Shown here: positions 1 through 64,000 of the stretch, one piece after another
How the letters are laid out: the number at the start of each line of letters is the position of its first letter
Position numbering within the stretch: the stretch's first letter is position 1
Virus record (IMG/VR): IMGVR_UViG_3300005826_000294
Coordinates: 124,001 to 188,000 of that record
Strand: one strand, 5' to 3'
DNA length: 64,000 bases
The notes under the pieces: model-generated
What the model was told of the DNA's origin: nothing
Databases searched by the model: none
Seen by the model: the letters and a program-made list of their open reading frames with translations, nothing else
Translations under genes and position numbers: made by a program

Positions 1-875
1 AGTTCATTTGGGACGGATAATGATAAACCCAAAACATTACTTCGTCTTTCACTACGATACTCTGAATTTACAACTGGAGGAACAGTACTATCTAATCTTT
101 CATTTTCTTCTTTATATGTTCCAACAACATATTCTCTTCCATATTCATAAATAACTTGTCTATCTTCAACAAATGCTGGGTTTCTATATATTTTTCCTCC
201 AGTTTGTCCTTTTACTGATTCACCAAGTCCTCCAGATATATATGTAACTTGTTTGCTTGGATCCCAACCAATTTCTTCTAATGATTGCTCAGATTCAAGT
301 CTGGAAAGAAAATCTACAAAACTTTCTTCAACATCTTCTATTTTTACATCACGTCGAATAACACCAGAAGCCTTAATTCCATAAGGAGATATAGTATAAT
401 CTACAGGTGAAGAATGTTTTATGGAACAACGAAAACTATCACTTCCTCCACCAATTATAATTCCTTCTCCAAATTCATTATCTAAAACAATTTCTTCTAA
501 TTTATTACTATTATTTAATCTTATTTGAGATCCTGTTGGACCTTGTAATACAATCTCTCCCTGATCTAATGAAGGAAAACCCTGATCATCAAAATCAACT
601 TCAGAAATAGATGCTAAATCATCACTATAATATGCGTTTGTTGGAAGAATAGCAACAGGGAAATATGTTTTAAAAGCCCCCATAGTTAAAACAATAACAG
701 TTCCAATTTTTATTCCAACAAATATTCCAGAACCACCTTGATTTCCAAATGGATGCGGAATTGGGACTGTTGGCCCTGGATTATCATCATCTAACCATCT
801 CGTATGCATTATACCATCAGCATAATTCACACTTGATACAACAGCTCTTCTTGAAACCGCAGATGAATATCTCAT
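1..875 (-). CDS. Baseplate central spike (gp5/VgrG-like) N-terminal part, truncated by the window edge
   Basis: Not in the ORF track. Open frame from ATG at 875 to the edge (MRYSSAVSRRAVVSSVNYADGIMHTRWLDDDNPGPTVPIPHPFGNQGGSGIFVGIKIGTVIVL...), immediately after the hub stop. The function call rests on position and an OB-fold-like start. Confidence 0.6.
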   Translation of the reverse strand, partial: MRYSSAVSRRAVVSSVNYADGIMHTRWLDDDNPGPTVPIPHPFGNQGGSGIFVGIKIGTVIVLTMGAFKTYFPVAILPTNAYYSDDLASISEVDFDDQGFPSLDQGEIVLQGPTGSQIRLNNSNKLEEIVLDNEFGEGIIIGGGSDSFRCSIKHSSPVDYTISPYGIKASGVIRRDVKIEDVEESFVDFLSRLESEQSLEEIGWDPSKQVTYISGGLGESVKGQTGGKIYRNPAFVEDRQVIYEYGREYVVGTYKEENERLDSTVPPVVNSEYRSERRSNVLGLSLSVPNE

Positions 876-3800
876 TTAACTATTCCTTTTCCAACCACCA
901 ACTGGAGGTTGTCTAAGTCTAATTTCAATAACATTTTTCAATGTAGGATCAATTCCTCTTGTTTTTTGGCTTGCTACTAATCCAGATTTAAGGAAATTCT
1001 TCTCAGAAGTGGATAAATTTTTATATTCTTCTGATTGTCTAATATATGTGGAATCAATATATGCGGCATTAATTTGATAATCACCTATATTTTTATCAGA
1101 AGTGTTAATATTATTTGTATTAACAACATCTCCACGACCATCTGCTCCAACACCTCCAGATGGTTCTCCCGGAGCATAAGGACTATGAAACCAACTTCTT
1201 ATCCGACCTATACGAATATTTTGCTCATCTTTATCTCCACCATAAGCAATAAGATAAATTTTTGAAGATTCGGAAACTCTATTACTGAAATCTCTTTTTG
1301 CTATTGAGGCCGCTCGTTTTAATTCTTCAAAATTTCTATTTCCTCTTTGAGCTCCAAGTAAATCTGTATTATTTTTAGCAAAATCAACTACTCCTATAAT
1401 AGTATCCTCTGGAGGAATATCTCTTCTCATTCTATATGCCGTATGAGTTCTACCTTTTGTAACTAAACCTTTACCAATAACATCTAATGGTGTAGGAATA
1501 TATTCTCCCGGAGAATGACCATATGTTAATTTAAGAGTTGTATTAAAACTACCATTATAATTAAATGAGTGTTGCACGGACTCTACATAATATAACATAT
1601 TTCTATGAGTAATATAAACAACATCTCCAAGTTGATAAAATTCATTTCCTATTAATGTAACAGTTCCAGTTATAGTATTTTTTCTTTGTCTAGAAAGTAA
1701 CATAACAGCATATGGAGCACATTGTAATTCAGCACTCCAAAAAAATGGTTTTTCAAAACTTTTTTCAGTTCTCCAACCATATTGTCTCCATAAATCAAAA
1801 TCTGTTCCAAATGCCGTATATACTGGAATATTTGCTAAACTTCCTTTTTCTCCAACAAGTGGTTCTGTCCCATTAACCGAAACACTCGTCATATTTGGTG
1901 GTTTTTCTGTAAATGTTGCTGATATAATATGTTCATCCTTAATTACAAATCTTTCTCCAGACATATGACCTAAAACATTTTTAGTATCATCTTCAACTAA
2001 TTGATCATATATCATATCTAGTTTCTTAAAATTAGAATCTACAAGTCCTTGATCTGTAAAAGCAACTTTTCCAGAACTCATATCTCCAACTTGAATATTT
2101 TGTTCTAATATTTTATCTAATAAAAGTAATAACTTAGACCTTCTACTTATAATATTAGAAATATTTGATATAATATTAGCAGCATCGGATGAAGGAGTTC
2201 TCTGTCCATTTCTAGAAACTCCAATTTTTGCTTTACTATATTCTGGAATACTTGATAATTTTGTCCCTCTTAATCTAACTAATTTTTCTCTAGCATCATT
2301 ATATAAATCTTCATTACCAATAGTGGTATTACTAGTAAGATCTCCTTCAAAAGTTCGTTTTTGTAGATTTACCTGACTTCTTGCCGTAAAAGCTCCACCT
2401 CTAACTCCCTTACTTAATTGAATATTTTTATTTGCCTGAGAAACCGTTGCTTGAAGAGATTTTCTCTCTTGTGGTGTTTGTGCGAAATTTCGCCCAGCAA
2501 TCTCAGATAATGAATTAAAGTTAGCAATAACAAAAATATCTCTTGTGTTCTCTCCATCACTTAAAAGTTTTTGAGTATCAGCAACTGTTTTATATCCTAA
2601 TAAAGCACCATTTAATACTATTTCTGTTTCAAGTGTAATGATCTCTCTAAGTATAGATTGTTCTCTGCTTAAAAATAGATTTTTCAAAAAATCTGGAAGA
2701 ACATCAATTCCAGAAGATTTCGCCATAGAAAATAAATTATTAAAAACAGATGCTGGAGTTCTATTATATTGAGGAGGACGAAAAACTATATGACCCTGAG
2801 AATTACAAAAAATCTCAAAATTAAGAGTTTCAGCAACCGATTTACATATGCTAAGAACATCCTGCCATGAACTTTTCCAAAGATCAGGAGATTGCTGTTC
2901 TTTAAACTTCAATACAAATGCTTGGATATCATAATCTTTATCATATTCATCGGAAATAATTAAATAGTTACGGTCCCTATTTCGTATAATATCTTCTCGT
3001 CTTCTAAGAGAAGCATGTCTTAACCTATCACCAAATAATTTATAATCTTTCCCATTTCCTAATAAATCAAGAGTAATATCATTTCCAGCGATAAATAATA
3101 CGCTTCCTTTTAGTTTTTCGTCTTTATCTTTTTCATATCCACTAATTTCTTTATCAATTTGATCAATAGATTCATTAAGAGATTCTATTTTAGAATTTAA
3201 AGCTCTTGCTATTCTTTTATCACTTGATTTAGAAATTGCTAAAAATTTATCTTCTAATTCCGCCAATTCTGTTCTAAGTTGTGTTAATCTTGAAGATGAT
3301 CCACTAAGTTGTCTTTGAACTTTTAAACCATCAGCAAAAGTTTTAGGATTAATATCATAAGTTTTAAATGGAGAAAAACCTCCTTGAACAATATTAACTG
3401 ATCTTTGAACATCTAAAAATGTATGAAAGTATTGTTTATAATCATTGTAAGTAGTATCTGCAGAAAAAGAACCAGAATTAAGAGCGGTTTGAACAAATCT
3501 TACGGGATCATATGGATGTCCAGTTACTAATAAACTAATAACATTAGCTGCATCCATATTATCAAATGGAGTGTTTGAGGAATATTGACCAATTTCTCTT
3601 CTTAATTGATTATAACTTACAACAGTCCCATCTTTTGGATCCGTTGTAGCCATGTTATAAGTAGCAGTTATAATTCCAGGTTTCCATCTATAAACCAACC
3701 CAGGGGCATGTTGAAATAAAGTAACAAGGTTTCCACCAGTCTGTTGAATATCTTGAGCTGCATCATTTTCTGTTTTTACCTGAATTCCAATTTTTGCCCC

Positions 3801-5582
3801 AGTATCGAAATATACTTTTGCTTCACCATTAAGAATTTTTTTATTCGCGTCCGACCATTCAGGTTTTCCCTTTGGTAATCCAGTTGCAGGATCAGTACTT
3901 ATATTAAATGGAGTTAAAGGATCATATACTATACCCTGAACCTGTTGTAAAGATGGAGATTGATTAAATCGTGATAAAGAAAGCCATTCCATATTGCTAT
4001 TACAAGAAACAGATAATATAAATTTACCAGAATTAGCATTATATTTATCCGTTACATTATTAACAACTCCACCAAAAACTTGAATTCCTCCCTCCCCACT
4101 TCCCTGTAAAGTTCTTAACACTTTGAAATGTTTAAATTTCATATGCTGACCTTCACGTTCCCATTCTATTCTTAATAAATCATCATCTACTTGTGCTTCA
4201 TTTTGTAATCCAAGAATGTTTCCAGTAGCATTAAGAGATCCGGATATAGTAGCTAAATTAAATTTTTCATTAGGATCTTCTATATTTCCAGTTTCTCCTA
4301 ATCTTCTTGTCCCACCATCTATAAAAATATGAACAGAATCAAGAGGTTGAATAATAGATTTTCCCATATGATAAAGTCTCATTTTTTCTCTAGCATATTT
4401 TATCTGTTCTTTTGACTCTTGAGATTTCACTCCACCAATACCATTAAGAAAATTCTTACGCATAGCAAATTCATAATTTTTTAAATTAGTTAAAACAGAT
4501 TTAAATAAAGTTTCCTCTACACTATTAAGAGTGTGTGGTTCTGGAATATCATCCAAATTGTCTTCTGTAATTTCAAAACCAATAGCATCAATTACAGCAG
4601 AAACTCCATAATTGCTTCCAACACCTACGGAAAATGTAATAGCACTTTTACCATTTGCTTCTCTTTCTTTTTGTAATTGAGCATCAGATGCTTGAGATGT
4701 TGTTAAAGATAATCCAGCCGCACTACTAATAGCATCAACAAATCCAGAAAGAGCAGTATCTCTTAAAGCCATTTCAATATCTTGTTCTGTAACAATTAAT
4801 ATTCTATAAGGATCTTCAATATTAAAAGATGCAGAACCACTTCCATTTATATCAAGATTTGTATTAACATCTGAAATAGCAGTTATTTCAAAAATACCAT
4901 TTCCTGGACCAAGTTCTTCTATAATGGGAAAACTACTATCAACATGATATGTTGTTATATCTGGAGGTTGTCTATCAGCTTGGGCTCTTTGTAACTGCAT
5001 AGCTGAAGTAAAATAATCTATTTGCCCTAATTCTTCGCTGGATGTTGATATTAAAGATGCTAAAATTAAACCAGGACTCATTCCTAATTCTTCTAAACGT
5101 TTAATTTTTGTTAATCTTTCATATAAAGCCATCGCTTCACATTTAGATGCAGTTAATCTTTTAATGGCTCTTAATAACCATTTTTCTGCTGGGTCCATTA
5201 ATGTTGGATCATATAGATGCTGTAATCCTGAAAAAGCTCTTTTTTTAATAATAACACTTGTTTGAGGAGATTGGCTATATGTTTGCCTAACATTCGCTTC
5301 TTCTAATGGAGAAACTTCTCCACCTTGAACGTTTCCTCCAGGAATTGCTTGACGGCCATCTCCAACAAAACTTGGATCAAATTGTTCTTGATTTGACCCT
5401 CCAGTTAATTTATCAATAACATTATTTATATCACTTTGTATAGCCTGAAAGGATGTTTTTCTTCCCCTATCTCTGTTTGGTTGTGGAAAACCTGGAATAC
5501 CAATAGCATCACCAAAATCACCTAAAATATTAAGTGTTTTGTCATCAGATAAACTTGGTTGTGTAGTCAAAATAATAGACAT
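876..5582 (-). CDS. Large baseplate hub protein (gp27/gpD-like)
   Basis: 1568 aa, downstream of the tape measure. C-terminal 'TVTLIGNEFYQLGDVVYI...YYVESVQHSFNYNGSFNTTLKLTYG' is typical of hub proteins. Confidence 0.7.
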   Translation of the reverse strand: MSIILTTQPSLSDDKTLNILGDFGDAIGIPGFPQPNRDRGRKTSFQAIQSDINNVIDKLTGGSNQEQFDPSFVGDGRQAIPGGNVQGGEVSPLEEANVRQTYSQSPQTSVIIKKRAFSGLQHLYDPTLMDPAEKWLLRAIKRLTASKCEAMALYERLTKIKRLEELGMSPGLILASLISTSSEELGQIDYFTSAMQLQRAQADRQPPDITTYHVDSSFPIIEELGPGNGIFEITAISDVNTNLDINGSGSASFNIEDPYRILIVTEQDIEMALRDTALSGFVDAISSAAGLSLTTSQASDAQLQKEREANGKSAITFSVGVGSNYGVSAVIDAIGFEITEDNLDDIPEPHTLNSVEETLFKSVLTNLKNYEFAMRKNFLNGIGGVKSQESKEQIKYAREKMRLYHMGKSIIQPLDSVHIFIDGGTRRLGETGNIEDPNEKFNLATISGSLNATGNILGLQNEAQVDDDLLRIEWEREGQHMKFKHFKVLRTLQGSGEGGIQVFGGVVNNVTDKYNANSGKFILSVSCNSNMEWLSLSRFNQSPSLQQVQGIVYDPLTPFNISTDPATGLPKGKPEWSDANKKILNGEAKVYFDTGAKIGIQVKTENDAAQDIQQTGGNLVTLFQHAPGLVYRWKPGIITATYNMATTDPKDGTVVSYNQLRREIGQYSSNTPFDNMDAANVISLLVTGHPYDPVRFVQTALNSGSFSADTTYNDYKQYFHTFLDVQRSVNIVQGGFSPFKTYDINPKTFADGLKVQRQLSGSSSRLTQLRTELAELEDKFLAISKSSDKRIARALNSKIESLNESIDQIDKEISGYEKDKDEKLKGSVLFIAGNDITLDLLGNGKDYKLFGDRLRHASLRRREDIIRNRDRNYLIISDEYDKDYDIQAFVLKFKEQQSPDLWKSSWQDVLSICKSVAETLNFEIFCNSQGHIVFRPPQYNRTPASVFNNLFSMAKSSGIDVLPDFLKNLFLSREQSILREIITLETEIVLNGALLGYKTVADTQKLLSDGENTRDIFVIANFNSLSEIAGRNFAQTPQERKSLQATVSQANKNIQLSKGVRGGAFTARSQVNLQKRTFEGDLTSNTTIGNEDLYNDAREKLVRLRGTKLSSIPEYSKAKIGVSRNGQRTPSSDAANIISNISNIISRRSKLLLLLDKILEQNIQVGDMSSGKVAFTDQGLVDSNFKKLDMIYDQLVEDDTKNVLGHMSGERFVIKDEHIISATFTEKPPNMTSVSVNGTEPLVGEKGSLANIPVYTAFGTDFDLWRQYGWRTEKSFEKPFFWSAELQCAPYAVMLLSRQRKNTITGTVTLIGNEFYQLGDVVYITHRNMLYYVESVQHSFNYNGSFNTTLKLTYGHSPGEYIPTPLDVIGKGLVTKGRTHTAYRMRRDIPPEDTIIGVVDFAKNNTDLLGAQRGNRNFEELKRAASIAKRDFSNRVSESSKIYLIAYGGDKDEQNIRIGRIRSWFHSPYAPGEPSGGVGADGRGDVVNTNNINTSDKNIGDYQINAAYIDSTYIRQSEEYKNLSTSEKNFLKSGLVASQKTRGIDPTLKNVIEIRLRQPPVGGWKRNS

Positions 5583-6367
5583 TATTCCTTCTCTCCTCCA
5601 AAACTTAATGGAGTGTTTTTAGAATCAGATTTATAATAACTCTTTGGTTTTCCTGAATCTGGATCAAAAATAGCGGCTTCACGTTGCCAAGGCATGATAT
5701 TTGATCTAACTCCTCTTCTATCTAGAACTGTGAATGATAATGTGTAATTATAAACACCAACACCATTATTTACTGATTCTTGAACATCAAAACTATTAAA
5801 ATACCCCTTAAAAACCCATCCTTGAAAATACATTTCTACTGAAACAGCAAGAGATCCTAATGTTGGGAGTGTTGATGGAGATGAATTACCTCCAAGAAGA
5901 CCAGTTATTAAACCACCAGTTACATTACCAGCAAAATCTCCTCCAGATTGTTGTGCTCCCGCTCCTATAAGTCCAGCAATGTTTCCTCCAACAGAAAAAG
6001 CATTTACCCTATCTGCCAACATTTGAGCTACTTGTTGAAATGAATCCTGTTCTGCTCTATAAACCTTTCTAAGAATATTAATACCTTCTATTCCAGATGC
6101 TCCAGTATTTCCTTGTAATCTTATATCTATTAATTCTTCCCCCCAATATTGTATAACATACCCACCTTTTGTTCTTTGTTTTTGAATAATTTTTTTTTCT
6201 GAAATATTCATTTGCTGAGGATTAATATACATATCTACAAAACCCAATCCTGGAACTCTCCAACGAATAAGCTGACGGGATTTCCTTCCTTTTGGTGTTT
6301 GAGGATTATTTGCTATAATATCTGGAAGTTGTAAATTGCCTTCTCTACTATTATATTCACTAGCCAT
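5582..6367 (-). CDS. Tail tube initiator / baseplate-tube junction protein
   Basis: 261 aa between tape measure and hub; 'MYINPQQMNISEKK...RTKGGYVIQYWGEELIDIRLQGNTG' resembles tube-fold initiators. TAATG-coupled on both sides. Confidence 0.55.
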   Translation of the reverse strand: MASEYNSREGNLQLPDIIANNPQTPKGRKSRQLIRWRVPGLGFVDMYINPQQMNISEKKIIQKQRTKGGYVIQYWGEELIDIRLQGNTGASGIEGINILRKVYRAEQDSFQQVAQMLADRVNAFSVGGNIAGLIGAGAQQSGGDFAGNVTGGLITGLLGGNSSPSTLPTLGSLAVSVEMYFQGWVFKGYFNSFDVQESVNNGVGVYNYTLSFTVLDRRGVRSNIMPWQREAAIFDPDSGKPKSYYKSDSKNTPLSFGGEKE

Positions 6368-8610
6368 TATTCTCTCCTATCAGCATTTAAAGCTTGTGGA
6401 AGAACCTCTCCTAGAACTTCCATAATTGTTTTATGAACTTTCTTATCATCAGAATCAACTTTTATTACTATTTCTGATTCTGTTCTAGTAACTAACATAT
6501 TTGGGTTCTCTTGTTTTATAACATTTTCTTCTATATTCCTTGTTGTTTTAATATTCTCCATAACGGCTGGACTTGTATTAATAATATCTCTGTTTGATGA
6601 AGAATTAGCAATTTTTTCTAATGCTACAGAAAGATTTGGATCATTTATACCAGTCATCCCTCTTGGCATCATTGCTAAAGTTTGAGTTTTAGGAAGAAGA
6701 TCTCCAGCTCCTGTGGGAAGTCTCTCATTTGATAATCTATCAACTCCCATAAGTCCTTCAAGTATGTAATTTGCGGAGGTTTTTTCTAATTCTATTGGTC
6801 TTGATCCCATATTAAGTTCATTTTGAAAAGTTCTAGCAGGACCAGAAAATCTTCTAAAATCTGTCCCATATCCTCTAAGACCTTCTTTTGTTGCATCTAT
6901 AGCGGCAGGCATGTTTCCAGCTAATTTTAAAGCCCTTGCAGATCCAAGTTTTAAAGATGGTGTTTCTGTAATAGAAGTTGGTTCTAGACCTCCTCCACGA
7001 ACACCCATTCCAAGTCTATTAAATCCTTTTAAATCACTTTGTATGTTCGATAAAATACTATTACTTTGAGATATTCTTTCTCCCAATGCCCGTTCCATCT
7101 TTTCAATAGAAGTAACAGTATTTGCCTGAACATCAGTTCCACGTTTCATTAAATCATTTAATTGACGACTTCCATCGATACGAGATATTCCTCCTTGTTC
7201 AACTCCCTTTAATGTTTCTAATACTCTATTTTGTTGTTCTGTATTCGTAATACCCGCTAATTTTCCAAGCATTTGTCTTTGAAGAACAAACTGCATTTCA
7301 AGTTGAGGATTATTGGCAGCCTGTTCTAATGTTAGAATTTGTCCACCACCAAATCTCGCAATACTAGAAGTAAGAGATTCTAAATTTTTCTCTAATCCAC
7401 CGGGACTTCGCATAGCTAATTCCATTTTAAGACCACCACCAAGAGCTGTTGCTCCCTGAAACATTCCGCTCATCATCCCAATAAAAGCACGATTTTGAAT
7501 ACTCATATTAGCAATTCCAGTTGTAACTTGATTTACTATATTACCAACTTCATTGGCCGCGACACCTCCAGCAGTTAATGAAGAAGCAAATTGTTTCCAT
7601 ATGTTAGTGGCCAAACTAGCATTACTTCCAAATATCCCCATTGAACTACTGGCTTTCATAATTTGTTCAGAAGCCATAGTAGCAGGCATAAAACCTTCTT
7701 TAATAGCTCCATGCATCTCACCCAACATATTAATCATACTTTCACCACTACGATTTAATTGTGTATATGCTTGTTGTTGTATGTTTGAAGCATTTTCAGT
7801 ACTAAGTCCCCAAGCTTTCATTCCAACTTGAGCTAATTGACTAATAGTTATTTGTTTATCTTGAATATAATTATAATTAACTAAAGCAGCATTAGCGGTT
7901 TTTAAAGCATCAGGTATAAATCTAACTTGATCGTTATATTTTTTTGTTTCTTCAAGTCCAAGTCCAAGAGCCATAGCACTAGCTCTCATTCTTTCTGGAA
8001 ACTTTTCTGCTTCAGCATCTGCTTGACCAATACTTTTCCCAAGAGACATAAAATTAAATCGTGCTAGATTTTGAACTTCCAAATTATCTCTTAAACTTTG
8101 ATTCAGACCAGAAAAAATTCCTGTAGAAAAACCTTTAAAATCTTTCATAGGACTTACCATGTCACGAACCATTGAAAAATGATTTAAGGCCATAAGTCCT
8201 ACATTTTCTTTAAGTCCTTCACCGACAGATCTTAATCCAGGCAGTAAATTGCTCATTAAAGATTTTCCAGTATTTACTATCTTATTGATAAAAATACTCA
8301 TTTCACCACTAGCATCTGAACCTTTTTTCTTAAAATTTTCTAAATCTCCTAGTAAATTTCCAAAAGGAATAGCGTTAATTTTATCTCGTAAATCATTAGA
8401 TGTAGATGCAACTTTCCCTAAAGTTTCTTCAATTTGTTTGAATTTTATAGTATTTTGCTCACCAGCCACAGCCATTTGTTTTAGAGCATCTTTAAGACCA
8501 GAGGCTTTTTGTGTTAGAATATCTAATAAAGATTGTAAGTTTCCAAGATTTTTAACATTAGAAGCCTGTTCTAATAGTTTTGATATTGATTCAAGATCTA
8601 CTTCAGCCAT
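6367..8610 (-). CDS. Tape measure protein
   Basis: 747 aa, Ala/Gly/Met/Gln-rich helical composition, directly downstream of the tail chaperone pair. Confidence 0.75.
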   Translation of the reverse strand: MAEVDLESISKLLEQASNVKNLGNLQSLLDILTQKASGLKDALKQMAVAGEQNTIKFKQIEETLGKVASTSNDLRDKINAIPFGNLLGDLENFKKKGSDASGEMSIFINKIVNTGKSLMSNLLPGLRSVGEGLKENVGLMALNHFSMVRDMVSPMKDFKGFSTGIFSGLNQSLRDNLEVQNLARFNFMSLGKSIGQADAEAEKFPERMRASAMALGLGLEETKKYNDQVRFIPDALKTANAALVNYNYIQDKQITISQLAQVGMKAWGLSTENASNIQQQAYTQLNRSGESMINMLGEMHGAIKEGFMPATMASEQIMKASSSMGIFGSNASLATNIWKQFASSLTAGGVAANEVGNIVNQVTTGIANMSIQNRAFIGMMSGMFQGATALGGGLKMELAMRSPGGLEKNLESLTSSIARFGGGQILTLEQAANNPQLEMQFVLQRQMLGKLAGITNTEQQNRVLETLKGVEQGGISRIDGSRQLNDLMKRGTDVQANTVTSIEKMERALGERISQSNSILSNIQSDLKGFNRLGMGVRGGGLEPTSITETPSLKLGSARALKLAGNMPAAIDATKEGLRGYGTDFRRFSGPARTFQNELNMGSRPIELEKTSANYILEGLMGVDRLSNERLPTGAGDLLPKTQTLAMMPRGMTGINDPNLSVALEKIANSSSNRDIINTSPAVMENIKTTRNIEENVIKQENPNMLVTRTESEIVIKVDSDDKKVHKTIMEVLGEVLPQALNADRRE

Positions 8611-8620
8611 TTAAAAAACC

Positions 8621-8962
8621 TCACTCGAAGGGTGTATATTTTATATCATCAAAATCCATATCAACAATTTGAGAGTATTGGGAAGATTCTCTTTCTTGTT
8701 TAAGCATATCTAATACATCAAGTTCTTTCTTTTCATTAGGTAATCCTCTACCAAACATGTTTTCAACCATATTATTAAAATCTTCATCTGATGTTTCAAA
8801 AGAATTATCTCTTGCGTCTCTAACTTGTTGAACTCCCTCTGGATTTACAAAAATAGCATTATGTTCCGCTATATCTCTTAACATTTCAAATTGTTCTTTT
8901 TTATCCAAAAATATTTGAGTTTGATACCATAGAAGTTGAGCATCATTTAATTTTTCAAACAT
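8621..8962 (-). CDS. Tail assembly chaperone, C-terminal (gpT-like) part, probably expressed as a frameshift fusion
   Basis: The frame is open for 24 more codons upstream, to 9034, where it overlaps the slippery end of the upstream chaperone. Confidence 0.7.
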   Translation of the reverse strand: MFEKLNDAQLLWYQTQIFLDKKEQFEMLRDIAEHNAIFVNPEGVQQVRDARDNSFETSDEDFNNMVENMFGRGLPNEKKELDVLDMLKQERESSQYSQIVDMDFDDIKYTPFE

Positions 8963-9030
8963 AGGATCATCAACATGTTTCTGATAAATCTTACAAAGGT
9001 CCCATCGGAGTCTATGTGATGATCCCTGTG

Positions 9031-9468
9031 CTATTTTTTTACTTGATCTAATCCAAATTGTTTATCACATCGTTCAGCAATATTAGCATATGATTCAAGT
9101 AATTTTGCGATTACGGGTGTTTGAAGAGAGGATATAATATCCGTTTTAATAGAAATTTGATTTCCAGAAGGTTTAGGATGAAGAGATTCAAGAGGTTGTC
9201 CATTAACGGATTCAACAGCAATCGCTAAAAGTTTTATATTAAAATTAAACATAGTTTCTTCATCTAATTCATTTTTTCCAAATTCTTTTGATAGTGATAT
9301 TCTTTCAGTCGCACTAAGAGATCTTATTGAAAACATTATACCACCAATCTCAACTTCTTCTTTAATACATCCAAGTTCTATTAAAGATTGTAAATCAGTC
9401 ATTTCTATTTTAGATTCTTCTTTTGTAGCACCAACAGTACCAAGAATTTTATGATTTAGTTCTATCAT
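9031..9468 (-). CDS. Tail assembly chaperone (gpG-like)
   Basis: 145 aa between tube and tape measure; ends GTA AAA AAA TAG. Confidence 0.75.
   Translation of the reverse strand: MIELNHKILGTVGATKEESKIEMTDLQSLIELGCIKEEVEIGGIMFSIRSLSATERISLSKEFGKNELDEETMFNFNIKLLAIAVESVNGQPLESLHPKPSGNQISIKTDIISSLQTPVIAKLLESYANIAERCDKQFGLDQVKK
9034..9040 (-). other. Programmed -1 ribosomal frameshift site A AAA AAA
   Basis: X XXY YYZ heptamer just before the TAG. The -1 frame reads IAQGSSHRLRWDLCKIYQKHVDDP into MFEKLND at 8962 with no stop. Confidence 0.75.
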
Positions 9469-9557
9469 TTTACATACCTCTCCTATTTACCTAAACGGCA
9501 TTTAAACTTAACAAAAATATGGAAATTTCTTTCTTGATTCATTATATTACCGGCAGG

Positions 9558-9583
9558 AAAAAGACCAAGAAATTATCTCGGTC
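9558..9583 (-). terminator. Rho-independent terminator after tube gene 2
   Basis: Minus strand GACCGAGA-TAATT-TCTTGGTC followed by TTTTT. Confidence 0.7.
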
Positions 9584-9590
9584 AATAATT

Positions 9591-10226
9591 TTATTCTGCA
9601 AATACAGCATTAGTAAGATTAGAAACATCCATAGAGCCTCTATAACCTGCTCCTGGAGTTGCCCCACCAGATCCAGAATCAGTTGCAGTCTCTCTACCAA
9701 AAGTATCAGTTTGAGGCTGAATACCACGAGAGCCACCAATTACTGCTGAGTTCTGTGTGCTTCCAAGATTTGTTCTAATATCTTCAATTAAAATTTGAGC
9801 ATCTTCCTGAATAATGAAATTATCTGCTTGATATTTTGGAGAATATCGTGAAAACCAACAATTTTCAAGAGTATGAACCACAGCTCCATCAGTATCACCA
9901 GCAGTTCGATCAATAATTTGAATATCAAAAGGAATTAATTGAGATTTAATATTAATAAAACCTCTTTTAAAAGCCTCTGTAAGTCTAAGTCGATCAAAAA
10001 CAACTCTTGTAATATTTGCTTCATATTCTGTTGCTTTATTTGGTACAATTTCCAGAATTCCATCAAGACCAACTTCTTTAACTCTCTCAAGTCCTCTGTT
10101 TTGCGTAATGTTAATACTTTGAATAGCACCAACAGCCTCATTATCTACTTTAATAAGTATTTGGGTAGAAAGTCCCGTGCTAATGTTGCTGTTTAAATTT
10201 GATCCTGTAAGTGGATAGGAAACCAT
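9591..10226 (-). CDS. Tail tube protein (paralog 2)
   Basis: 211 aa, after the sheath, followed by a terminator; clearly paralogous to 10964..11566. Confidence 0.75.
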   Translation of the reverse strand: MVSYPLTGSNLNSNISTGLSTQILIKVDNEAVGAIQSINITQNRGLERVKEVGLDGILEIVPNKATEYEANITRVVFDRLRLTEAFKRGFINIKSQLIPFDIQIIDRTAGDTDGAVVHTLENCWFSRYSPKYQADNFIIQEDAQILIEDIRTNLGSTQNSAVIGGSRGIQPQTDTFGRETATDSGSGGATPGAGYRGSMDVSNLTNAVFAE

Positions 10227-10227
10227 A

Positions 10228-10977
10228 TTATTCCTCCATAAATATTTTATATTTTTTTCTCTTCCTATCTAAAAAATTGGCCTCGCAATCTTCATATAAC
10301 CAGTCCATTATTTTTATTACTTGCTTTCCGCCGAATGAAATTCTAAAACAATTTCCATGTTTATGAGAAACTTTCATTCCTCCAGTTAAATTAACATGAT
10401 GTTTTATTTTATTTCTACACCATTCCAATATATATTTGGATCCAGAATATATTTCAAAACTTAAAGGATTTCTACAACATAAACTTCCATCGCCATCAAA
10501 ATATCCTCTAATATAATGTCTATCAAAACGAACCGGCATATTTTCTGGAGGTTGTATAACTAAAGATTTACAAGAACCTATATTAAATTTTCTTTTTAAA
10601 TCATCTCTAATTATATCCGATCTGAACTTAATATAACAAGAATTATTTTTCTTAATTACCTTACTAGAAACTTCCACAAATTCTTTAAATTTTTCTAAAT
10701 GATTGTAGTCTATTAAATGTAAATTTATTGATATTTGATTACCAAAAATACAACCATCTGCTCCTAAAAACCCTGCCCAATAGCAACTATTTTTATTAAA
10801 ACTAGAAAATACATTATCATTTATAGATATTTTCCTTTTAGGACCAGTCTTTCTTCTTTCAATATTATTTTTTTTTAATTTATTAAAAATAGTAGTTTCA
10901 CTATATCCTATTTTATTTCCAATTTCTTTTAAAGTAAGTCCTTTATTATATAATTCAATAATATTATATGTTTTCAA
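10228..10977 (-). CDS. Free-standing LAGLIDADG homing endonuclease with N-terminal HTH
   Basis: Motifs YWAGFLGADG and YIRGYFDGDG. Confidence 0.85.
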   Translation of the reverse strand: MKTYNIIELYNKGLTLKEIGNKIGYSETTIFNKLKKNNIERRKTGPKRKISINDNVFSSFNKNSCYWAGFLGADGCIFGNQISINLHLIDYNHLEKFKEFVEVSSKVIKKNNSCYIKFRSDIIRDDLKRKFNIGSCKSLVIQPPENMPVRFDRHYIRGYFDGDGSLCCRNPLSFEIYSGSKYILEWCRNKIKHHVNLTGGMKVSHKHGNCFRISFGGKQVIKIMDWLYEDCEANFLDRKRKKYKIFMEE

Positions 10978-11566
10978 GAGGATTACCTATATTTAATTTC
11001 TCATATCTTCCTATCCTTCCATTTGTATCTGTTGCTCTTTCTATTGTATCGTGTTCATATCCAATGCCTCTATATCCACCTGTTGCTGCACTGGTACTAT
11101 TTCTTGTAGTGGTTATATATTCGCACCATAATTGAGATGTTTCTAGAACAATAAAATTTTCGGCACGAAATTGAGGGTTATATTGTCTAAACCAACAACT
11201 ATTAAAAACATGAATAATAGCATCTCCAGAATATTTTAATTCTGTTTTATCAATAATATAAATATCAAAAGGAACTCTTTGTGATTGTATATTTATAAAT
11301 CCTCTAGCAAATGATTCTGGAAGTCTCATTCCATCAAAAACAATCCTATCTACACTAAGTTCTATTTTGGTTGCTCCTTTTGGATGTATTTCTACAATTC
11401 CATCTGTTCCAATTTCTTCCCAACGATGAAGTTCTCTGTTTTGGATTATAGCTAATCTTTGAATAGCACCAACAGTAGTGTTATTTACTTTAATAGTAAT
11501 TTGAGTTGATAAACTACTATTAATACGATTTTCTATTAAACTTCCACTAGATGGATAATTTGTCAT
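10964..11566 (-). CDS. Tail tube protein (paralog 1)
   Basis: 200 aa; STQITIKVNNTTVGAIQ...RIVFD...RGFINIQSQRVPFDI aligns with paralog 2. Confidence 0.7.
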   Translation of the reverse strand: MTNYPSSGSLIENRINSSLSTQITIKVNNTTVGAIQRLAIIQNRELHRWEEIGTDGIVEIHPKGATKIELSVDRIVFDGMRLPESFARGFINIQSQRVPFDIYIIDKTELKYSGDAIIHVFNSCWFRQYNPQFRAENFIVLETSQLWCEYITTTRNSTSAATGGYRGIGYEHDTIERATDTNGRIGRYEKLNIGNPLENI

Positions 11567-13046
11567 TATACTCCAAGAACCTATTATATTTTCTATCTAA
11601 ATAAATATTTGAATTTCCGTATAACCAATTTAAAATGTTTATAGTATATTTTCCTTTAAACTCTACACAATATGTATTAGAATTTCTTTTTGTAATTGAT
11701 GGGTTTCCACATTTGATAGATTTTATTTGATTATAAACCCATGTTAAAAAATCTTTAGATCCGGAGCATATAAATAAACGAGGAACTTTATTCCATCCAA
11801 CACTTCCATCGCCATCTACATATCCGCGAATAAAATGTCTAATCATATTTGTAGGTAAATTAGGAGGTTTAAGAATTAATGTTTTATTTCTAACTATATT
11901 AAAATTAATTAATAAACTTTGCACCAAATCTAAAGAATTAAATTGAATAACGCAAGATTTTGTTATTTTTCCAAAAGATTTTCTATCTCTTTGCTTTATT
12001 TCCGCATTGCTATTTAAAAAATCTTTTATTTTAAATAGATGAGTTCTGTCTTTATGTGAAAGTTCTATACTTAAATGATATTTATCAACCCATCCATCTG
12101 CAGATATAAAACCTGCCCAATAACAACTATATTCATTTATATCTATAAAATTATTATTTAAAACTCTTTTTGTAGTTTTCCTGACCCCAAGTTTTTTAAA
12201 TTTTCCAAGTAAAACCCATTTAGAAATATTATATTTTTTAGATAAATCTTCTAAACTATCTCCACCTAAATATTCATTTGAAATTGCTTTATAATCTAAA
12301 TCAATATTCTTATATTCACAATATTTTTTATATTTACGATCAAGTTTTATAGTTGAATCTTTATATAACCAATCAAATATTTTTATAGAATTTTTATTTT
12401 TTACATCAATACGAAAGGATTTTTTTCCATAAATATGATCTTTATTTATTAATCCAAAATACTGAAGTTTGTTAGAAATCCAATAAATTATATCTCTTGA
12501 TCCACTAACAATATTAAAATTACAGGTTCCTCCATAACATCCAATATGCCCATCGCCATCAAAATAACCACGAATATAATGAGATAATAAATTTTCAGGT
12601 ATTTGTGGTGGTTGTAAAGTTAATGATTTTCTGGGGACAATATTAAAATTATTATTTAATGAAAAGAACATCTGCTTTGAACATACTTGAATATAACAAT
12701 CTCTATGACCGATAGATATTTTATTTGTTGTTCCAACACATTCTTTAAATTTTTCTAAATGATTAATATCTTTAATATTTAAATGTAAAGATATTCTATA
12801 ATCACCCTTCCCAACAAAAACATTTCCATCGGCGGCAATAAATCCAGCCCAATAACAACTTTCAGGAGTAAAAGTGTCAAAAAGAGGATAGTTGTATTTA
12901 GAAGAACGAGAAATTAAGATATTATATTTTTTAAGATTATACCATATTGTAGAATATGGTATGTTTTCAATTTTAGATATTTCTAATATGCTATGATTAT
13001 TTGCTAAGTTCCTAAGTCGCTCTTCATCTATACAACTATCTCTCAA
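11547..13046 (-). CDS. Tandem-duplicated LAGLIDADG endonuclease (two HTH plus double-motif units)
   Basis: Four motifs: YWAGFIAADG, YIRGYFDGDG, YWAGFISADG, FIRGYVDGDG. Confidence 0.85.
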   Translation of the reverse strand: MRDSCIDEERLRNLANNHSILEISKIENIPYSTIWYNLKKYNILISRSSKYNYPLFDTFTPESCYWAGFIAADGNVFVGKGDYRISLHLNIKDINHLEKFKECVGTTNKISIGHRDCYIQVCSKQMFFSLNNNFNIVPRKSLTLQPPQIPENLLSHYIRGYFDGDGHIGCYGGTCNFNIVSGSRDIIYWISNKLQYFGLINKDHIYGKKSFRIDVKNKNSIKIFDWLYKDSTIKLDRKYKKYCEYKNIDLDYKAISNEYLGGDSLEDLSKKYNISKWVLLGKFKKLGVRKTTKRVLNNNFIDINEYSCYWAGFISADGWVDKYHLSIELSHKDRTHLFKIKDFLNSNAEIKQRDRKSFGKITKSCVIQFNSLDLVQSLLINFNIVRNKTLILKPPNLPTNMIRHFIRGYVDGDGSVGWNKVPRLFICSGSKDFLTWVYNQIKSIKCGNPSITKRNSNTYCVEFKGKYTINILNWLYGNSNIYLDRKYNRFLEYNDKLSI

Positions 13047-13064
13047 TTTGACTCCAAAAAAATT

Positions 13065-15611
13065 TTAGAACAATCCTACACTTATGTCTATGAAAATCCA
13101 ATTGGCTGGATAGTTAGGCTCTACCTCAACAACAATATTATATTGTCTTGGTTCAACATCATCTCTGGATACTGATAGATTTCTATAATCAGTAATAAGA
13201 CCTTTAGAAACAAAAGCATTTAGTAGTTTTATTGCTTTTTGAGTTAATGATGGAATTAGAGTTTCATCACTAGGTTGCCCAATAAAAGATCTAAAACTAC
13301 GACGCATTGTTCTTGCTAATTGATCACGGATAAAGATAATAGAGATTTCCTCTTCTTCTGGGGCACCGCTTTGAGTAGTAGTTTTACCATGTTGAACTCT
13401 TCCACCACCAGTAACTGGCTGAATAACGGTAATTCCAGCGTCACCAAGTTTATTGAGAACTGTTTGCTTATATACCTTATCATTTAAAATAGTAAAACCT
13501 GTAAGTATCTTAAATGTAAGAGGCATTGCGATATTTGGTTCTCCTGCTAACCAACCGCCCGCGGCTGCAGCAATATAATATCCTGGAATTGTAGTTCGAG
13601 TTCCATTTATAACTCTTATAATTTCATCCGGATAAAAATAAACTACACGAAATGTATCACCAAAATTAGTAGATACTCCATAGTCCGCAAGATCTTCAAT
13701 ATTTCCATCCAAAATCTCTTCTGGATCATCACCTTGAATACCTTCTAAAATACCAATATCTTCAACAGCCGCAAGTTCGGTTCCAATAACATTATCAGTT
13801 GAAAGACCTTGAAGTGCTCCTGTTAATAAAACACGCTCTCTCTTATAATAGGTAGAAGACATACGCTCGCAATGAACTCTAAATGCTTGCTGAATTGCCG
13901 AGAATGTTTGAGTTGGAAGAGGAACAAGAATTTGAACATCTTGTGTTTCCAAAACATCAAGAATACTTGCCCAATTAGCATCATAAAAATCAGCATCATT
14001 TTGATCAATATAACTAACTCTTAAACCTTTCTTCAAAGCAAGTGCTAAATCGGTTGTAAATAGGATTCTCTGTGATTCATTTCCAGGTAATAATAATTGC
14101 CATTTAACATTACTTGCCGAAATAAATGATCCGGAAGTTCTTGTAATTTTAACTGTATTAGGATCTACAACCTCAGAAATAGAGTATCTACCATCATTAA
14201 CTGTTCCTGTATAGAAAATATCAATTTCTTTACTTTGGGTTATAGCTTGTGAAGTAAAAATTGCAGTTTCACTATAAAATGTTGCAGTTGTTCCGACACC
14301 AATAGGAGTAATTGTCGCATCATTAGCACTTTGTTCAATTTGATCATCAGAAACAACTGTATAACTATATGAATAACCACTTTGACCTGGATCCATAAAT
14401 TCCTGCATCAATAGAGTATCTACACCAGTTTGCTCATAAGCAGAAAAGGCGGCTGTAATATCTGGATCATAGAAAGTTATTTTATTAGGAAAAATCTGAT
14501 CTTCTGTTCCATCAGTATTTAGAATAAATAAATTAACTGTTGTATCACCATCTGGTTTTCCAGGATAATCAATAAAGAAAATCAAATCATCAGCATTAGC
14601 ACTTCCAGTTGCCCCTCCAATACCAGTAAGAGAATTATAGGCCGGAAGAACAATATCAGAGGTTCTTCTTGGAAGAGGTGGTTTGGCTTGAACTGCTAAA
14701 ACAGAAGTTGCTCCATTTTCAAAAGCCATTTGAGCACCGAGTGAAAGAGTATTTTCAGTGCTTGGAGTTCCATATGTAGCAAATAATTTTCCAGGATCTG
14801 TAAAAAGCTTAGGATCTTCTACATCATTAGAAGCAATATATCGTGCTTCAAGCTTATCCATACTTTGAAGAACTTTACTATCTACCTCAATAGTAAATTT
14901 ATCACCAACAGCAAAAGGCTGAGCTGGAGATGGGTTGTTATAAATAGCAAACGATAAAACACCATTATCAACAACATTTCCATCACTTATCCAAGTGTAA
15001 GGTTGTCCATATCCATCGGAAAGTTGTCCAGAAACAGAACCTCTTACAATAAATGTAGCAGTTTCTCTAATTGGATTGCCAGAACCATCTTTTAGAACAC
15101 TAGTACATCTTATAGTCCAGGTTTCTGCTGTAGCATTTGTGTCTGATAAAGTTGGAGTTGATAAGTATCCATCCCCAATATTTGTAGAAGCAGTACTATA
15201 TAGTTTTCCACCCTTATCAATAATACTAGCACTCTGCATTTCAATTTTACCAGTAGCAACTTCAAGTTTAGCATCATATTGAGATGAAAAACTTGTTCCA
15301 TCAATAGTTCCTTCTAAAACTCTAAGTGGCGACCCATTTAGAAGAAGTGTAGTTCTATTTGTGACGATAGGATAATTTGCTAAACGAAAAAATCTTCCAT
15401 AACCATCAGAGGTTGCGGTGAAAGTAGGATTGAAACCATCTTCTCCATTTCCTTCTGCTGATTCTATAACTGTTTCTTCTCTTCGGCCTTCTCCAATAAC
15501 ACTAAGAATACGAAGACCCCCTGGTATAGAAAGTGCTCTTTGTAGAGTCCTTATTCTTGAAAATGTATCAGGTTGACTATAACCGACAATTCCTGGAATA
15601 TTTATTCCCAT
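13065..15611 (-). CDS. Contractile tail sheath protein
   Basis: 848 aa; C-terminal 'ISIIFIRDQLARTMRRSF...FIGQP...YNIVVEVEPNYPANWIFIDISV' is a typical sheath terminus; upstream of the tube genes. Confidence 0.85.
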   Translation of the reverse strand: MGINIPGIVGYSQPDTFSRIRTLQRALSIPGGLRILSVIGEGRREETVIESAEGNGEDGFNPTFTATSDGYGRFFRLANYPIVTNRTTLLLNGSPLRVLEGTIDGTSFSSQYDAKLEVATGKIEMQSASIIDKGGKLYSTASTNIGDGYLSTPTLSDTNATAETWTIRCTSVLKDGSGNPIRETATFIVRGSVSGQLSDGYGQPYTWISDGNVVDNGVLSFAIYNNPSPAQPFAVGDKFTIEVDSKVLQSMDKLEARYIASNDVEDPKLFTDPGKLFATYGTPSTENTLSLGAQMAFENGATSVLAVQAKPPLPRRTSDIVLPAYNSLTGIGGATGSANADDLIFFIDYPGKPDGDTTVNLFILNTDGTEDQIFPNKITFYDPDITAAFSAYEQTGVDTLLMQEFMDPGQSGYSYSYTVVSDDQIEQSANDATITPIGVGTTATFYSETAIFTSQAITQSKEIDIFYTGTVNDGRYSISEVVDPNTVKITRTSGSFISASNVKWQLLLPGNESQRILFTTDLALALKKGLRVSYIDQNDADFYDANWASILDVLETQDVQILVPLPTQTFSAIQQAFRVHCERMSSTYYKRERVLLTGALQGLSTDNVIGTELAAVEDIGILEGIQGDDPEEILDGNIEDLADYGVSTNFGDTFRVVYFYPDEIIRVINGTRTTIPGYYIAAAAGGWLAGEPNIAMPLTFKILTGFTILNDKVYKQTVLNKLGDAGITVIQPVTGGGRVQHGKTTTQSGAPEEEEISIIFIRDQLARTMRRSFRSFIGQPSDETLIPSLTQKAIKLLNAFVSKGLITDYRNLSVSRDDVEPRQYNIVVEVEPNYPANWIFIDISVGLF

Positions 15612-15683
15612 TAACCAATCCTCCTAAATTTTTTCTATGATGTATATTTCAATAAAATACAGCACTTAATCGCTATACAATAA

Positions 15684-15699
15684 TATTGATAGTTTTTTT
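15684..15699 (-). promoter_or_regulatory. Putative late promoter AAAAAAACTATCAATA (copy upstream of sheath)
   Basis: 16-mer also found at 42806 (identical) and 56771 (one mismatch), all intergenic and upstream of virion genes. Confidence 0.65.
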
Positions 15700-15778
15700 A
15701 ATTTCCAACATATTGAAATGATAGAGCAATTGTTTTCTATCAATTTTTTAACATATTTTAAACTTTAATAGGGGAAAA

Positions 15779-16861
15779 ATGAAAAGAAAAACAACAGAGG
15801 ACTTTATTAAAGATGCGGAGAAGGTTCATGGTGATAGATATGATTATAATAAAGTAAATTATATAAACTGTAAGACAAAAGTAGAAATTATTTGCTCAAA
15901 ACATGGAGTGTTTAAACAAGCTCCAACTCCTCATATTAAAAATAAACAAGGATGCCCAAGATGTGCTGGTAATAAAAAAAAGACAACAGAAGAATTTGTT
16001 AAAGAAGCTAAAAATACACATAAAAATAAATACAATTATTCTAAAACCAAATATATTAATGTTCATACAAAAGTTAAAATAATTTGTCCAAAACATGGAG
16101 AGTTTTATCAAACCCCAAAAAACCATTTGTCATTACATGGATGCTCAAAATGTGCTGGTAATAAAAAGAAAACAACAGAGGAATTTATTAAAGATGCTAT
16201 AAAAGTTCATGGAAAAAAATATGATTATAGTGATGTAATATATAAGAGAGAAAATAAAAAGGTTAAAATAATTTGCCCAAAACATGGAGAGTTTTATCAA
16301 ATTCCAAACGGACATTTATCAGGAAAAGGATGTTTAAAATGCGGAGTTATAAATAAAAATACAAAAGAGTTTATTAAAGATGCAAAAAAAACTCATGGAG
16401 ATAGATATAATTATAATAAAGTAAATTATATAAATTGTAAAACAAAAGTTATTATTATTTGTTATAAACACGGAGAATTTAAACAATCTCCAAATAATCA
16501 CATTAATGGTAATAATTGTCCTAAATGTAATAAAACAAACATATCAAATATATCTCAAAAATGGTTAGATATGTGTGGCGTTCCATTAAATTGTAGAGAA
16601 ATCATAATTAAATGCGGAAGAAAAAAATATATTGTAGATGGATATATTAAAAAAACCAATACAATATATGAATTCTGGGGAGATTACTGGCACGGAAATC
16701 CAGAAATATTTAATCCAAAAGAAATCAACATAAATCGTAAAAAAACATTTGGAGAACTATATAAAGAAACAATTAATAAAAAGAAAAATCTAAAACTAGC
16801 AGGATACAATATTATAGATATTTGGGAAAACAAATTTAAAAATGAAACCAAAATTGGATGA
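15779..16861 (+). CDS. Endonuclease with repeated CxxH/CxxC zinc modules (DUF723-like) and C-terminal PD-(D/E)XK-like domain
   Basis: About four repeats of 'TTEEFIKDA..VHG..YDY..V.Y.....KV.IICPKHGEF.Q.P..HL...GC.KC'; C-terminus 'YIVDGY...IYEFWGDYWHGNP'. Confidence 0.75.
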   Translation: MKRKTTEDFIKDAEKVHGDRYDYNKVNYINCKTKVEIICSKHGVFKQAPTPHIKNKQGCPRCAGNKKKTTEEFVKEAKNTHKNKYNYSKTKYINVHTKVKIICPKHGEFYQTPKNHLSLHGCSKCAGNKKKTTEEFIKDAIKVHGKKYDYSDVIYKRENKKVKIICPKHGEFYQIPNGHLSGKGCLKCGVINKNTKEFIKDAKKTHGDRYNYNKVNYINCKTKVIIICYKHGEFKQSPNNHINGNNCPKCNKTNISNISQKWLDMCGVPLNCREIIIKCGRKKYIVDGYIKKTNTIYEFWGDYWHGNPEIFNPKEININRKKTFGELYKETINKKKNLKLAGYNIIDIWENKFKNETKIG

Positions 16862-17207
16862 TAATGAAGCTTTTTGCGTAAGATGCTTTAAAATAAAAGA
16901 TAAAAAAAATTTTTATGCCAGAAAAGATAGTGGCCGTCCGCTTAGTTATTGTATGAAATGTCAAAATGAAGTTAAAATATTAAAATTAGAAGAAAAATTA
17001 GAAAGAATTATTGAAGAACGTGGGGGAATATGTAAAGATTGTAAAATATCATATCCAACCCCTATATATGAATTTTACTATGAAAATAAAACATATAATA
17101 TAAGTAAAGCAAAAAACATGTCTATTGAAAGAATTAAAAAAGATCTAAAAGATCATATTATGTTATGTAAAAATTGTAGTGCTATTAGAAAATGGGTAGG
17201 AAGTTAA
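16842..17207 (+). CDS. Small Cys-rich HNH-like protein, possibly degenerate
   Basis: CxxC pairs, 'RGGICKDC', 'LCKNCSAIR'; the expected catalytic His residues are not evident. Confidence 0.45.
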   Translation: MKPKLDDNEAFCVRCFKIKDKKNFYARKDSGRPLSYCMKCQNEVKILKLEEKLERIIEERGGICKDCKISYPTPIYEFYYENKTYNISKAKNMSIERIKKDLKDHIMLCKNCSAIRKWVGS

Positions 17208-17956
17208 GTATCAAGATCAGATTGATCAACAAGAGTTGTATCTGGACTGGCTCCAAATATATTATAATTAAAACAGAAATTTATAGCATGAACTAAGTTT
17301 TCAATTGGTAAAGCCCGTCTCCACTCTGAAAAAGCCTCTACTGTTATACTTTGTAGAAATACATGATCATTTCCCCATTGTTCATTACTTTCATTCCCAA
17401 TACTAACATTTTTTATAAACAATCCGGCTTCATAAAGTTCCTGTCTTGCTTTTCCAATAAGAAAAGATGAAATAATATCAGTCAATTCCTCTCTATCTGG
17501 AATACTTTCTGAGGCAATTACAATCTCAAAACTTTGTTCCCAAGCACCAGCAACAATATGATGTGTTGGAACATTAATATAAGACCTTCCACCATAACCA
17601 TCTAGTACAAGATCTAAACGATATTTTGTAGTTTGATTTTGATTAAAACTCACATGATAAGTTCTTCCAGAAGAATATTTTACGACAACAGCAGGCCAAA
17701 ACCTAATATCATATCTAAATGAATCTCCTATAAATATTCTTGTAGTTCTTTCTTCTTGAATATCTGGAGGCATATCAGTAAGATCTGGTGTTAATGGAAA
17801 TCCAAAAGCATCAGTTCTATATTTGTAGAATGTATCTTGACGGAAATATTCCCTTAATGCGTCTATAAGAAGATTTTTTCCTTGAGAAACAGCAGTTTGC
17901 TGAACAAAACTTGATAATTGAAAAAGATCGCTATAGACACGATGTGAGGCCGACAT
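17204..17956 (-). CDS. Tail terminator / tail completion protein
   Basis: 250 aa upstream of the sheath; position equivalent to T4 gp15. Confidence 0.55.
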   Translation of the reverse strand: MSASHRVYSDLFQLSSFVQQTAVSQGKNLLIDALREYFRQDTFYKYRTDAFGFPLTPDLTDMPPDIQEERTTRIFIGDSFRYDIRFWPAVVVKYSSGRTYHVSFNQNQTTKYRLDLVLDGYGGRSYINVPTHHIVAGAWEQSFEIVIASESIPDREELTDIISSFLIGKARQELYEAGLFIKNVSIGNESNEQWGNDHVFLQSITVEAFSEWRRALPIENLVHAINFCFNYNIFGASPDTTLVDQSDLDT

Positions 17957-18462
17957 TATCCCTCCAATTTGGGTTGAGCAACTCTAATAAGTGTTTGATC
18001 TGGATTTACATTAAACCCAACCGTAGTATTAATCATTTTTTCTAAAAAATATCTCGCCTTATATTTCCCTGAAGGTAGAAAAGACATCCATTCTCCAGCT
18101 CTATTTGTTTTTGTTTGTTTTACGACATCTCCACTTTCATTTACAACTGTTACATTAACTCCTATAAGAGACTTCCCTTCTTTATTTTTAATTTTTCCCA
18201 TTACTTTTGTTGTATTTGTAGCTGACTTCATAGCACCAGCATTCATGGCATTTATTTCAGTAGCATTTGGTTCTGTTCCTAAAATAGATGGTCCTTGCTT
18301 AATAGTTGGTTCAGATTTAAGTGAAGGTTTGGAATTTGGTACAAATCCATTTGCTCTACTTAATAATTCTTTTACATTTTGCTCAACAGTTATAAATCTC
18401 CTATCCAATAACTCTACTTTTTCTAATAAACTCTCAATCATCTCTAACCCTGACTTCGTCAT
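17956..18462 (-). CDS. Protein with C-terminal carboxypeptidase-regulatory-like (transthyretin-like) beta-sandwich
   Basis: 'GKIKNKEGKSLIGVNVTV...QTKTNRAGEW...LPSGKYKA' pattern. Confidence 0.6.
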   Translation of the reverse strand: MTKSGLEMIESLLEKVELLDRRFITVEQNVKELLSRANGFVPNSKPSLKSEPTIKQGPSILGTEPNATEINAMNAGAMKSATNTTKVMGKIKNKEGKSLIGVNVTVVNESGDVVKQTKTNRAGEWMSFLPSGKYKARYFLEKMINTTVGFNVNPDQTLIRVAQPKLEG

Positions 18463-18474
18463 TACTTTCTCCTT

Positions 18475-21400
18475 TTATAAGGTATAATTCACTCTCACTT
18501 GTAAAACATATATTGTACCAACAGTATTTTGTGGTATTAATCTTATCGCATGTACATCTTCATATTGCATTATATTATTTCCAGATGGAATTACAATTTC
18601 TTCTTGGATTCCATTACCTTGGGCATCTGAGGCAGCTCTAATTGGTATTGTTGTTTGTAAACTTCCAAATCCTCTACTTAGATTCCATTCTAATTGAAAA
18701 TCCCCTTTAACTCCTGCAGATATATTATAATAAACTTCAACATTATTGATTGTAGCACCAGCAGGAACTATTTCTGTACTAAAATAAAAATTTAAATTAT
18801 AATAAGTAGCATCATATGTACTACTAGAAACTACCCATCCTCCTCCATAAGTTATCCAACTCGAAAAACTACCACTTATAGCTGAATCTATTACGGCTGC
18901 ACCATTTGGAAGAACTACATTATAAGTTTGTCCCTTATTCATATAATCTACATTTTTAGAACCACCATCTGTAATCATAGGCCCAGAAGAAGAAGTTGCA
19001 GTAAAATCATTATTTGTGATTAAACAATAATATGATACAGACCCAAGTTCTAAAACAGCTTCAGTAGTATATGATACAGTTCCTCTAAATACATTATTAT
19101 TTATTAAAGTATTTAGAGTAGAATTAATATAAAGATGAGTTTTTGTATTACTTTCAGTAGTTATGAAGTTTCCAATCACTTGACTTCGACTTGATTGAAA
19201 ATCGACTACTCTATTAGTTAATGATAATGATGTAGAAATAATATTATTATTGACTAATTTAATATTTATATGAGTTGTATTATGACTCATACTAACTAAT
19301 GTATAATTATCTGATGAAGTGAATGTATTATTAGAAACAACTATATTTGGACAATTAAAGGTTTTTATTGGAGCACAGCAATTTATTATACTATTTTGAG
19401 AAACAATAGTCCCATCACAGTTTTCCATATATATGCCTTGATCTGAAGAGTTTCCATAAAAATCTCTTACTTTATTTCCAACCATACTATCTTCAATATG
19501 ATCACCTCCAGAAGTTCCTCCTCCACCATCAAATACAATTGCTTGCTTCAACCCTATATTTGATCCACTATTTTTTAATATATTATAAGAAAGAATACAA
19601 TCTTGACTAGTATTTGATATTAATATCCCTATTCCAGATGCAGAACTAGAATCCGTTATATTTATAATATTTTTATCTACCAATGTTTTATTAGGATCAA
19701 TTAATTTTATAATTCCATCAGTTGCGGATAAAGAAATATCTGAACTTGTAATTAAATTATTTTTTATTATAGAGTTTTCATCACTATTAAGAATTATTGC
19801 TGATACATATAGTTCATTAAATCCGCAATCAGAAATTATATTATTACTTGTATTTGTTAAAGCTAAAATGCCTGTATTTATATTTGAAAAATAACAACCT
19901 TTAATTTGGCATTCTGTTAAAGTAAGAGCTTCTATCCCTATATTTGTAGAAACCACACTTGTATAAGAAATATTTGAATTTATAATAAATGAATTCTGTA
20001 AAATATTAGTTTTTATAGCCGATCCAGCAGATGTTGGCGATCCAAGATTAATCATACAATTATTCATATATAAATCTACAATTCCAGTTCCAGCAGAAAT
20101 ATACATAAAATAATTATCATTTGTAGAAGTTAATGTGCTTTGAGAATTATTAATATGTATAGTGTCAATACTAGTTGTAGAATAAAACACATAAGCATCG
20201 ACTGAACCAATAGAAGTATCAAAATTAAAAATACAATTATTAATTATTGTATTAGTTAATGAAGTTGAATATACTATTCTTGAAAAACCTGATGAATTTC
20301 TAATATTCTCAAATAAACAATTTTCTAATGTTAAATCTACAATGCTCGTTGTAGAATTTCCAATTATAGCAGATGTGCCCGCAGAACTATCCATTTCAAT
20401 TTTTAAATCTCTAATACAAAGACCTGTAATTGAAGTTCCACTTATTGGAGCAAATAAAGTAGTTCCAGAACCTATAATAAATATATTTGGACGAGTTATT
20501 ATAGAACTACCACTTCTTACATCTCCAAGAATAGTAACTCCATCTGGAACATATAATGGACCATTAGAAAGATTATGAGTAATAGTCCCACGAACTCTCA
20601 CTCTTCTTGAAGTTGTTCCACTATTATAAATATAATAAAATGCTGATTGTAATGAAGAAAAAGATCCATTAATTTCTTCATCATCTGCTACTAAATCTAT
20701 TTTATTATCAATATTATTTACAAATCTTCTCAAATCACGAATATCAGTAACCGTGTTTGAAGAATTAACATCTACTTGAGCTAAAATTACTTTATCCGAA
20801 CTGTTAATTATTTCTAAAACAGATGGTGTGGTAAATCCAGAACCAACCTGATCATCCTTCATAAATTGTAAAATACCATCTCCATCTACAAAAATATTAT
20901 AAGTAGAAATTAAGCCATCTTTTGGAATATCTAAACCAGTAGTACTAACAGAATAAATATTTCCATCTACAAGAACCTGTCCACCTTCAACAATAAGACT
21001 TCCAGATACTTCAAATCCATAAATTACACCATTTCCTCTTAAAAGTGATCTTGGATATGAAATATAATCTCTAGAAAAATCATTTCTTATATCTTTACGT
21101 CCTACTGTTCCAAGCAATCTTCGGTCAGATAAATGTTTAAACCCGTTAGTATCATGAAGAACTTGTCCTACTTGAACATATTTATCTTCAGATGCTCTTT
21201 TATATATTGTAAGGTCTATTGCCTGATCTGTTGTTGTAGTTAAAAATCCATCATTAGCAATTTCTATATCAACATAATCTACATTATTGTAATCATATAT
21301 TCTAAATCTATAACCAATAACATCAGAAGTTGGAAGAATGTATGTAGTTCCCGGATCTGTAACATCAACACTAGAAGCTGGAGATGTTACTGGAGTTCCC

Positions 21401-23355
21401 ATCTTTACAACTTTATCTGAACCAACATTCTGAAAATTTATTCTTTTTGTCCCAACAGGAAAATCTCTCGACATTTCAATAATATTGAACCAGTTTTCTG
21501 GAGAAGCCGTAGAACCACCAGCCCCTATATATTCAACTCGTACTACCCCACGCAACTCCCCGTAATCTTGATCATAACCATCCATAAATAATTCATATAA
21601 TGTATGAATACCAGTATTCGTAGAAACACTAAAAGAATCAGAATAAATTTCAACAGATACATTTGTAGCGGTAGAAAATCCTGAATGACTACCAATGGTT
21701 ATCGAATTCGATGTTGAAGAGTTAAATACATATGTTCCAGCATCTGGATGATTCTTAATTCTAACAACTCCTGTTTGATCAACTCCAAAAGCAGTTAGAT
21801 CTTGATCAATATTTTTAATTAATTTAGAAGTATCTGTAACACCAGAAGCACTAACAATTTTTCGTATTCCATAAAAATTATATCCATCAATATAAAATCT
21901 TCTAGGACCAACACTATAATCAGATTCATTTCCTACGAAGCCTAATGCTTCCCAAGCACTTTCAGATGGCGTAGAAACATCACGAAACTCAACATATCCA
22001 TCTGGTTCATCAAAAGCAATTCCTATTTCTCCCTTATGTGTAAATGCTATGAGAGGATAGTTATAAGTATCACTTTTAAAAATTTTATTTAAAGCAATAG
22101 AAAGACCTTCTGGAGTCCAAATGCTGGGAGTTGAGTTTATAACAGGATATGTTTGAAGTGCTTGATATGCATCTATATCTATTGTTTCTCCTGTTGCCCA
22201 AGCAATTTTGATATATTTACTAGTACTTGTTATTTTTCTTGTGTCTAATCCATTACTAAGTAAATAAGGAGCACTTGGATGGATAAGTTGAAGTAAAGAT
22301 CCTCCAAGATTTCCAGGAATTGTATCATGACGTATTGCTAATTTTAGCATACTGGGTTCTGTAGTTTCTTCAATATTCCTATAAATAGTAGCTGTGGGAC
22401 TTACACCACTTATAGGAATAGCTCTAAAAAAATAAACTATTCCAGTAGAAGCATTTACATTATCGATATTTCTTGTATAAGTCTCTGTTCCAATAACAAT
22501 ATCTATTCTATCTCCTCTTAAAACTTGAGCTAAATCAGAAGGAACCGAGGTAAATGCTACATTTTTATCACCAGCAGATATATTATTAATGGCTGATGAT
22601 GAAATAATAGTTACCCCATGGTTAGTAGAACCATAAAATGTTTTTTGAGTATTTAAAATACCATTACTATGTTGTTCATCTTGATGTATGGTTAAAGTTG
22701 TAACTCCAAGAGCATCGAGTTTTTCAATAGCCGTTTGAACTTCATCAGCATTTATGAATGTATCTGTATCATCAAAAGAAATAGCACTCGCATTATGAGC
22801 ATCAATAGGGTCAGATATATGATCAACAATTCTTGTATCAAGGTCATTAATTATGCCTTGTAAATTATAATTAACATATGTTCCTAAATATCCATCTATA
22901 TCACTTGTGCGATGACGACTAAAAGTTGAAGGATGTGCTACATGTCTTGCGAGATTAGTAATATCTCCCTGAACTACTTTATTAAGAGCATCATGCTCTA
23001 CACGTAAGGCCCCAATTAATTCTCTTAATATTTTTGTAGAATAGTTTAAATCTAATTTTGATTCTGTAATACCAGCATTATTACCAACCATACTATCTGT
23101 AATTGGTAAAGTAACTAAACCAATAGTAGAAAGAGCAGATGCTTTAATAGTTCCATCAACATTTAAAGATTGATTAAGTCTTGAAGCAACATCTGTATTA
23201 GAACCATGTGGGTTTATTCCCAAAGTTTGCTCAATGTTAAAAACTGCACTACGTATACCATTAATGGCGTCTCCGCCTATCTCAACGATATTATCATCTA
23301 TTCTAATTAAAGTTACATCATCGTCAAGTTCATTAGGATATTTGCTATCAACCAT
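18475..23355 (-). CDS. Large virion fibre/spike with right-handed beta-helix (pectin-lyase-like) domain
   Basis: 1626 aa; Asn/Ile/Ser-rich beta-helix repeats in the C-terminal half; N-terminus homologous to 24469..28503. Confidence 0.65.
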   Translation of the reverse strand: MVDSKYPNELDDDVTLIRIDDNIVEIGGDAINGIRSAVFNIEQTLGINPHGSNTDVASRLNQSLNVDGTIKASALSTIGLVTLPITDSMVGNNAGITESKLDLNYSTKILRELIGALRVEHDALNKVVQGDITNLARHVAHPSTFSRHRTSDIDGYLGTYVNYNLQGIINDLDTRIVDHISDPIDAHNASAISFDDTDTFINADEVQTAIEKLDALGVTTLTIHQDEQHSNGILNTQKTFYGSTNHGVTIISSSAINNISAGDKNVAFTSVPSDLAQVLRGDRIDIVIGTETYTRNIDNVNASTGIVYFFRAIPISGVSPTATIYRNIEETTEPSMLKLAIRHDTIPGNLGGSLLQLIHPSAPYLLSNGLDTRKITSTSKYIKIAWATGETIDIDAYQALQTYPVINSTPSIWTPEGLSIALNKIFKSDTYNYPLIAFTHKGEIGIAFDEPDGYVEFRDVSTPSESAWEALGFVGNESDYSVGPRRFYIDGYNFYGIRKIVSASGVTDTSKLIKNIDQDLTAFGVDQTGVVRIKNHPDAGTYVFNSSTSNSITIGSHSGFSTATNVSVEIYSDSFSVSTNTGIHTLYELFMDGYDQDYGELRGVVRVEYIGAGGSTASPENWFNIIEMSRDFPVGTKRINFQNVGSDKVVKMGTPVTSPASSVDVTDPGTTYILPTSDVIGYRFRIYDYNNVDYVDIEIANDGFLTTTTDQAIDLTIYKRASEDKYVQVGQVLHDTNGFKHLSDRRLLGTVGRKDIRNDFSRDYISYPRSLLRGNGVIYGFEVSGSLIVEGGQVLVDGNIYSVSTTGLDIPKDGLISTYNIFVDGDGILQFMKDDQVGSGFTTPSVLEIINSSDKVILAQVDVNSSNTVTDIRDLRRFVNNIDNKIDLVADDEEINGSFSSLQSAFYYIYNSGTTSRRVRVRGTITHNLSNGPLYVPDGVTILGDVRSGSSIITRPNIFIIGSGTTLFAPISGTSITGLCIRDLKIEMDSSAGTSAIIGNSTTSIVDLTLENCLFENIRNSSGFSRIVYSTSLTNTIINNCIFNFDTSIGSVDAYVFYSTTSIDTIHINNSQSTLTSTNDNYFMYISAGTGIVDLYMNNCMINLGSPTSAGSAIKTNILQNSFIINSNISYTSVVSTNIGIEALTLTECQIKGCYFSNINTGILALTNTSNNIISDCGFNELYVSAIILNSDENSIIKNNLITSSDISLSATDGIIKLIDPNKTLVDKNIINITDSSSASGIGILISNTSQDCILSYNILKNSGSNIGLKQAIVFDGGGGTSGGDHIEDSMVGNKVRDFYGNSSDQGIYMENCDGTIVSQNSIINCCAPIKTFNCPNIVVSNNTFTSSDNYTLVSMSHNTTHINIKLVNNNIISTSLSLTNRVVDFQSSRSQVIGNFITTESNTKTHLYINSTLNTLINNNVFRGTVSYTTEAVLELGSVSYYCLITNNDFTATSSSGPMITDGGSKNVDYMNKGQTYNVVLPNGAAVIDSAISGSFSSWITYGGGWVVSSSTYDATYYNLNFYFSTEIVPAGATINNVEVYYNISAGVKGDFQLEWNLSRGFGSLQTTIPIRAASDAQGNGIQEEIVIPSGNNIMQYEDVHAIRLIPQNTVGTIYVLQVRVNYTL

Positions 23356-23373
23356 AAGGTTTCCTCCGGAAAA

Positions 23374-23694
23374 TTATGCTTCTCCATTTTCGTTTTTCTC
23401 TATTTTTGTTTCAGTTATTGTCTCAGATTTTTTATCTGTCTTTTTTCCAACACTTATAATCTCATCTTTTAAAACATGTTTCTGTAAAACATTAGCCCCA
23501 AAATATGCTGAAATAATAAGTGTTATTAAAGAAACGTATTCTACTCCAGAAAGAATAAATAATGGAGTAGGGGCTTTAAAAACCCACGCACTTAAAAGTG
23601 GCGGAATGAAAGTTCCGATAGTAGATATTGAAAGAACTAATAACACAAGAACCCATTTTCTAGAACGAACTTTTTTATCTACATCTTCAACCAT
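23374..23694 (-). CDS. Small two-TM membrane protein, holin-like
   Basis: Two hydrophobic segments (WVLVLLVLSISTIGTFIPPLL; YVSLITLIISAYFGANVL) and a charged C-tail. Confidence 0.45.
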   Translation of the reverse strand: MVEDVDKKVRSRKWVLVLLVLSISTIGTFIPPLLSAWVFKAPTPLFILSGVEYVSLITLIISAYFGANVLQKHVLKDEIISVGKKTDKKSETITETKIEKNENGEA

Positions 23695-24019
23695 CTTTTT
23701 CTCCAGACTTAATTTTTTTCATTAAAGTTTCTTTTAAACTTGCTATATCACCATACGGCATTGAAGGCATGGACCCAAATTGAGGCATCATGTTTTGAGA
23801 TGATAAACTCTTCTGTACTTGAGCTATAGCTTGTTTTCTCATTTCTTCAACCTGATCCATCATCTCTTGTCTTTGATTTTCAATACTTTCTTTTACATAA
23901 GATTTTGTATTAGGAACTTCTTCACCTAATAATTTATATAGTTGTGGTAATCTTTTATTTAAAATAACTGAAACTTTTTCAAAATCCTTAACAATTTCTC
24001 TTAATAATTCCTTATCCAT
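23687..24019 (-). CDS. Hypothetical helical/coiled-coil protein
   Basis: 110 aa ORF in the operon. Confidence 0.55.
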   Translation of the reverse strand: MDKELLREIVKDFEKVSVILNKRLPQLYKLLGEEVPNTKSYVKESIENQRQEMMDQVEEMRKQAIAQVQKSLSSQNMMPQFGSMPSMPYGDIASLKETLMKKIKSGEKDG

Positions 24020-24027
24020 TTCTGCTC

Positions 24028-24459
24028 CTATTCAGCATTATGTAATGCTTCTAAAAGTGATGTATAAAATGAAACAGATTGAGTAAATTTTTCATATTTT
24101 TGTAAATATTTTTCTGCTTCTTTCTCATCGGATTGTAATAAAGAGTTATACATATTTAAAGCATTTTCTGCTAAAATATTAGCTTTTTCCTTATTCATAT
24201 AATAAATTGCTGTATTATTCGGAGTAACAAAATCATTATTCTCATATCCATCAATTATAGTGATTATATCATATCCATCAAATCTATATGATTGATCATT
24301 AATATGTTCATAAATAAATGGAGGAAACTCTCTACCATCTAAAAGTTTTACTGTTTGATTATTTTTAATTTCTTCATTATTTAATTCTGCTACTCCACTA
24401 TCAAATTCTTCTTCTGAAATTTTCGTATACATTTTTTTTATTTGAAACTCTATACTCAT
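24028..24459 (-). CDS. Hypothetical protein (two DGY motifs)
   Basis: 143 aa ORF in the operon. Confidence 0.55.
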   Translation of the reverse strand: MSIEFQIKKMYTKISEEEFDSGVAELNNEEIKNNQTVKLLDGREFPPFIYEHINDQSYRFDGYDIITIIDGYENNDFVTPNNTAIYYMNKEKANILAENALNMYNSLLQSDEKEAEKYLQKYEKFTQSVSFYTSLLEALHNAE

Positions 24460-24468
24460 TTTATCACC

Positions 24469-27400
24469 TTATGAAGCATAACCATTATCATCTCCCAGTC
24501 GTGGTAAAGCACCAAATCCTCCAGGATTTGCCCCGCCCTTCGCAATATTAGCATCAATAACATAATTTGTTGCGGATGTATAATCAATTCCCATTATAGA
24601 ACCACTATTAGAAACTCTATTTCCAACACATAATACTTCTACACTTGACTTCATACTAATAGATGAATCAGCTCCAACACCATAAATTCTGTTTCCAACA
24701 CAAATTCCACGCTCTCCATAATCTAAATTAATACCAATAGTGCTTGAATTTGTGGGACTATTGACGCTATTTCCAACACAAACCCAATCATCAACGTAAG
24801 TTAAATCAATTTGAGAGACACCATTTCCACCACATCTTGTTAAATAATTACCACAAATAGTAATTTCATTAGAATATATAACTATTCCTTGAAAAATAGA
24901 ATCTCGTATCCAATTACCAGAAATTAAACATCCTGCAGAATTTGTATCAATATATAAACCATTAAAAGAAGGAGAAAAAATCCAATTTGAAGATATTAAA
25001 GTACCTCCACTAGTTCCACTTAATATTATTCCACTATAAGATGGGTCATATATATAATTTCCAGTTATATTACAGAATACACTATTATATATTTCTATTC
25101 CAGTAGCTCCAACACTATAAATCATATTTCCTTGAATTAACAAGTTGCTTGCCCCTGAAGCACCTTTTATTCCATAGTTTAAAGATTGTAAAATTGAATT
25201 ACCAGAAATTGTACTGAAATCTCCACTACTAGTTAAATATATAGAAGAATTAGATGAACCTTGAATTATATTATTATTACAAATAACATAACTACCATCA
25301 ATTTCAATTCCATAATAATTAGCATTTTTAATAAAATTTCCTGAAACAATTGACCTACTTCCAATATCTTTTATTCCATGATAACCAGAAGTGCCTGTTT
25401 GATCTGTTATCATAAAATTATTCAAAATTATTGAGTCAGTACTTCCATTCATATGAATTGGAGATTTATTAACAAAAGAATATGTGCCTACAATCAAATT
25501 ATCAGCAATTGTATAAAAAGAACCTGCTCCTATATATATACCATAATCTAAATTAGAACGAGGAGTATCAATTACATTACCACTTATTAATGTTTTTTTA
25601 CTAGAAGTTGAAGTAGAAATTCCATATGAATTCGCTTCTCCTCCATATTGTATAATTACATTATTATTTACATTACAACTATCTCCAACTTCAAAAATAC
25701 CATGACTTGAATTTGATGTTCCTTGCATAATATTATTCGAACATAATACTTGAGAAGTTCCATTAAAATGAAAACCTATTTTTGGACAACCAAACAATAT
25801 ATTTCCAATAGCACTAATTCTTGACCATCCATTAGGAGTATAAAATGCCCCATTAGTACCACTATAAAGATTTGACATTATGTTTCCAGAAATCAAAACA
25901 TTATAATTAGAGAAACTAACAACCGAAAGTTCAATTCCATATCCACCAGCACCATAGTTAGCAATATAATTATTTGATATAATTGAAGAAGAACCGACTC
26001 CAGAAATTCCAGAAGAACCAGAGCCTATAACTGATTGTAACCAGTTATTAGTTATTATAGATCCAGCACAATCAGTAACTTTAATTCCCCAACCCTGACA
26101 ACTTATTAAACGATTATCTGAAATAGTAATTCTATCTCCTGTAGTAGATTGAATTCCAGCAGAATTATAACTATTAATAGTGTTTCCAACAACAATACTA
26201 TCATCACCTATATAATCTATTCCAACAGATGAGTTAGAGTTTCCAAGTAATACATTTCCAGATATTGTAATACCAGAATTATTATTAACTTGAATTCCTG
26301 TTCCAGCAACACCATTAATTGTATTATTTGCTATTACTCCAATTGAAGATGTTGCCATTTCTATTGCTGATGTAGTAGTTGTGATACTTGGATTACCATA
26401 AATTTGATTTCCAATAGCATGACTACAATTTTCGATCGCATAGATTCCAGGTGCTGTTATTTTGTTTCCAACAACCCAAGTTTCGGCTCCACGTCCTTTA
26501 ATAGCAATCATTGTTGATGGTGGAGTTCCAACACTATAATAATTATCAATGAAATTTCCATAAATTGAAATAAAAGCTCCACTTCCTGTTCCAGCTCTAC
26601 AATTTATTCCATAATTAGAAATACCCTTAATTGTATTATCTGAAATTACACATCCATTATCTTGTCCAGAAGCATTATTCCAAATAGCAATTCCATTTAA
26701 CATAACAGTTGTTGAAGATTGAAATCCAAGAATTAAATTACCATCAATTCTACATTGGGTTGGATAAGCAAGAAGTATCCCAGTATTAAATCCACCTTTA
26801 ATAATATTATCTCCAATTGTACAATATTGTGATGCTTTAATTCCAGAATATGAAGTAGCACTAAAAATATCTTGATAAATAATATTTCCAACAATTACAG
26901 AATTCTTTAAAACTTGAGCATATTTATTAGATGTTTGATATTCTATTCCTCCCAATTCTACTTCTACAATATTTTCAGAAAAAACAGAATTAGAAACAGT
27001 TGTTGAACCTCCTGAACTACCTAATCTCAAAAAATAAGGACAAGCAGTAGATCCAGCTTTTGTTAATTTACAATTAGTAATTGATAAATTAATAATATTT
27101 GTACTATTCCCAACAACAGCGAGACATAACTTTGTTCCTGATACTCCAAGATTTGATTCTAAAGTTATGTCTGTTAAAGTAATATTATCTGCTAATACAT
27201 CAAATAACTTATAATCTTGATTTGTTGTAATCTTTCTTCCGCATCCATCAATTTCTATTCCTTCTAAAGTTAATGCTATTTCCATTTCTGAACTAGAAGT
27301 GATAGATATATCACTAGATAATAGGATCTTCATTGGCGGAATTAATTCATTTCCATTATTTATTATTTTAACATATTCAATAGCAGATTTTAATGAAGTA

Positions 27401-28503
27401 AAATCACAACCATATCCATCTTTTCCAGAAATAGGTTTATTACCAACACTTATGTAATTCTTATCATTTACAAAAACTCCGTATCTTCTTATATCTATGC
27501 TTGTCGTCCAAGTAGCACCAGATCTTATTATTTTATGAAGAAGAACTACTGGATTTTCTGGTCGTGTTGGAATTGAAGTGGAAATATTAGCAGAAGCAAC
27601 TCCACTAGATACTTCCATATATACATAAGAAGTAGTACCATCTGGAACTACAACACTTCCACCGCTATATTTTAATATACGACCATTAGCGGAAACAAAA
27701 CCAGAAGAAACATTTGCTGTTCCACCTGATCCTGAAACTGCTAGTCCTTCAACCACAAAAGCATTAAAAGCTTTGTCTCTAAAACTAGCACCTTCATCCA
27801 AAAAGTTACCAGCTTCTATTAATTGACTTTGAACATCTGTACCAGAAAATGTATATCTAGTCCCAGTAGAAGTTGAAAAACCTGTCGTTCCAACTAGTCC
27901 AGAACCTGTTGAATTTCCAAAAGCATCAATAAGATTTAATAAAGATATTAATTGTGCTTTTAAAGTTCCAGAAGATACAGAAAAATTTGTTCCACTAATA
28001 GAAGCACCACTTATTTTTTGTGTTCCAGTGGTTCCACCACCAAGTTGTGATACTATTTCAGTTATTGCGTTCCTAATTAAAGATAATGAAATAGAGGCTC
28101 CGTCAGCAAATGTAGAAGATCCGCTTCCACCATACATTATAGCATCATTAAGAAACTCAAGAATACTGGATACCTGATCTGCTAAAGGACCTGCAACTAA
28201 ACTATAAGGAGGCGTATCTAATGATGTTGGAAGAACCCCAGTCCTTACAGGACTCATAATAACATCATCAAAGTGTCTAGGAGGGTTTCCAAGAACATGG
28301 GCTTCTATATTACTATATGCGTCATTTAATCGTGCGACCACAGTTCCAAATGGACCTTGGGGATTAACACCAAGTGTTCTCTCAATTGCTAGAATAGCAC
28401 TTCTTAAATCATTGTGGTCTCCAGCAACTATCTCTGAACGTTTATCAACAGCGACTCTGATCTCTGCGTAACCATCAACAGAGGTGGGGTATTTTGTAGC
28501 CAT
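24469..28503 (-). CDS. Large virion fibre/spike with extensive right-handed beta-helix repeats
   Basis: ORF track starts at 28512; the SD-preceded ATG at 28503 (MATKYP) is more likely. Many 'I.GN.I' beta-helix rungs. Confidence 0.65.
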   Translation of the reverse strand: MATKYPTSVDGYAEIRVAVDKRSEIVAGDHNDLRSAILAIERTLGVNPQGPFGTVVARLNDAYSNIEAHVLGNPPRHFDDVIMSPVRTGVLPTSLDTPPYSLVAGPLADQVSSILEFLNDAIMYGGSGSSTFADGASISLSLIRNAITEIVSQLGGGTTGTQKISGASISGTNFSVSSGTLKAQLISLLNLIDAFGNSTGSGLVGTTGFSTSTGTRYTFSGTDVQSQLIEAGNFLDEGASFRDKAFNAFVVEGLAVSGSGGTANVSSGFVSANGRILKYSGGSVVVPDGTTSYVYMEVSSGVASANISTSIPTRPENPVVLLHKIIRSGATWTTSIDIRRYGVFVNDKNYISVGNKPISGKDGYGCDFTSLKSAIEYVKIINNGNELIPPMKILLSSDISITSSSEMEIALTLEGIEIDGCGRKITTNQDYKLFDVLADNITLTDITLESNLGVSGTKLCLAVVGNSTNIINLSITNCKLTKAGSTACPYFLRLGSSGGSTTVSNSVFSENIVEVELGGIEYQTSNKYAQVLKNSVIVGNIIYQDIFSATSYSGIKASQYCTIGDNIIKGGFNTGILLAYPTQCRIDGNLILGFQSSTTVMLNGIAIWNNASGQDNGCVISDNTIKGISNYGINCRAGTGSGAFISIYGNFIDNYYSVGTPPSTMIAIKGRGAETWVVGNKITAPGIYAIENCSHAIGNQIYGNPSITTTTSAIEMATSSIGVIANNTINGVAGTGIQVNNNSGITISGNVLLGNSNSSVGIDYIGDDSIVVGNTINSYNSAGIQSTTGDRITISDNRLISCQGWGIKVTDCAGSIITNNWLQSVIGSGSSGISGVGSSSIISNNYIANYGAGGYGIELSVVSFSNYNVLISGNIMSNLYSGTNGAFYTPNGWSRISAIGNILFGCPKIGFHFNGTSQVLCSNNIMQGTSNSSHGIFEVGDSCNVNNNVIIQYGGEANSYGISTSTSSKKTLISGNVIDTPRSNLDYGIYIGAGSFYTIADNLIVGTYSFVNKSPIHMNGSTDSIILNNFMITDQTGTSGYHGIKDIGSRSIVSGNFIKNANYYGIEIDGSYVICNNNIIQGSSNSSIYLTSSGDFSTISGNSILQSLNYGIKGASGASNLLIQGNMIYSVGATGIEIYNSVFCNITGNYIYDPSYSGIILSGTSGGTLISSNWIFSPSFNGLYIDTNSAGCLISGNWIRDSIFQGIVIYSNEITICGNYLTRCGGNGVSQIDLTYVDDWVCVGNSVNSPTNSSTIGINLDYGERGICVGNRIYGVGADSSISMKSSVEVLCVGNRVSNSGSIMGIDYTSATNYVIDANIAKGGANPGGFGALPRLGDDNGYAS

Positions 28504-28504
28504 A

Positions 28505-29386
28505 CTAAACAAACTCTCCTAAATATTTATTTTTTGCTATATTATATTTTCTATCAAGCCTAGTTTTAAAAACTGAATCTTTATATAACCATTCTAAAAT
28601 TCTTTTGGTTTGTATTCTTCCTCCAAATGATATTTCACATATATTTTTATAAGCACATATTTTAGTTTTATTTGAAAAACAATATTTATTAAGGTTTTTA
28701 CTAACCCAACTTAACATTTCTTTTGTTCCCGCAAATCCTATTTTATATTCTGTTTTACAAATATAACCATCGCCATCTAAATATCCTCTTATAAAATTTC
28801 TTATATTACTTTCATTATATAATACTGGAGGTTTTAAGGTTAAAGATTTTTTTTCAGTTATATTGAAATTTTTATATAAATTAGAACAAATTTCTTCAGA
28901 CCCAAACACAACTCCAATTTGATTTTTATATGAATATAACTTATTATTAAAATTTATAGCATTAGCAAATTTATTTATAGCATCTATATCACATTTTTTT
29001 AAAGTAAAACTTAATTTTGTTTTTAATACACAACCATCAGACGCTATAAAACCGCCCCAATATGAATTTTCATTATTAATAAAATTAAAAAAATTATGAT
29101 TAATAAATGGATTTCTCATAATTTCAGACGCTGTTTTTCCAATTCCCAATTTTTTTATTCTATATGAAATAGAACTATAACTTATATCATATTTTTTAGA
29201 AATCTCTTTTACATTCATACCTTTTAAATATTCTTTTTTTATAATATTATCACTCAGATTTAAACGTCTAGTTAAAATTATTCCCTGATATTTTAATTCT
29301 TTTCTTATTTTATACTTACTAATTCCTAATAATTTATGTATTTCAGATATTGTTTTACCAGATTTATATAATTGTATTATATTCAT
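28505..29386 (-). CDS. LAGLIDADG homing endonuclease with N-terminal HTHs
   Basis: YWGGFIASDG and FIRGYLDGDG motifs. Confidence 0.85.
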   Translation of the reverse strand: MNIIQLYKSGKTISEIHKLLGISKYKIRKELKYQGIILTRRLNLSDNIIKKEYLKGMNVKEISKKYDISYSSISYRIKKLGIGKTASEIMRNPFINHNFFNFINNENSYWGGFIASDGCVLKTKLSFTLKKCDIDAINKFANAINFNNKLYSYKNQIGVVFGSEEICSNLYKNFNITEKKSLTLKPPVLYNESNIRNFIRGYLDGDGYICKTEYKIGFAGTKEMLSWVSKNLNKYCFSNKTKICAYKNICEISFGGRIQTKRILEWLYKDSVFKTRLDRKYNIAKNKYLGEFV

Positions 29387-31359
29387 AATGTATGAGTATG
29401 TCCTACAACATTTTGAACAATACCGTTTATTATTATATGATTATGATTTTCTGAAACCAATGTTGCTGTTTTATAACTTAAAATATTTACATTCTCAGGA
29501 ATAACAATCTGATGATTATGAGCAGGAATACCTGGAGCAGAAGATGTTGATGTAACTGCTGAACCAGGTCTCGGGCTTGCATCTCTTAAAATAGGAAATT
29601 GATAAATAATATCCGACACAGGGAAACGCTTCATTCTAAATTTTTGAGCCCCCGTTTGTGTAAAAAAAGCTCTCACCCTTGTTACATCCAAAATCTCATA
29701 TCTAAACTCTTCAGTATTATCTGGATTAAATCTTATTAAAATATCTCTATCTTTTATCGCCGGAAAAGCCATAGTCCAAGCCGAAGGTTCATATGCTGGC
29801 TCTAATCCTCCGCGATCTACAATGTTTGTATCATCTGTTGAAGGATCAACTCTTACAAGAATTCTACGATCTGATCTTCGTGGATTAAAAAATTGAACAT
29901 ATCCCTGCGTAAAACCTACTCCTAAACAAGTAGGACATTTAGCATTTTGATGTTCTCTCCTCTGCATCACACAATGGCACCTAATTCCTGTCCACATTCT
30001 TCTAGCAAGAACAAATGGTTCTCCTGTAGATTCTAATAAAAGTTCTTCTCGTTGAAACATATGAGTACTAACATCTGATTCTTTAACTAAATGTCTATTA
30101 CCATCAGCATCAAATCTAACCTGAGCTCCACCAAAATAACTTTTATTACATTGTCCTTTCATAAAACTACTAGGGGATTTTGCTCTATATGTTCCACAAT
30201 AATCAAGTCTTGGAAAATCTCCAGAAGCATCATTATTATCACCTGGAGTTGTAATATTATCAAATGGTTGTTGTCTTATTCTTAAATAACCATCATGAAA
30301 GGCATATCCATCATATCCATCTCTATACCCATCACTATATCCATCTAATAATACATTTGTTAAAGCATAATTCGGTTTTTGAAATGTAGGAACAGATTGA
30401 ACTTTTTTTGTATTTCCATCTTCTTTTCCACCATATAATCTTATTAATGATCCTAAACTATGATTTTCAGCATATGTTATATCAAAACCACGAGTTGCTA
30501 CAACAAAACCACTAGGAGAATATTGTTTTGAAGAATATCTTATAAGTTCGTCTCCAATAAGCAATATTCCAAAATCTGGAAAACCTGATGTTGATACTGC
30601 TGGAACAAAAAGTGCTTGATCATTAATATAACCATCTAATTGTGTTAATGGATAAGAATATAAATCTACCCCTACTTGATTTCTTCCAGTTATAGTTATA
30701 TGGCTAGGATTAAATTCTGCTACTCTTACTCCAAAGAAATATTGATCACCTGGTCTTAAACCCGCTATTGTTGCTTTATTATCGATAGACATAAAATCTG
30801 GATAACCGTCGAATACTAATTCTCTATCAGTAGAAACATAAATATTATAAAAAATTACATTATTTTCATTATTTGGATATGCTTCCAACCAATCAAGTTG
30901 AACCTCAGTCCCAATTCCTAAGTCTGTTGCTATTTCCAATCCCAAATTAGTTGGAGGAAAAAATGGCTTACTAGGATCACAAGCTCTAGATAATGATGTT
31001 GTAGAAATTTCTGGTGCAGAAGTAGAATACCCTGATGTAAAAAATGAATAATCTAATTCTATTAAATCATCAAGATTATCTTTAACTTCAAGATGTATAT
31101 TTATTTCAGAAGCTCTAGGAAAGAAACTAGGGGCTTTAGGATATATTCCAACAACATTTTTTCCTGTCCCAGACGCAATATTTCCAGAATATCCTCCAAC
31201 AAATGCTCCATTTGATATTACAGAAACACCTAATATGGTTACAGAAAGAGTGTTGATTTGTGCTGGATTAGCACCATCAAGAATAGTAAAACTAATTATG
31301 CTAGTCCTAGAAACACTCGTTTGATTAGAACTTGGAATTAATTGTGTAAATTCCGCCAT
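29383..31359 (-). CDS. Neck / head-closure protein (gp14-like) with added Ig/FN3-like N-terminal domains
   Basis: C-terminal 'RRMWTGIRCHC...CPTCLGVGFTQGY...WTMAFPAIKDRDILIRF...FRYEI..VTR' resembles head-closure proteins; FN3-like 'QLDWLEAYP...YNIY...YFFGVRV'. Confidence 0.6.
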   Translation of the reverse strand: MAEFTQLIPSSNQTSVSRTSIISFTILDGANPAQINTLSVTILGVSVISNGAFVGGYSGNIASGTGKNVVGIYPKAPSFFPRASEINIHLEVKDNLDDLIELDYSFFTSGYSTSAPEISTTSLSRACDPSKPFFPPTNLGLEIATDLGIGTEVQLDWLEAYPNNENNVIFYNIYVSTDRELVFDGYPDFMSIDNKATIAGLRPGDQYFFGVRVAEFNPSHITITGRNQVGVDLYSYPLTQLDGYINDQALFVPAVSTSGFPDFGILLIGDELIRYSSKQYSPSGFVVATRGFDITYAENHSLGSLIRLYGGKEDGNTKKVQSVPTFQKPNYALTNVLLDGYSDGYRDGYDGYAFHDGYLRIRQQPFDNITTPGDNNDASGDFPRLDYCGTYRAKSPSSFMKGQCNKSYFGGAQVRFDADGNRHLVKESDVSTHMFQREELLLESTGEPFVLARRMWTGIRCHCVMQRREHQNAKCPTCLGVGFTQGYVQFFNPRRSDRRILVRVDPSTDDTNIVDRGGLEPAYEPSAWTMAFPAIKDRDILIRFNPDNTEEFRYEILDVTRVRAFFTQTGAQKFRMKRFPVSDIIYQFPILRDASPRPGSAVTSTSSAPGIPAHNHQIVIPENVNILSYKTATLVSENHNHIIINGIVQNVVGHTHTL

Positions 31360-31418
31360 TTATATATACATCCTATTATTTGGTATATTACTCTAAAAAT
31401 ATGAAATTATTAATAGAA

Positions 31419-31907
31419 TCAAATGTCCTTAGTAAGTTCCTGAATATACTCTTTTCTTTTCTTACCTTTAACATCATGATGATCTAAAAGTTGTTCAAGA
31501 TATAATTGGATTTTCTCGGGAGATTCATGATCATCCATATATTCTATTTGAGCCTGAAAGGCTTCTTGTTCATTTTCATCATCCAAATATTTATCTTTAT
31601 CTACTTTTCCTTTTACCATTCCAGCTTCTTGTTGAAAACAATGGGTCAGTTCGTGTATTACGTATCTCATAATATCTTCCCATTTTTCAGATTTTAATAA
31701 ATTTTCGTTTAAAATTATAATACCATTAATAGTTTTTGCTGATACATCTAATGGTTCAAATTTAATTTCAACAGAATCAACAAAGTCTATATCTTTATTA
31801 TATTTTTTACATTTCTCTTTATATGGTTCTTCTTTCTTAACTTCCTTTTTAATTTTTTTTATTAATCCATCATATAGTTTAGAAAGACGAGTCAATGTAA
31901 TCACCAT
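31419..31907 (-). CDS. Zinc metallopeptidase-like protein (HExxH)
   Basis: 'YVIHELTHCFQQ' plus a downstream 'ENEQEAF' third-ligand-type motif. Confidence 0.7.
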   Translation of the reverse strand: MVITLTRLSKLYDGLIKKIKKEVKKEEPYKEKCKKYNKDIDFVDSVEIKFEPLDVSAKTINGIIILNENLLKSEKWEDIMRYVIHELTHCFQQEAGMVKGKVDKDKYLDDENEQEAFQAQIEYMDDHESPEKIQLYLEQLLDHHDVKGKKRKEYIQELTKDI

Positions 31908-32808
31908 ATCCTATTTTTATTAAAAAACTATCAAATCTATTATGTATTTTTCTATATTTATTTTCATTAAAATGGGATTCTAAGTCCTTAATAACAAACG
32001 CAAACCAATTTAATTTCTTAATTTTTCTGCGTTTATATTTATCTCTATAAAAAACTTTATTAAAAACATCTTTTCCAAATATTGGTTTAAAATGTCCAAT
32101 TCCATCCCAACAAATAGCAATCTTTAATTCGGGAATTGTAATATCAATTTCATATGGAGGTATTAAATCATAATCGTGATGAATAATTTCAGCATTTAAT
32201 CTTTTGTTTAATTGATTATAAAATGCTATTTCTCTTTTTGATCCCAATCTCCCCGCTTCTTCCATCGCCTTCATAGATTTTATAGATCTTCTTATTTCAA
32301 TTCTCTTTACTCTTTCATTATATTTTTCGCAAGAAAACTCTTTAAATATTTTTATTATTGATGAAGAGCATAATGAAAATTTTTCTGCTATTTCTTTAAC
32401 AAATAAATTAGTATTAAAATAAGATAAAATCTGCTTTTTGGTCTCTTTGCTTATTGAATTAGGACGATCTTTCATCCTGTTTGATCTATAAATTGAATTA
32501 TTATGAAGATATTTTTTATAAATATTTTTATCTAAACTAACATATTTTTGAATTGTTCTTTTCTTAATATTAAATTTTTTGCTTAATTCCGTTAAACATA
32601 ATCCATTATTTACAGCATCATATATATCATAAATGTTTTTATTATAAACAGAATTATTACTATTAATTACTCTATTCTTAACAACTTTTTCACCAAATAC
32701 TTTAATCCAATAAGATTTAATTGTTCTTGGATCTAAATTATATTCTTTCTGTAATAATGTTAAGGGTTTAGTGGAATATATCTCTAAAAGTAGTTTATTT
32801 ATATCCAT
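31879..32808 (-). CDS. Multi-HTH protein with C-terminal DUF559/Vsr-like endonuclease
   Basis: 'PYEIDITIPELKIAICWDGIGHFKPIFG'; likely start at 32808 (MDINK), ORF track 32841. Confidence 0.7.
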   Translation of the reverse strand: MDINKLLLEIYSTKPLTLLQKEYNLDPRTIKSYWIKVFGEKVVKNRVINSNNSVYNKNIYDIYDAVNNGLCLTELSKKFNIKKRTIQKYVSLDKNIYKKYLHNNSIYRSNRMKDRPNSISKETKKQILSYFNTNLFVKEIAEKFSLCSSSIIKIFKEFSCEKYNERVKRIEIRRSIKSMKAMEEAGRLGSKREIAFYNQLNKRLNAEIIHHDYDLIPPYEIDITIPELKIAICWDGIGHFKPIFGKDVFNKVFYRDKYKRRKIKKLNWFAFVIKDLESHFNENKYRKIHNRFDSFLIKIGYGDYIDSSF

Positions 32809-32977
32809 CCAACTCTTCTTTTTGTAATTCAGCAATAGCAAGTGCTTGGTTTAAATTTGCTATACTTTCTTTCGCCACTTCAATTGCGTGCTGTAATCCT
32901 GCTATTTCTACTTTTACTTGCTTTAATGTAGATGGTTCGTTTATTCCTAAATACGCAATATACTTTTTAACTAACAT
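32795..32977 (-). CDS. Small coiled-coil hypothetical protein
   Basis: 60 aa amphipathic helix between two nuclease genes. Confidence 0.4.
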   Translation of the reverse strand: MLVKKYIAYLGINEPSTLKQVKVEIAGLQHAIEVAKESIANLNQALAIAELQKEELDGYK

Positions 32978-34052
32978 TTTTAATCCTTAAAACATTAAAA
33001 TCCTTATGTAAATTTTCAATTATCTTACTAACTGTTTTATTTACAATATACTTATCAACTTTTGAACAATCATCATCTATAATAATAACTTTCCATCCAA
33101 TTTTACATAATCTTTCTATTTTATCATTATCCCTTTCTTTAACTCTTTTTAATTTATTTTCACCAAAGATAGATTTCCTATGAAATGGTCCATCCCAAAA
33201 AATCGCTATTTTTTTTGATGGAATTGTAATATCTATTTCATATGGTTCGCAAATATCTAAATCATGATGTTTTACATTAAAAGATTGTTTTAATAATTTG
33301 TAGCATAAATTCTCGGGCTCAGATCCAGAAATACCATTTTTTCCACATTTTATTAAAGATTTTCGAAGACCTTCCTTTCTAACCATTATTAGCCTTTCTT
33401 CTCTATCTTCTTTACTAAAATTCTGAGAATAAAATTTTCTTACAGTTGCTTTTGATATATTACATTTAGAAGCAATTTCTTTTAAAGATGTTGAGGTAAA
33501 AAACATAATTCTAAGAGACTTCTTAATTTTCTTATCTATAACAGATAAATTCTTTATCTTTACATCTCTGTTTCTTTTAGAAGTTTTATTTTTACCATAA
33601 AACTCTATCCAATATTTATATGTAGTTTTATTATTACAACCAACCAATTTTGAAACATCTTTAATTGTTAAATCAGAATTAAATAAAGTTTTGATTTTAT
33701 TAATCTTTTCTTGAGATAAAACCCTTTTCCCATAATCTTTTATAGTTTTTGGTTTCCATCCAGCAATTTTTATATTTGGATTTCTTCTTCCATCTTTATA
33801 TTGTTTTGAAGTATCATTACTTCTTATAGTATGTAAAAACTTTTTAAAATCTATATTTCTTTTTAATAATTTTCTAATATAAGCAGGAGAACAAAAAATA
33901 TTATCTTGCTTTGATAATTGTATAACACCTTTATTAGTATTCAATATTAATTTATCTTGTTTTAGTCTAAATTCTTTATGTAATATATCTTTTTTATTCA
34001 TAATATGTCTAGATATATTTGAACTAATAATATTACAAACTGGACACTTCAT
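32967..34052 (-). CDS. Zn-finger plus multi-HTH protein with DUF559/Vsr-like endonuclease
   Basis: N-terminal CPVC...H...H; 'PYEIDITIPSKKIAIFWDGPFHRKSIFG'. Confidence 0.7.
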   Translation of the reverse strand: MKCPVCNIISSNISRHIMNKKDILHKEFRLKQDKLILNTNKGVIQLSKQDNIFCSPAYIRKLLKRNIDFKKFLHTIRSNDTSKQYKDGRRNPNIKIAGWKPKTIKDYGKRVLSQEKINKIKTLFNSDLTIKDVSKLVGCNNKTTYKYWIEFYGKNKTSKRNRDVKIKNLSVIDKKIKKSLRIMFFTSTSLKEIASKCNISKATVRKFYSQNFSKEDREERLIMVRKEGLRKSLIKCGKNGISGSEPENLCYKLLKQSFNVKHHDLDICEPYEIDITIPSKKIAIFWDGPFHRKSIFGENKLKRVKERDNDKIERLCKIGWKVIIIDDDCSKVDKYIVNKTVSKIIENLHKDFNVLRIKNVS

Positions 34053-35401
34053 AGTTCTTTAAGAATATCATTTTCAACCATCATTGCTTTATTTATAATT
34101 GTTTGTTCCGATAGTAATATTGGATTATAAATATTATTTTTATCTCCGCTTTCCCATCTATAAATAATTTTATGTTTTTTTGATATTTTATTTAAACGAT
34201 GTATTGTATGTAATAATAAATCTCCATATTTTTCTTTGGAAACACGATTTATATCGTTTGGAGCATATATAGAAGGATTTCCATGCCAAAAATCCCCTAA
34301 ATATTCATATACTATCCCTTCATATAAAGCATCAACAATATATTTACCTACTCTAATTTCACGATTTTTATTAGGTATTTTCAACTCATTAAGCCATTCA
34401 ATACAAGATATGGATACAGATTTATTATTACACATTGAACAACCAGTTCCATTAACTCGATTTTTAATATTAGCTTCCCATGAATGTCCTTTTTTACACT
34501 TCCACCAAACTTTCTTATGAGATTGAGGCAAATAAAGAGAAGGATCTAAATTTTTATCATAATCCCATTCTTTACATAAATCTGGATAATTAAATAATAA
34601 GTTATATTTACTATGAACAACTTTATTTTCACATATTAAACACTTATTTGTTCTTTTTACAAAAACACGAATTTTTAATTTATAACTATGACCTTTATCA
34701 CACTTCCACCAAACTTTCTTTACAGAACTAGGCAAATAATTTTTAGGAGAATCGTTCTTATCATAATCCCAATGTTTACAAATATCTGGAAAAAGAACAG
34801 ATAAATTATTCTCTTCCGTTGCTTTTTGCCCATCACAATAAGGACATCCATGTCCCGCTATCCGTGTCGCTGTTCGTGCTTTCCAAGTATGATTGTTTTT
34901 ACAAATCCACCATAAATTTTTGTTAGTAAAAGGTCTATGTTTGCTTGGATCAAAGTTATTCTTTTCTTGGTTAAGTTCCTTACACAACTCTGGATATTTA
35001 TATAATAAACTATCCTCTAATAATGTTTTTTTACTATTACAATAAGGACATCCATGGCCATTGGTTCGTGTATTTGGAGAAGCATCCCAGCTGTGTCCTT
35101 TATTACACTTCCACCATGTTTTTTTACATGACCCAGATGTGTATTGATTAGGATCTAATTTATTTTTATCATAATCCCATTCTTCACATAAAATAGGATG
35201 TTTAACTAATAAGTTATTTTCTTTTGATGGTTTTTTGCCAGAACAATAGGGACAACCACTATGTTTAGATTTCCTATTATTTATAGAAGCCTCCCATGAA
35301 TGATTGTTTTTACAAATCCACCACACTCTTTCTGCGGATTTATAGCCTTCTATAGAACCGTTTTTATCAAAATCCCATTCAGTATATAAATCTTTTATCA
35401 T
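34049..35401 (-). CDS. Repeated treble-clef zinc-ribbon (DUF4379-like) protein with PD-(D/E)XK-like nuclease
   Basis: About five repeats of 'EWDY.KN...S.KK.WW.C.KGHSW.A....R..G.GCPYC'; C-terminus 'YIVDAL...VYEYLGDFWHGNP'. Confidence 0.75.
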   Translation of the reverse strand: MIKDLYTEWDFDKNGSIEGYKSAERVWWICKNNHSWEASINNRKSKHSGCPYCSGKKPSKENNLLVKHPILCEEWDYDKNKLDPNQYTSGSCKKTWWKCNKGHSWDASPNTRTNGHGCPYCNSKKTLLEDSLLYKYPELCKELNQEKNNFDPSKHRPFTNKNLWWICKNNHTWKARTATRIAGHGCPYCDGQKATEENNLSVLFPDICKHWDYDKNDSPKNYLPSSVKKVWWKCDKGHSYKLKIRVFVKRTNKCLICENKVVHSKYNLLFNYPDLCKEWDYDKNLDPSLYLPQSHKKVWWKCKKGHSWEANIKNRVNGTGCSMCNNKSVSISCIEWLNELKIPNKNREIRVGKYIVDALYEGIVYEYLGDFWHGNPSIYAPNDINRVSKEKYGDLLLHTIHRLNKISKKHKIIYRWESGDKNNIYNPILLSEQTIINKAMMVENDILKEL

Positions 35402-36519
35402 TTTAATATTATAAACCTTTTTGATGGATTTTGATAAAAATAGTTAATAATATCTATAAATCTATATTCATCTTCGTCTTTTATATTACCATTATCTTCT
35501 ATTACTATATGACACCAATTCTTTTTATATAAATTTCTTTTTCTAATTATATCATTTATAATGGTTTTTCTATATGCCTCTTCACCAAATATTGGAGATC
35601 TATGACATTTCCCATCCCAACAAATTGCGATTTTCTTTGATGGAATACTTATATCTATTTCTAATGGAAATACAACTTCATAATCATGATGTATAACATT
35701 TCTTCTTCCAAATCTATTAGTTAATTTTCTATAAAATTTTCTTTCAGGCTTGGAACCAATAAATCTACAAAGTTTATAGGAAGATGCTGTTTTTCTTTGC
35801 TGAATTTGCTTCATTCTTATTTTTCTTTTTTTTAAATCTTCTTCTTTGAATATTTCGTTCCAAACTCTTTTAATACTTCCAGAAGATGTTTTACATATTT
35901 TACATATTTTTCTAATAGAAAGATCTGACTTAAAATATTTAATAATTTTCTTATAACTATATGGATCTCTATTTTCTATTTTTTGTAAAGAAGAACTCTT
36001 TTTCTGTCGTTGTTTTGAAATTCTTTTTCCTCTATAATGAATATCTTCACTATTAAAGTTATATTTCATTATCCTTGATACTGTATTATATCCACATCCA
36101 ACCTTTTTAGAGATTTCTGTAATTGTTAAATCAGTATAAAAAAGATCTCTAACTTTATTTATGATATTTTCATTAACAATGAAATATCTATTGCCAGTGT
36201 TTGTTAAGTTTTTATTAGGTTTTCTTTTTTTTAATTCATATTGCCGTTTTAAAGATAAAGAATTCATTAATGATTTTCTTTCTTTATATCCTTCAATCAT
36301 ACTCCATTGCTTACATATATAACCAAAACTTATTCTAAATCCATATTTAACACTTAATTTTTTTGATAAATCAACACATGAAATGTTTTTATTAAAATAA
36401 CTAATTATATCTTTATTAATAATATCAACAAAGTATTTATGATCTTTAACCTTAAAAATATGATTGCTTATTCCTTTAATTTGATATAACTTATTACAAA
36501 CTGGACACTTCATCGTCAT
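35398..36519 (-). CDS. Zn-finger plus multi-HTH protein with DUF559/Vsr-like endonuclease
   Basis: MKCPVC start; 'PLEIDISIPSKKIAICWDGKCHRSPIFG'. Confidence 0.7.
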   Translation of the reverse strand: MTMKCPVCNKLYQIKGISNHIFKVKDHKYFVDIINKDIISYFNKNISCVDLSKKLSVKYGFRISFGYICKQWSMIEGYKERKSLMNSLSLKRQYELKKRKPNKNLTNTGNRYFIVNENIINKVRDLFYTDLTITEISKKVGCGYNTVSRIMKYNFNSEDIHYRGKRISKQRQKKSSSLQKIENRDPYSYKKIIKYFKSDLSIRKICKICKTSSGSIKRVWNEIFKEEDLKKRKIRMKQIQQRKTASSYKLCRFIGSKPERKFYRKLTNRFGRRNVIHHDYEVVFPLEIDISIPSKKIAICWDGKCHRSPIFGEEAYRKTIINDIIRKRNLYKKNWCHIVIEDNGNIKDEDEYRFIDIINYFYQNPSKRFIILK

Positions 36520-37404
36520 TTATATTATCCTTCTTTGTCTTAAATGTCGTAACCTCATATAATTTGGGGAAACAGCAAGTACTCGAAATCCGCCGAAACC
36601 TGTTGGTATCGGTTTTATACTGTTTTTAATATACTTTAACATATCTGTATGTCTTTGAACGAAATGACTTAATTCATTATTTAAAGTAGCCGATAATGGG
36701 GGTGGGTTCATGGAGACACCATTATCTGTTAGTGTAAACTCTCTTCCTGCCTCAATTAACATTTGAGCGGCTGTAGCAAGAATAAAAGCACCCTCAACAA
36801 TTATATGAGCAAATCTTTTATATATTACTTCCATATCAAAAGTAAAATCTGTAAAATGAGGTGTTTGATTAAATTCACTTAAACTACATTTAAGAAAATA
36901 TACAAGTTCTTCATCTGTAAAAACAAAACAATCAACAAAGGTTGTATTACCATATGCATCAAGACTTTCAACTTCCAGATTATTCTTTAATCTTGCTTTT
37001 AGGCAAGTTAATAAGCAGTTAATACCTTGAATTTCCTCATCACTAAGAACTATCCTACAAGGATCTCCAATTTTATCTCCAGCGACACCAATATCAGCAT
37101 CTCTTTCAAGGACGATAAAGTTTAATCTCGCTTCCGTTGTAAAGCCATTTAGTGTTGCTCTCCAATGATCAACCCAAATACCTGTGGAGGAATTTTGTGG
37201 AACCATGAATGTTGTTCTATATCTACCAGAATCAATACGAGAAACATAAGCAGAAGAAAGGGAACGGACTACATTTCCTTGACTATCTATAATTTCAACT
37301 TCTGGAGATGAATCAGCATCGGCAACTTGACCTGTTGCATCTCTTAAATCTATTTCTAACACAACGGTCTGTCCTTTTATAACTTGCCTACAAGTTGTAA
37401 CCAT
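36520..37404 (-). CDS. Neck / head-tail adaptor protein (gp13-like) with N-terminal Ig-like domain
   Basis: 294 aa; helical C-terminal half 'FTDEELVYFL...SEFNQTP...EAGREFTLTDNGVS'; position in the neck cluster. Confidence 0.6.
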   Translation of the reverse strand: MVTTCRQVIKGQTVVLEIDLRDATGQVADADSSPEVEIIDSQGNVVRSLSSAYVSRIDSGRYRTTFMVPQNSSTGIWVDHWRATLNGFTTEARLNFIVLERDADIGVAGDKIGDPCRIVLSDEEIQGINCLLTCLKARLKNNLEVESLDAYGNTTFVDCFVFTDEELVYFLKCSLSEFNQTPHFTDFTFDMEVIYKRFAHIIVEGAFILATAAQMLIEAGREFTLTDNGVSMNPPPLSATLNNELSHFVQRHTDMLKYIKNSIKPIPTGFGGFRVLAVSPNYMRLRHLRQRRII

Positions 37405-38317
37405 TGTTCCTCCTAAAATGCTCTATATATAATAAAAACTCCTTTCTATCAAACTTATCACTTTTAGACATATTATCCTTTGCTTTCAACCATTGATGAT
37501 TTTCTGGAGCAAAGGCAGCCTTTATGTGTATTGGATCATTAAAATCAAATGCTGAGAGTGGGAAAATATGATCAATATGATATTCATCTATATTTTCTGG
37601 AAATGGTTTTAAATGATCAATAATATCATTATATTTTATACTTTTATTCTTTATATTTCCAAATCTTGCTCTTAATTTAGTTTTAATTCTATAATTATTA
37701 TCATTTTTATATCTTTCTTTTCTATAACAATTTCTACATATTGTTCCGTTTTCTGTTTTCTTATATCCTTCTTTTATTTCACCACATTTACATTTATGTT
37801 TTGGAGCTTCATAACATTTTTCGCACAAATTATTTTTCTTTATTCCTATATTTCCGCATTTACATAAAATAGTTTTTCTTTTATATTGTTTTCCATAACA
37901 TTTTGAACATAATTTATTTGCTTCGATTGGTTTTATTTCTCCACATTTACATTTATATTTTGGAGCTTCATAACATTTTACACAAATAGGAAAACCATCT
38001 ATATATGAATAAATTGGCATATGTTTAAAGCATTTAGAACATTCAATTATTTTTCCTTTATAACAAGAACGACATATCGGCCCTTCTTTTACTGCTATTT
38101 CTTTATTCTTTTTACATATACAACATATTTGTTTAGGAGACTTATAACATTTATTACATTTAGTTTTTGTAATCATTTTAGAGTAATTACCGCAATTAGG
38201 ACATGTTTTTTTAATCCTACTATAACATTTTACACAAAAACCTTTTGCTTTATGTGGTTTTATATCACCACAGGATTTACATTTAATCACAGGCAATTTC
38301 AATTCTTGGAAAACCAT
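37388..38317 (-). CDS. CxxC-repeat protein with C-terminal HNH endonuclease
   Basis: Many CxxC pairs; 'YHIDHIFPLSAFDF...PENHQWLKAKDNMSK'. Confidence 0.75.
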   Translation of the reverse strand: MVFQELKLPVIKCKSCGDIKPHKAKGFCVKCYSRIKKTCPNCGNYSKMITKTKCNKCYKSPKQICCICKKNKEIAVKEGPICRSCYKGKIIECSKCFKHMPIYSYIDGFPICVKCYEAPKYKCKCGEIKPIEANKLCSKCYGKQYKRKTILCKCGNIGIKKNNLCEKCYEAPKHKCKCGEIKEGYKKTENGTICRNCYRKERYKNDNNYRIKTKLRARFGNIKNKSIKYNDIIDHLKPFPENIDEYHIDHIFPLSAFDFNDPIHIKAAFAPENHQWLKAKDNMSKSDKFDRKEFLLYIEHFRRNNGYNL

Positions 38318-38606
38318 AAGGTCTTTCTACAACAAATTCAGCAATATTTTCTATTGTATCGTTCCCATATTCTCCCTGCATTATTGCTGTATAATTTCCT
38401 ATAATACTAAAAGATGTTTCCAACATATATGTGCCCTTTTTAAGTCTAAACATAGGGCGAGGATAACCAACAAGGTCAGTCCCATTAGGTTGAACAACTC
38501 TTTCAATTCTTGGATTTGCTATCTCTACAGGCACTCCATTTACTACAACTTCCCACGCTATTCTTGCGATATTGGGAGTTGGTTGAAAAGGTCCAATTCC
38601 AGGCAT
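38283..38606 (-). CDS. Small Ig-like virion protein (putative)
   Basis: 107 aa, beta-rich, TAATG-coupled. Confidence 0.5.
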   Translation of the reverse strand: MPGIGPFQPTPNIARIAWEVVVNGVPVEIANPRIERVVQPNGTDLVGYPRPMFRLKKGTYMLETSFSIIGNYTAIMQGEYGNDTIENIAEFVVERPYGFPRIEIACD

Positions 38607-38884
38607 TATACTGGTGTCCTCCTATATGTTATAAAAAGTGGGCAACCGACTTCTGGAGGAAAAGGATCATCATCTATAAATGTAAATTCTAATGCTCCTG
38701 TCTCAAAAAAATCATTATTCTTTGTATATGAAACTCCATTATAAATCACTATCAATGAATCAGGAATATATTCTTGAGTTGTATTAAATATAAGTTTATA
38801 TCCGTCAATTTGATCAGTTATGTCCTCTTCAACATGTAAGTGATCTGGAGCAACTGTTCCATCAAATAAAGAAGAAATCGGCAT
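38606..38884 (-). CDS. Small beta-sandwich virion protein (putative)
   Basis: 92 aa; 'LIVIYNGV...DF.E' domain related to the C-termini of 39282..41444 and 42306..42725. Confidence 0.5.
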   Translation of the reverse strand: MPISSLFDGTVAPDHLHVEEDITDQIDGYKLIFNTTQEYIPDSLIVIYNGVSYTKNNDFFETGALEFTFIDDDPFPPEVGCPLFITYRRTPV

Positions 38885-39204
38885 TAAGCCTCCTTAGCTG
38901 TCTTTTTCTTTTTAGTTTTTGGTTTTTCATCAACGATCAAAGGAGCTTCCATCTTTTCTTCTTCTACTACTTCTTCCTCAACTTTTTCTTCTTCTTCTCC
39001 ATTTTCTTGTAATACTGCTTGTTCTCGTAAAGCATTCATTCTACCAACTATAACCTTAATCATTTGTTCAGCACATTGAGCATATCCTGTATAAAATGCT
39101 TTTTGATCTAAAGCTTTATCTCTCACAGGTTCTAGTTGTAATTGCAGTTCTTGTAATCCATCAGCCATATTTCTCATTACTGTTACTTTTTCTTTATCTA
39201 CCAT
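38884..39204 (-). CDS. Hypothetical coiled-coil protein with acidic/basic tail
   Basis: 106 aa ORF in the operon. Confidence 0.55.
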   Translation of the reverse strand: MVDKEKVTVMRNMADGLQELQLQLEPVRDKALDQKAFYTGYAQCAEQMIKVIVGRMNALREQAVLQENGEEEEKVEEEVVEEEKMEAPLIVDEKPKTKKKKTAKEA

Positions 39205-39224
39205 TTCTTTAAACCCCTTTAACG

Positions 39225-39257
39225 AAAAAAAGGGACGGCGACTTCTGCCGCCGCCCC
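39225..39257 (-). terminator. Strong rho-independent terminator
   Basis: Minus strand GGGGCGGCGGC-AGAA-GTCGCCGTCCC followed by T7. Confidence 0.85.
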
Positions 39258-39281
39258 GATAGGCATTAACCTAAAATATTA

Positions 39282-41444
39282 TTAAGTCATGTCTACAATT
39301 TGAACAATTGCGTTCTTTCTTAAGTTTCCACTAAATAATAAATTATTTAATGTTCCTGTCTGTCGGGCAACGTCATTTGCTACAGCACCTACAGTAGCTT
39401 TTGATGTTGGATCGTTATAGAGAAGTTGTCCATTTCTATAAATGAAAATATTATCTCTAAACTGGATATCAGTATATGTACTTAAATCTATTGCTGTCCC
39501 CTGATCAGCTGTACGAGAACTATCAAGAGTATCCGCAATAGATTCAGCCAAAGTAACCTCATAAACAGCCCTTTCAGGATTTAGAGTTACTGCACTTAAA
39601 GCATCATCAATTCCCTCTAATACACCAATAAGACTATTTACATCACCAACTGGAGTAATATTATCAAATATAGGCATTACATAATAAGCATCAATCCATC
39701 TATGAGTTGTATCACCCATTTGATAAGAATCATCACAACATGGAGTAAGATCACTACAAACTTCTGCTACTGTTAAACAACCAGTGATCTCAAGATTTTC
39801 AATTGTAGTGTCAGTGAAAATCAAATTATCAGCAGTTAAATTAACAAAATAACCATCATTAAATCTATGAGTTGAGTCTCCAATATCATAAGCATCATCG
39901 CAACAAGGAATGATATCGCTACAAATTCCACCATTGAAAACAACACATCCATCAAAAGTTGTAAGTCCTGTAACGTTAAGGTCATCTCCAATACTTACAT
40001 CTCCTGTGGTTGTAACATTGGTTGTGTTAACGTCAGTTGCATTAACGGTTGTAGCATTAACAGTTGTTACATCTATTGTTACAGCATCTAAGTTTGTAAA
40101 ATAACCATCATTAAATCTATGAGTTGAATCTCCAATATCATAAGCATCATCGCAACAAGGAATGATATCGCTACAAATTCCACCATTGAAAACAACACAT
40201 CCATCAAAAGTTGTTGTTCCATTTATATCTATATCATTAGTAACATTAAGATCAGTTGTATTTATAATTGTTGTGTTGATTGTAGTTGTATTAACTGTAG
40301 TAGAATCAAGATTTACAAAATATCCATCCTGCCATCTTTGAGTTTCACTACCAATATCATAAGCATCATCACAACAAGGTAAAATATCACTACAAACCAC
40401 ACCATCAAAATTAATACAATCTTCACTTCCAGTGCCTAAGAAAATATCGCCATCAAGTAAAATGTCTTCACTGGATAATGTAAGTTTTCCATCTCCATCT
40501 AAACATAATGATGCTTGATAGGCGTTTGATCCATCACCAGAATTAAGAACTACACAGGCATCTAGATCATCTGTATTTCCTTCATCACCAACATGAACAA
40601 CCGGATTTTGTTTTACACCATCTTCATAAATAACAAATTGAAATCTATCTCCATTAACACTATCTGTAATCATACATAGATAGCCATCAATTAGAGCTGT
40701 TCCATCGCCACCAGATAGAACTAAACAAGCATCTTCATCAGTTGCGGCATCAGCATCATTATTAACCTGCCAAGAATCACTTGGTGTCCCTGTTAGATTA
40801 GTAGTGCTATTAAATATATTTTCTAATGCTTCTTGAACATCATCACCAACTACAACACCACTATCATCTACACCAATCTTGCTAGCACCAGAATCTCCAA
40901 TTTCTGTTGAAGAAAGATCACCATAAGCGTCACCCGCACCGATATAAGCAATTGCTCTATCTGGTACAACATCTGATCCAGCAGTAAAAGATGAAGATAA
41001 TCCCCAATATCCATCAAAAACCCAACCAGTACGATTATATCCATCAGTATCTCGCTCTGAAAGACCTGTCCATGAACTTAATGATTCTGTACCACTAACA
41101 TTAAGTGTAGTAATTGGATCAGTTACTAACATTTGTTCTGTATTTATATATGTGGTTGTTCCATTAACAGTGAAATCACCCTGGACAATCGCATTTGCTT
41201 TCATTTCTACATTACCAGTAAAAGTAACCTGACCATCACCTGTCTGATTAATTTCACCATCATCTGCATGAATCTCTAATCTGGTAGCACCCCCGTTGGC
41301 GCGATCTTGAAAAATTAACCCTGTTAAATATCCATCTTCTAAGTCGCCACCCGAATATCCGTCAATCGTTAATTGCGCAAATTCATAACTACCATTAGAA
41401 TCTAATTGATCTGGACGGAGAACTGAACGTTGTGCCATCATCAT
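39282..41444 (-). CDS. Acidic Cys-rich virion appendage (whisker/decoration-like) protein
   Basis: 720 aa; four 'SD..PCCDD.Y..G....R..D.Y' repeats; followed by a strong terminator; upstream of the neck genes like T4 wac. Confidence 0.55.
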   Translation of the reverse strand: MMMAQRSVLRPDQLDSNGSYEFAQLTIDGYSGGDLEDGYLTGLIFQDRANGGATRLEIHADDGEINQTGDGQVTFTGNVEMKANAIVQGDFTVNGTTTYINTEQMLVTDPITTLNVSGTESLSSWTGLSERDTDGYNRTGWVFDGYWGLSSSFTAGSDVVPDRAIAYIGAGDAYGDLSSTEIGDSGASKIGVDDSGVVVGDDVQEALENIFNSTTNLTGTPSDSWQVNNDADAATDEDACLVLSGGDGTALIDGYLCMITDSVNGDRFQFVIYEDGVKQNPVVHVGDEGNTDDLDACVVLNSGDGSNAYQASLCLDGDGKLTLSSEDILLDGDIFLGTGSEDCINFDGVVCSDILPCCDDAYDIGSETQRWQDGYFVNLDSTTVNTTTINTTIINTTDLNVTNDIDINGTTTFDGCVVFNGGICSDIIPCCDDAYDIGDSTHRFNDGYFTNLDAVTIDVTTVNATTVNATDVNTTNVTTTGDVSIGDDLNVTGLTTFDGCVVFNGGICSDIIPCCDDAYDIGDSTHRFNDGYFVNLTADNLIFTDTTIENLEITGCLTVAEVCSDLTPCCDDSYQMGDTTHRWIDAYYVMPIFDNITPVGDVNSLIGVLEGIDDALSAVTLNPERAVYEVTLAESIADTLDSSRTADQGTAIDLSTYTDIQFRDNIFIYRNGQLLYNDPTSKATVGAVANDVARQTGTLNNLLFSGNLRKNAIVQIVDMT
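39846..40214. repeat. 117-bp direct repeat (39846-39962 and 40098-40214), one synonymous mismatch
   Basis: Read directly from the sequence; encodes TTFDGCVVFNGGICSDIIPCCDDAYDIGDSTHRFNDGYF twice. Confidence 0.9.
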
Positions 41445-41467
41445 TGTACATATGCCTCCAAAATTAA

Positions 41468-42082
41468 CTATTTTTTATCTTTCATATATAACATAAACTT
41501 ATCAAACTCTTGTTTATTATACTTCCCGCCTTTTCTACAATTCTCATTTTTCTTCAACCATCTATGATTTTCTGGAGAAAAAGCAATTTTTATATGAGAT
41601 AAATTATTAAAATTAAAAGCAACCAAAGGAAATATATGATCAATATGATATTCTTTACGATCTCCTGGACAATTCCCTAAATGCTCAAAAATTTGTTGAT
41701 AATTAATTCCATATTCTCTTGATGTCTTCACCTTTCCTTTTTTGCTATATCTTTTAAACGCATTACATAATCTTTTTCTTAGAGTATCAATTACAGAATA
41801 TCTTTCTTTTTTTCTACATGAACTACAAATTGGATTACCATTATTCCTAACAAATACAAATCTTAAATTATTACATATAGAACATATTTCTTCATTTTTA
41901 TATTGTTTGTTATAACACTTTTGGCACATCACTCCATTTTTTATTGAATGAGTTTCTTTTATTTTACCACAAGTTTCACATTTTCTATTTTTTGGAGGAT
42001 GTTGTTTATTATAACAAGCTTTACATAAAATATTCTTTTTATTATATATTGTTTTTATTTTAAAGCACAAAGAACATTTCAT
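41468..42082 (-). CDS. CxxC-repeat protein with C-terminal HNH endonuclease
   Basis: 'YHIDHIFPLVAFNF...PENHRWLKKNENCRK'; paralog of 37388..38317 and 61895..62590. Confidence 0.75.
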   Translation of the reverse strand: MKCSLCFKIKTIYNKKNILCKACYNKQHPPKNRKCETCGKIKETHSIKNGVMCQKCYNKQYKNEEICSICNNLRFVFVRNNGNPICSSCRKKERYSVIDTLRKRLCNAFKRYSKKGKVKTSREYGINYQQIFEHLGNCPGDRKEYHIDHIFPLVAFNFNNLSHIKIAFSPENHRWLKKNENCRKGGKYNKQEFDKFMLYMKDKK

Positions 42083-42309
42083 GAATTTTTGCTATAAATT
42101 ATCTTTTTTAACGAACGCATTTCATCATCATATTTACGCATATCGCTATTTATAAACTCTATTGCCAACATTTCAGCTTTATTTCCAGGATCTTCAAACA
42201 CAAAGTTAAATTTATCCCCACGGCCACACTCAATTAGACGAAGTCCCTGTAATTTGAGATATGCTGCTAACGCAATATCGCTAGTTGTATATGTCTCATT
42301 TTTAGTCAT
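42079..42309 (-). CDS. Small DUF5659-like protein
   Basis: 'ETYTTSDIALAAYLKLQGLRL...KFNFVFED'; likely start at 42309 (ATGA overlap), ORF track 42354. Confidence 0.5.
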   Translation of the reverse strand: MTKNETYTTSDIALAAYLKLQGLRLIECGRGDKFNFVFEDPGNKAEMLAIEFINSDMRKYDDEMRSLKKIIYSKNS

Positions 42310-42725
42310 AGTGTAATCACCTGTATAGTATCGCCCTTTAAAAGTTGCATACAAAACCGAATGTGACCGGTTGTACTTCCCGGATATACATCTGCCGGGT
42401 CATCTGGGTCTACAGGGAGTTGGTTTCCATTAAACAATAATTGTCCGTTTCTATAAATAGCTACGCGTTCTACAAATAATGCCGTATCATAAGTCAATCC
42501 ACCAGGAATAGCGAAATCTTGATAGGCTGGAAATTTACTCGTAAGTCTTATCCTCCCTATAGGAGCGTCATTGCTCAAGAGACGATCACATAATCCTACT
42601 GCGAGCTTTTCGCAGGTCACATTGTGATCTTTTATTTTCTCTGTAATTACAGAGTCCGTAGCTAGATCTACGCTTTCTATAGATCGATCTAGTACCTGGG
42701 ACCCTCTTACGAGAGATCTTGGCAT
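42306..42725 (-). CDS. Small virion appendage protein, paralog of the termini of 39282..41444
   Basis: N-terminal MPRSLVRGSQVLD and C-terminal 'IYRNGQLL...L.KG..IQ.I' shared with the 720-aa protein. Confidence 0.55.
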   Translation of the reverse strand: MPRSLVRGSQVLDRSIESVDLATDSVITEKIKDHNVTCEKLAVGLCDRLLSNDAPIGRIRLTSKFPAYQDFAIPGGLTYDTALFVERVAIYRNGQLLFNGNQLPVDPDDPADVYPGSTTGHIRFCMQLLKGDTIQVITL

Positions 42726-42805
42726 TAACTTAACTCCTCTTTAACAAAAACTAATTAACATAACTGCCCTAAGGCACGACTTTATAATCTACATACATAT
42801 GAGAT

Positions 42806-42821
42806 TATTGATAGTTTTTTT
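42806..42821 (-). promoter_or_regulatory. Putative late promoter AAAAAAACTATCAATA
   Basis: Identical to 15684..15699; intergenic, about 80 nt upstream of the ATG at 42725. Confidence 0.65.
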
Positions 42822-42825
42822 ATAA

Positions 42826-44415
42826 TTATGAACTAAGAGATACATCAAGTACGTAATCTTCAGTATTAAAAGTAAATCCACTCTTCACTCCAGCATCCAA
42901 AACACCAATTTGACTTAACATAATATTTTCTACTATATCAATTACTTGCTCAATAGTAATTGATCCGGTTCCTTGGATCTCTGATATACATGTATTTCTT
43001 ACAATTTCTTCACCAATTTGAGTAAATAATGCTCCACTCACTTGTTCTTGTCTCATTAAAGGCATCTTTTTTCCGCTCTTTAAAGTTGCTATAGCAAGGG
43101 GTTTTTCATTATCATAAATATGAGAAATTATTTTTTCAGTTATTTTTTCTTCTATAAGTTTATTTAATAATGGTGGTATTTCTCCACGAACAAATTCTAC
43201 ATTTAATATTTCTAAAGCAGCCTCTCTTGAAGGTCTTGAAATCTCTAAAATAGCATCTCCTAATCTTCCAGGTCTCATTAATGCTGGGTCAATTAATTCT
43301 GGCCTATTTGTTGCTCCAATAAAAATAACATCTTGATTAGTATCAACTCCTTGAAGTTCTGTAAGAAGTGTTGGAACAATAGTTTTTTCTGGAGAATATG
43401 TAGCAGTATCTTTTCTTTTTCCTGCAATACTTTCAATTTCATCCCAAAAAATAATAGATGTAAATCCAGTAGTTTCTGCCATTTTTCTTGCTTCATCAAA
43501 AAGTTTTCTTATAGAGGCTTCTGTATTTCCTGCCCATTTTGATAATAACTCCGGACCATTAATAAGAAAAAACCCTCTTTCATCGCTGGATCCTTTTATC
43601 TCAGCATTCTTTTCTCTTAATTTTAACATCTCATTAAATATTGCTTTAGCAATCATGGTTTTTCCACATCCTGGAGAACCATGAAGCAAGGCCGCTCTTA
43701 AAGGTTTTAATCCATATTTTTTAAACTTATCTTTATAAACAGTTGGGAATATTAATCTTTCTTGTAAATATTTCTTTTCTTCTTCTAAACCTTTTACATC
43801 TTCAAATGTTATGTTAGGAACCTCTGATAAAGAAAACATACTTTTTTCTCTTGTTCCAAGAACTTCAAGAACTATTTGAGATTCTAAATCATAACGGATT
43901 TCATCACCTTCTTTACAGAAAACCCAATCTGCTACTTTTAGAATTAGTTCATGTCCGCCATCATCTATAACTATTCTACTATCATCTAATACTCTTTGAA
44001 CTCTTGATAAACGACCATCATATATCTCATGATCCCGAATTCCAGCAAGCACGCGATCTGGTCCATGACCCATTACAAAAACTTCTGTTCCTGTTTTTAA
44101 TTTATTTACATCTACATCTGGAGAAATAATAATTTCTTCTTTTATTGGTCCCAATTGAACCAAAGCCCTTCTATTAGGAAGGGCTTTTACACATCTAACT
44201 CGTTGTCCAGACTTATCTTGTAAAACCTTAATTCTTTCACGAAGACTTTCTAATTCTCTTTTATATACATTAGCATTTTCAGCCTCTTCCATATAATACC
44301 ATAATACATCAATAAGATGAGACATTTCATTAGGAGTTAAGGCTTTTGATAATTCGTATTTTCCACCTCGTATGAAACATTCTCCAACTAATTTTTTTAC
44401 TTCAAATCTATCCAT
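42826..44415 (-). CDS. ARC/Mpa-like (proteasomal-type) AAA+ ATPase
   Basis: N-terminal coiled coil, two OB-like segments, Walker A GSPGCGKT, 'INGPELLSKWAG', Walker B IIFWDEIE, 'IVPTLLTELQGV', SRH 'GATNRPELIDPALMRPGRL'. Confidence 0.8.
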   Translation of the reverse strand: MDRFEVKKLVGECFIRGGKYELSKALTPNEMSHLIDVLWYYMEEAENANVYKRELESLRERIKVLQDKSGQRVRCVKALPNRRALVQLGPIKEEIIISPDVDVNKLKTGTEVFVMGHGPDRVLAGIRDHEIYDGRLSRVQRVLDDSRIVIDDGGHELILKVADWVFCKEGDEIRYDLESQIVLEVLGTREKSMFSLSEVPNITFEDVKGLEEEKKYLQERLIFPTVYKDKFKKYGLKPLRAALLHGSPGCGKTMIAKAIFNEMLKLREKNAEIKGSSDERGFFLINGPELLSKWAGNTEASIRKLFDEARKMAETTGFTSIIFWDEIESIAGKRKDTATYSPEKTIVPTLLTELQGVDTNQDVIFIGATNRPELIDPALMRPGRLGDAILEISRPSREAALEILNVEFVRGEIPPLLNKLIEEKITEKIISHIYDNEKPLAIATLKSGKKMPLMRQEQVSGALFTQIGEEIVRNTCISEIQGTGSITIEQVIDIVENIMLSQIGVLDAGVKSGFTFNTEDYVLDVSLSS

Positions 44416-44425
44416 TTACTTTCCC

Positions 44426-45094
44426 TTATAATTCTATTAATTCTATATTCCCATCATCACCAATAATAACATAAGCTCTATGATGAGAATCAACCCAATC
44501 TCCTGTGTTATAATACATTGTATCATATATTTTTCTACAACAAGGCCTATGGGTATGTCCAGCTATAATAATATTTGCCTGACTTTCAAGTCTTACTAAT
44601 TTATTTTCTTGTTTTTGTAATAAAAATTTTTGTACTATCCATGTTTTATGTAAAGCATGTTGTAGATCTATGCCTGTTAATTCATAGATCAATCGATTAA
44701 ATCTAATAATAAAACGACTAAATTTAGGATATTTCATTACTGTTGAGTCTGTTTGATGTCCGTGATAAATCCTTATTATTTTATTATCAATTCTTAATAA
44801 AATATCTTTTTTAAATGAGATCTTTGGTAATATATCTTGTAATCCATAAACAAACCAGTCATGATTTCCATTTATATATATTATGTTTTTAAATTTCTGT
44901 ATTACTGATAAAAATGATCTATGTCTTTCATCAAAATTTAGATTTTTAGCAAAATCAAATATATCTCCATTTAATACTAAAGTACAATCTTTATTCGAGA
45001 AATTTTCCAATAAAGATAATAAACTCGGCAAATTTCTATTTGCTTGACGATCTCCTATATGAGTATCACTAAGGACCAACCACAATTTTTTCAA
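44426..45094 (-). CDS. Calcineurin-like metallophosphoesterase (LpxH-like)
   Basis: SDTHIG, NGDIFD, GNHD, HGH, GHTH, NTGDW motifs. Confidence 0.85.
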   Translation of the reverse strand: MKKLWLVLSDTHIGDRQANRNLPSLLSLLENFSNKDCTLVLNGDIFDFAKNLNFDERHRSFLSVIQKFKNIIYINGNHDWFVYGLQDILPKISFKKDILLRIDNKIIRIYHGHQTDSTVMKYPKFSRFIIRFNRLIYELTGIDLQHALHKTWIVQKFLLQKQENKLVRLESQANIIIAGHTHRPCCRKIYDTMYYNTGDWVDSHHRAYVIIGDDGNIELIEL

Positions 45095-45566
45095 ACTCCT
45101 TATTATTTAAACAATAATCATACAAATCTTCTGGAGTTGTAGATTCAGGTTCCATATTTGTTTTCAAACCTGATTTATTTAATAATATTGTAACTGCTTC
45201 CGAACAATGTAATTTTTTTGAATCTCTAAAAGGATTTCTATACCATTTCCCAAACCATCTTCTAGCACCTAATCCAAAAGCAGACCAAAAATCATATGTT
45301 CCTCCTAACCATTTTGCTATATATTTTAGACCCTCAGATAAGTCTTTATTACATTTAAATTCATCTACCAATTTATTCTTTTTAATCCATTTAGATTTTG
45401 GTGTTAATTTATATCCCCAAAAAGTTGCTTCAATTACAAATATGTCTTGTAAAACCTCTGAATAATATGTAGCAAAAGCATGACTAACTCTTCCTTTTGT
45501 AAACCATCTTATCAACTTTCCCATTATCCCCGAGCTTGAAGAAAATCCTATAGTAATCATAAGCAC
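45069..45566 (-). CDS. Permuted papain-like (NlpC/P60, YiiX/YaeF-like) enzyme
   Basis: His before Cys: 'SHAF...VIEAT...G..YDF...LHCSEAV'. Confidence 0.75.
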   Translation of the reverse strand: MLMITIGFSSSSGIMGKLIRWFTKGRVSHAFATYYSEVLQDIFVIEATFWGYKLTPKSKWIKKNKLVDEFKCNKDLSEGLKYIAKWLGGTYDFWSAFGLGARRWFGKWYRNPFRDSKKLHCSEAVTILLNKSGLKTNMEPESTTPEDLYDYCLNNKEFEKIVVGP

Positions 45567-45583
45567 CTCCTATTGACGGCACT

Positions 45584-46684
45584 TTAACTATCATCATAAC
45601 TCAAACAATAAAAAGTTGCTGTTGCTAACGAACCTCCTAACTCAACATCATGTTGTAATTTAACTAAAATTTCCATACCATAATTTCCAAATATCTCTGT
45701 AACTGCTTGATAGTTCCAAGGATATGTGATTACATCAACATCAAGATCTCTCCAAGTTGGAGTTTGACATGTTGTAGCAGGAATTGGGGGTTTAGAACCA
45801 TTAGCCTCATTAATATAATCTATTTGTGATTTATAAATAGTTGGATTCCCAAGAGGAATTTTTGTACCACTTGGATATGGAGTTGGTGTGTATTGTGGAG
45901 CAAAAACATCAACTAATCCATATGGTTGAAATGTAACAGAATCTTTAATTGAAATATTGCTACTAAATTGAACCTCAGTAGATACAATTTTTAACTTTTT
46001 TCCACTTTGTGGTCTTAAAATCCAATCAGATCCATTTACTTCATATGTATCTACAGTGATAGTCTCAGATTCAGATAATGGAGTTAAAAATGTAACTCTA
46101 GAATTACGATAATCTACTATAAAATCCCCTCCATATCCATCATGAGGGTCTTGTTCTGTTTTCTCTACATCATCAACATAAACTTTTAATCTAGGGACAT
46201 AACCTTCTTCTGTTGTAATAAAATCTTCATCACTATATTTTCCATGATAATTATCAATCCAACATTTTCCAGTTGGACTATCATAATTGGTGTGATCACC
46301 AGAATCAACTAAAGTCTGTCCAGATACTTTTATAGATTTAAAATACCAAGTAGTTTTATCAGTCCAATTTGGTGTAATCGCTGTATATCTCGATCCTTCA
46401 GTGCTTTCAACAGATACACGAAGAACATTATCTTTTGTTACTTTTTCTAATGAATTTACTTCTTCTATAGGAACTCCATCATGTCCATTAAGTGTAAATC
46501 CAAGAAGAGATTCATCTCCAACATCTAATTCATCTTTCATAAAAACACTAATAGTATCTCCAATAACATTTATATGACTTAATGCTATTTTTATTTCACT
46601 ATCGCGAATCTCTTCAGTCAATTTTTCAATATCTACAGCTTCATTTAAAGTATCTGATGCTACAGAGTATGTATATTCTGCCAT
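45584..46684 (-). CDS. Putative virion structural protein
   Basis: 366 aa, acidic and beta-rich, within the fibre cluster. Confidence 0.5.
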   Translation of the reverse strand: MAEYTYSVASDTLNEAVDIEKLTEEIRDSEIKIALSHINVIGDTISVFMKDELDVGDESLLGFTLNGHDGVPIEEVNSLEKVTKDNVLRVSVESTEGSRYTAITPNWTDKTTWYFKSIKVSGQTLVDSGDHTNYDSPTGKCWIDNYHGKYSDEDFITTEEGYVPRLKVYVDDVEKTEQDPHDGYGGDFIVDYRNSRVTFLTPLSESETITVDTYEVNGSDWILRPQSGKKLKIVSTEVQFSSNISIKDSVTFQPYGLVDVFAPQYTPTPYPSGTKIPLGNPTIYKSQIDYINEANGSKPPIPATTCQTPTWRDLDVDVITYPWNYQAVTEIFGNYGMEILVKLQHDVELGGSLATATFYCLSYDDS

Positions 46685-47268
46685 TATATTCTCCTTACAG
46701 AAACTTTACTATCTTTAATTGATATTTCTTTACCATTTTTTGTTGTTGATGCTTGAAATTTTATACAATGATAACCAGATTCCCATTCTATATTTAAAAA
46801 ACTACACTGGGTAATCCAACTCTCACTGTCTAATGATTCAAGAACATATAAGTCTTCATTATCTATATTAACTCTTAAAGAAATTAATCCTTTTTTATTT
46901 TTTCTTTTAACATTTGTGGTCCAATCTATACGATAATTACCAGAACAAAAAGGACTATTTGGGTTTATAGATATAATTGTCATTGGCTCTGTAGAAGATG
47001 TATTTATCTCTTGTTCTTGTGTTCCTTCTAATTCATTTATTAAAGTATTATTTTCTATTCCAAAATCTACAATATCTTTTTCTTCCTGATTCATTTCAAT
47101 TATATTATATCCATCATATCCATCATACCCATCAATTTTCCAATATTTTGAAGGAATGTCTTCTACATTAGATAAATCAGGATTAATTATCCAATCTTCT
47201 GTTGAATAGTCAGGAGTATTAACTGATAATAAGTATTCTTTTGTAGTCTTATTTAAAACATTCGCCAT
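46684..47268 (-). CDS. Putative virion protein with DGYDGYDGY
   Basis: 194 aa; 'SVNTPDY...WIINPDLS.V..IP.KYWKI' N-terminal module. Confidence 0.5.
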   Translation of the reverse strand: MANVLNKTTKEYLLSVNTPDYSTEDWIINPDLSNVEDIPSKYWKIDGYDGYDGYNIIEMNQEEKDIVDFGIENNTLINELEGTQEQEINTSSTEPMTIISINPNSPFCSGNYRIDWTTNVKRKNKKGLISLRVNIDNEDLYVLESLDSESWITQCSFLNIEWESGYHCIKFQASTTKNGKEISIKDSKVSVRRI

Positions 47269-47270
47269 AA

Positions 47271-47909
47271 CTATCTCCTACGAGGTCTTAAAGCCGCATC
47301 ATATACATAACTAGGAGCACCAGATGCTGAAGAAAAATTAATCTGACTTTGTCCCATATTTTTTACCACCCCTGTTCCAGAAATTGTAGAACCATTTGCT
47401 CCACCAAAAAGAGTCAAACGAGTAGTCATTCCATATACAATTGAATCACTTCCACGAGAATTATAAATTGTTAATGCTTCGGACGCATTTAATTTTCTTG
47501 TATATAATCTAATATCATATAAACTTCCATTAAAATAATTAGTTGTTCCATATCTACTAAATAAAGCCGCAAGACCACTTTGAGGAGTATTAACAGATGT
47601 ATTTGTATTTATTAATGCTCCATTAACATACATCTCTGCCGTATTATTAAAATCATTCCATGTACATACAAAATGATATAATACTCCAATTGAAAGAGTA
47701 TAATTTAACCCACTGCCTTCATTACCAAAATCATTATAAAACGTTGTTCCATCTATTCTGCCTTCAAAATCGTTTCCAGTTCCAAAAAAACGCTGAACAC
47801 CAGTTAAAGAATTAGCACGAATCCAAAAACTAATAGATCCTATTATACCAGGAGAAAATGATGATACACTTTGTGCTCCATAGCCAGTTCCAGGTGCTGA
47901 AAGTCCCAT
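47271..47909 (-). CDS. LamG / concanavalin-A-like lectin domain protein
   Basis: 'SISFWIR...LYHFVCTWN...MYVNG...YFNGSLYDIRLYTRKL'; start at 47909 (TAATG overlap) preferred over 47945. Confidence 0.75.
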   Translation of the reverse strand: MGLSAPGTGYGAQSVSSFSPGIIGSISFWIRANSLTGVQRFFGTGNDFEGRIDGTTFYNDFGNEGSGLNYTLSIGVLYHFVCTWNDFNNTAEMYVNGALINTNTSVNTPQSGLAALFSRYGTTNYFNGSLYDIRLYTRKLNASEALTIYNSRGSDSIVYGMTTRLTLFGGANGSTISGTGVVKNMGQSQINFSSASGAPSYVYDAALRPRRR

Positions 47910-50900
47910 TAGCTCCATCCTATCGTTATAGAATGTAATAACCAATCACCAGGTAAAGTATCAGTTGGAACATTACGACATAACTCAAAAAGATATGTAA
48001 CTCCAACTGTTAATCCTAATGTGCTTATAGCTATTGTTTGAGAATCCTTTTGATAATACACATTGTTAGGCATAGATAAGTTTGTTAATAATGTTGGAGA
48101 TCCCCATGCAGGTATAACAGCATTGTCAGGAATTGCTCTTTTATATAAGTTTAATCCAACATTTGCTGTTGTGGCTGCCGTGGCTCTACGACTAAGAAAT
48201 CCTAAAATAATGTTTGTAGCCCCTGTTGGAACACGAATTGTAAATCCTACACCTTCTACTGTTGTATCATCAAATGCTCTTACTGACAATGCTGTGTTAT
48301 TAGCATCTGGAATAAGAGGTGCTAGTGAATTAACTGCCCAGTCTGAACTTACAGGAGATTCTAATTGATCAGCTTGAAATATCTTATGAGGAACAATAGA
48401 ACTTCCACCACTAACCGCCGCCCATGATGGATTTGAACCAACACCATTTGTTTTTAAATAATAACCAGATGTTCCATAACCTAAACGAACCCAGTTTGTT
48501 CCATTATGATATAAAATATCCCCTTGAACAGGATTTCCAGCAGCCTGTACTGATCTTACTGTTGTTGAGTTTCCATTATTTATATTAGTAGTGTGACCAG
48601 TAACCAAATTGTCTGCTAAATAACAATTATTTGTATTTGCACCAGAAGCAATTCTTATTCCATCCCCAGTGTTATTTAAAATTCTATTACTAGCAATAAG
48701 AATATTAGTACTATTAGCATCTGCTGTTACATAAATACCATGACTACCATTACCATGAATATGGTTATTAGAAATTAAACTATTTGTATCTACAGTACAT
48801 TCAATTCCACTTCCACCATTGCTTGCTATGTGACATGAAGTAACTAAACTATCTTCTCCAGTCCATATTCCTTCTCCAACATTGTTTTCAATAGTACACA
48901 TAGAAATTACATCTTCTTCTCCATCTGTATCAATGCCTACTCCACCATTGTTACTTGAAACACAACTAGAAATTATTGTTGAGTTAGAACCTATTGCGGT
49001 TTCTATACCCTCAGCATCATTATAGTTTAAAACACAATGAGAAATAAGTGTAGATACTGCTCCACTTTGAACTAAAATACCATTTGATCCATTATTACAG
49101 GCATTGGTAGATGAAATGGCAACAGTATTACAACCAGATCCAACTACAATACCATTTCCAACATTACCAGATACAAGTCCTGAAAAAGATACTGATCTAC
49201 AATTACTATATGTAATTCCTACTCCACATTGAACAACTCCAATATCAGAAAAAGCCGCTGATCCGGAATCTTCAACTACTACACCAACATTACAACCTTG
49301 TATTTCCATTCTACGAAAAATACAACTAATTGCTCCTCTTACTAATAATGCATTTCCTGTTGCTCCACTTAAAGTTATATTATCTATATTAGCAGAAGTA
49401 ACCGCTGAGGTTCCAAGCATTGCTTGTCCAGATATTGTTAAACCTTCATAAGTTCCAGCAACAGTTAAATGAGTATTATCTGTAATACTAGCAATTTGAT
49501 AAAATGTTCCTCCAATAGCAATGAAATCTCCTGGAGATAAATTTGTAAAAGTCGTTCCACTACCTACTACAGCAGATGTTCCAGATGTTATAGATATAGT
49601 CCCAGATTCTTCTGTTGTACCTCCATTTCCATCAATAGTAACACTATATCCATTAGATAAATCTATAATACAATCATCTTCTCCTAATAGAAGACCTCCA
49701 TCTGGAACCACTATATTTGCTGTCTCAACATATGTTCCTGTTCTTACAAAAACAGATTTAGCTCCAGATGTAAAAGCAGCTGAAGGAAGTGTGTAATCTC
49801 CACCAGAAGGGGCAACAATAGCATCATATAAAGTTTGACCTCCACCAGGGCCCGCTGGGCCCGTAGCTCCAGATGCTTCTGCATCACGGATTACTAAACC
49901 ACAAGCATTAGCCGTAGTTATAAAATCTTTATCGTTAAATTCCGTTGCTTGAATTTTTATTTTATCGCCATCATTTAATTCGGCTAAAATTGTTGCAGAT
50001 CCACCACCAGATAAATCATTTTTAGATACTCCTGATCTAATACGACTTCCGCCTATTTCATTATATCCACCACCTGTATCTAATACTAAACGAGCAAGAG
50101 CATGTCCATCATTCCCACCAGTTACTTCAAAACTCATATAATATGTAATTTCATACCAACCATCAGTATTTATTTCTACAACGGCAGAATCTGTTGTATG
50201 TGTAAATGCGGAATCTTCACGGACTTCAGTATCAAGAGTTATATCAACCCAACTTGGACTATCAGGAATATCAATTCCACCAGCAGCATCATAAGCAAAA
50301 AATAAAGCTCTACTACTTCCAGATCCTCCTGGAGGCTCTGCCCATGTCCCATCTGCTCTAAGATAATTAATAATTCCACCACCAAGTTTTGGTAGAAGAC
50401 CATGATAAGATGTTGTTGAATTTAAATCTGTATTATCATCAGGAGAAGCTAAATCATCTAATTTAATAGCATCATCTCCTCCTGACTGATGAGTAGATGC
50501 GTGTAATGGAAGAGAACCTGGTATAGAAGCACATTGCCATCTAGAAGATGTTGTTGTATAAGACAGAGCAACTCCACTTCCTGATTTTATAATCAAATCT
50601 GAATCATTTGGTAATGCTAATCTTTGAGTACTAGTAGATCCCAGATCTTCATGTTTTAGAGTTAGATCATAATCAGATAAATTTGTAACCCACATAAATT
50701 TCCCATGATCAACTTGTGAAAACCCAGTGACTTCAAAATTTTGATTTGCCGAATGAAATTGAGCCATTCCATAATCTTCAATATCAACATTATCATAAGA
50801 GGTTGTAGATCCGACGTTTATTCCATATGGACTTTGGGCGATACTTCTAATATTGGCAGCAGTATCAGTTTGAATAGGATCGCCCATAGTAGCAATACGT

Positions 50901-51985
50901 CCATCATCGCTAATAATAAAACTACTATTTTGTAAGATTTTACCTGTTGTCCCATCCCATCGAGCGGCGGCATTATCTGTAGAACTACCCGGTCCCGAAA
51001 TATCTCCAGATCCTGATCCTGATACAACATATTCAATATTTCCAGAACCAGAATTATATGCTAAAATATATCCATCAGCAATTCCTGAATCATCAACATT
51101 AACTCCCATAATTTGATAAGCATCTTGTCTATCAGCTAAAACCCCATTAAGCCCAGCAACATTTATTTCATCATCTCCACCATTTTGATGCCTTGGAGCA
51201 TGTAATAGAAAATCAGAATTAAGATTAGTTATTTCGCTTTGTAGATAAGCATCTTGAGAAATTGAATCAGAATTAAGATTAGTTAATTCACTCTGTAAAT
51301 AAGCATCTTGACTTATAGAATCAAAGTTTAAATTAGTTATTTCGCTTTGTAGATAAGCATCTTGAGAAATTGAATCAGAATTAAGATTAGTTAATTCACT
51401 CTGTAAATAAGCATCTTGACTTATAGAATCAGAGTTTAAATTGGTTATTTCACTCTGTAGATAAGCATCGGCAGAAATATAATCAATATAAATACTTGAA
51501 ATTTCACCTTGTAAATAGGCATCTTGACTTATAGAATCAGAGTTTAAATTAGTTAATTCACTCTGTAAATAAGCATCTTGATTTATAGAATCAGAGTTTA
51601 AATTAGTTAATTCACTCTGTAAATAAGCATCTTGATTTGTTATAGTTTGAAATATATCAGGTAAATCATATCCATCAACCAAATTAACATTAATTATATT
51701 ATAGCCCTCAAGATCCAAATTACCATTAATTGTAGTATTATTAATAACAATTTCAGAATCGGCCGCTTCTTGTGGAGTATTAGATGGATCTGTTTCAACA
51801 AAAACCCATCCTAAAGTTTCCATATAATTATCTAAATCATCTTTTGAAGTTGATGGTGCTGTAACATCCCAAACAACTAAAGAAGCAATATAACCAGAAG
51901 AAATAGAGGAAGCATCAGCAGGTGGAACTTGGTTTTTAACCTTATTAATATCTACACCAGAAAATTTATATCTATAAACAGGCAT
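47909..51985 (-). CDS. Long tail/head fibre with coiled-coil repeats and beta-helix domain
   Basis: 1358 aa; 17-aa repeats, HxxxHxxGGDD motifs, right-handed beta-helix in the C-terminal half. Confidence 0.7.
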   Translation of the reverse strand: MPVYRYKFSGVDINKVKNQVPPADASSISSGYIASLVVWDVTAPSTSKDDLDNYMETLGWVFVETDPSNTPQEAADSEIVINNTTINGNLDLEGYNIINVNLVDGYDLPDIFQTITNQDAYLQSELTNLNSDSINQDAYLQSELTNLNSDSISQDAYLQGEISSIYIDYISADAYLQSEITNLNSDSISQDAYLQSELTNLNSDSISQDAYLQSEITNLNFDSISQDAYLQSELTNLNSDSISQDAYLQSEITNLNSDFLLHAPRHQNGGDDEINVAGLNGVLADRQDAYQIMGVNVDDSGIADGYILAYNSGSGNIEYVVSGSGSGDISGPGSSTDNAAARWDGTTGKILQNSSFIISDDGRIATMGDPIQTDTAANIRSIAQSPYGINVGSTTSYDNVDIEDYGMAQFHSANQNFEVTGFSQVDHGKFMWVTNLSDYDLTLKHEDLGSTSTQRLALPNDSDLIIKSGSGVALSYTTTSSRWQCASIPGSLPLHASTHQSGGDDAIKLDDLASPDDNTDLNSTTSYHGLLPKLGGGIINYLRADGTWAEPPGGSGSSRALFFAYDAAGGIDIPDSPSWVDITLDTEVREDSAFTHTTDSAVVEINTDGWYEITYYMSFEVTGGNDGHALARLVLDTGGGYNEIGGSRIRSGVSKNDLSGGGSATILAELNDGDKIKIQATEFNDKDFITTANACGLVIRDAEASGATGPAGPGGGQTLYDAIVAPSGGDYTLPSAAFTSGAKSVFVRTGTYVETANIVVPDGGLLLGEDDCIIDLSNGYSVTIDGNGGTTEESGTISITSGTSAVVGSGTTFTNLSPGDFIAIGGTFYQIASITDNTHLTVAGTYEGLTISGQAMLGTSAVTSANIDNITLSGATGNALLVRGAISCIFRRMEIQGCNVGVVVEDSGSAAFSDIGVVQCGVGITYSNCRSVSFSGLVSGNVGNGIVVGSGCNTVAISSTNACNNGSNGILVQSGAVSTLISHCVLNYNDAEGIETAIGSNSTIISSCVSSNNGGVGIDTDGEEDVISMCTIENNVGEGIWTGEDSLVTSCHIASNGGSGIECTVDTNSLISNNHIHGNGSHGIYVTADANSTNILIASNRILNNTGDGIRIASGANTNNCYLADNLVTGHTTNINNGNSTTVRSVQAAGNPVQGDILYHNGTNWVRLGYGTSGYYLKTNGVGSNPSWAAVSGGSSIVPHKIFQADQLESPVSSDWAVNSLAPLIPDANNTALSVRAFDDTTVEGVGFTIRVPTGATNIILGFLSRRATAATTANVGLNLYKRAIPDNAVIPAWGSPTLLTNLSMPNNVYYQKDSQTIAISTLGLTVGVTYLFELCRNVPTDTLPGDWLLHSITIGWS
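51212..51637 (-). repeat. Eight in-frame 51-bp (17-aa) repeats QDAYLQSE(L/I)TNLNSDSI(S/N)
   Basis: Visible in the translation and at DNA level; one unit is degenerate. Confidence 0.9.
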
Positions 51986-52725
51986 TATGATGCTACCTCC
52001 AAACTAGCAACTATATTATCAGGACTACTGGAAATTGAAGAAGATTTATTTACTCTTATTGCTATAAGATCACCAGCAGATACATTTGCCGAATTTACTA
52101 AATCTGAACCATCTTGAGCAGTATTAGACATGGCAACTACTAATGAAGAACCAGATCCATTAACCAATACTGTATAAGTGATTGTGGCAGAACCAGATCC
52201 AGCGGAATTATGACGAACTCTAAGATTTTTAAGAACTCCAGAATATGGAATTCTCATTGAAGCAACAGTTGTCTCAGCAACAGAATCATCATATCCTGGA
52301 GTTAAATATCTAACTGTTGTTGAAGTAGCAATATCATCATCTCCCCATATTAAAATAGCATGAACAAGATCTCCTACCTGAACACTTTTCTTATTATAAC
52401 CATCAGCACTATCCTCTATAACTACTAAATCAGAAAATACTGGATCGGTTTTTCCACTAATACCACTGATTTCATTAGCAACATTATCATGAATCGCATC
52501 ATTATCAATGCTGGTTCCAGAGTTTGTTATTTCAACCCAAGTTGGAGTGGTTTCTGTTAAAACCCACCAGGTAAGAGTATCTATTTCTTTTGCTATTTTC
52601 CCAATATCAGTAGATGTAAAACCAGATGCTCCAGTTCGTGCCGAAGAATCTGCATATTCATATGCGTGTGAAATATGTATTCCATCTGTTATATCTTGCT
52701 GACTATGTTTAGGATGACAAGTCAT
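51985..52725 (-). CDS. Putative fibre/virion protein
   Basis: 246 aa, Ser/Thr-rich with beta-sandwich C-terminus, TAATG-coupled to the fibre gene. Confidence 0.5.
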   Translation of the reverse strand: MTCHPKHSQQDITDGIHISHAYEYADSSARTGASGFTSTDIGKIAKEIDTLTWWVLTETTPTWVEITNSGTSIDNDAIHDNVANEISGISGKTDPVFSDLVVIEDSADGYNKKSVQVGDLVHAILIWGDDDIATSTTVRYLTPGYDDSVAETTVASMRIPYSGVLKNLRVRHNSAGSGSATITYTVLVNGSGSSLVVAMSNTAQDGSDLVNSANVSAGDLIAIRVNKSSSISSSPDNIVASLEVAS

Positions 52726-52728
52726 AAT

Positions 52729-53376
52729 TTACCCCACAATCAATAGTATTCCATTATCATTTATTAGCCAACCGCATTCTCCAGTTAAAGGTAATGATGG
52801 TGTTAAATCTCCATCAACAGAATATAGTATCTGCCCACAACATGTTGGAGGTGTTATTGATATTTTAAGTTGTTCATTGCTTCCTTCGTTTTCAACACTA
52901 ATATCAATGCCATATCCCTCAATAATTTTATTTTCTAAATAACCTGCAGAAGTATCATTTGAAGATACTTTTACTAATTCATCTCCACCAGTGCTTCCAC
53001 CACCACCAGTTGTATTTATCCATATAGCAGATCCTGCTGTATTATCTATTAAAACATATTCATAACCATCTGTTGTATCAATCCACCTTAATCCAACATC
53101 ATATCCATCATTTATATCTTCATTGATTGTTGGAGAAATAGAAGAAATTACATATAACGAATCATCTCCGCTTCCAAGGTGTGTATTTATATGAAGATCT
53201 GGTGGTAATGTATCTGGATGTCTTAAATTAAAAACGCCATACGCATCCTTAGCATAGAAATAACCATCACTATATCGCATTTCACGTATAGATCCAGGTA
53301 ATCCATAACCATCTTCAAGAAATTTAATTCCATCAGCTTGGTTAATTCCAGCAAATTCATCTGGAGTGCGAGGCAT
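52729..53376 (-). CDS. Putative fibre/virion protein (four DGY)
   Basis: 'PT...D...GYDVG.RWI.T....Y...DNT.G.A.W' module typical of phage fibres. Confidence 0.55.
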   Translation of the reverse strand: MPRTPDEFAGINQADGIKFLEDGYGLPGSIREMRYSDGYFYAKDAYGVFNLRHPDTLPPDLHINTHLGSGDDSLYVISSISPTINEDINDGYDVGLRWIDTTDGYEYVLIDNTAGSAIWINTTGGGGSTGGDELVKVSSNDTSAGYLENKIIEGYGIDISVENEGSNEQLKISITPPTCCGQILYSVDGDLTPSLPLTGECGWLINDNGILLIVG

Positions 53377-53385
53377 TAAAACTCC

Positions 53386-53643
53386 TTATTTTTTTATGAA
53401 TCCATACGTATTTGGATCAAAAACCCAATCCTCTTCATCAGGCATCCCTCTATTCTTAGCTAATGCTCTTAAATGATTCATAAATTCGTTTTCTAATGAA
53501 CTTAATCTTTCTAATAGAGTTTGTTCAGTTCTTAAAGCCTGACGCCTAACAGAACCTATGGCGGCCATAGAATCTTTAATATCTTGCTGATACTTTTGAA
53601 CAGCCTGCTTTTCTTCAATAGTTAAAACCATATTCTCTTCCAT
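53386..53643 (-). CDS. Small coiled-coil protein (possible fibre chaperone)
   Basis: 85 aa helical, upstream of the fibre genes. Confidence 0.45.
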   Translation of the reverse strand: MEENMVLTIEEKQAVQKYQQDIKDSMAAIGSVRRQALRTEQTLLERLSSLENEFMNHLRALAKNRGMPDEEDWVFDPNTYGFIKK

Positions 53644-53646
53644 TAC

Positions 53647-53955
53647 TTACTCCTTATCTTTTCCTATCGTTAATACAAGAGGATTATGTTTAATCCTCCA
53701 AAACTCTTTAGGGATTGGAGGGTTCTCCCCTTTTCTAAACCACATTAATTTTTGCCCATCTGTAGTATGATATAAACCAATAATAATAAGATCTCCAGAA
53801 TGTACACAGCCATGACAGTTTGGACACAATATTGCTAGGTTATTGTCAGAATTAGTACTTCTTTCATCAGATCTTGGAATGATATGATGTCTATGTAAAA
53901 TAGCTTTCTTTTGAAGCCCACAAATCTCACAATTTACCTTTGGTCTTAACGCCAT
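53647..53955 (-). CDS. Small HNH endonuclease
   Basis: 'CEICG...HRHHIIP...NNLAILCPNCHGCVH'. Confidence 0.85.
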   Translation of the reverse strand: MALRPKVNCEICGLQKKAILHRHHIIPRSDERSTNSDNNLAILCPNCHGCVHSGDLIIIGLYHTTDGQKLMWFRKGENPPIPKEFWRIKHNPLVLTIGKDKE

Positions 53956-54389
53956 TATTCTTCCTTATCTGATGCTATAATTGGTATATCAGAATCTACA
54001 TCTATTGATTTACTTTCTATATCAAGTTGTTTTAGATATTCTTCATCTTCATTCATAACCAAATCTTTTACCTCTTCATCAATATCACCTACTTCTATTA
54101 CTATAGATGATTTTCTTCTTTGCGGAAAAGTAATTGCTGATGGATCAGCCATCTCTTTTAGAGGTAATTCTGGTTCTTTAATACGATTAACTTTCATTAA
54201 ACATCTTCCAAGATATTTTGATATAGAACCATTTTCTTCAGAACTTAATATATCTTTAACGGTTACGCGACTTTTCTTAGCAAGCAAATTTCTAGCCTTA
54301 CCTGCAGGGATTTTAACCCGAAGGTCGCCAAGATTAATGTCGCGTCCCGTTATATTTTTTAGGATATATTCAGATCCAATATTTTTCAT
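53955..54389 (-). CDS. Hypothetical protein
   Basis: 144 aa, TAATG-coupled on both sides. Confidence 0.55.
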   Translation of the reverse strand: MKNIGSEYILKNITGRDINLGDLRVKIPAGKARNLLAKKSRVTVKDILSSEENGSISKYLGRCLMKVNRIKEPELPLKEMADPSAITFPQRRKSSIVIEVGDIDEEVKDLVMNEDEEYLKQLDIESKSIDVDSDIPIIASDKEE

Positions 54390-54631
54390 TACTCCTCATT
54401 CATGGGTTCTTCTAACACTACAACATTCTCTGCCTGAGGGCCAGTGTTATTTGTCCCAAGAGTAAAAGAAACCTTTTGTCCAGCGGTTAAGGTCTTAAAA
54501 GCACCAGGCTCCGCTACAATATTAGTATAATGGACAAATAAATCCTTTCCTCCATCTTCAGGCTTACAAAACCCAAAACCTAAATTGTTATTAAACCATA
54601 TCACTTCACCCTTCATTACTTGATCTGTCAT
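54389..54631 (-). CDS. csp: Cold-shock domain RNA chaperone
   Basis: 'GEVIWFN...GFGF...DLFVHYTNI...FKTL..GQKVSF...GPQAENV' with RNP1 and RNP2. Confidence 0.92.
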   Translation of the reverse strand: MTDQVMKGEVIWFNNNLGFGFCKPEDGGKDLFVHYTNIVAEPGAFKTLTAGQKVSFTLGTNNTGPQAENVVVLEEPMNEE

Positions 54632-55721
54632 TTTTCATTTTCTCCTTTACTTCTTTACTAATGCGGGTTCGTCCCGCATCAACTTCACAAATAGTACTTA
54701 CATTTACACCATACTTTTCCGCAACTTCATAAAAAGTATATTCCTTTAAATCATTAATAATATTCTCTACATCATTTCTAGATAATCTGTTTTTATCTAA
54801 ATGATTCATATTATTTTGCTTTAAAACATTTGAAACAAAAACTATAGAAACATCATTTTCTTTAGCAATATCTTTCTTTTTTCTGCCTTTTATTCTTTCA
54901 TTAATAATATTTTCTCTAATTAAATTATAATCTTTTTGTTCTATCCATTCAACATTTAATTTATTTATTTTTACAAGATTTTTTACAAGTTCATATTTTC
55001 TATCCAATATTGTGAAATCATAAGCATTTTTGAATAACCATTTAATTGTATTTGTATATTTATTTTTTCCTTGAATTTGAAGTTTAAAAGACCCAGTATC
55101 ATATAATATAGTGGTTTGAGTATTAATAGTTCCAAAGTTATTCAAACAATTCTTAATCCATTGTAACACTTCTTTTGTTCCTCTAGCAGTCATATTATTA
55201 TATTTTGGAGAATAAGATCCATCTCCATCTATATAACCTCTAATAAAGGATCTAATATTTTCTTCTTTAGAAATATTTGGTGGAATAAGAGTTTTAGCTT
55301 TCCTTGGAGTTATATTAAAATTTTTTAATAAATCTTCAACTATATAATCATTTATTATATGAACTGATGCTGTTTCTCTTGTTTTTCTTTCATTAATAGT
55401 TCCATTAAAACATAGCACAGAACAAAGTTTTTGTAAATGTTTAATATCTTTTTTATGTATTTCTAATGATAAATTATTATAATGAACACATCCATCAGCG
55501 GCTAAAAATCCTGCCCAATAAGAATTAATATTATTAGGTTGCTGAAAAAATCTTTTATTTAGAGTAAATCTTCTTTTATCTCCAATATTGTAGTGTAAGT
55601 TATAAACTCTATTTCTTATAGTAGATCTTGAAACATTCATAGTTTCAGCGATTTTTCTTTCAGAAATTCCCTTTCTATATAAATAATTTATTTTTTCTAC
55701 ATCTACAGATATTTTTTTCAT
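54606..55721 (-). CDS. LAGLIDADG homing endonuclease with flanking HTHs
   Basis: YWAGFLAADG and FIRGYIDGDG. Confidence 0.85.
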   Translation of the reverse strand: MKKISVDVEKINYLYRKGISERKIAETMNVSRSTIRNRVYNLHYNIGDKRRFTLNKRFFQQPNNINSYWAGFLAADGCVHYNNLSLEIHKKDIKHLQKLCSVLCFNGTINERKTRETASVHIINDYIVEDLLKNFNITPRKAKTLIPPNISKEENIRSFIRGYIDGDGSYSPKYNNMTARGTKEVLQWIKNCLNNFGTINTQTTILYDTGSFKLQIQGKNKYTNTIKWLFKNAYDFTILDRKYELVKNLVKINKLNVEWIEQKDYNLIRENIINERIKGRKKKDIAKENDVSIVFVSNVLKQNNMNHLDKNRLSRNDVENIINDLKEYTFYEVAEKYGVNVSTICEVDAGRTRISKEVKEKMKNDRSSNEG

Positions 55722-55930
55722 TTATTTTCAAAATGACAATATTGAATATCAAAACAAATATGATCACATTGATCTTTATATGTAATTGTTCCGTACTTAA
55801 TAACTTCATTTATATTTTTATGATTTAGAATATGAAAATCTCTTATTACTACCATTTTTCCTTTTGGAGCTTTAATTATAGGGAGACCAGATATTTTAAG
55901 AGTTCTTCCTTTAGATTGAACATATACCAT
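55718..55930 (-). CDS. Hypothetical protein
   Basis: 70 aa ORF filling the operon. Confidence 0.4.
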   Translation of the reverse strand: MVYVQSKGRTLKISGLPIIKAPKGKMVVIRDFHILNHKNINEVIKYGTITYKDQCDHICFDIQYCHFENK

Positions 55931-55932
55931 TC

Positions 55933-56157
55933 TTACTCTCCTTTGGTAAATTCTTTATTAATTGTTAAATCACTATGAATATCTAATAAAGCCTGTACTT
56001 GTAATATTGCCGCCTTAGACATATCTTCTTTTTCACTATCCGGAGCGAGAGCAATTGCTCTATCCCATTTATCAAAAAGATTTTGTAAATCTCTATCTGC
56101 TCCTATTCTTTTAGCATAATCCAACAATCCTTGTCGGACTTGTTTCTCAGTCTTCAT
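55933..56157 (-). CDS. Hypothetical helical protein
   Basis: 74 aa with an SD. Confidence 0.5.
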   Translation of the reverse strand: MKTEKQVRQGLLDYAKRIGADRDLQNLFDKWDRAIALAPDSEKEDMSKAAILQVQALLDIHSDLTINKEFTKGE

Positions 56158-56167
56158 TTATTACTCC

Positions 56168-56458
56168 TTAATAACCAGGCCAGAAATAATCATCATCAAA
56201 ATTTTTTCTTTTTACATGGGGACATGAATCCTCATATATTCCCCAAAGACGGGAAATTTCATTATCTTGTAAATCATTATTCATATATAAGGAATCTTCA
56301 ACAGTCATGAAAGCAGCGACAACATTTTTTAACCAGTTCTCCTGCTCGGGGGTAGGTTCTTCCGTGCTTCCATATTTCACTTGTTCTAATGTTCCTCGGG
56401 ACATTATATGTCCACCAGTATTATATGTTATTCCATCTGAGCGTTTTATGAAACTCAT
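56168..56458 (-). CDS. Hypothetical protein
   Basis: 96 aa, TAATG-coupled. Confidence 0.5.
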   Translation of the reverse strand: MSFIKRSDGITYNTGGHIMSRGTLEQVKYGSTEEPTPEQENWLKNVVAAFMTVEDSLYMNNDLQDNEISRLWGIYEDSCPHVKRKNFDDDYFWPGY

Positions 56459-56736
56459 TATTTTGCCCAGGCTTCAACTCGCACCGTGCTAGCTCCTCCA
56501 ACATAACGGAACCACACCTTTGATTCTACTCTATTATCAAATACTAATCCTGCAGAAGCATCACTTGGATTTAAATTTCCATGAACAATGTCCCCATCAA
56601 ATGAATACTCAACAATATTTGCTCCTGTATTTAAAAAAGAAAATCCTTGTGATAAGAATTCAAAATTTACTTGAGGGGCGGATGGAAAAACCGCTACATC
56701 TACAGTTACTTCATCAAAATAATTCCATTTAGACAT
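56458..56736 (-). CDS. Small beta-sandwich protein, possible capsid decoration
   Basis: 92 aa, first gene after the putative late promoter. Confidence 0.45.
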   Translation of the reverse strand: MSKWNYFDEVTVDVAVFPSAPQVNFEFLSQGFSFLNTGANIVEYSFDGDIVHGNLNPSDASAGLVFDNRVESKVWFRYVGGASTVRVEAWAK

Positions 56737-56770
56737 ATCAAAGCTCCATTAATCTATAATAATGATCCTA

Positions 56771-56786
56771 TATTGATAGATTTTTT
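56771..56786 (-). promoter_or_regulatory. Putative late promoter AAAAAATCTATCAATA
   Basis: 15/16 match to the other two copies; intergenic. Confidence 0.6.
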
Positions 56787-56804
56787 CTTTAATTTTTATT
56801 AATT

Positions 56805-57671
56805 CTATGGTGTTGTTACGTTTATTGTAGCCCCAGAGGCTCCTATATTACCACTGGCAAGATAATTTAAAAACATATTAATTGTTCCATTTGATCCATT
56901 ATATGCTGTGTTCGAAGCACCAACATCAATAGTACTTATATTAAGATTTATAAAACCTGCTCCTCCTGCCCCATGCCAAACTCCAATTAAACCTGTTAAT
57001 GTTCCCAACTGGACAATATGATCTACTCTTCCAACAACACTAGAAGTTCCATAATTTCCAACACCAACAGCATTATTTGCTTGTAAATATAAATCTCCTA
57101 CTTTAACGTGCATGTGCCCACCAGCAATAACATCACATCCAACACCAACACGTTCAGTGAAAATAGAATTTACATTAGCTAAAATTACTGCTGGGGCTAC
57201 TACAGCACCAGTATCAAAATTAAATACTCCAACACCTACTGTTCCAGTCTGTACAATTTTATCAGCATATAACCAATTTGTCCCGCCATTTCCTGTTAAA
57301 GCTTTATAAACTGCTGTTTTTTGAGCAGAAATAATAGAATGAAATGTAACAGATGAATTATCTCCAGTAAATTCTACTACTCCATTATAATAACCTCCAC
57401 CACTATCTTGAATTGTAGCACTTGGAGCATATACACTACGATTTTCAGGAACAATAATACTTTCATTATAAATTCCCGAATCTAAACAAACTACTACAAT
57501 ACCAGCACTAGAAGCAGATAAAGCCGCTCCAAATGTAAGAAATGCTTTTTCAATAGTTTTCCCATCATTAGAATCGCTTCCATGCTTTCCAACCCATAAT
57601 ATATTTTGATTATCTATTAAAGGAGCAAATGAACTGCTTATACTCCCAGAAATTCCTAAAAAACTGCTCAT
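56805..57671 (-). CDS. Pectin-lyase-like beta-helix protein
   Basis: 'WVGKHGSDSNDGKTIEKAFLT...A...GIYNESI' start motif of beta-helix enzymes. Confidence 0.6.
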   Translation of the reverse strand: MSSFLGISGSISSSFAPLIDNQNILWVGKHGSDSNDGKTIEKAFLTFGAALSASSAGIVVVCLDSGIYNESIIVPENRSVYAPSATIQDSGGGYYNGVVEFTGDNSSVTFHSIISAQKTAVYKALTGNGGTNWLYADKIVQTGTVGVGVFNFDTGAVVAPAVILANVNSIFTERVGVGCDVIAGGHMHVKVGDLYLQANNAVGVGNYGTSSVVGRVDHIVQLGTLTGLIGVWHGAGGAGFINLNISTIDVGASNTAYNGSNGTINMFLNYLASGNIGASGATINVTTP

Positions 57672-57680
57672 CTTATCCTC

Positions 57681-58043
57681 CTATTTATAGACATCAGCAT
57701 AACCTTCTTTTAATAAGTGGTCATTAAGTAATATCTCTTCTCCATCTATAGTAAAATACAAATCAATTAACCATCTTCCATATTTATCAGGTTTATAAGT
57801 AATTGCTCGTAAATATTGAGATTTATTAAGACATTCTTCTACATACGCTTTAGCTTTTAAGCCGGCTTCTTTTTCTATTCCACGCACTTCTGGCGTATTT
57901 ATTCTTGCTAAACGAAAATTCATTTCAGTAGATATAGTCTGTAAAATATGAAAACCTATATCTATATCTTTATATAGTCTTAGACGAACAGTATCGCCAT
58001 CTACCACTCTTACAAGTTCTGCTCTATAGTTATATTCAGTCAT
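57681..58043 (-). CDS. Thermonuclease (SNase-like)
   Basis: 'RVVDGDT', 'RLARINTPE', 'DKYGRWL', 'LLKEGYA'. Confidence 0.88.
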   Translation of the reverse strand: MTEYNYRAELVRVVDGDTVRLRLYKDIDIGFHILQTISTEMNFRLARINTPEVRGIEKEAGLKAKAYVEECLNKSQYLRAITYKPDKYGRWLIDLYFTIDGEEILLNDHLLKEGYADVYK

Positions 58044-58116
58044 AATTAAACTCCATATTATATTTAATAATATTAATATATAGATACACTACTCCTATGA
58101 TAAAAATAATTTTTAA

Positions 58117-59139
58117 TTATTGTTTTGTGAATATATAGACGGGTTCTAATTTGGAGGTTCCTGCGGTTTTATTTAGATGACTACGAATGGTCTTCAGGTG
58201 GATGGTCTCTTTATAAACAAATTTATCATTTGCCATTTCAAACATTTTAGGAAAATTAATTACATTTAATGCGAAATACTTATTCGGCTTTAACATTCTA
58301 TAAACATTATCTAATGTATTTTTCCAATATATATTATAAAAATAATCTTCTCCTTTATTATATGCTTGTGAATCATCTGAACTATAAACTTCCTGATTAA
58401 AATATGGAGGAGAAGACATAGCAAAATCTATTGTATTTTCTCCTAGAAATGTATTTTCCGAAACTCCATTTATTAGTTTATAATTTTTAAAATTAAAATG
58501 TTTAGCCATAGCTTCAAGTTCAAAAGAAGTCAAAGGATCTACCCCAACATATTGTCTATTACAGGACATTGCTCCTAATAATCTTCCTCCAAATCCCATA
58601 CTATAATCATATACAATATCATTTTTTTTAGAATATCTTTCATATAAAAATTTAGCAATTGTAGGCTTAAACATACTTATCATAGGGATTTTTCTTGCTG
58701 ATCTAAATCCTTGGACTATCTGTCTAAAACTAATTTGAAATGCTTCAATATCATTCTCATGTTTTTTCTTATACCAATCTATACCAAGTCTATTTTGAAT
58801 TACACTTTTTAAAACATTATCATCTTGGAATAACTCTATAATATTTTTCTTTTTAGGTTCAGTTGATCCAAAAAATGATTTACAAAAATACTTACATATA
58901 AAAGTCCCAACACTACTATTATTAAATAAAACATCTTCTTCTACATTACATTTAAAATCAACAAGTCTCTTCCATTCACTATCTACCTTTTTTATATCAT
59001 CTGGATACATAAATCCTATGTTTCTAAAATATTGGAAAATAGGTTCTATTAATTCTATTCTTTCTTCTTTACTTAATGATTCAACATACTTTTTTGTTAA
59101 TTTATTTTCATTAATTGTAATTACGTCATTAAAATTCAT
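58117..59139 (-). CDS. Amino (N4-C/N6-A) DNA methyltransferase
   Basis: Motif I 'YDYSMGFGGRLLG' followed by motif IV 'SSPPYF'. Confidence 0.85.
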   Translation of the reverse strand: MNFNDVITINENKLTKKYVESLSKEERIELIEPIFQYFRNIGFMYPDDIKKVDSEWKRLVDFKCNVEEDVLFNNSSVGTFICKYFCKSFFGSTEPKKKNIIELFQDDNVLKSVIQNRLGIDWYKKKHENDIEAFQISFRQIVQGFRSARKIPMISMFKPTIAKFLYERYSKKNDIVYDYSMGFGGRLLGAMSCNRQYVGVDPLTSFELEAMAKHFNFKNYKLINGVSENTFLGENTIDFAMSSPPYFNQEVYSSDDSQAYNKGEDYFYNIYWKNTLDNVYRMLKPNKYFALNVINFPKMFEMANDKFVYKETIHLKTIRSHLNKTAGTSKLEPVYIFTKQ

Positions 59140-59900
59140 TTTACCTTCCCTGAATATTCTATATGATTATTTAACCCTGGAAATTTTTCTTTATATCTCA
59201 ACAAACTCTTATTTGATGAAAATCCAAGCATTACATATTCTATATTAAGATTATTTGCCTTTTCATATAAAGAAAAATCTATTAATTCCGATAGAATTGG
59301 GTTTTTCTTATATAAAGCTTTTCCAACAATATATGAACTATATCTTCCTCTATTAGATAATGTTCCAAGAGCTACTAACTCATTACCATTATAACAAAAA
59401 GAATTAATACATTCATTATGAAAATTATTCATATAAAAATATAGATTTTTTCCACTATTATCTCTAAAATATTTATCAGAATAATTCTCTCTCCATTGTT
59501 CTATAAATATCTTTACATCATTAATATCTCTATAATAATCTAACACTTCTATATCTAATTTGTCAATTCTATTTAATCTATTTCTTAAACCACGATATTT
59601 TTTACCAGAAGGATATAATGTTTTCGATAAATCCAAAAATCCTGAATCTCCTTTTGACTTTAAAACCTTAAAAGCATTTTTTAAAACTACAACATCATCA
59701 AAAGAGAAATAATGAAAATTAAATGGAACATACTCTTTTAACCATATAATATCACTATTCTTTAATTCATCAAAAATTACAATATTTCTTCTTTTACCTA
59801 CCATCCAAGTAGCATATCGGTCATATTCGCAAATATCTCTTGCCATCTTTCCTAATAAGCATTTCCAAGAATACTTATCAATATAACTAATCTTCATCAT
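59136..59900 (-). CDS. Stand-alone DUF2156 / LPG_synthase_C-like GNAT (aminoacyl-tRNA-dependent transferase fold)
   Basis: 'GKKYRGLRNRLNR', 'NG.LVA', 'GKA', 'YVMLG...SLLRYKEKF' match my recollection of the family pattern; no membrane domain. Confidence 0.65.
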   Translation of the reverse strand: MMKISYIDKYSWKCLLGKMARDICEYDRYATWMVGKRRNIVIFDELKNSDIIWLKEYVPFNFHYFSFDDVVVLKNAFKVLKSKGDSGFLDLSKTLYPSGKKYRGLRNRLNRIDKLDIEVLDYYRDINDVKIFIEQWRENYSDKYFRDNSGKNLYFYMNNFHNECINSFCYNGNELVALGTLSNRGRYSSYIVGKALYKKNPILSELIDFSLYEKANNLNIEYVMLGFSSNKSLLRYKEKFPGLNNHIEYSGKVK

Positions 59901-61195
59901 ATTCCTCTATCATTTGTTTTATAAAATTTTCTACATTATCTTTATATGAAATAATTTTATAGTTAATATTATTCTTTTTATAATACTCTATTTTTTCATT
60001 TTCTCCACTATCATATGGATGTTTTCTATTATTCTTCATTCCATCAATTTCTAACCATATTTCCTTTCCATTCTTTAATTCAATAAAAAAATCGCAGGTC
60101 CATTGCCTGCTCTCACAAACCAAACTCTCATATTTATATCTTTTTATATGTTTTGATTTAAATAAAATATCTCCAGCGGTTTTTTCAATTGAAGATAAAT
60201 AAATATTACCATCATCTCCTTTAAAATATCCCCTTCCATGAAATTGATTAATTGTATTATATTTTGGGTCAATTTTTTTCATTATATCTTCCCACGCAAT
60301 ATAATTAAATTTTTTCTTTATTATATAACAACTATATGGAAACTTATCTTTTGAAGCATTTCTTATGCTCCAATATTCTAAACATTTAATATCATTATTA
60401 TTTTCTTTATACCATTTAATAAGAGAATTTATTATATTTTGTCGAGATATGTTTGAAATAATTCCAGCTTCTAATAGTGCCTTGGACCAAGAACCAAAAA
60501 TCTTTTTAAATGTAGGACTACAATACCTTATATTTGATAATTCATAATATTCTTTTTGAGTAGGGATTCTACCAAGTTTTTTATAAACTTGTTTTAAATC
60601 ATCAATAATTTCTTTTTTTGTTTTATTTCTCACTTGATTTGGTTTAAACCCAGCAACTAAAAGAGATTTTGATAAAGAACCAAATGCTCTCTTATAAGCA
60701 TTAATACTATATTTACTACCATTCTTTAAACTTAAATCTTCTTTCTTTGGAGTTCTACCTAATTTCTCGTACATTTCTTTAAGATTTTTTATTAATTTAT
60801 TATTAGATATTTTATAACAAGCATTCCCTACATTTTCTTTAAAAACCTCTTTCATCCATTTATTCCAACTTTGTATTCTTATATAAGAAGAAGTTGAATA
60901 ATTTCCATATTTATTATATTCTTTTTTACTGGGAGGTTTGTTAATAATACTATAAACTCTTTTTAAATCATCAATTAAACTTTCCTTTGATATTTTTAAA
61001 GAATTTGTTCTTTTTATAAAATCCTACTTTATTACACCATTCCGACCATAACATTCTATCTGTATAAGGATCAGAAGAATATTTACCATATCTAATATAT
61101 TCTTCTTTTGTGGGAATTTTTCCGAGTTTATTTACAACATATCTTAAATTTTCCAATAATTCTTCATAACTTAACTTTTTCATTTCTTTCCCCAA
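59887..61195 (-). pseudogene. Homing-endonuclease-associated-repeat protein with PD-(D/E)XK-like nuclease, split by a +1 frameshift at 61018-61021
   Basis: ORFs 60971..61195 and 59887..60855 join into one repeat series if one T of GGA TTT T is skipped. Confidence 0.65.
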
Positions 61196-61923
61196 CGATG
61201 TTCATATCCAATAACAGGACAATCTCCAATCCAATCCAAAAAATCTAAATTATCAAATACCAAGATATAATAATCTCCACTCCTTTTCTTTACATTTACC
61301 TTAAAACCTAAATTTTTAAGCATAATACATAATTTATTATTATCTTCAAAAGAAAACCCACAAGTCGAAATCTTAACTTTATTCTCAAAATATCCGTCCC
61401 CCAAATACCAATGTAAAGCCGTTTCTTTTGTTAAATTAAACTCTGGAACTATTTTGGTTCCATTAATATACCATTTATTATATATTTCGGTCCAAGATAT
61501 ATTTGATGTTGTTCTCGTCCTAAATTGCTTTTTTCCTCCATTTCTCTCTTTTAGGATAAAACATTTAACAGGAATATCTAATTTATTATATAAATATCTT
61601 CCATAATGAAAATTTGCCGTGGAATGAGAAAAACAAGCATTACTTTTATATTGTCCAGATAAATATAAACAACCATCTCCTAATAATTCTCCATTTATAA
61701 TCTCAATACATCTTTTAGAAATTATAATAGGTTTATCCTGAGGACGACCAGATATTTTTCCTACATCTATTCCAGCACAATTAATAGCATTTCTCCAACT
61801 ACCAAAATGTCTTTTATATGTTGATGAAGAGGGTCCATTCAATTTATCAATATAACTTTGAGATATATTATCTAACGAAAAAGATCTTAAATAATTAATC
61901 AATTCTTCTTTTGTATATTTCAT
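61180..61923 (-). CDS. HE-associated repeat plus LAGLIDADG_2-type endonuclease
   Basis: 'GELLGDGCL' and 'HWYLGDGYF' motifs. Confidence 0.8.
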   Translation of the reverse strand: MKYTKEELINYLRSFSLDNISQSYIDKLNGPSSSTYKRHFGSWRNAINCAGIDVGKISGRPQDKPIIISKRCIEIINGELLGDGCLYLSGQYKSNACFSHSTANFHYGRYLYNKLDIPVKCFILKERNGGKKQFRTRTTSNISWTEIYNKWYINGTKIVPEFNLTKETALHWYLGDGYFENKVKISTCGFSFEDNNKLCIMLKNLGFKVNVKKRSGDYYILVFDNLDFLDWIGDCPVIGYEHRWGKK

Positions 61924-62590
61924 TTAAATACTCTAAAAATTTCCTTTTATTATATGTAGCGTTTTTCTTAAAATTATCTTCTTTTTTTAACCATTGATGG
62001 TTTTTTGGATTAAAAGCCGCTTTAATATGATATACATTATTAAAATCAAAAGCGGATAAAGGAAAAATATGATCTATATTATAATTCTCAATATCCTTAG
62101 GAAAAGGTTTTAAATATTCAATAATAGCATAATAATCTATTCCATACTCATCCGATTTTGTTTTTCCATTAGAATATGTTTTAAAAGCATAATATAACCT
62201 TTGTCTTAGTTTTAATATAATAGAAAATATAGGATCATCTTTCCTTTTTTTCTTATTATAACAATTCCTACACATCTTTTTAGAACATATATTTCTATAT
62301 TTGCCACAAATATAACAATATCCTTTATTATTATAACAATTTTTACATATCTGGGTTTTTCTTATATGTATCTCTTTTTCATTACCACAAATAGAACATA
62401 TCTTTTTCTTATATGTATATGTTCTTTTATAACAAACATCACATAATTTACTTGTATGAAGTTCCTTTATTTTTCCACATTCTATACATTCTTTTTTTTT
62501 TCTCTTATATTGTTTATTATAACATTTTTTACATAACATAGGGGATTTTTTTACAATCTTTTGGCCCCCGCAAACGGAACATTTTTTCAT
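61895..62590 (-). CDS. CxxC-repeat protein with C-terminal HNH endonuclease
   Basis: 'YNIDHIFPLSAFDF...PKNHQWLKKEDNFKK'. Confidence 0.75.
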   Translation of the reverse strand: MKKCSVCGGQKIVKKSPMLCKKCYNKQYKRKKKECIECGKIKELHTSKLCDVCYKRTYTYKKKICSICGNEKEIHIRKTQICKNCYNNKGYCYICGKYRNICSKKMCRNCYNKKKRKDDPIFSIILKLRQRLYYAFKTYSNGKTKSDEYGIDYYAIIEYLKPFPKDIENYNIDHIFPLSAFDFNNVYHIKAAFNPKNHQWLKKEDNFKKNATYNKRKFLEYLNEIYKRRID

Positions 62591-62612
62591 GAAAGCACCT
62601 TTCAGGTTAGAG

Positions 62613-62637
62613 TCGTCGCGACGAAAATTGTCGACAA
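62613..62637. promoter_or_regulatory. Two adjacent perfect palindromes TCGTCGCGACGA and TTGTCGACAA
   Basis: Read directly; CpG-rich island in an AT-rich intergenic gap. Function unknown. Confidence 0.4.
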
Positions 62638-62658
62638 AAAAATGAATAAAAATTCTAA

Positions 62659-63591
62659 CTATTCAAAATTATTCAAATTTTTTATTATTGTGTCTCTAAT
62701 GTTCGTATCTCTATAAGATATTATAATATAATTGAACTTATTATCATTATAATACTTTATTTTTTCATTATTATCATATGGGTATTTTCTGCTATTTTTC
62801 ATTCCATCTACTTCAATCCAAATCCCATCTGTATAAAAATCACAAGTCCAAGACCTATTATTACAAACTCGCTTTTCATATTCGTAATTTTTTATTAATC
62901 CTTTATTCTTTAAATCAAATAAAATATCTCCCGTTTTCTTTTCTATGGAAGATAAATATTTATTGCCATCATTACCCTTATGAATATGTCTTCCATAGAA
63001 AATATCTTTGGTTTTATAATTTTTATCAATTTTCTTCATAATATCTTCCCATAAAATATTATCAAATTTCTTTTTTATAGTATTACAACTATAAGGAAAC
63101 TTACCATTTTCTTTTGCCTTCCTTATACTCCAATACTCTAAACATCTAATATTATTATTTTCTCTATACCATTTTTTTAGAGCATTTATAATATCCTGTT
63201 TATCTATATTTTTGGCATTTATGACAGGAATTTCAGCCTCTAACAGTAGTTTAGTCCAAGACCCAAATATTTTTTTAATTGTTAAAGAAGTATATCTAAT
63301 ATTAGAATATGTAAAATATTCTTCCTGAGATGGAGTTTTACCTATTTTATTATATACATTTATTAAATCATCAATAATATTTTTTTTAGATTTATTTCTC
63401 ACCTGATTTGGCTTCATACCAGATGATAAAAGAGCAATCTCTAATGATCCAAATGCTCTTTTATAAGCATTAATACTATACTTACTACCATTCTTTAAAC
63501 TTAAATCTTCTTTCTTTGGTGTCCTTCCTAAACTATATTTTAAACTAATTAAATTATTAATTAAATCATCATCACTTATTTTATTAGACAC
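62659..63591 (-). CDS. HE-associated-repeat protein with PD-(D/E)XK-like nuclease
   Basis: Paralog of 59887..60855 ('WTCDF...IW.E.DGMKN'). Confidence 0.75.
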   Translation of the reverse strand: MSNKISDDDLINNLISLKYSLGRTPKKEDLSLKNGSKYSINAYKRAFGSLEIALLSSGMKPNQVRNKSKKNIIDDLINVYNKIGKTPSQEEYFTYSNIRYTSLTIKKIFGSWTKLLLEAEIPVINAKNIDKQDIINALKKWYRENNNIRCLEYWSIRKAKENGKFPYSCNTIKKKFDNILWEDIMKKIDKNYKTKDIFYGRHIHKGNDGNKYLSSIEKKTGDILFDLKNKGLIKNYEYEKRVCNNRSWTCDFYTDGIWIEVDGMKNSRKYPYDNNEKIKYYNDNKFNYIIISYRDTNIRDTIIKNLNNFE

Positions 63592-63605
63592 TTTTTCTCC
63601 AAATA

Positions 63606-63633
63606 AAAAAGACCCGATTTCTCGGGTCTTTTT
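63606..63633 (-). terminator. Rho-independent (bidirectional-type) terminator after the capsid gene
   Basis: AAAAAGACCCGA-tttc-TCGGGTCTTTTT perfect inverted repeat. Confidence 0.85.
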
Positions 63634-63655
63634 AAATATTACTTATTTGGTTTTA

Positions 63656-64000
63656 TTAGCCTACGGCTACAGACTTACGACCAACAGCAACACCTCTTGG
63701 GTTAACAACACCAATTCCTATGATTTCCGATACAACCCATCCAAGCTTTAACTGTTTAGGTTCATCGGCTGGTAGTACCTCGATGTCCTGACGGACAGGC
63801 ATTACACCTACGAACTCTGGATCGGCAGCACCAAAAATAGTTCCAGGTGGAACAATCTTGGAAACGATGATATCCGCACCCCAGATATGAGCATATAGCC
63901 CGGTCTGAAGAACTTCTCTCATTGTTACTGGATCTACCTCACCACCAGTAGCGCCCTGACCACCACCAGTAGCCCAATTTAGAATATCATTAAACTCAAT
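63656..64000 (-). CDS. Major capsid protein, C-terminal part (HK97-type), truncated by the window edge
   Basis: Frame open from the edge (IEFNDILNWATGGGQGATGGEVDPVTMREVLQTG...HIWGADIIVSKIVPPG...GWVVSEIIGIGVVNPRGV); followed by a strong terminator. Confidence 0.75.
   Translation of the reverse strand: MEFNDILNWATGGGQGATGGEVDPVTMREVLQTGLYAHIWGADIIVSKIVPPGTIFGAADPEFVGVMPVRQDIEVLPADEPKQLKLGWVVSEIIGIGVVNPRGVAVGRKSVAVG

What the first reader, a model, noticed from the sequence alone, without database searches (positions are those of the whole stretch)
58117..59900. DNA amino-methyltransferase translationally coupled to a stand-alone DUF2156-like aminoacyl-tRNA transferase
Seen: the two genes overlap by ATGA (59136-59139); the GNAT-like protein has no membrane domain. 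Established: DUF2156/LPG_synthase_C domains transfer amino acids from aminoacyl-tRNA (MprF, ErdS), and phage Mu Mom is a GNAT-fold DNA adenine hypermodifier. Inference: this pair may install an aminoacylated DNA base, protecting a genome loaded with nucleases. Alternatively the GNAT modifies proteins (the DGY tag) or lipids.
Basis: partly seen in the sequence, partly recalled or inferred. Interest (0 to 1): 0.7.

Follow-up and report, generated by a model that had tools for sequence, protein, structure and literature searches.

The report
Phage tRNA-dependent transferase paired with methyltransferase
A giant phage carries a soluble enzyme of the kind that moves amino acids off charged tRNA, always next to one family of DNA-type amino-methyltransferase; the pair is a good untested candidate for a new amino-acid-derived DNA modification.

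Summary
Genes 59136-59900(-) (254 aa, "X") and 58117-59139(-) (340 aa methyltransferase) overlap by ATGA, and a Shine-Dalgarno-like GGGAAGG sits inside X.

- **X.** It is soluble. Alone it is sub-threshold for PF09924, but 14 of 15 relatives match. Its model is a tandem GNAT whose nine best structural matches are all aminoacyl-tRNA-dependent transferases (DUF2156, MprF, Sbb17, Fem).
- **Methyltransferase.** It keeps invariant SAM-binding and SSPPY motifs. It matches PF01555 and Type II DNA methyltransferase models, though its core fold is nearest Trm11.
- **Linkage.** It is strong and one-sided. All 20 close and 6 distant X homologues examined lie beside this methyltransferase family, in different phage contexts and once in reversed order. 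The methyltransferase often occurs without X, including in two near-complete relatives.
- **Acceptor.** It is unproven. Phage Mu Mom was recently shown to glycylate DNA adenine from Gly-tRNA, which makes a DNA target plausible. X is not a Mom homologue.

My best reading, at about 0.4, is a two-enzyme, tRNA-dependent DNA base modification module. The rivals are an independent envelope or lipid function, a tRNA-centred pair, or a protein target. I found no description of this module in the literature searched.

The parts
59136..59900 (-). X: soluble 254-aa DUF2156 / LPG_synthase_C-type tandem-GNAT protein, a predicted aminoacyl-tRNA-dependent aminoacyl transferase
58117..59139 (-). 340-aa SAM-dependent amino-methyltransferase. 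Motif I (DYSMGFGGR, residues 178-186) precedes motif IV (SSPPY, residues 242-246). The N-terminal helical domain (about 1-150) is found only in viruses.
59136..59139 (-). ATGA overlap: X stop codon TGA overlaps the methyltransferase start codon ATG
59143..59150 (-). Shine-Dalgarno-like GGGAAGGT, 3 nt (TAAA from the AAGG core) upstream of the methyltransferase ATG, inside the X coding sequence
   Evidence: read
59394..59900 (-). Part of X holding two conserved elements. The first is the basic helix GKKYRGLRNRLNR (residues 99-111; G99, R106 and N110 invariant), which aligns to the acceptor-stem-binding helix region of 2hqy and L-PGS. The second is the invariant loop KYFRDxSGKN (residues 143-152).
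   Evidence: PMC6103681
59887..60855 (-). Context: HNH-repeat homing-endonuclease-like gene that overlaps the X start by 14 nt. It is the first of five such genes lying between the last piece of the major capsid gene and X.
57681..58043 (-). Context: SNase-like nuclease downstream of the methyltransferase. It is not conserved with the pair in related loci.
63656..64000 (-). Context: last piece of the split major capsid protein gene. The X-methyltransferase pair lies downstream of the capsid gene throughout this jumbo-phage clade.

Best explanation
X and the methyltransferase form a conserved two-gene phage module expressed as one translationally coupled unit. Shown by computation: X is a soluble member of the DUF2156 / MprF-synthase-domain class of tandem-GNAT aminoacyl-tRNA transferases, and it keeps the basic helix that in this class binds the tRNA acceptor stem. 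The partner is a catalytically intact SPPY-type exocyclic-amine methyltransferase whose sequence relatives are N4C/N6A DNA methyltransferases. X is never found without this methyltransferase family, but the methyltransferase is often found without X. Inferred: the methyltransferase recognises the phage's own double-stranded DNA and flips and methylates a cytosine N4 or adenine N6. X takes an aminoacyl group from a charged host or phage tRNA and transfers it to a base at or beside that site. This is the chemistry now demonstrated for phage Mu Mom. It would turn simple methylation into a bulkier amino-acid-derived mark that blocks a wider range of host nucleases. The one-sided dependence suggests X needs the methyltransferase, either as its DNA-targeting and base-flipping partner or for its methylated product. 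The amino acid, the base and the order of the two steps are unknown.
For: X fold and family. The top nine unbiased structural matches are all aminoacyl-tRNA transferases (Z 12.5-19.1). X is soluble. Methyltransferase: PF01555 above its cut-off. Motifs I and IV are invariant in 25 relatives and kept in all six distant X-linked partners. It matches Type II DNA methyltransferase models, and PDLC03376 aligns contiguously over residues 156-291. It also matches N4C DNA methyltransferase 8s9n. A remote full-length homologue in Vibrio phage 2.058.O is annotated as an N4C methylase and lies among helicase, dCMP deaminase, DHFR and thymidylate synthase genes. Linkage: 20 distinct close loci all have X upstream on the same strand. 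In 16 of them X overlaps or lies within 62 nt of the methyltransferase gene; the other four are separated by inserted ORFs or homing endonucleases. Six of six distant X homologues (E 1e-22 to 1e-25 to the X profile) abut a distant member of the same methyltransferase family. Their contexts differ: tail sheath, PolB/RNR replication module, D5 primase element. In L057 the order is reversed. Some loci add tailoring-type partners, as in known phage hypermodification clusters: a PLP-enzyme domain fused to X' in L062 and a small class-I methyltransferase beside X' in L058. Precedent: Mom transfers glycine from Gly-tRNA(Gly) to N6 of dA in dsDNA (PMC13219725). A 200-nt metatranscriptome contig spans the X/methyltransferase junction (weak evidence, and it may be DNA).
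Against: No result identifies the acceptor. All characterised DUF2156 enzymes aminoacylate lipids, sterols or small molecules, not nucleic acids. X has no detectable similarity to any protein in 50,697 isolated-phage records. It lacks the single-GNAT-plus-HTH-insertion architecture of Mom, and no DNA-binding element was identified in it. The methyltransferase core is structurally nearest tRNA m2G methyltransferases (Trm11 Z 18.6, TrmN 17.4). The methyltransferase occurs without X in 16 of 34 distinct related loci and in two 92-97% complete relatives that lack X anywhere. Within the jumbo-phage clade, X presence follows phylogeny (3 changes on the tree), so part of the linkage there is shared ancestry. 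The complex prediction gave no verdict.
Confidence: 0.4

Rival explanations
1. The two genes have independent functions and are merely co-inherited. The methyltransferase is an ordinary orphan anti-restriction DNA methyltransferase. X aminoacylates a host envelope component, such as phosphatidylglycerol, another lipid or a peptidoglycan precursor, or a small molecule. This could serve superinfection exclusion or envelope remodelling late in infection.
For: The nearest structures are MprF synthase domains, the stand-alone DUF2156 protein 2hqy, the small-molecule enzyme Sbb17 and FemX. The methyltransferase functions without X in many relatives. The complex prediction gave no support for binding (no verdict, so not evidence either way). 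The region is a hotspot for homing endonucleases, whose co-conversion could keep neighbouring genes together.
Against: Adjacency to the same methyltransferase family is kept in six distant lineages with otherwise unrelated neighbours, and with one order swap. That is hard to explain without a functional tie. X was never seen without the methyltransferase. X has no membrane anchor or hydrophobic segment.
Confidence: 0.25
2. The pair is centred on tRNA. The methyltransferase methylates an exocyclic amine of a tRNA (Trm11/TrmN-like m2G, or m6A/m4C). This would mark or protect a phage or host tRNA, which X then uses as its dedicated aminoacyl donor or otherwise handles. The shared substrate would explain the linkage.
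For: The methyltransferase catalytic core is closest to the Trm11, TrmN and Trm14 tRNA m2G methyltransferases. X-class enzymes bind aminoacyl-tRNA. The genome carries 9 tRNA genes, four of them tRNA-Lys(UUU).
Against: Sequence matches are to DNA methyltransferase families (PF01555, 17 PADLOC R-M methyltransferase models, PRK13699, N4C methyltransferase 8s9n) and none to tRNA methyltransferase families. The motif IV variant SPPY is, from general knowledge, typical of N4C DNA methyltransferases. The N-terminal domain is not a THUMP domain and is found only in phage methyltransferases. X-less homologues lie in DNA metabolism modules.
Confidence: 0.12
3. The target is a protein. X adds an amino acid to a protein, in the manner of L/F-transferase or ATE1. 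The target could be the methyltransferase itself or a virion protein encoded nearby. The methyltransferase could in turn methylate a protein amide, as PrmC does.
For: In the jumbo-phage clade the module lies just downstream of the major capsid gene. L/F-transferase and ATE1 appear as weaker structural matches (Z about 10). PrmC is a weaker match to the methyltransferase (Z 14.1).
Against: The distant modules lie in replication or other contexts, not beside capsid genes. DUF2156 and MprF matches clearly outrank the protein transferases. Methyltransferase sequence matches are to DNA methyltransferases.
Confidence: 0.08

Closest known systems
MprF / aaPGS synthase domain and other DUF2156 (PF09924) aminoacyl-tRNA transferases (A-PGS, L-PGS, LpiA, LysX, ErdS, Sbb17/Sba18, structure 2hqy)
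   Same: Tandem GNAT fold over the whole protein (Z 14.6-19.1, TM about 0.7). Profile-level sequence homology. The GKKxxxxRxxxNR basic helix is conserved. Stand-alone soluble members are known (2hqy, Sbb17).
   Different: About 50-70 residues shorter than canonical domains. No flippase or membrane domain and no fused aaRS. Encoded by phages. Obligately linked to a DNA-type methyltransferase. Acceptor unknown.
Phage Mu Mom (tRNA-dependent N6-adenine hypermodification, PMC13219725)
   Same: A phage-encoded GNAT-superfamily enzyme. Charged tRNA is used as acyl donor, which is shown for Mom and only inferred here. The proposed role is protection of phage DNA late in infection.
   Different: Mom is a single GNAT domain with an HTH-like insertion, works as a homodimer and needs no partner. 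X is a tandem GNAT without that insertion, shows no detectable sequence similarity to Mom, and is always paired with a methyltransferase.
Type II N4C/N6A DNA methyltransferases (PF01555, PADLOC MTase_II models; Vibrio phage 2.058.O N4C methylase homologue)
   Same: SAM-binding motif I, SPPY motif IV and downstream motifs. PF01555 score above its cut-off. Full-length remote homologues occur in isolated phages.
   Different: Motif I precedes motif IV, which is permuted relative to the beta-class PF01555 model. It carries a virus-specific helical N-terminal domain. The core fold is nearest Trm11.
Partner-dependent phage DNA-modifying enzymes, for example the regulator-dependent (ParB-dependent) T-dioxygenases (PMC13229309; title and abstract snippet only)
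   Same: The concept is the same: a phage DNA-modifying enzyme that requires a separate DNA-binding partner encoded next to it.
   Different: The chemistry and protein families are unrelated. The dependence is only inferred here from gene distribution.

Membership tests
DUF2156 / LPG_synthase_C (PF09924) aminoacyl-tRNA transferases | Sequence-profile match to the family | tested here: met
   The window protein alone is sub-threshold (15.1 bits against 27.5). However, 14 of 15 relatives match, best E 2.9e-12. The family profile hits 2hqy at E 8e-9 and L-PGS 4v36 at 1.4e-3.
DUF2156 / LPG_synthase_C (PF09924) aminoacyl-tRNA transferases | Tandem GNAT fold | tested here: met
   Model pLDDT 91. Foldseek E about 1e-11 and TM 0.64-0.71 to A-PGS, L-PGS, MprF and Sbb17. 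VIA-align Z 19.1 to 2hqy and 14.7-16.2 to MprF domains, above the acetyl-CoA tandem GNATs (Z 12.2 or less).
DUF2156 / LPG_synthase_C (PF09924) aminoacyl-tRNA transferases | Positively charged helix that binds the tRNA acceptor stem (PMC6103681) | tested here: met
   Helix 100-112 reads GKKYRGLRNRLNR, with G99, R106 and N110 invariant. It aligns to LKGKKFQAKRNHINRF of 2hqy and ISGKKRAGLRAIYNRF of L-PGS. The function of the helix is inferred.
DUF2156 / LPG_synthase_C (PF09924) aminoacyl-tRNA transferases | Use of aminoacyl-tRNA as donor | not testable with these tools
   Needs biochemistry.
MprF proper (bifunctional lipid aminoacylase and flippase) | N-terminal transmembrane flippase domain or membrane anchor | tested here: not met
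   254 aa with no hydrophobic segment: maximum KD19 0.73. The model is globular.
MprF proper (bifunctional lipid aminoacylase and flippase) | Hydrophobic lipid-headgroup pocket opposite the amino-acid pocket | not tested
Mom-type tRNA-dependent DNA adenine modifiers | Sequence homology to Mom | tested here: not met
   tblastn of X against 50,697 GenBank phage records gave no match at E 0.01 or better. I assume, but did not check, that Mu is among those records. No Mom structure appears among the top 50 structural matches.
Mom-type tRNA-dependent DNA adenine modifiers | Single GNAT domain with an HTH-like insertion, homodimer | tested here: not met
   X is a tandem GNAT with no such insertion. 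The Mom architecture is taken from PMC13219725.
Mom-type tRNA-dependent DNA adenine modifiers | DNA base as acyl acceptor | not testable with these tools
   Only the conserved link to a DNA-type methyltransferase speaks for it.
N6/N4 DNA amino-methyltransferases (PF01555 / Type II) | Family profile match above the curated cut-off | tested here: met
   PF01555 at 30.9 bits against 26.7. 17 PADLOC R-M methyltransferase models match, best E 2.6e-10. N4C methyltransferase 8s9n matches at E 0.002 with the family profile.
N6/N4 DNA amino-methyltransferases (PF01555 / Type II) | SAM motif I and (S/D/N)PP(Y/F) motif IV intact | tested here: met
   D178, S180, G182, G184, R186, D201, S242, S243 and Y246 are invariant and P244-P245 nearly invariant in 25 relatives. 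The motifs are kept in all distant X-linked partners.
N6/N4 DNA amino-methyltransferases (PF01555 / Type II) | DNA is the substrate | not testable with these tools
   Supported indirectly by the genomic context of the Vibrio phage homologue.
Trm11 / TrmN / Trm14 tRNA m2G methyltransferases | Catalytic core similarity | tested here: met
   Z 16.2-18.6, slightly above generic class-I methyltransferases at Z 14-16.
Trm11 / TrmN / Trm14 tRNA m2G methyltransferases | THUMP-type RNA-binding N-terminal domain and family sequence match | tested here: not met
   The N-terminal 150 residues are helical and match only phage methyltransferase clusters. No Pfam or NCBIfam tRNA methyltransferase family matched at E 0.1 or better.

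The most novel reading that the evidence does not exclude
A two-component, aminoacyl-tRNA-dependent DNA hypermodification system. A DUF2156-type transferase, a class so far known only for lipids, sterols and small molecules, aminoacylates a DNA base. The base is presented, or first methylated, by a dedicated SPPY methyltransferase. The product would be a DNA base not yet described, for example an N4- or N6-aminoacyl or rearranged derivative, possibly also methylated. The system would be widespread in uncultured jumbo and other phages, and some lineages add PLP-dependent or extra methyltransferase tailoring steps.
Probability: 0.3. Interest if true: 0.85.

Novelty: new variant of a known kind. 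Interest (0 to 1): 0.7.

Why it matters
If the acceptor is DNA, this would be the second tRNA-dependent DNA modification system after Mom, and architecturally independent of it. It would be the first nucleic-acid substrate for the DUF2156/MprF enzyme class. It would also point to a new modified base relevant to restriction and CRISPR evasion, sequencing artefacts and enzymatic DNA labelling. Even if the acceptor is not DNA, an obligate pairing of an aminoacyl-tRNA transferase with one methyltransferase family across divergent phages is undescribed. It is directly testable with two small soluble proteins.

Tried and rejected
- **Complex prediction.** The X plus methyltransferase job returned no verdict (score 0.00). 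It is not evidence for or against binding.
- **PDB sequence search with the close X family alone.** It gave only noise, apart from LpiA at E 1.8. A broader profile was needed.
- **Family libraries.** PHROGs and PADLOC have no family for X. NCBIfam has none either.
- **Wider locus searches.** Pattern-based searches with the distant X alignments failed for lack of conserved stretches. Single-protein scans returned only contigs already held, or nothing.
- **Sequencing runs.** Only two low-depth estuary metatranscriptome assemblies hold the region. No DNA or long-read run was served, so modification signatures could not be sought.
- **Promoter and terminator scan.** Promoter-like sites were no more frequent than in shuffles, and there is no terminator between the two genes.
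- **Other hypermodification routes in the genome.**
  - Thymidylate synthase is present with a full-length, high-scoring match (334 bits), which reads as an ordinary ThyA rather than a hydroxymethylase.
  - There is no TGT/DpdA and no Dam-type methyltransferase.
  - There is no class-II Lys/Asp-type aaRS.
- **Fusion proteins.** Apparent fusions of X or the methyltransferase with extra N-terminal domains turned out to be in-frame homing endonucleases, not functional partners.
- **Whole-genome comparison.** I considered gene-content profiling of X-plus against X-minus genomes and dropped it, because X presence follows phylogeny.
A quick scan of the genome's minus-strand ORFs of at least 80 aa found DGY within 15 residues of a terminus in only two proteins, so no recurring terminal motif was evident. 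I did not pursue it.
Full report
**Setting**

The window is part of a 301,683-bp virus record with 29.9% G+C, estimated 75% complete. The protein database records the window's proteins on a 312,596-bp contig. Almost all long ORFs lie on the minus strand. The target pair lies downstream of the last piece of a split major capsid gene and a run of homing-endonuclease-like genes. Relatives are uncultured phages, with contigs up to about 460 kb.

**The observation**

- X occupies 59136-59900(-) and encodes 254 aa.
- The methyltransferase occupies 58117-59139(-) and encodes 340 aa.
- They share ATGA at 59136-59139. A GGGAAGG ribosome-binding-like site lies inside X just upstream of the methyltransferase start.
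- X also overlaps the upstream HNH-repeat gene by 14 nt.
- No terminator-like site separates the genes, and promoter-like sites are no more frequent than in shuffled sequence.
- X has no hydrophobic segment.

**What X is**

Alone it only grazes PF09924 (E 0.012). The evidence from its relatives and its structure is much stronger.

- Seventeen close relatives were found by word search and 27 clusters by exhaustive profile search at E below 1e-30.
- 14 of 15 aligned members match PF09924, best E 2.9e-12.
- A wider profile hits the DUF2156 structure 2hqy (E 8e-9) and B. licheniformis L-PGS.
- The AlphaFold model (pLDDT 91) is a tandem GNAT.
- In a search of 48,161 PDB representatives that does not lean on Foldseek, the nine best matches are 2hqy, four MprF/aaPGS synthase domains, the streptothricin peptide synthase Sbb17, two FemX structures and FemA (Z 12.5-19.1). 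All rank above the acetyl-CoA tandem GNATs.
- The helix GKKYRGLRNRLNR aligns with the basic helix region of 2hqy and L-PGS. That kind of helix binds the tRNA acceptor stem in this enzyme class (PMC6103681).

X is therefore a soluble member of the aminoacyl-tRNA transferase class. It is not MprF, because it has no membrane domain. It is not a Mom homologue, because it shows no sequence similarity and has a different architecture.

**What the methyltransferase is**

- More than 140 relatives at 47-70% identity conserve the whole length, including motif I and SSPPY.
- It passes PF01555.
- It matches 17 restriction-modification methyltransferase models. One of them aligns contiguously across motifs I to IV.
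- It matches an N4C DNA methyltransferase structure at both motif regions.
- Motif I precedes motif IV, which is permuted relative to the PF01555 model.
- Structurally the core is nearest the tRNA m2G methyltransferases Trm11, TrmN and Trm14 (Z 16-18.6).
- The helical N-terminal domain is found only in phage methyltransferases and is not a THUMP domain.
- Remote full-length homologues exist in Bacteroides DAC phages and Vibrio phages. In the Vibrio phages the gene is annotated as an N4C methylase and lies among replication and nucleotide-metabolism genes.

I read it as a DNA N4C/N6A-type methyltransferase, with a tRNA target as the minority alternative.

**Linkage**

I scanned 52 fetched loci and the window's own genome record with profiles of both proteins.

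| Set | Count | Arrangement |
|---|---|---|
| Close X homologues, distinct loci | 20 | All have the methyltransferase downstream on the same strand |
| of these, overlapping or within 62 nt | 16 | Overlaps of 4-23 nt, or gaps of 9-62 nt |
| of these, separated | 4 | An inserted small ORF or homing endonuclease (209 nt to 5.2 kb) |
| Distant X homologues | 6 | All abut a distant member of the same methyltransferase family |
| Methyltransferase loci without X | 16 of 34 distinct | X absent |

- The six distant X homologues score E 1e-22 to 1e-25 against the close-family profile. They were taken from metagenomes.
- Their surroundings are unrelated to each other: a tail sheath module (L060), a PolB/RNR replication module (L058) and a D5-primase element (L062).
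- In L057 the order is reversed, methyltransferase then X, with a 20-nt overlap.
- All of these partner methyltransferases keep the catalytic motifs.
- Two near-complete relatives, estimated 92% and 97% complete, have no X anywhere.
- On the methyltransferase tree, X-plus loci form one broad group with 3 changes. Within the jumbo-phage clade, part of the linkage is therefore shared ancestry.

The distant lineages are what make a functional tie likely. The dependence is one-sided: X needs the methyltransferase family, and not the reverse.

**Extra partners**

- In L062 the X-like domain is fused to a PLP-dependent enzyme domain.
- In L058 a small class-I methyltransferase abuts X', and two further members of the window's methyltransferase family plus a partial PF01555 gene lie nearby.

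From general knowledge, variable tailoring enzymes around a conserved core are typical of phage DNA hypermodification clusters.

**Precedent**

Mom of phage Mu, long thought to use acetyl-CoA, transfers glycine from Gly-tRNA(Gly) to N6 of adenine in dsDNA. A rearrangement to N6-carbamoylmethyl-adenine follows (PMC13219725). This makes tRNA-dependent DNA acylation an established chemistry. It also shows that aromatic exocyclic amines can be acylated from the aminoacyl ester.

**Mechanism proposed**

Shown by computation:
- The families of both proteins and the intact motifs.
- The coupling signals between the two genes.
- The distribution across loci.

Inferred:
- The methyltransferase binds phage DNA and flips and methylates its target base.
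- X draws an aminoacyl group from charged tRNA and transfers it to a base at or near that site. It uses the methyltransferase either as a targeting partner or for its product.
- The resulting bulky mark broadens protection against host nucleases.

I put this at about 0.4. The rivals are:
- Independent functions, with an envelope, lipid or small-molecule acceptor: 0.25.
- A tRNA-centred pair: 0.12.
- A protein target: 0.08.

**Limits**

- No tool could show the acceptor, the amino acid or a physical complex. The complex job gave no verdict.
- Only low-depth metatranscriptome contigs hold the region.
- The genome also encodes an ordinary-looking thymidylate synthase and a C5 DNA methyltransferase. 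It has no TGT/DpdA and no Lys/Asp-type aaRS.

**Novelty**

Full-text searches found no paper linking DUF2156 or LPG_synthase_C enzymes to phage DNA methyltransferases or phage DNA modification. I rate it a new variant of a known kind, with interest 0.7.

Noticed in passing
window 63656-64000 and beyond (G000 187656-188192, 191884-192111, perhaps 192192-192860): The major capsid protein gene appears split into at least two or three pieces. Three HTH/homing-endonuclease-like ORFs lie between them (G000 188291-189046, 189514-190401, 190774-191712). This suggests endonuclease-bearing introns or insertions in the capsid gene.
   Followed up: partly
window 59887-63591: Five homing-endonuclease-type ORFs lie in a row between the capsid gene piece and X. 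Two are paralogous HNH-repeat proteins (59887-60855 and 62659-63591) that share long identical stretches. The others are a LAGLIDADG_2 protein (61180-61923), a zinc-ribbon/HNH protein (61895-62590) and a short HNH-repeat-like ORF (60971-61195).
   Followed up: partly
L017:6909-9017, L021, L023, L025, L027-L030, L034-L037, L046-L048; L015:6882-8747, L044:6242-8011: In relatives that lack X, a LAGLIDADG plus HTH homing endonuclease is fused in frame to the N-terminus of the methyltransferase, with no stop codon between them. The same kind of fusion precedes X in L015 and L044. It is unclear whether these are translated as fusions or from internal starts.
   Followed up: partly
G000 4636-13695 (outside the window): Nine tRNA genes are clustered here: four tRNA-Lys(UUU), plus Met, Ile(UAU), Asp, Leu(UAA) and one tRNA-like gene for which ARAGORN reports a four-base anticodon, gaaa. 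Lys-tRNA is the donor of lysyl-PG synthases, but the AT-rich codon usage could explain the copies equally well.
   Followed up: no
L062:4399-6696: An X-like DUF2156 domain is fused to a PLP-dependent (PALP) enzyme domain. It lies directly after a divergent member of the same methyltransferase family, in an element with a D5-type primase.
   Followed up: partly
L058:7422-12881: The order here is a small class-I SAM methyltransferase (190 aa), then X', then a 510-aa member of the methyltransferase family, then a 401-aa paralogue four genes on. All of this lies inside a PolB/RNR/clamp-loader replication module. The RNR and other genes there carry inteins.
   Followed up: partly
L020:1097-4126: Two tandem copies of the methyltransferase. 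The first is fused to an N-terminal extension with an HTH.
   Followed up: no
G000 300763-301683: A full-length C5 cytosine DNA methyltransferase (PF00145, 365 bits) lies at the very end of the record, so the phage carries at least two DNA methyltransferases.
   Followed up: no
window 54389-54631 and 57681-58043: A cold-shock-domain-like protein, judged from its translation and from the PF00313 protein at the syntenic position in L001, and a 120-aa SNase-like nuclease lie downstream of the pair. The SNase gene is not conserved next to the pair in relatives.
   Followed up: no
window 56000-61000: Two estuary metatranscriptome assemblies contain short contigs identical to the window, which places this phage in estuarine samples. 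One 200-nt contig (58999-59198) bridges the X/methyltransferase junction. DNA carry-over cannot be excluded.
   Followed up: partly
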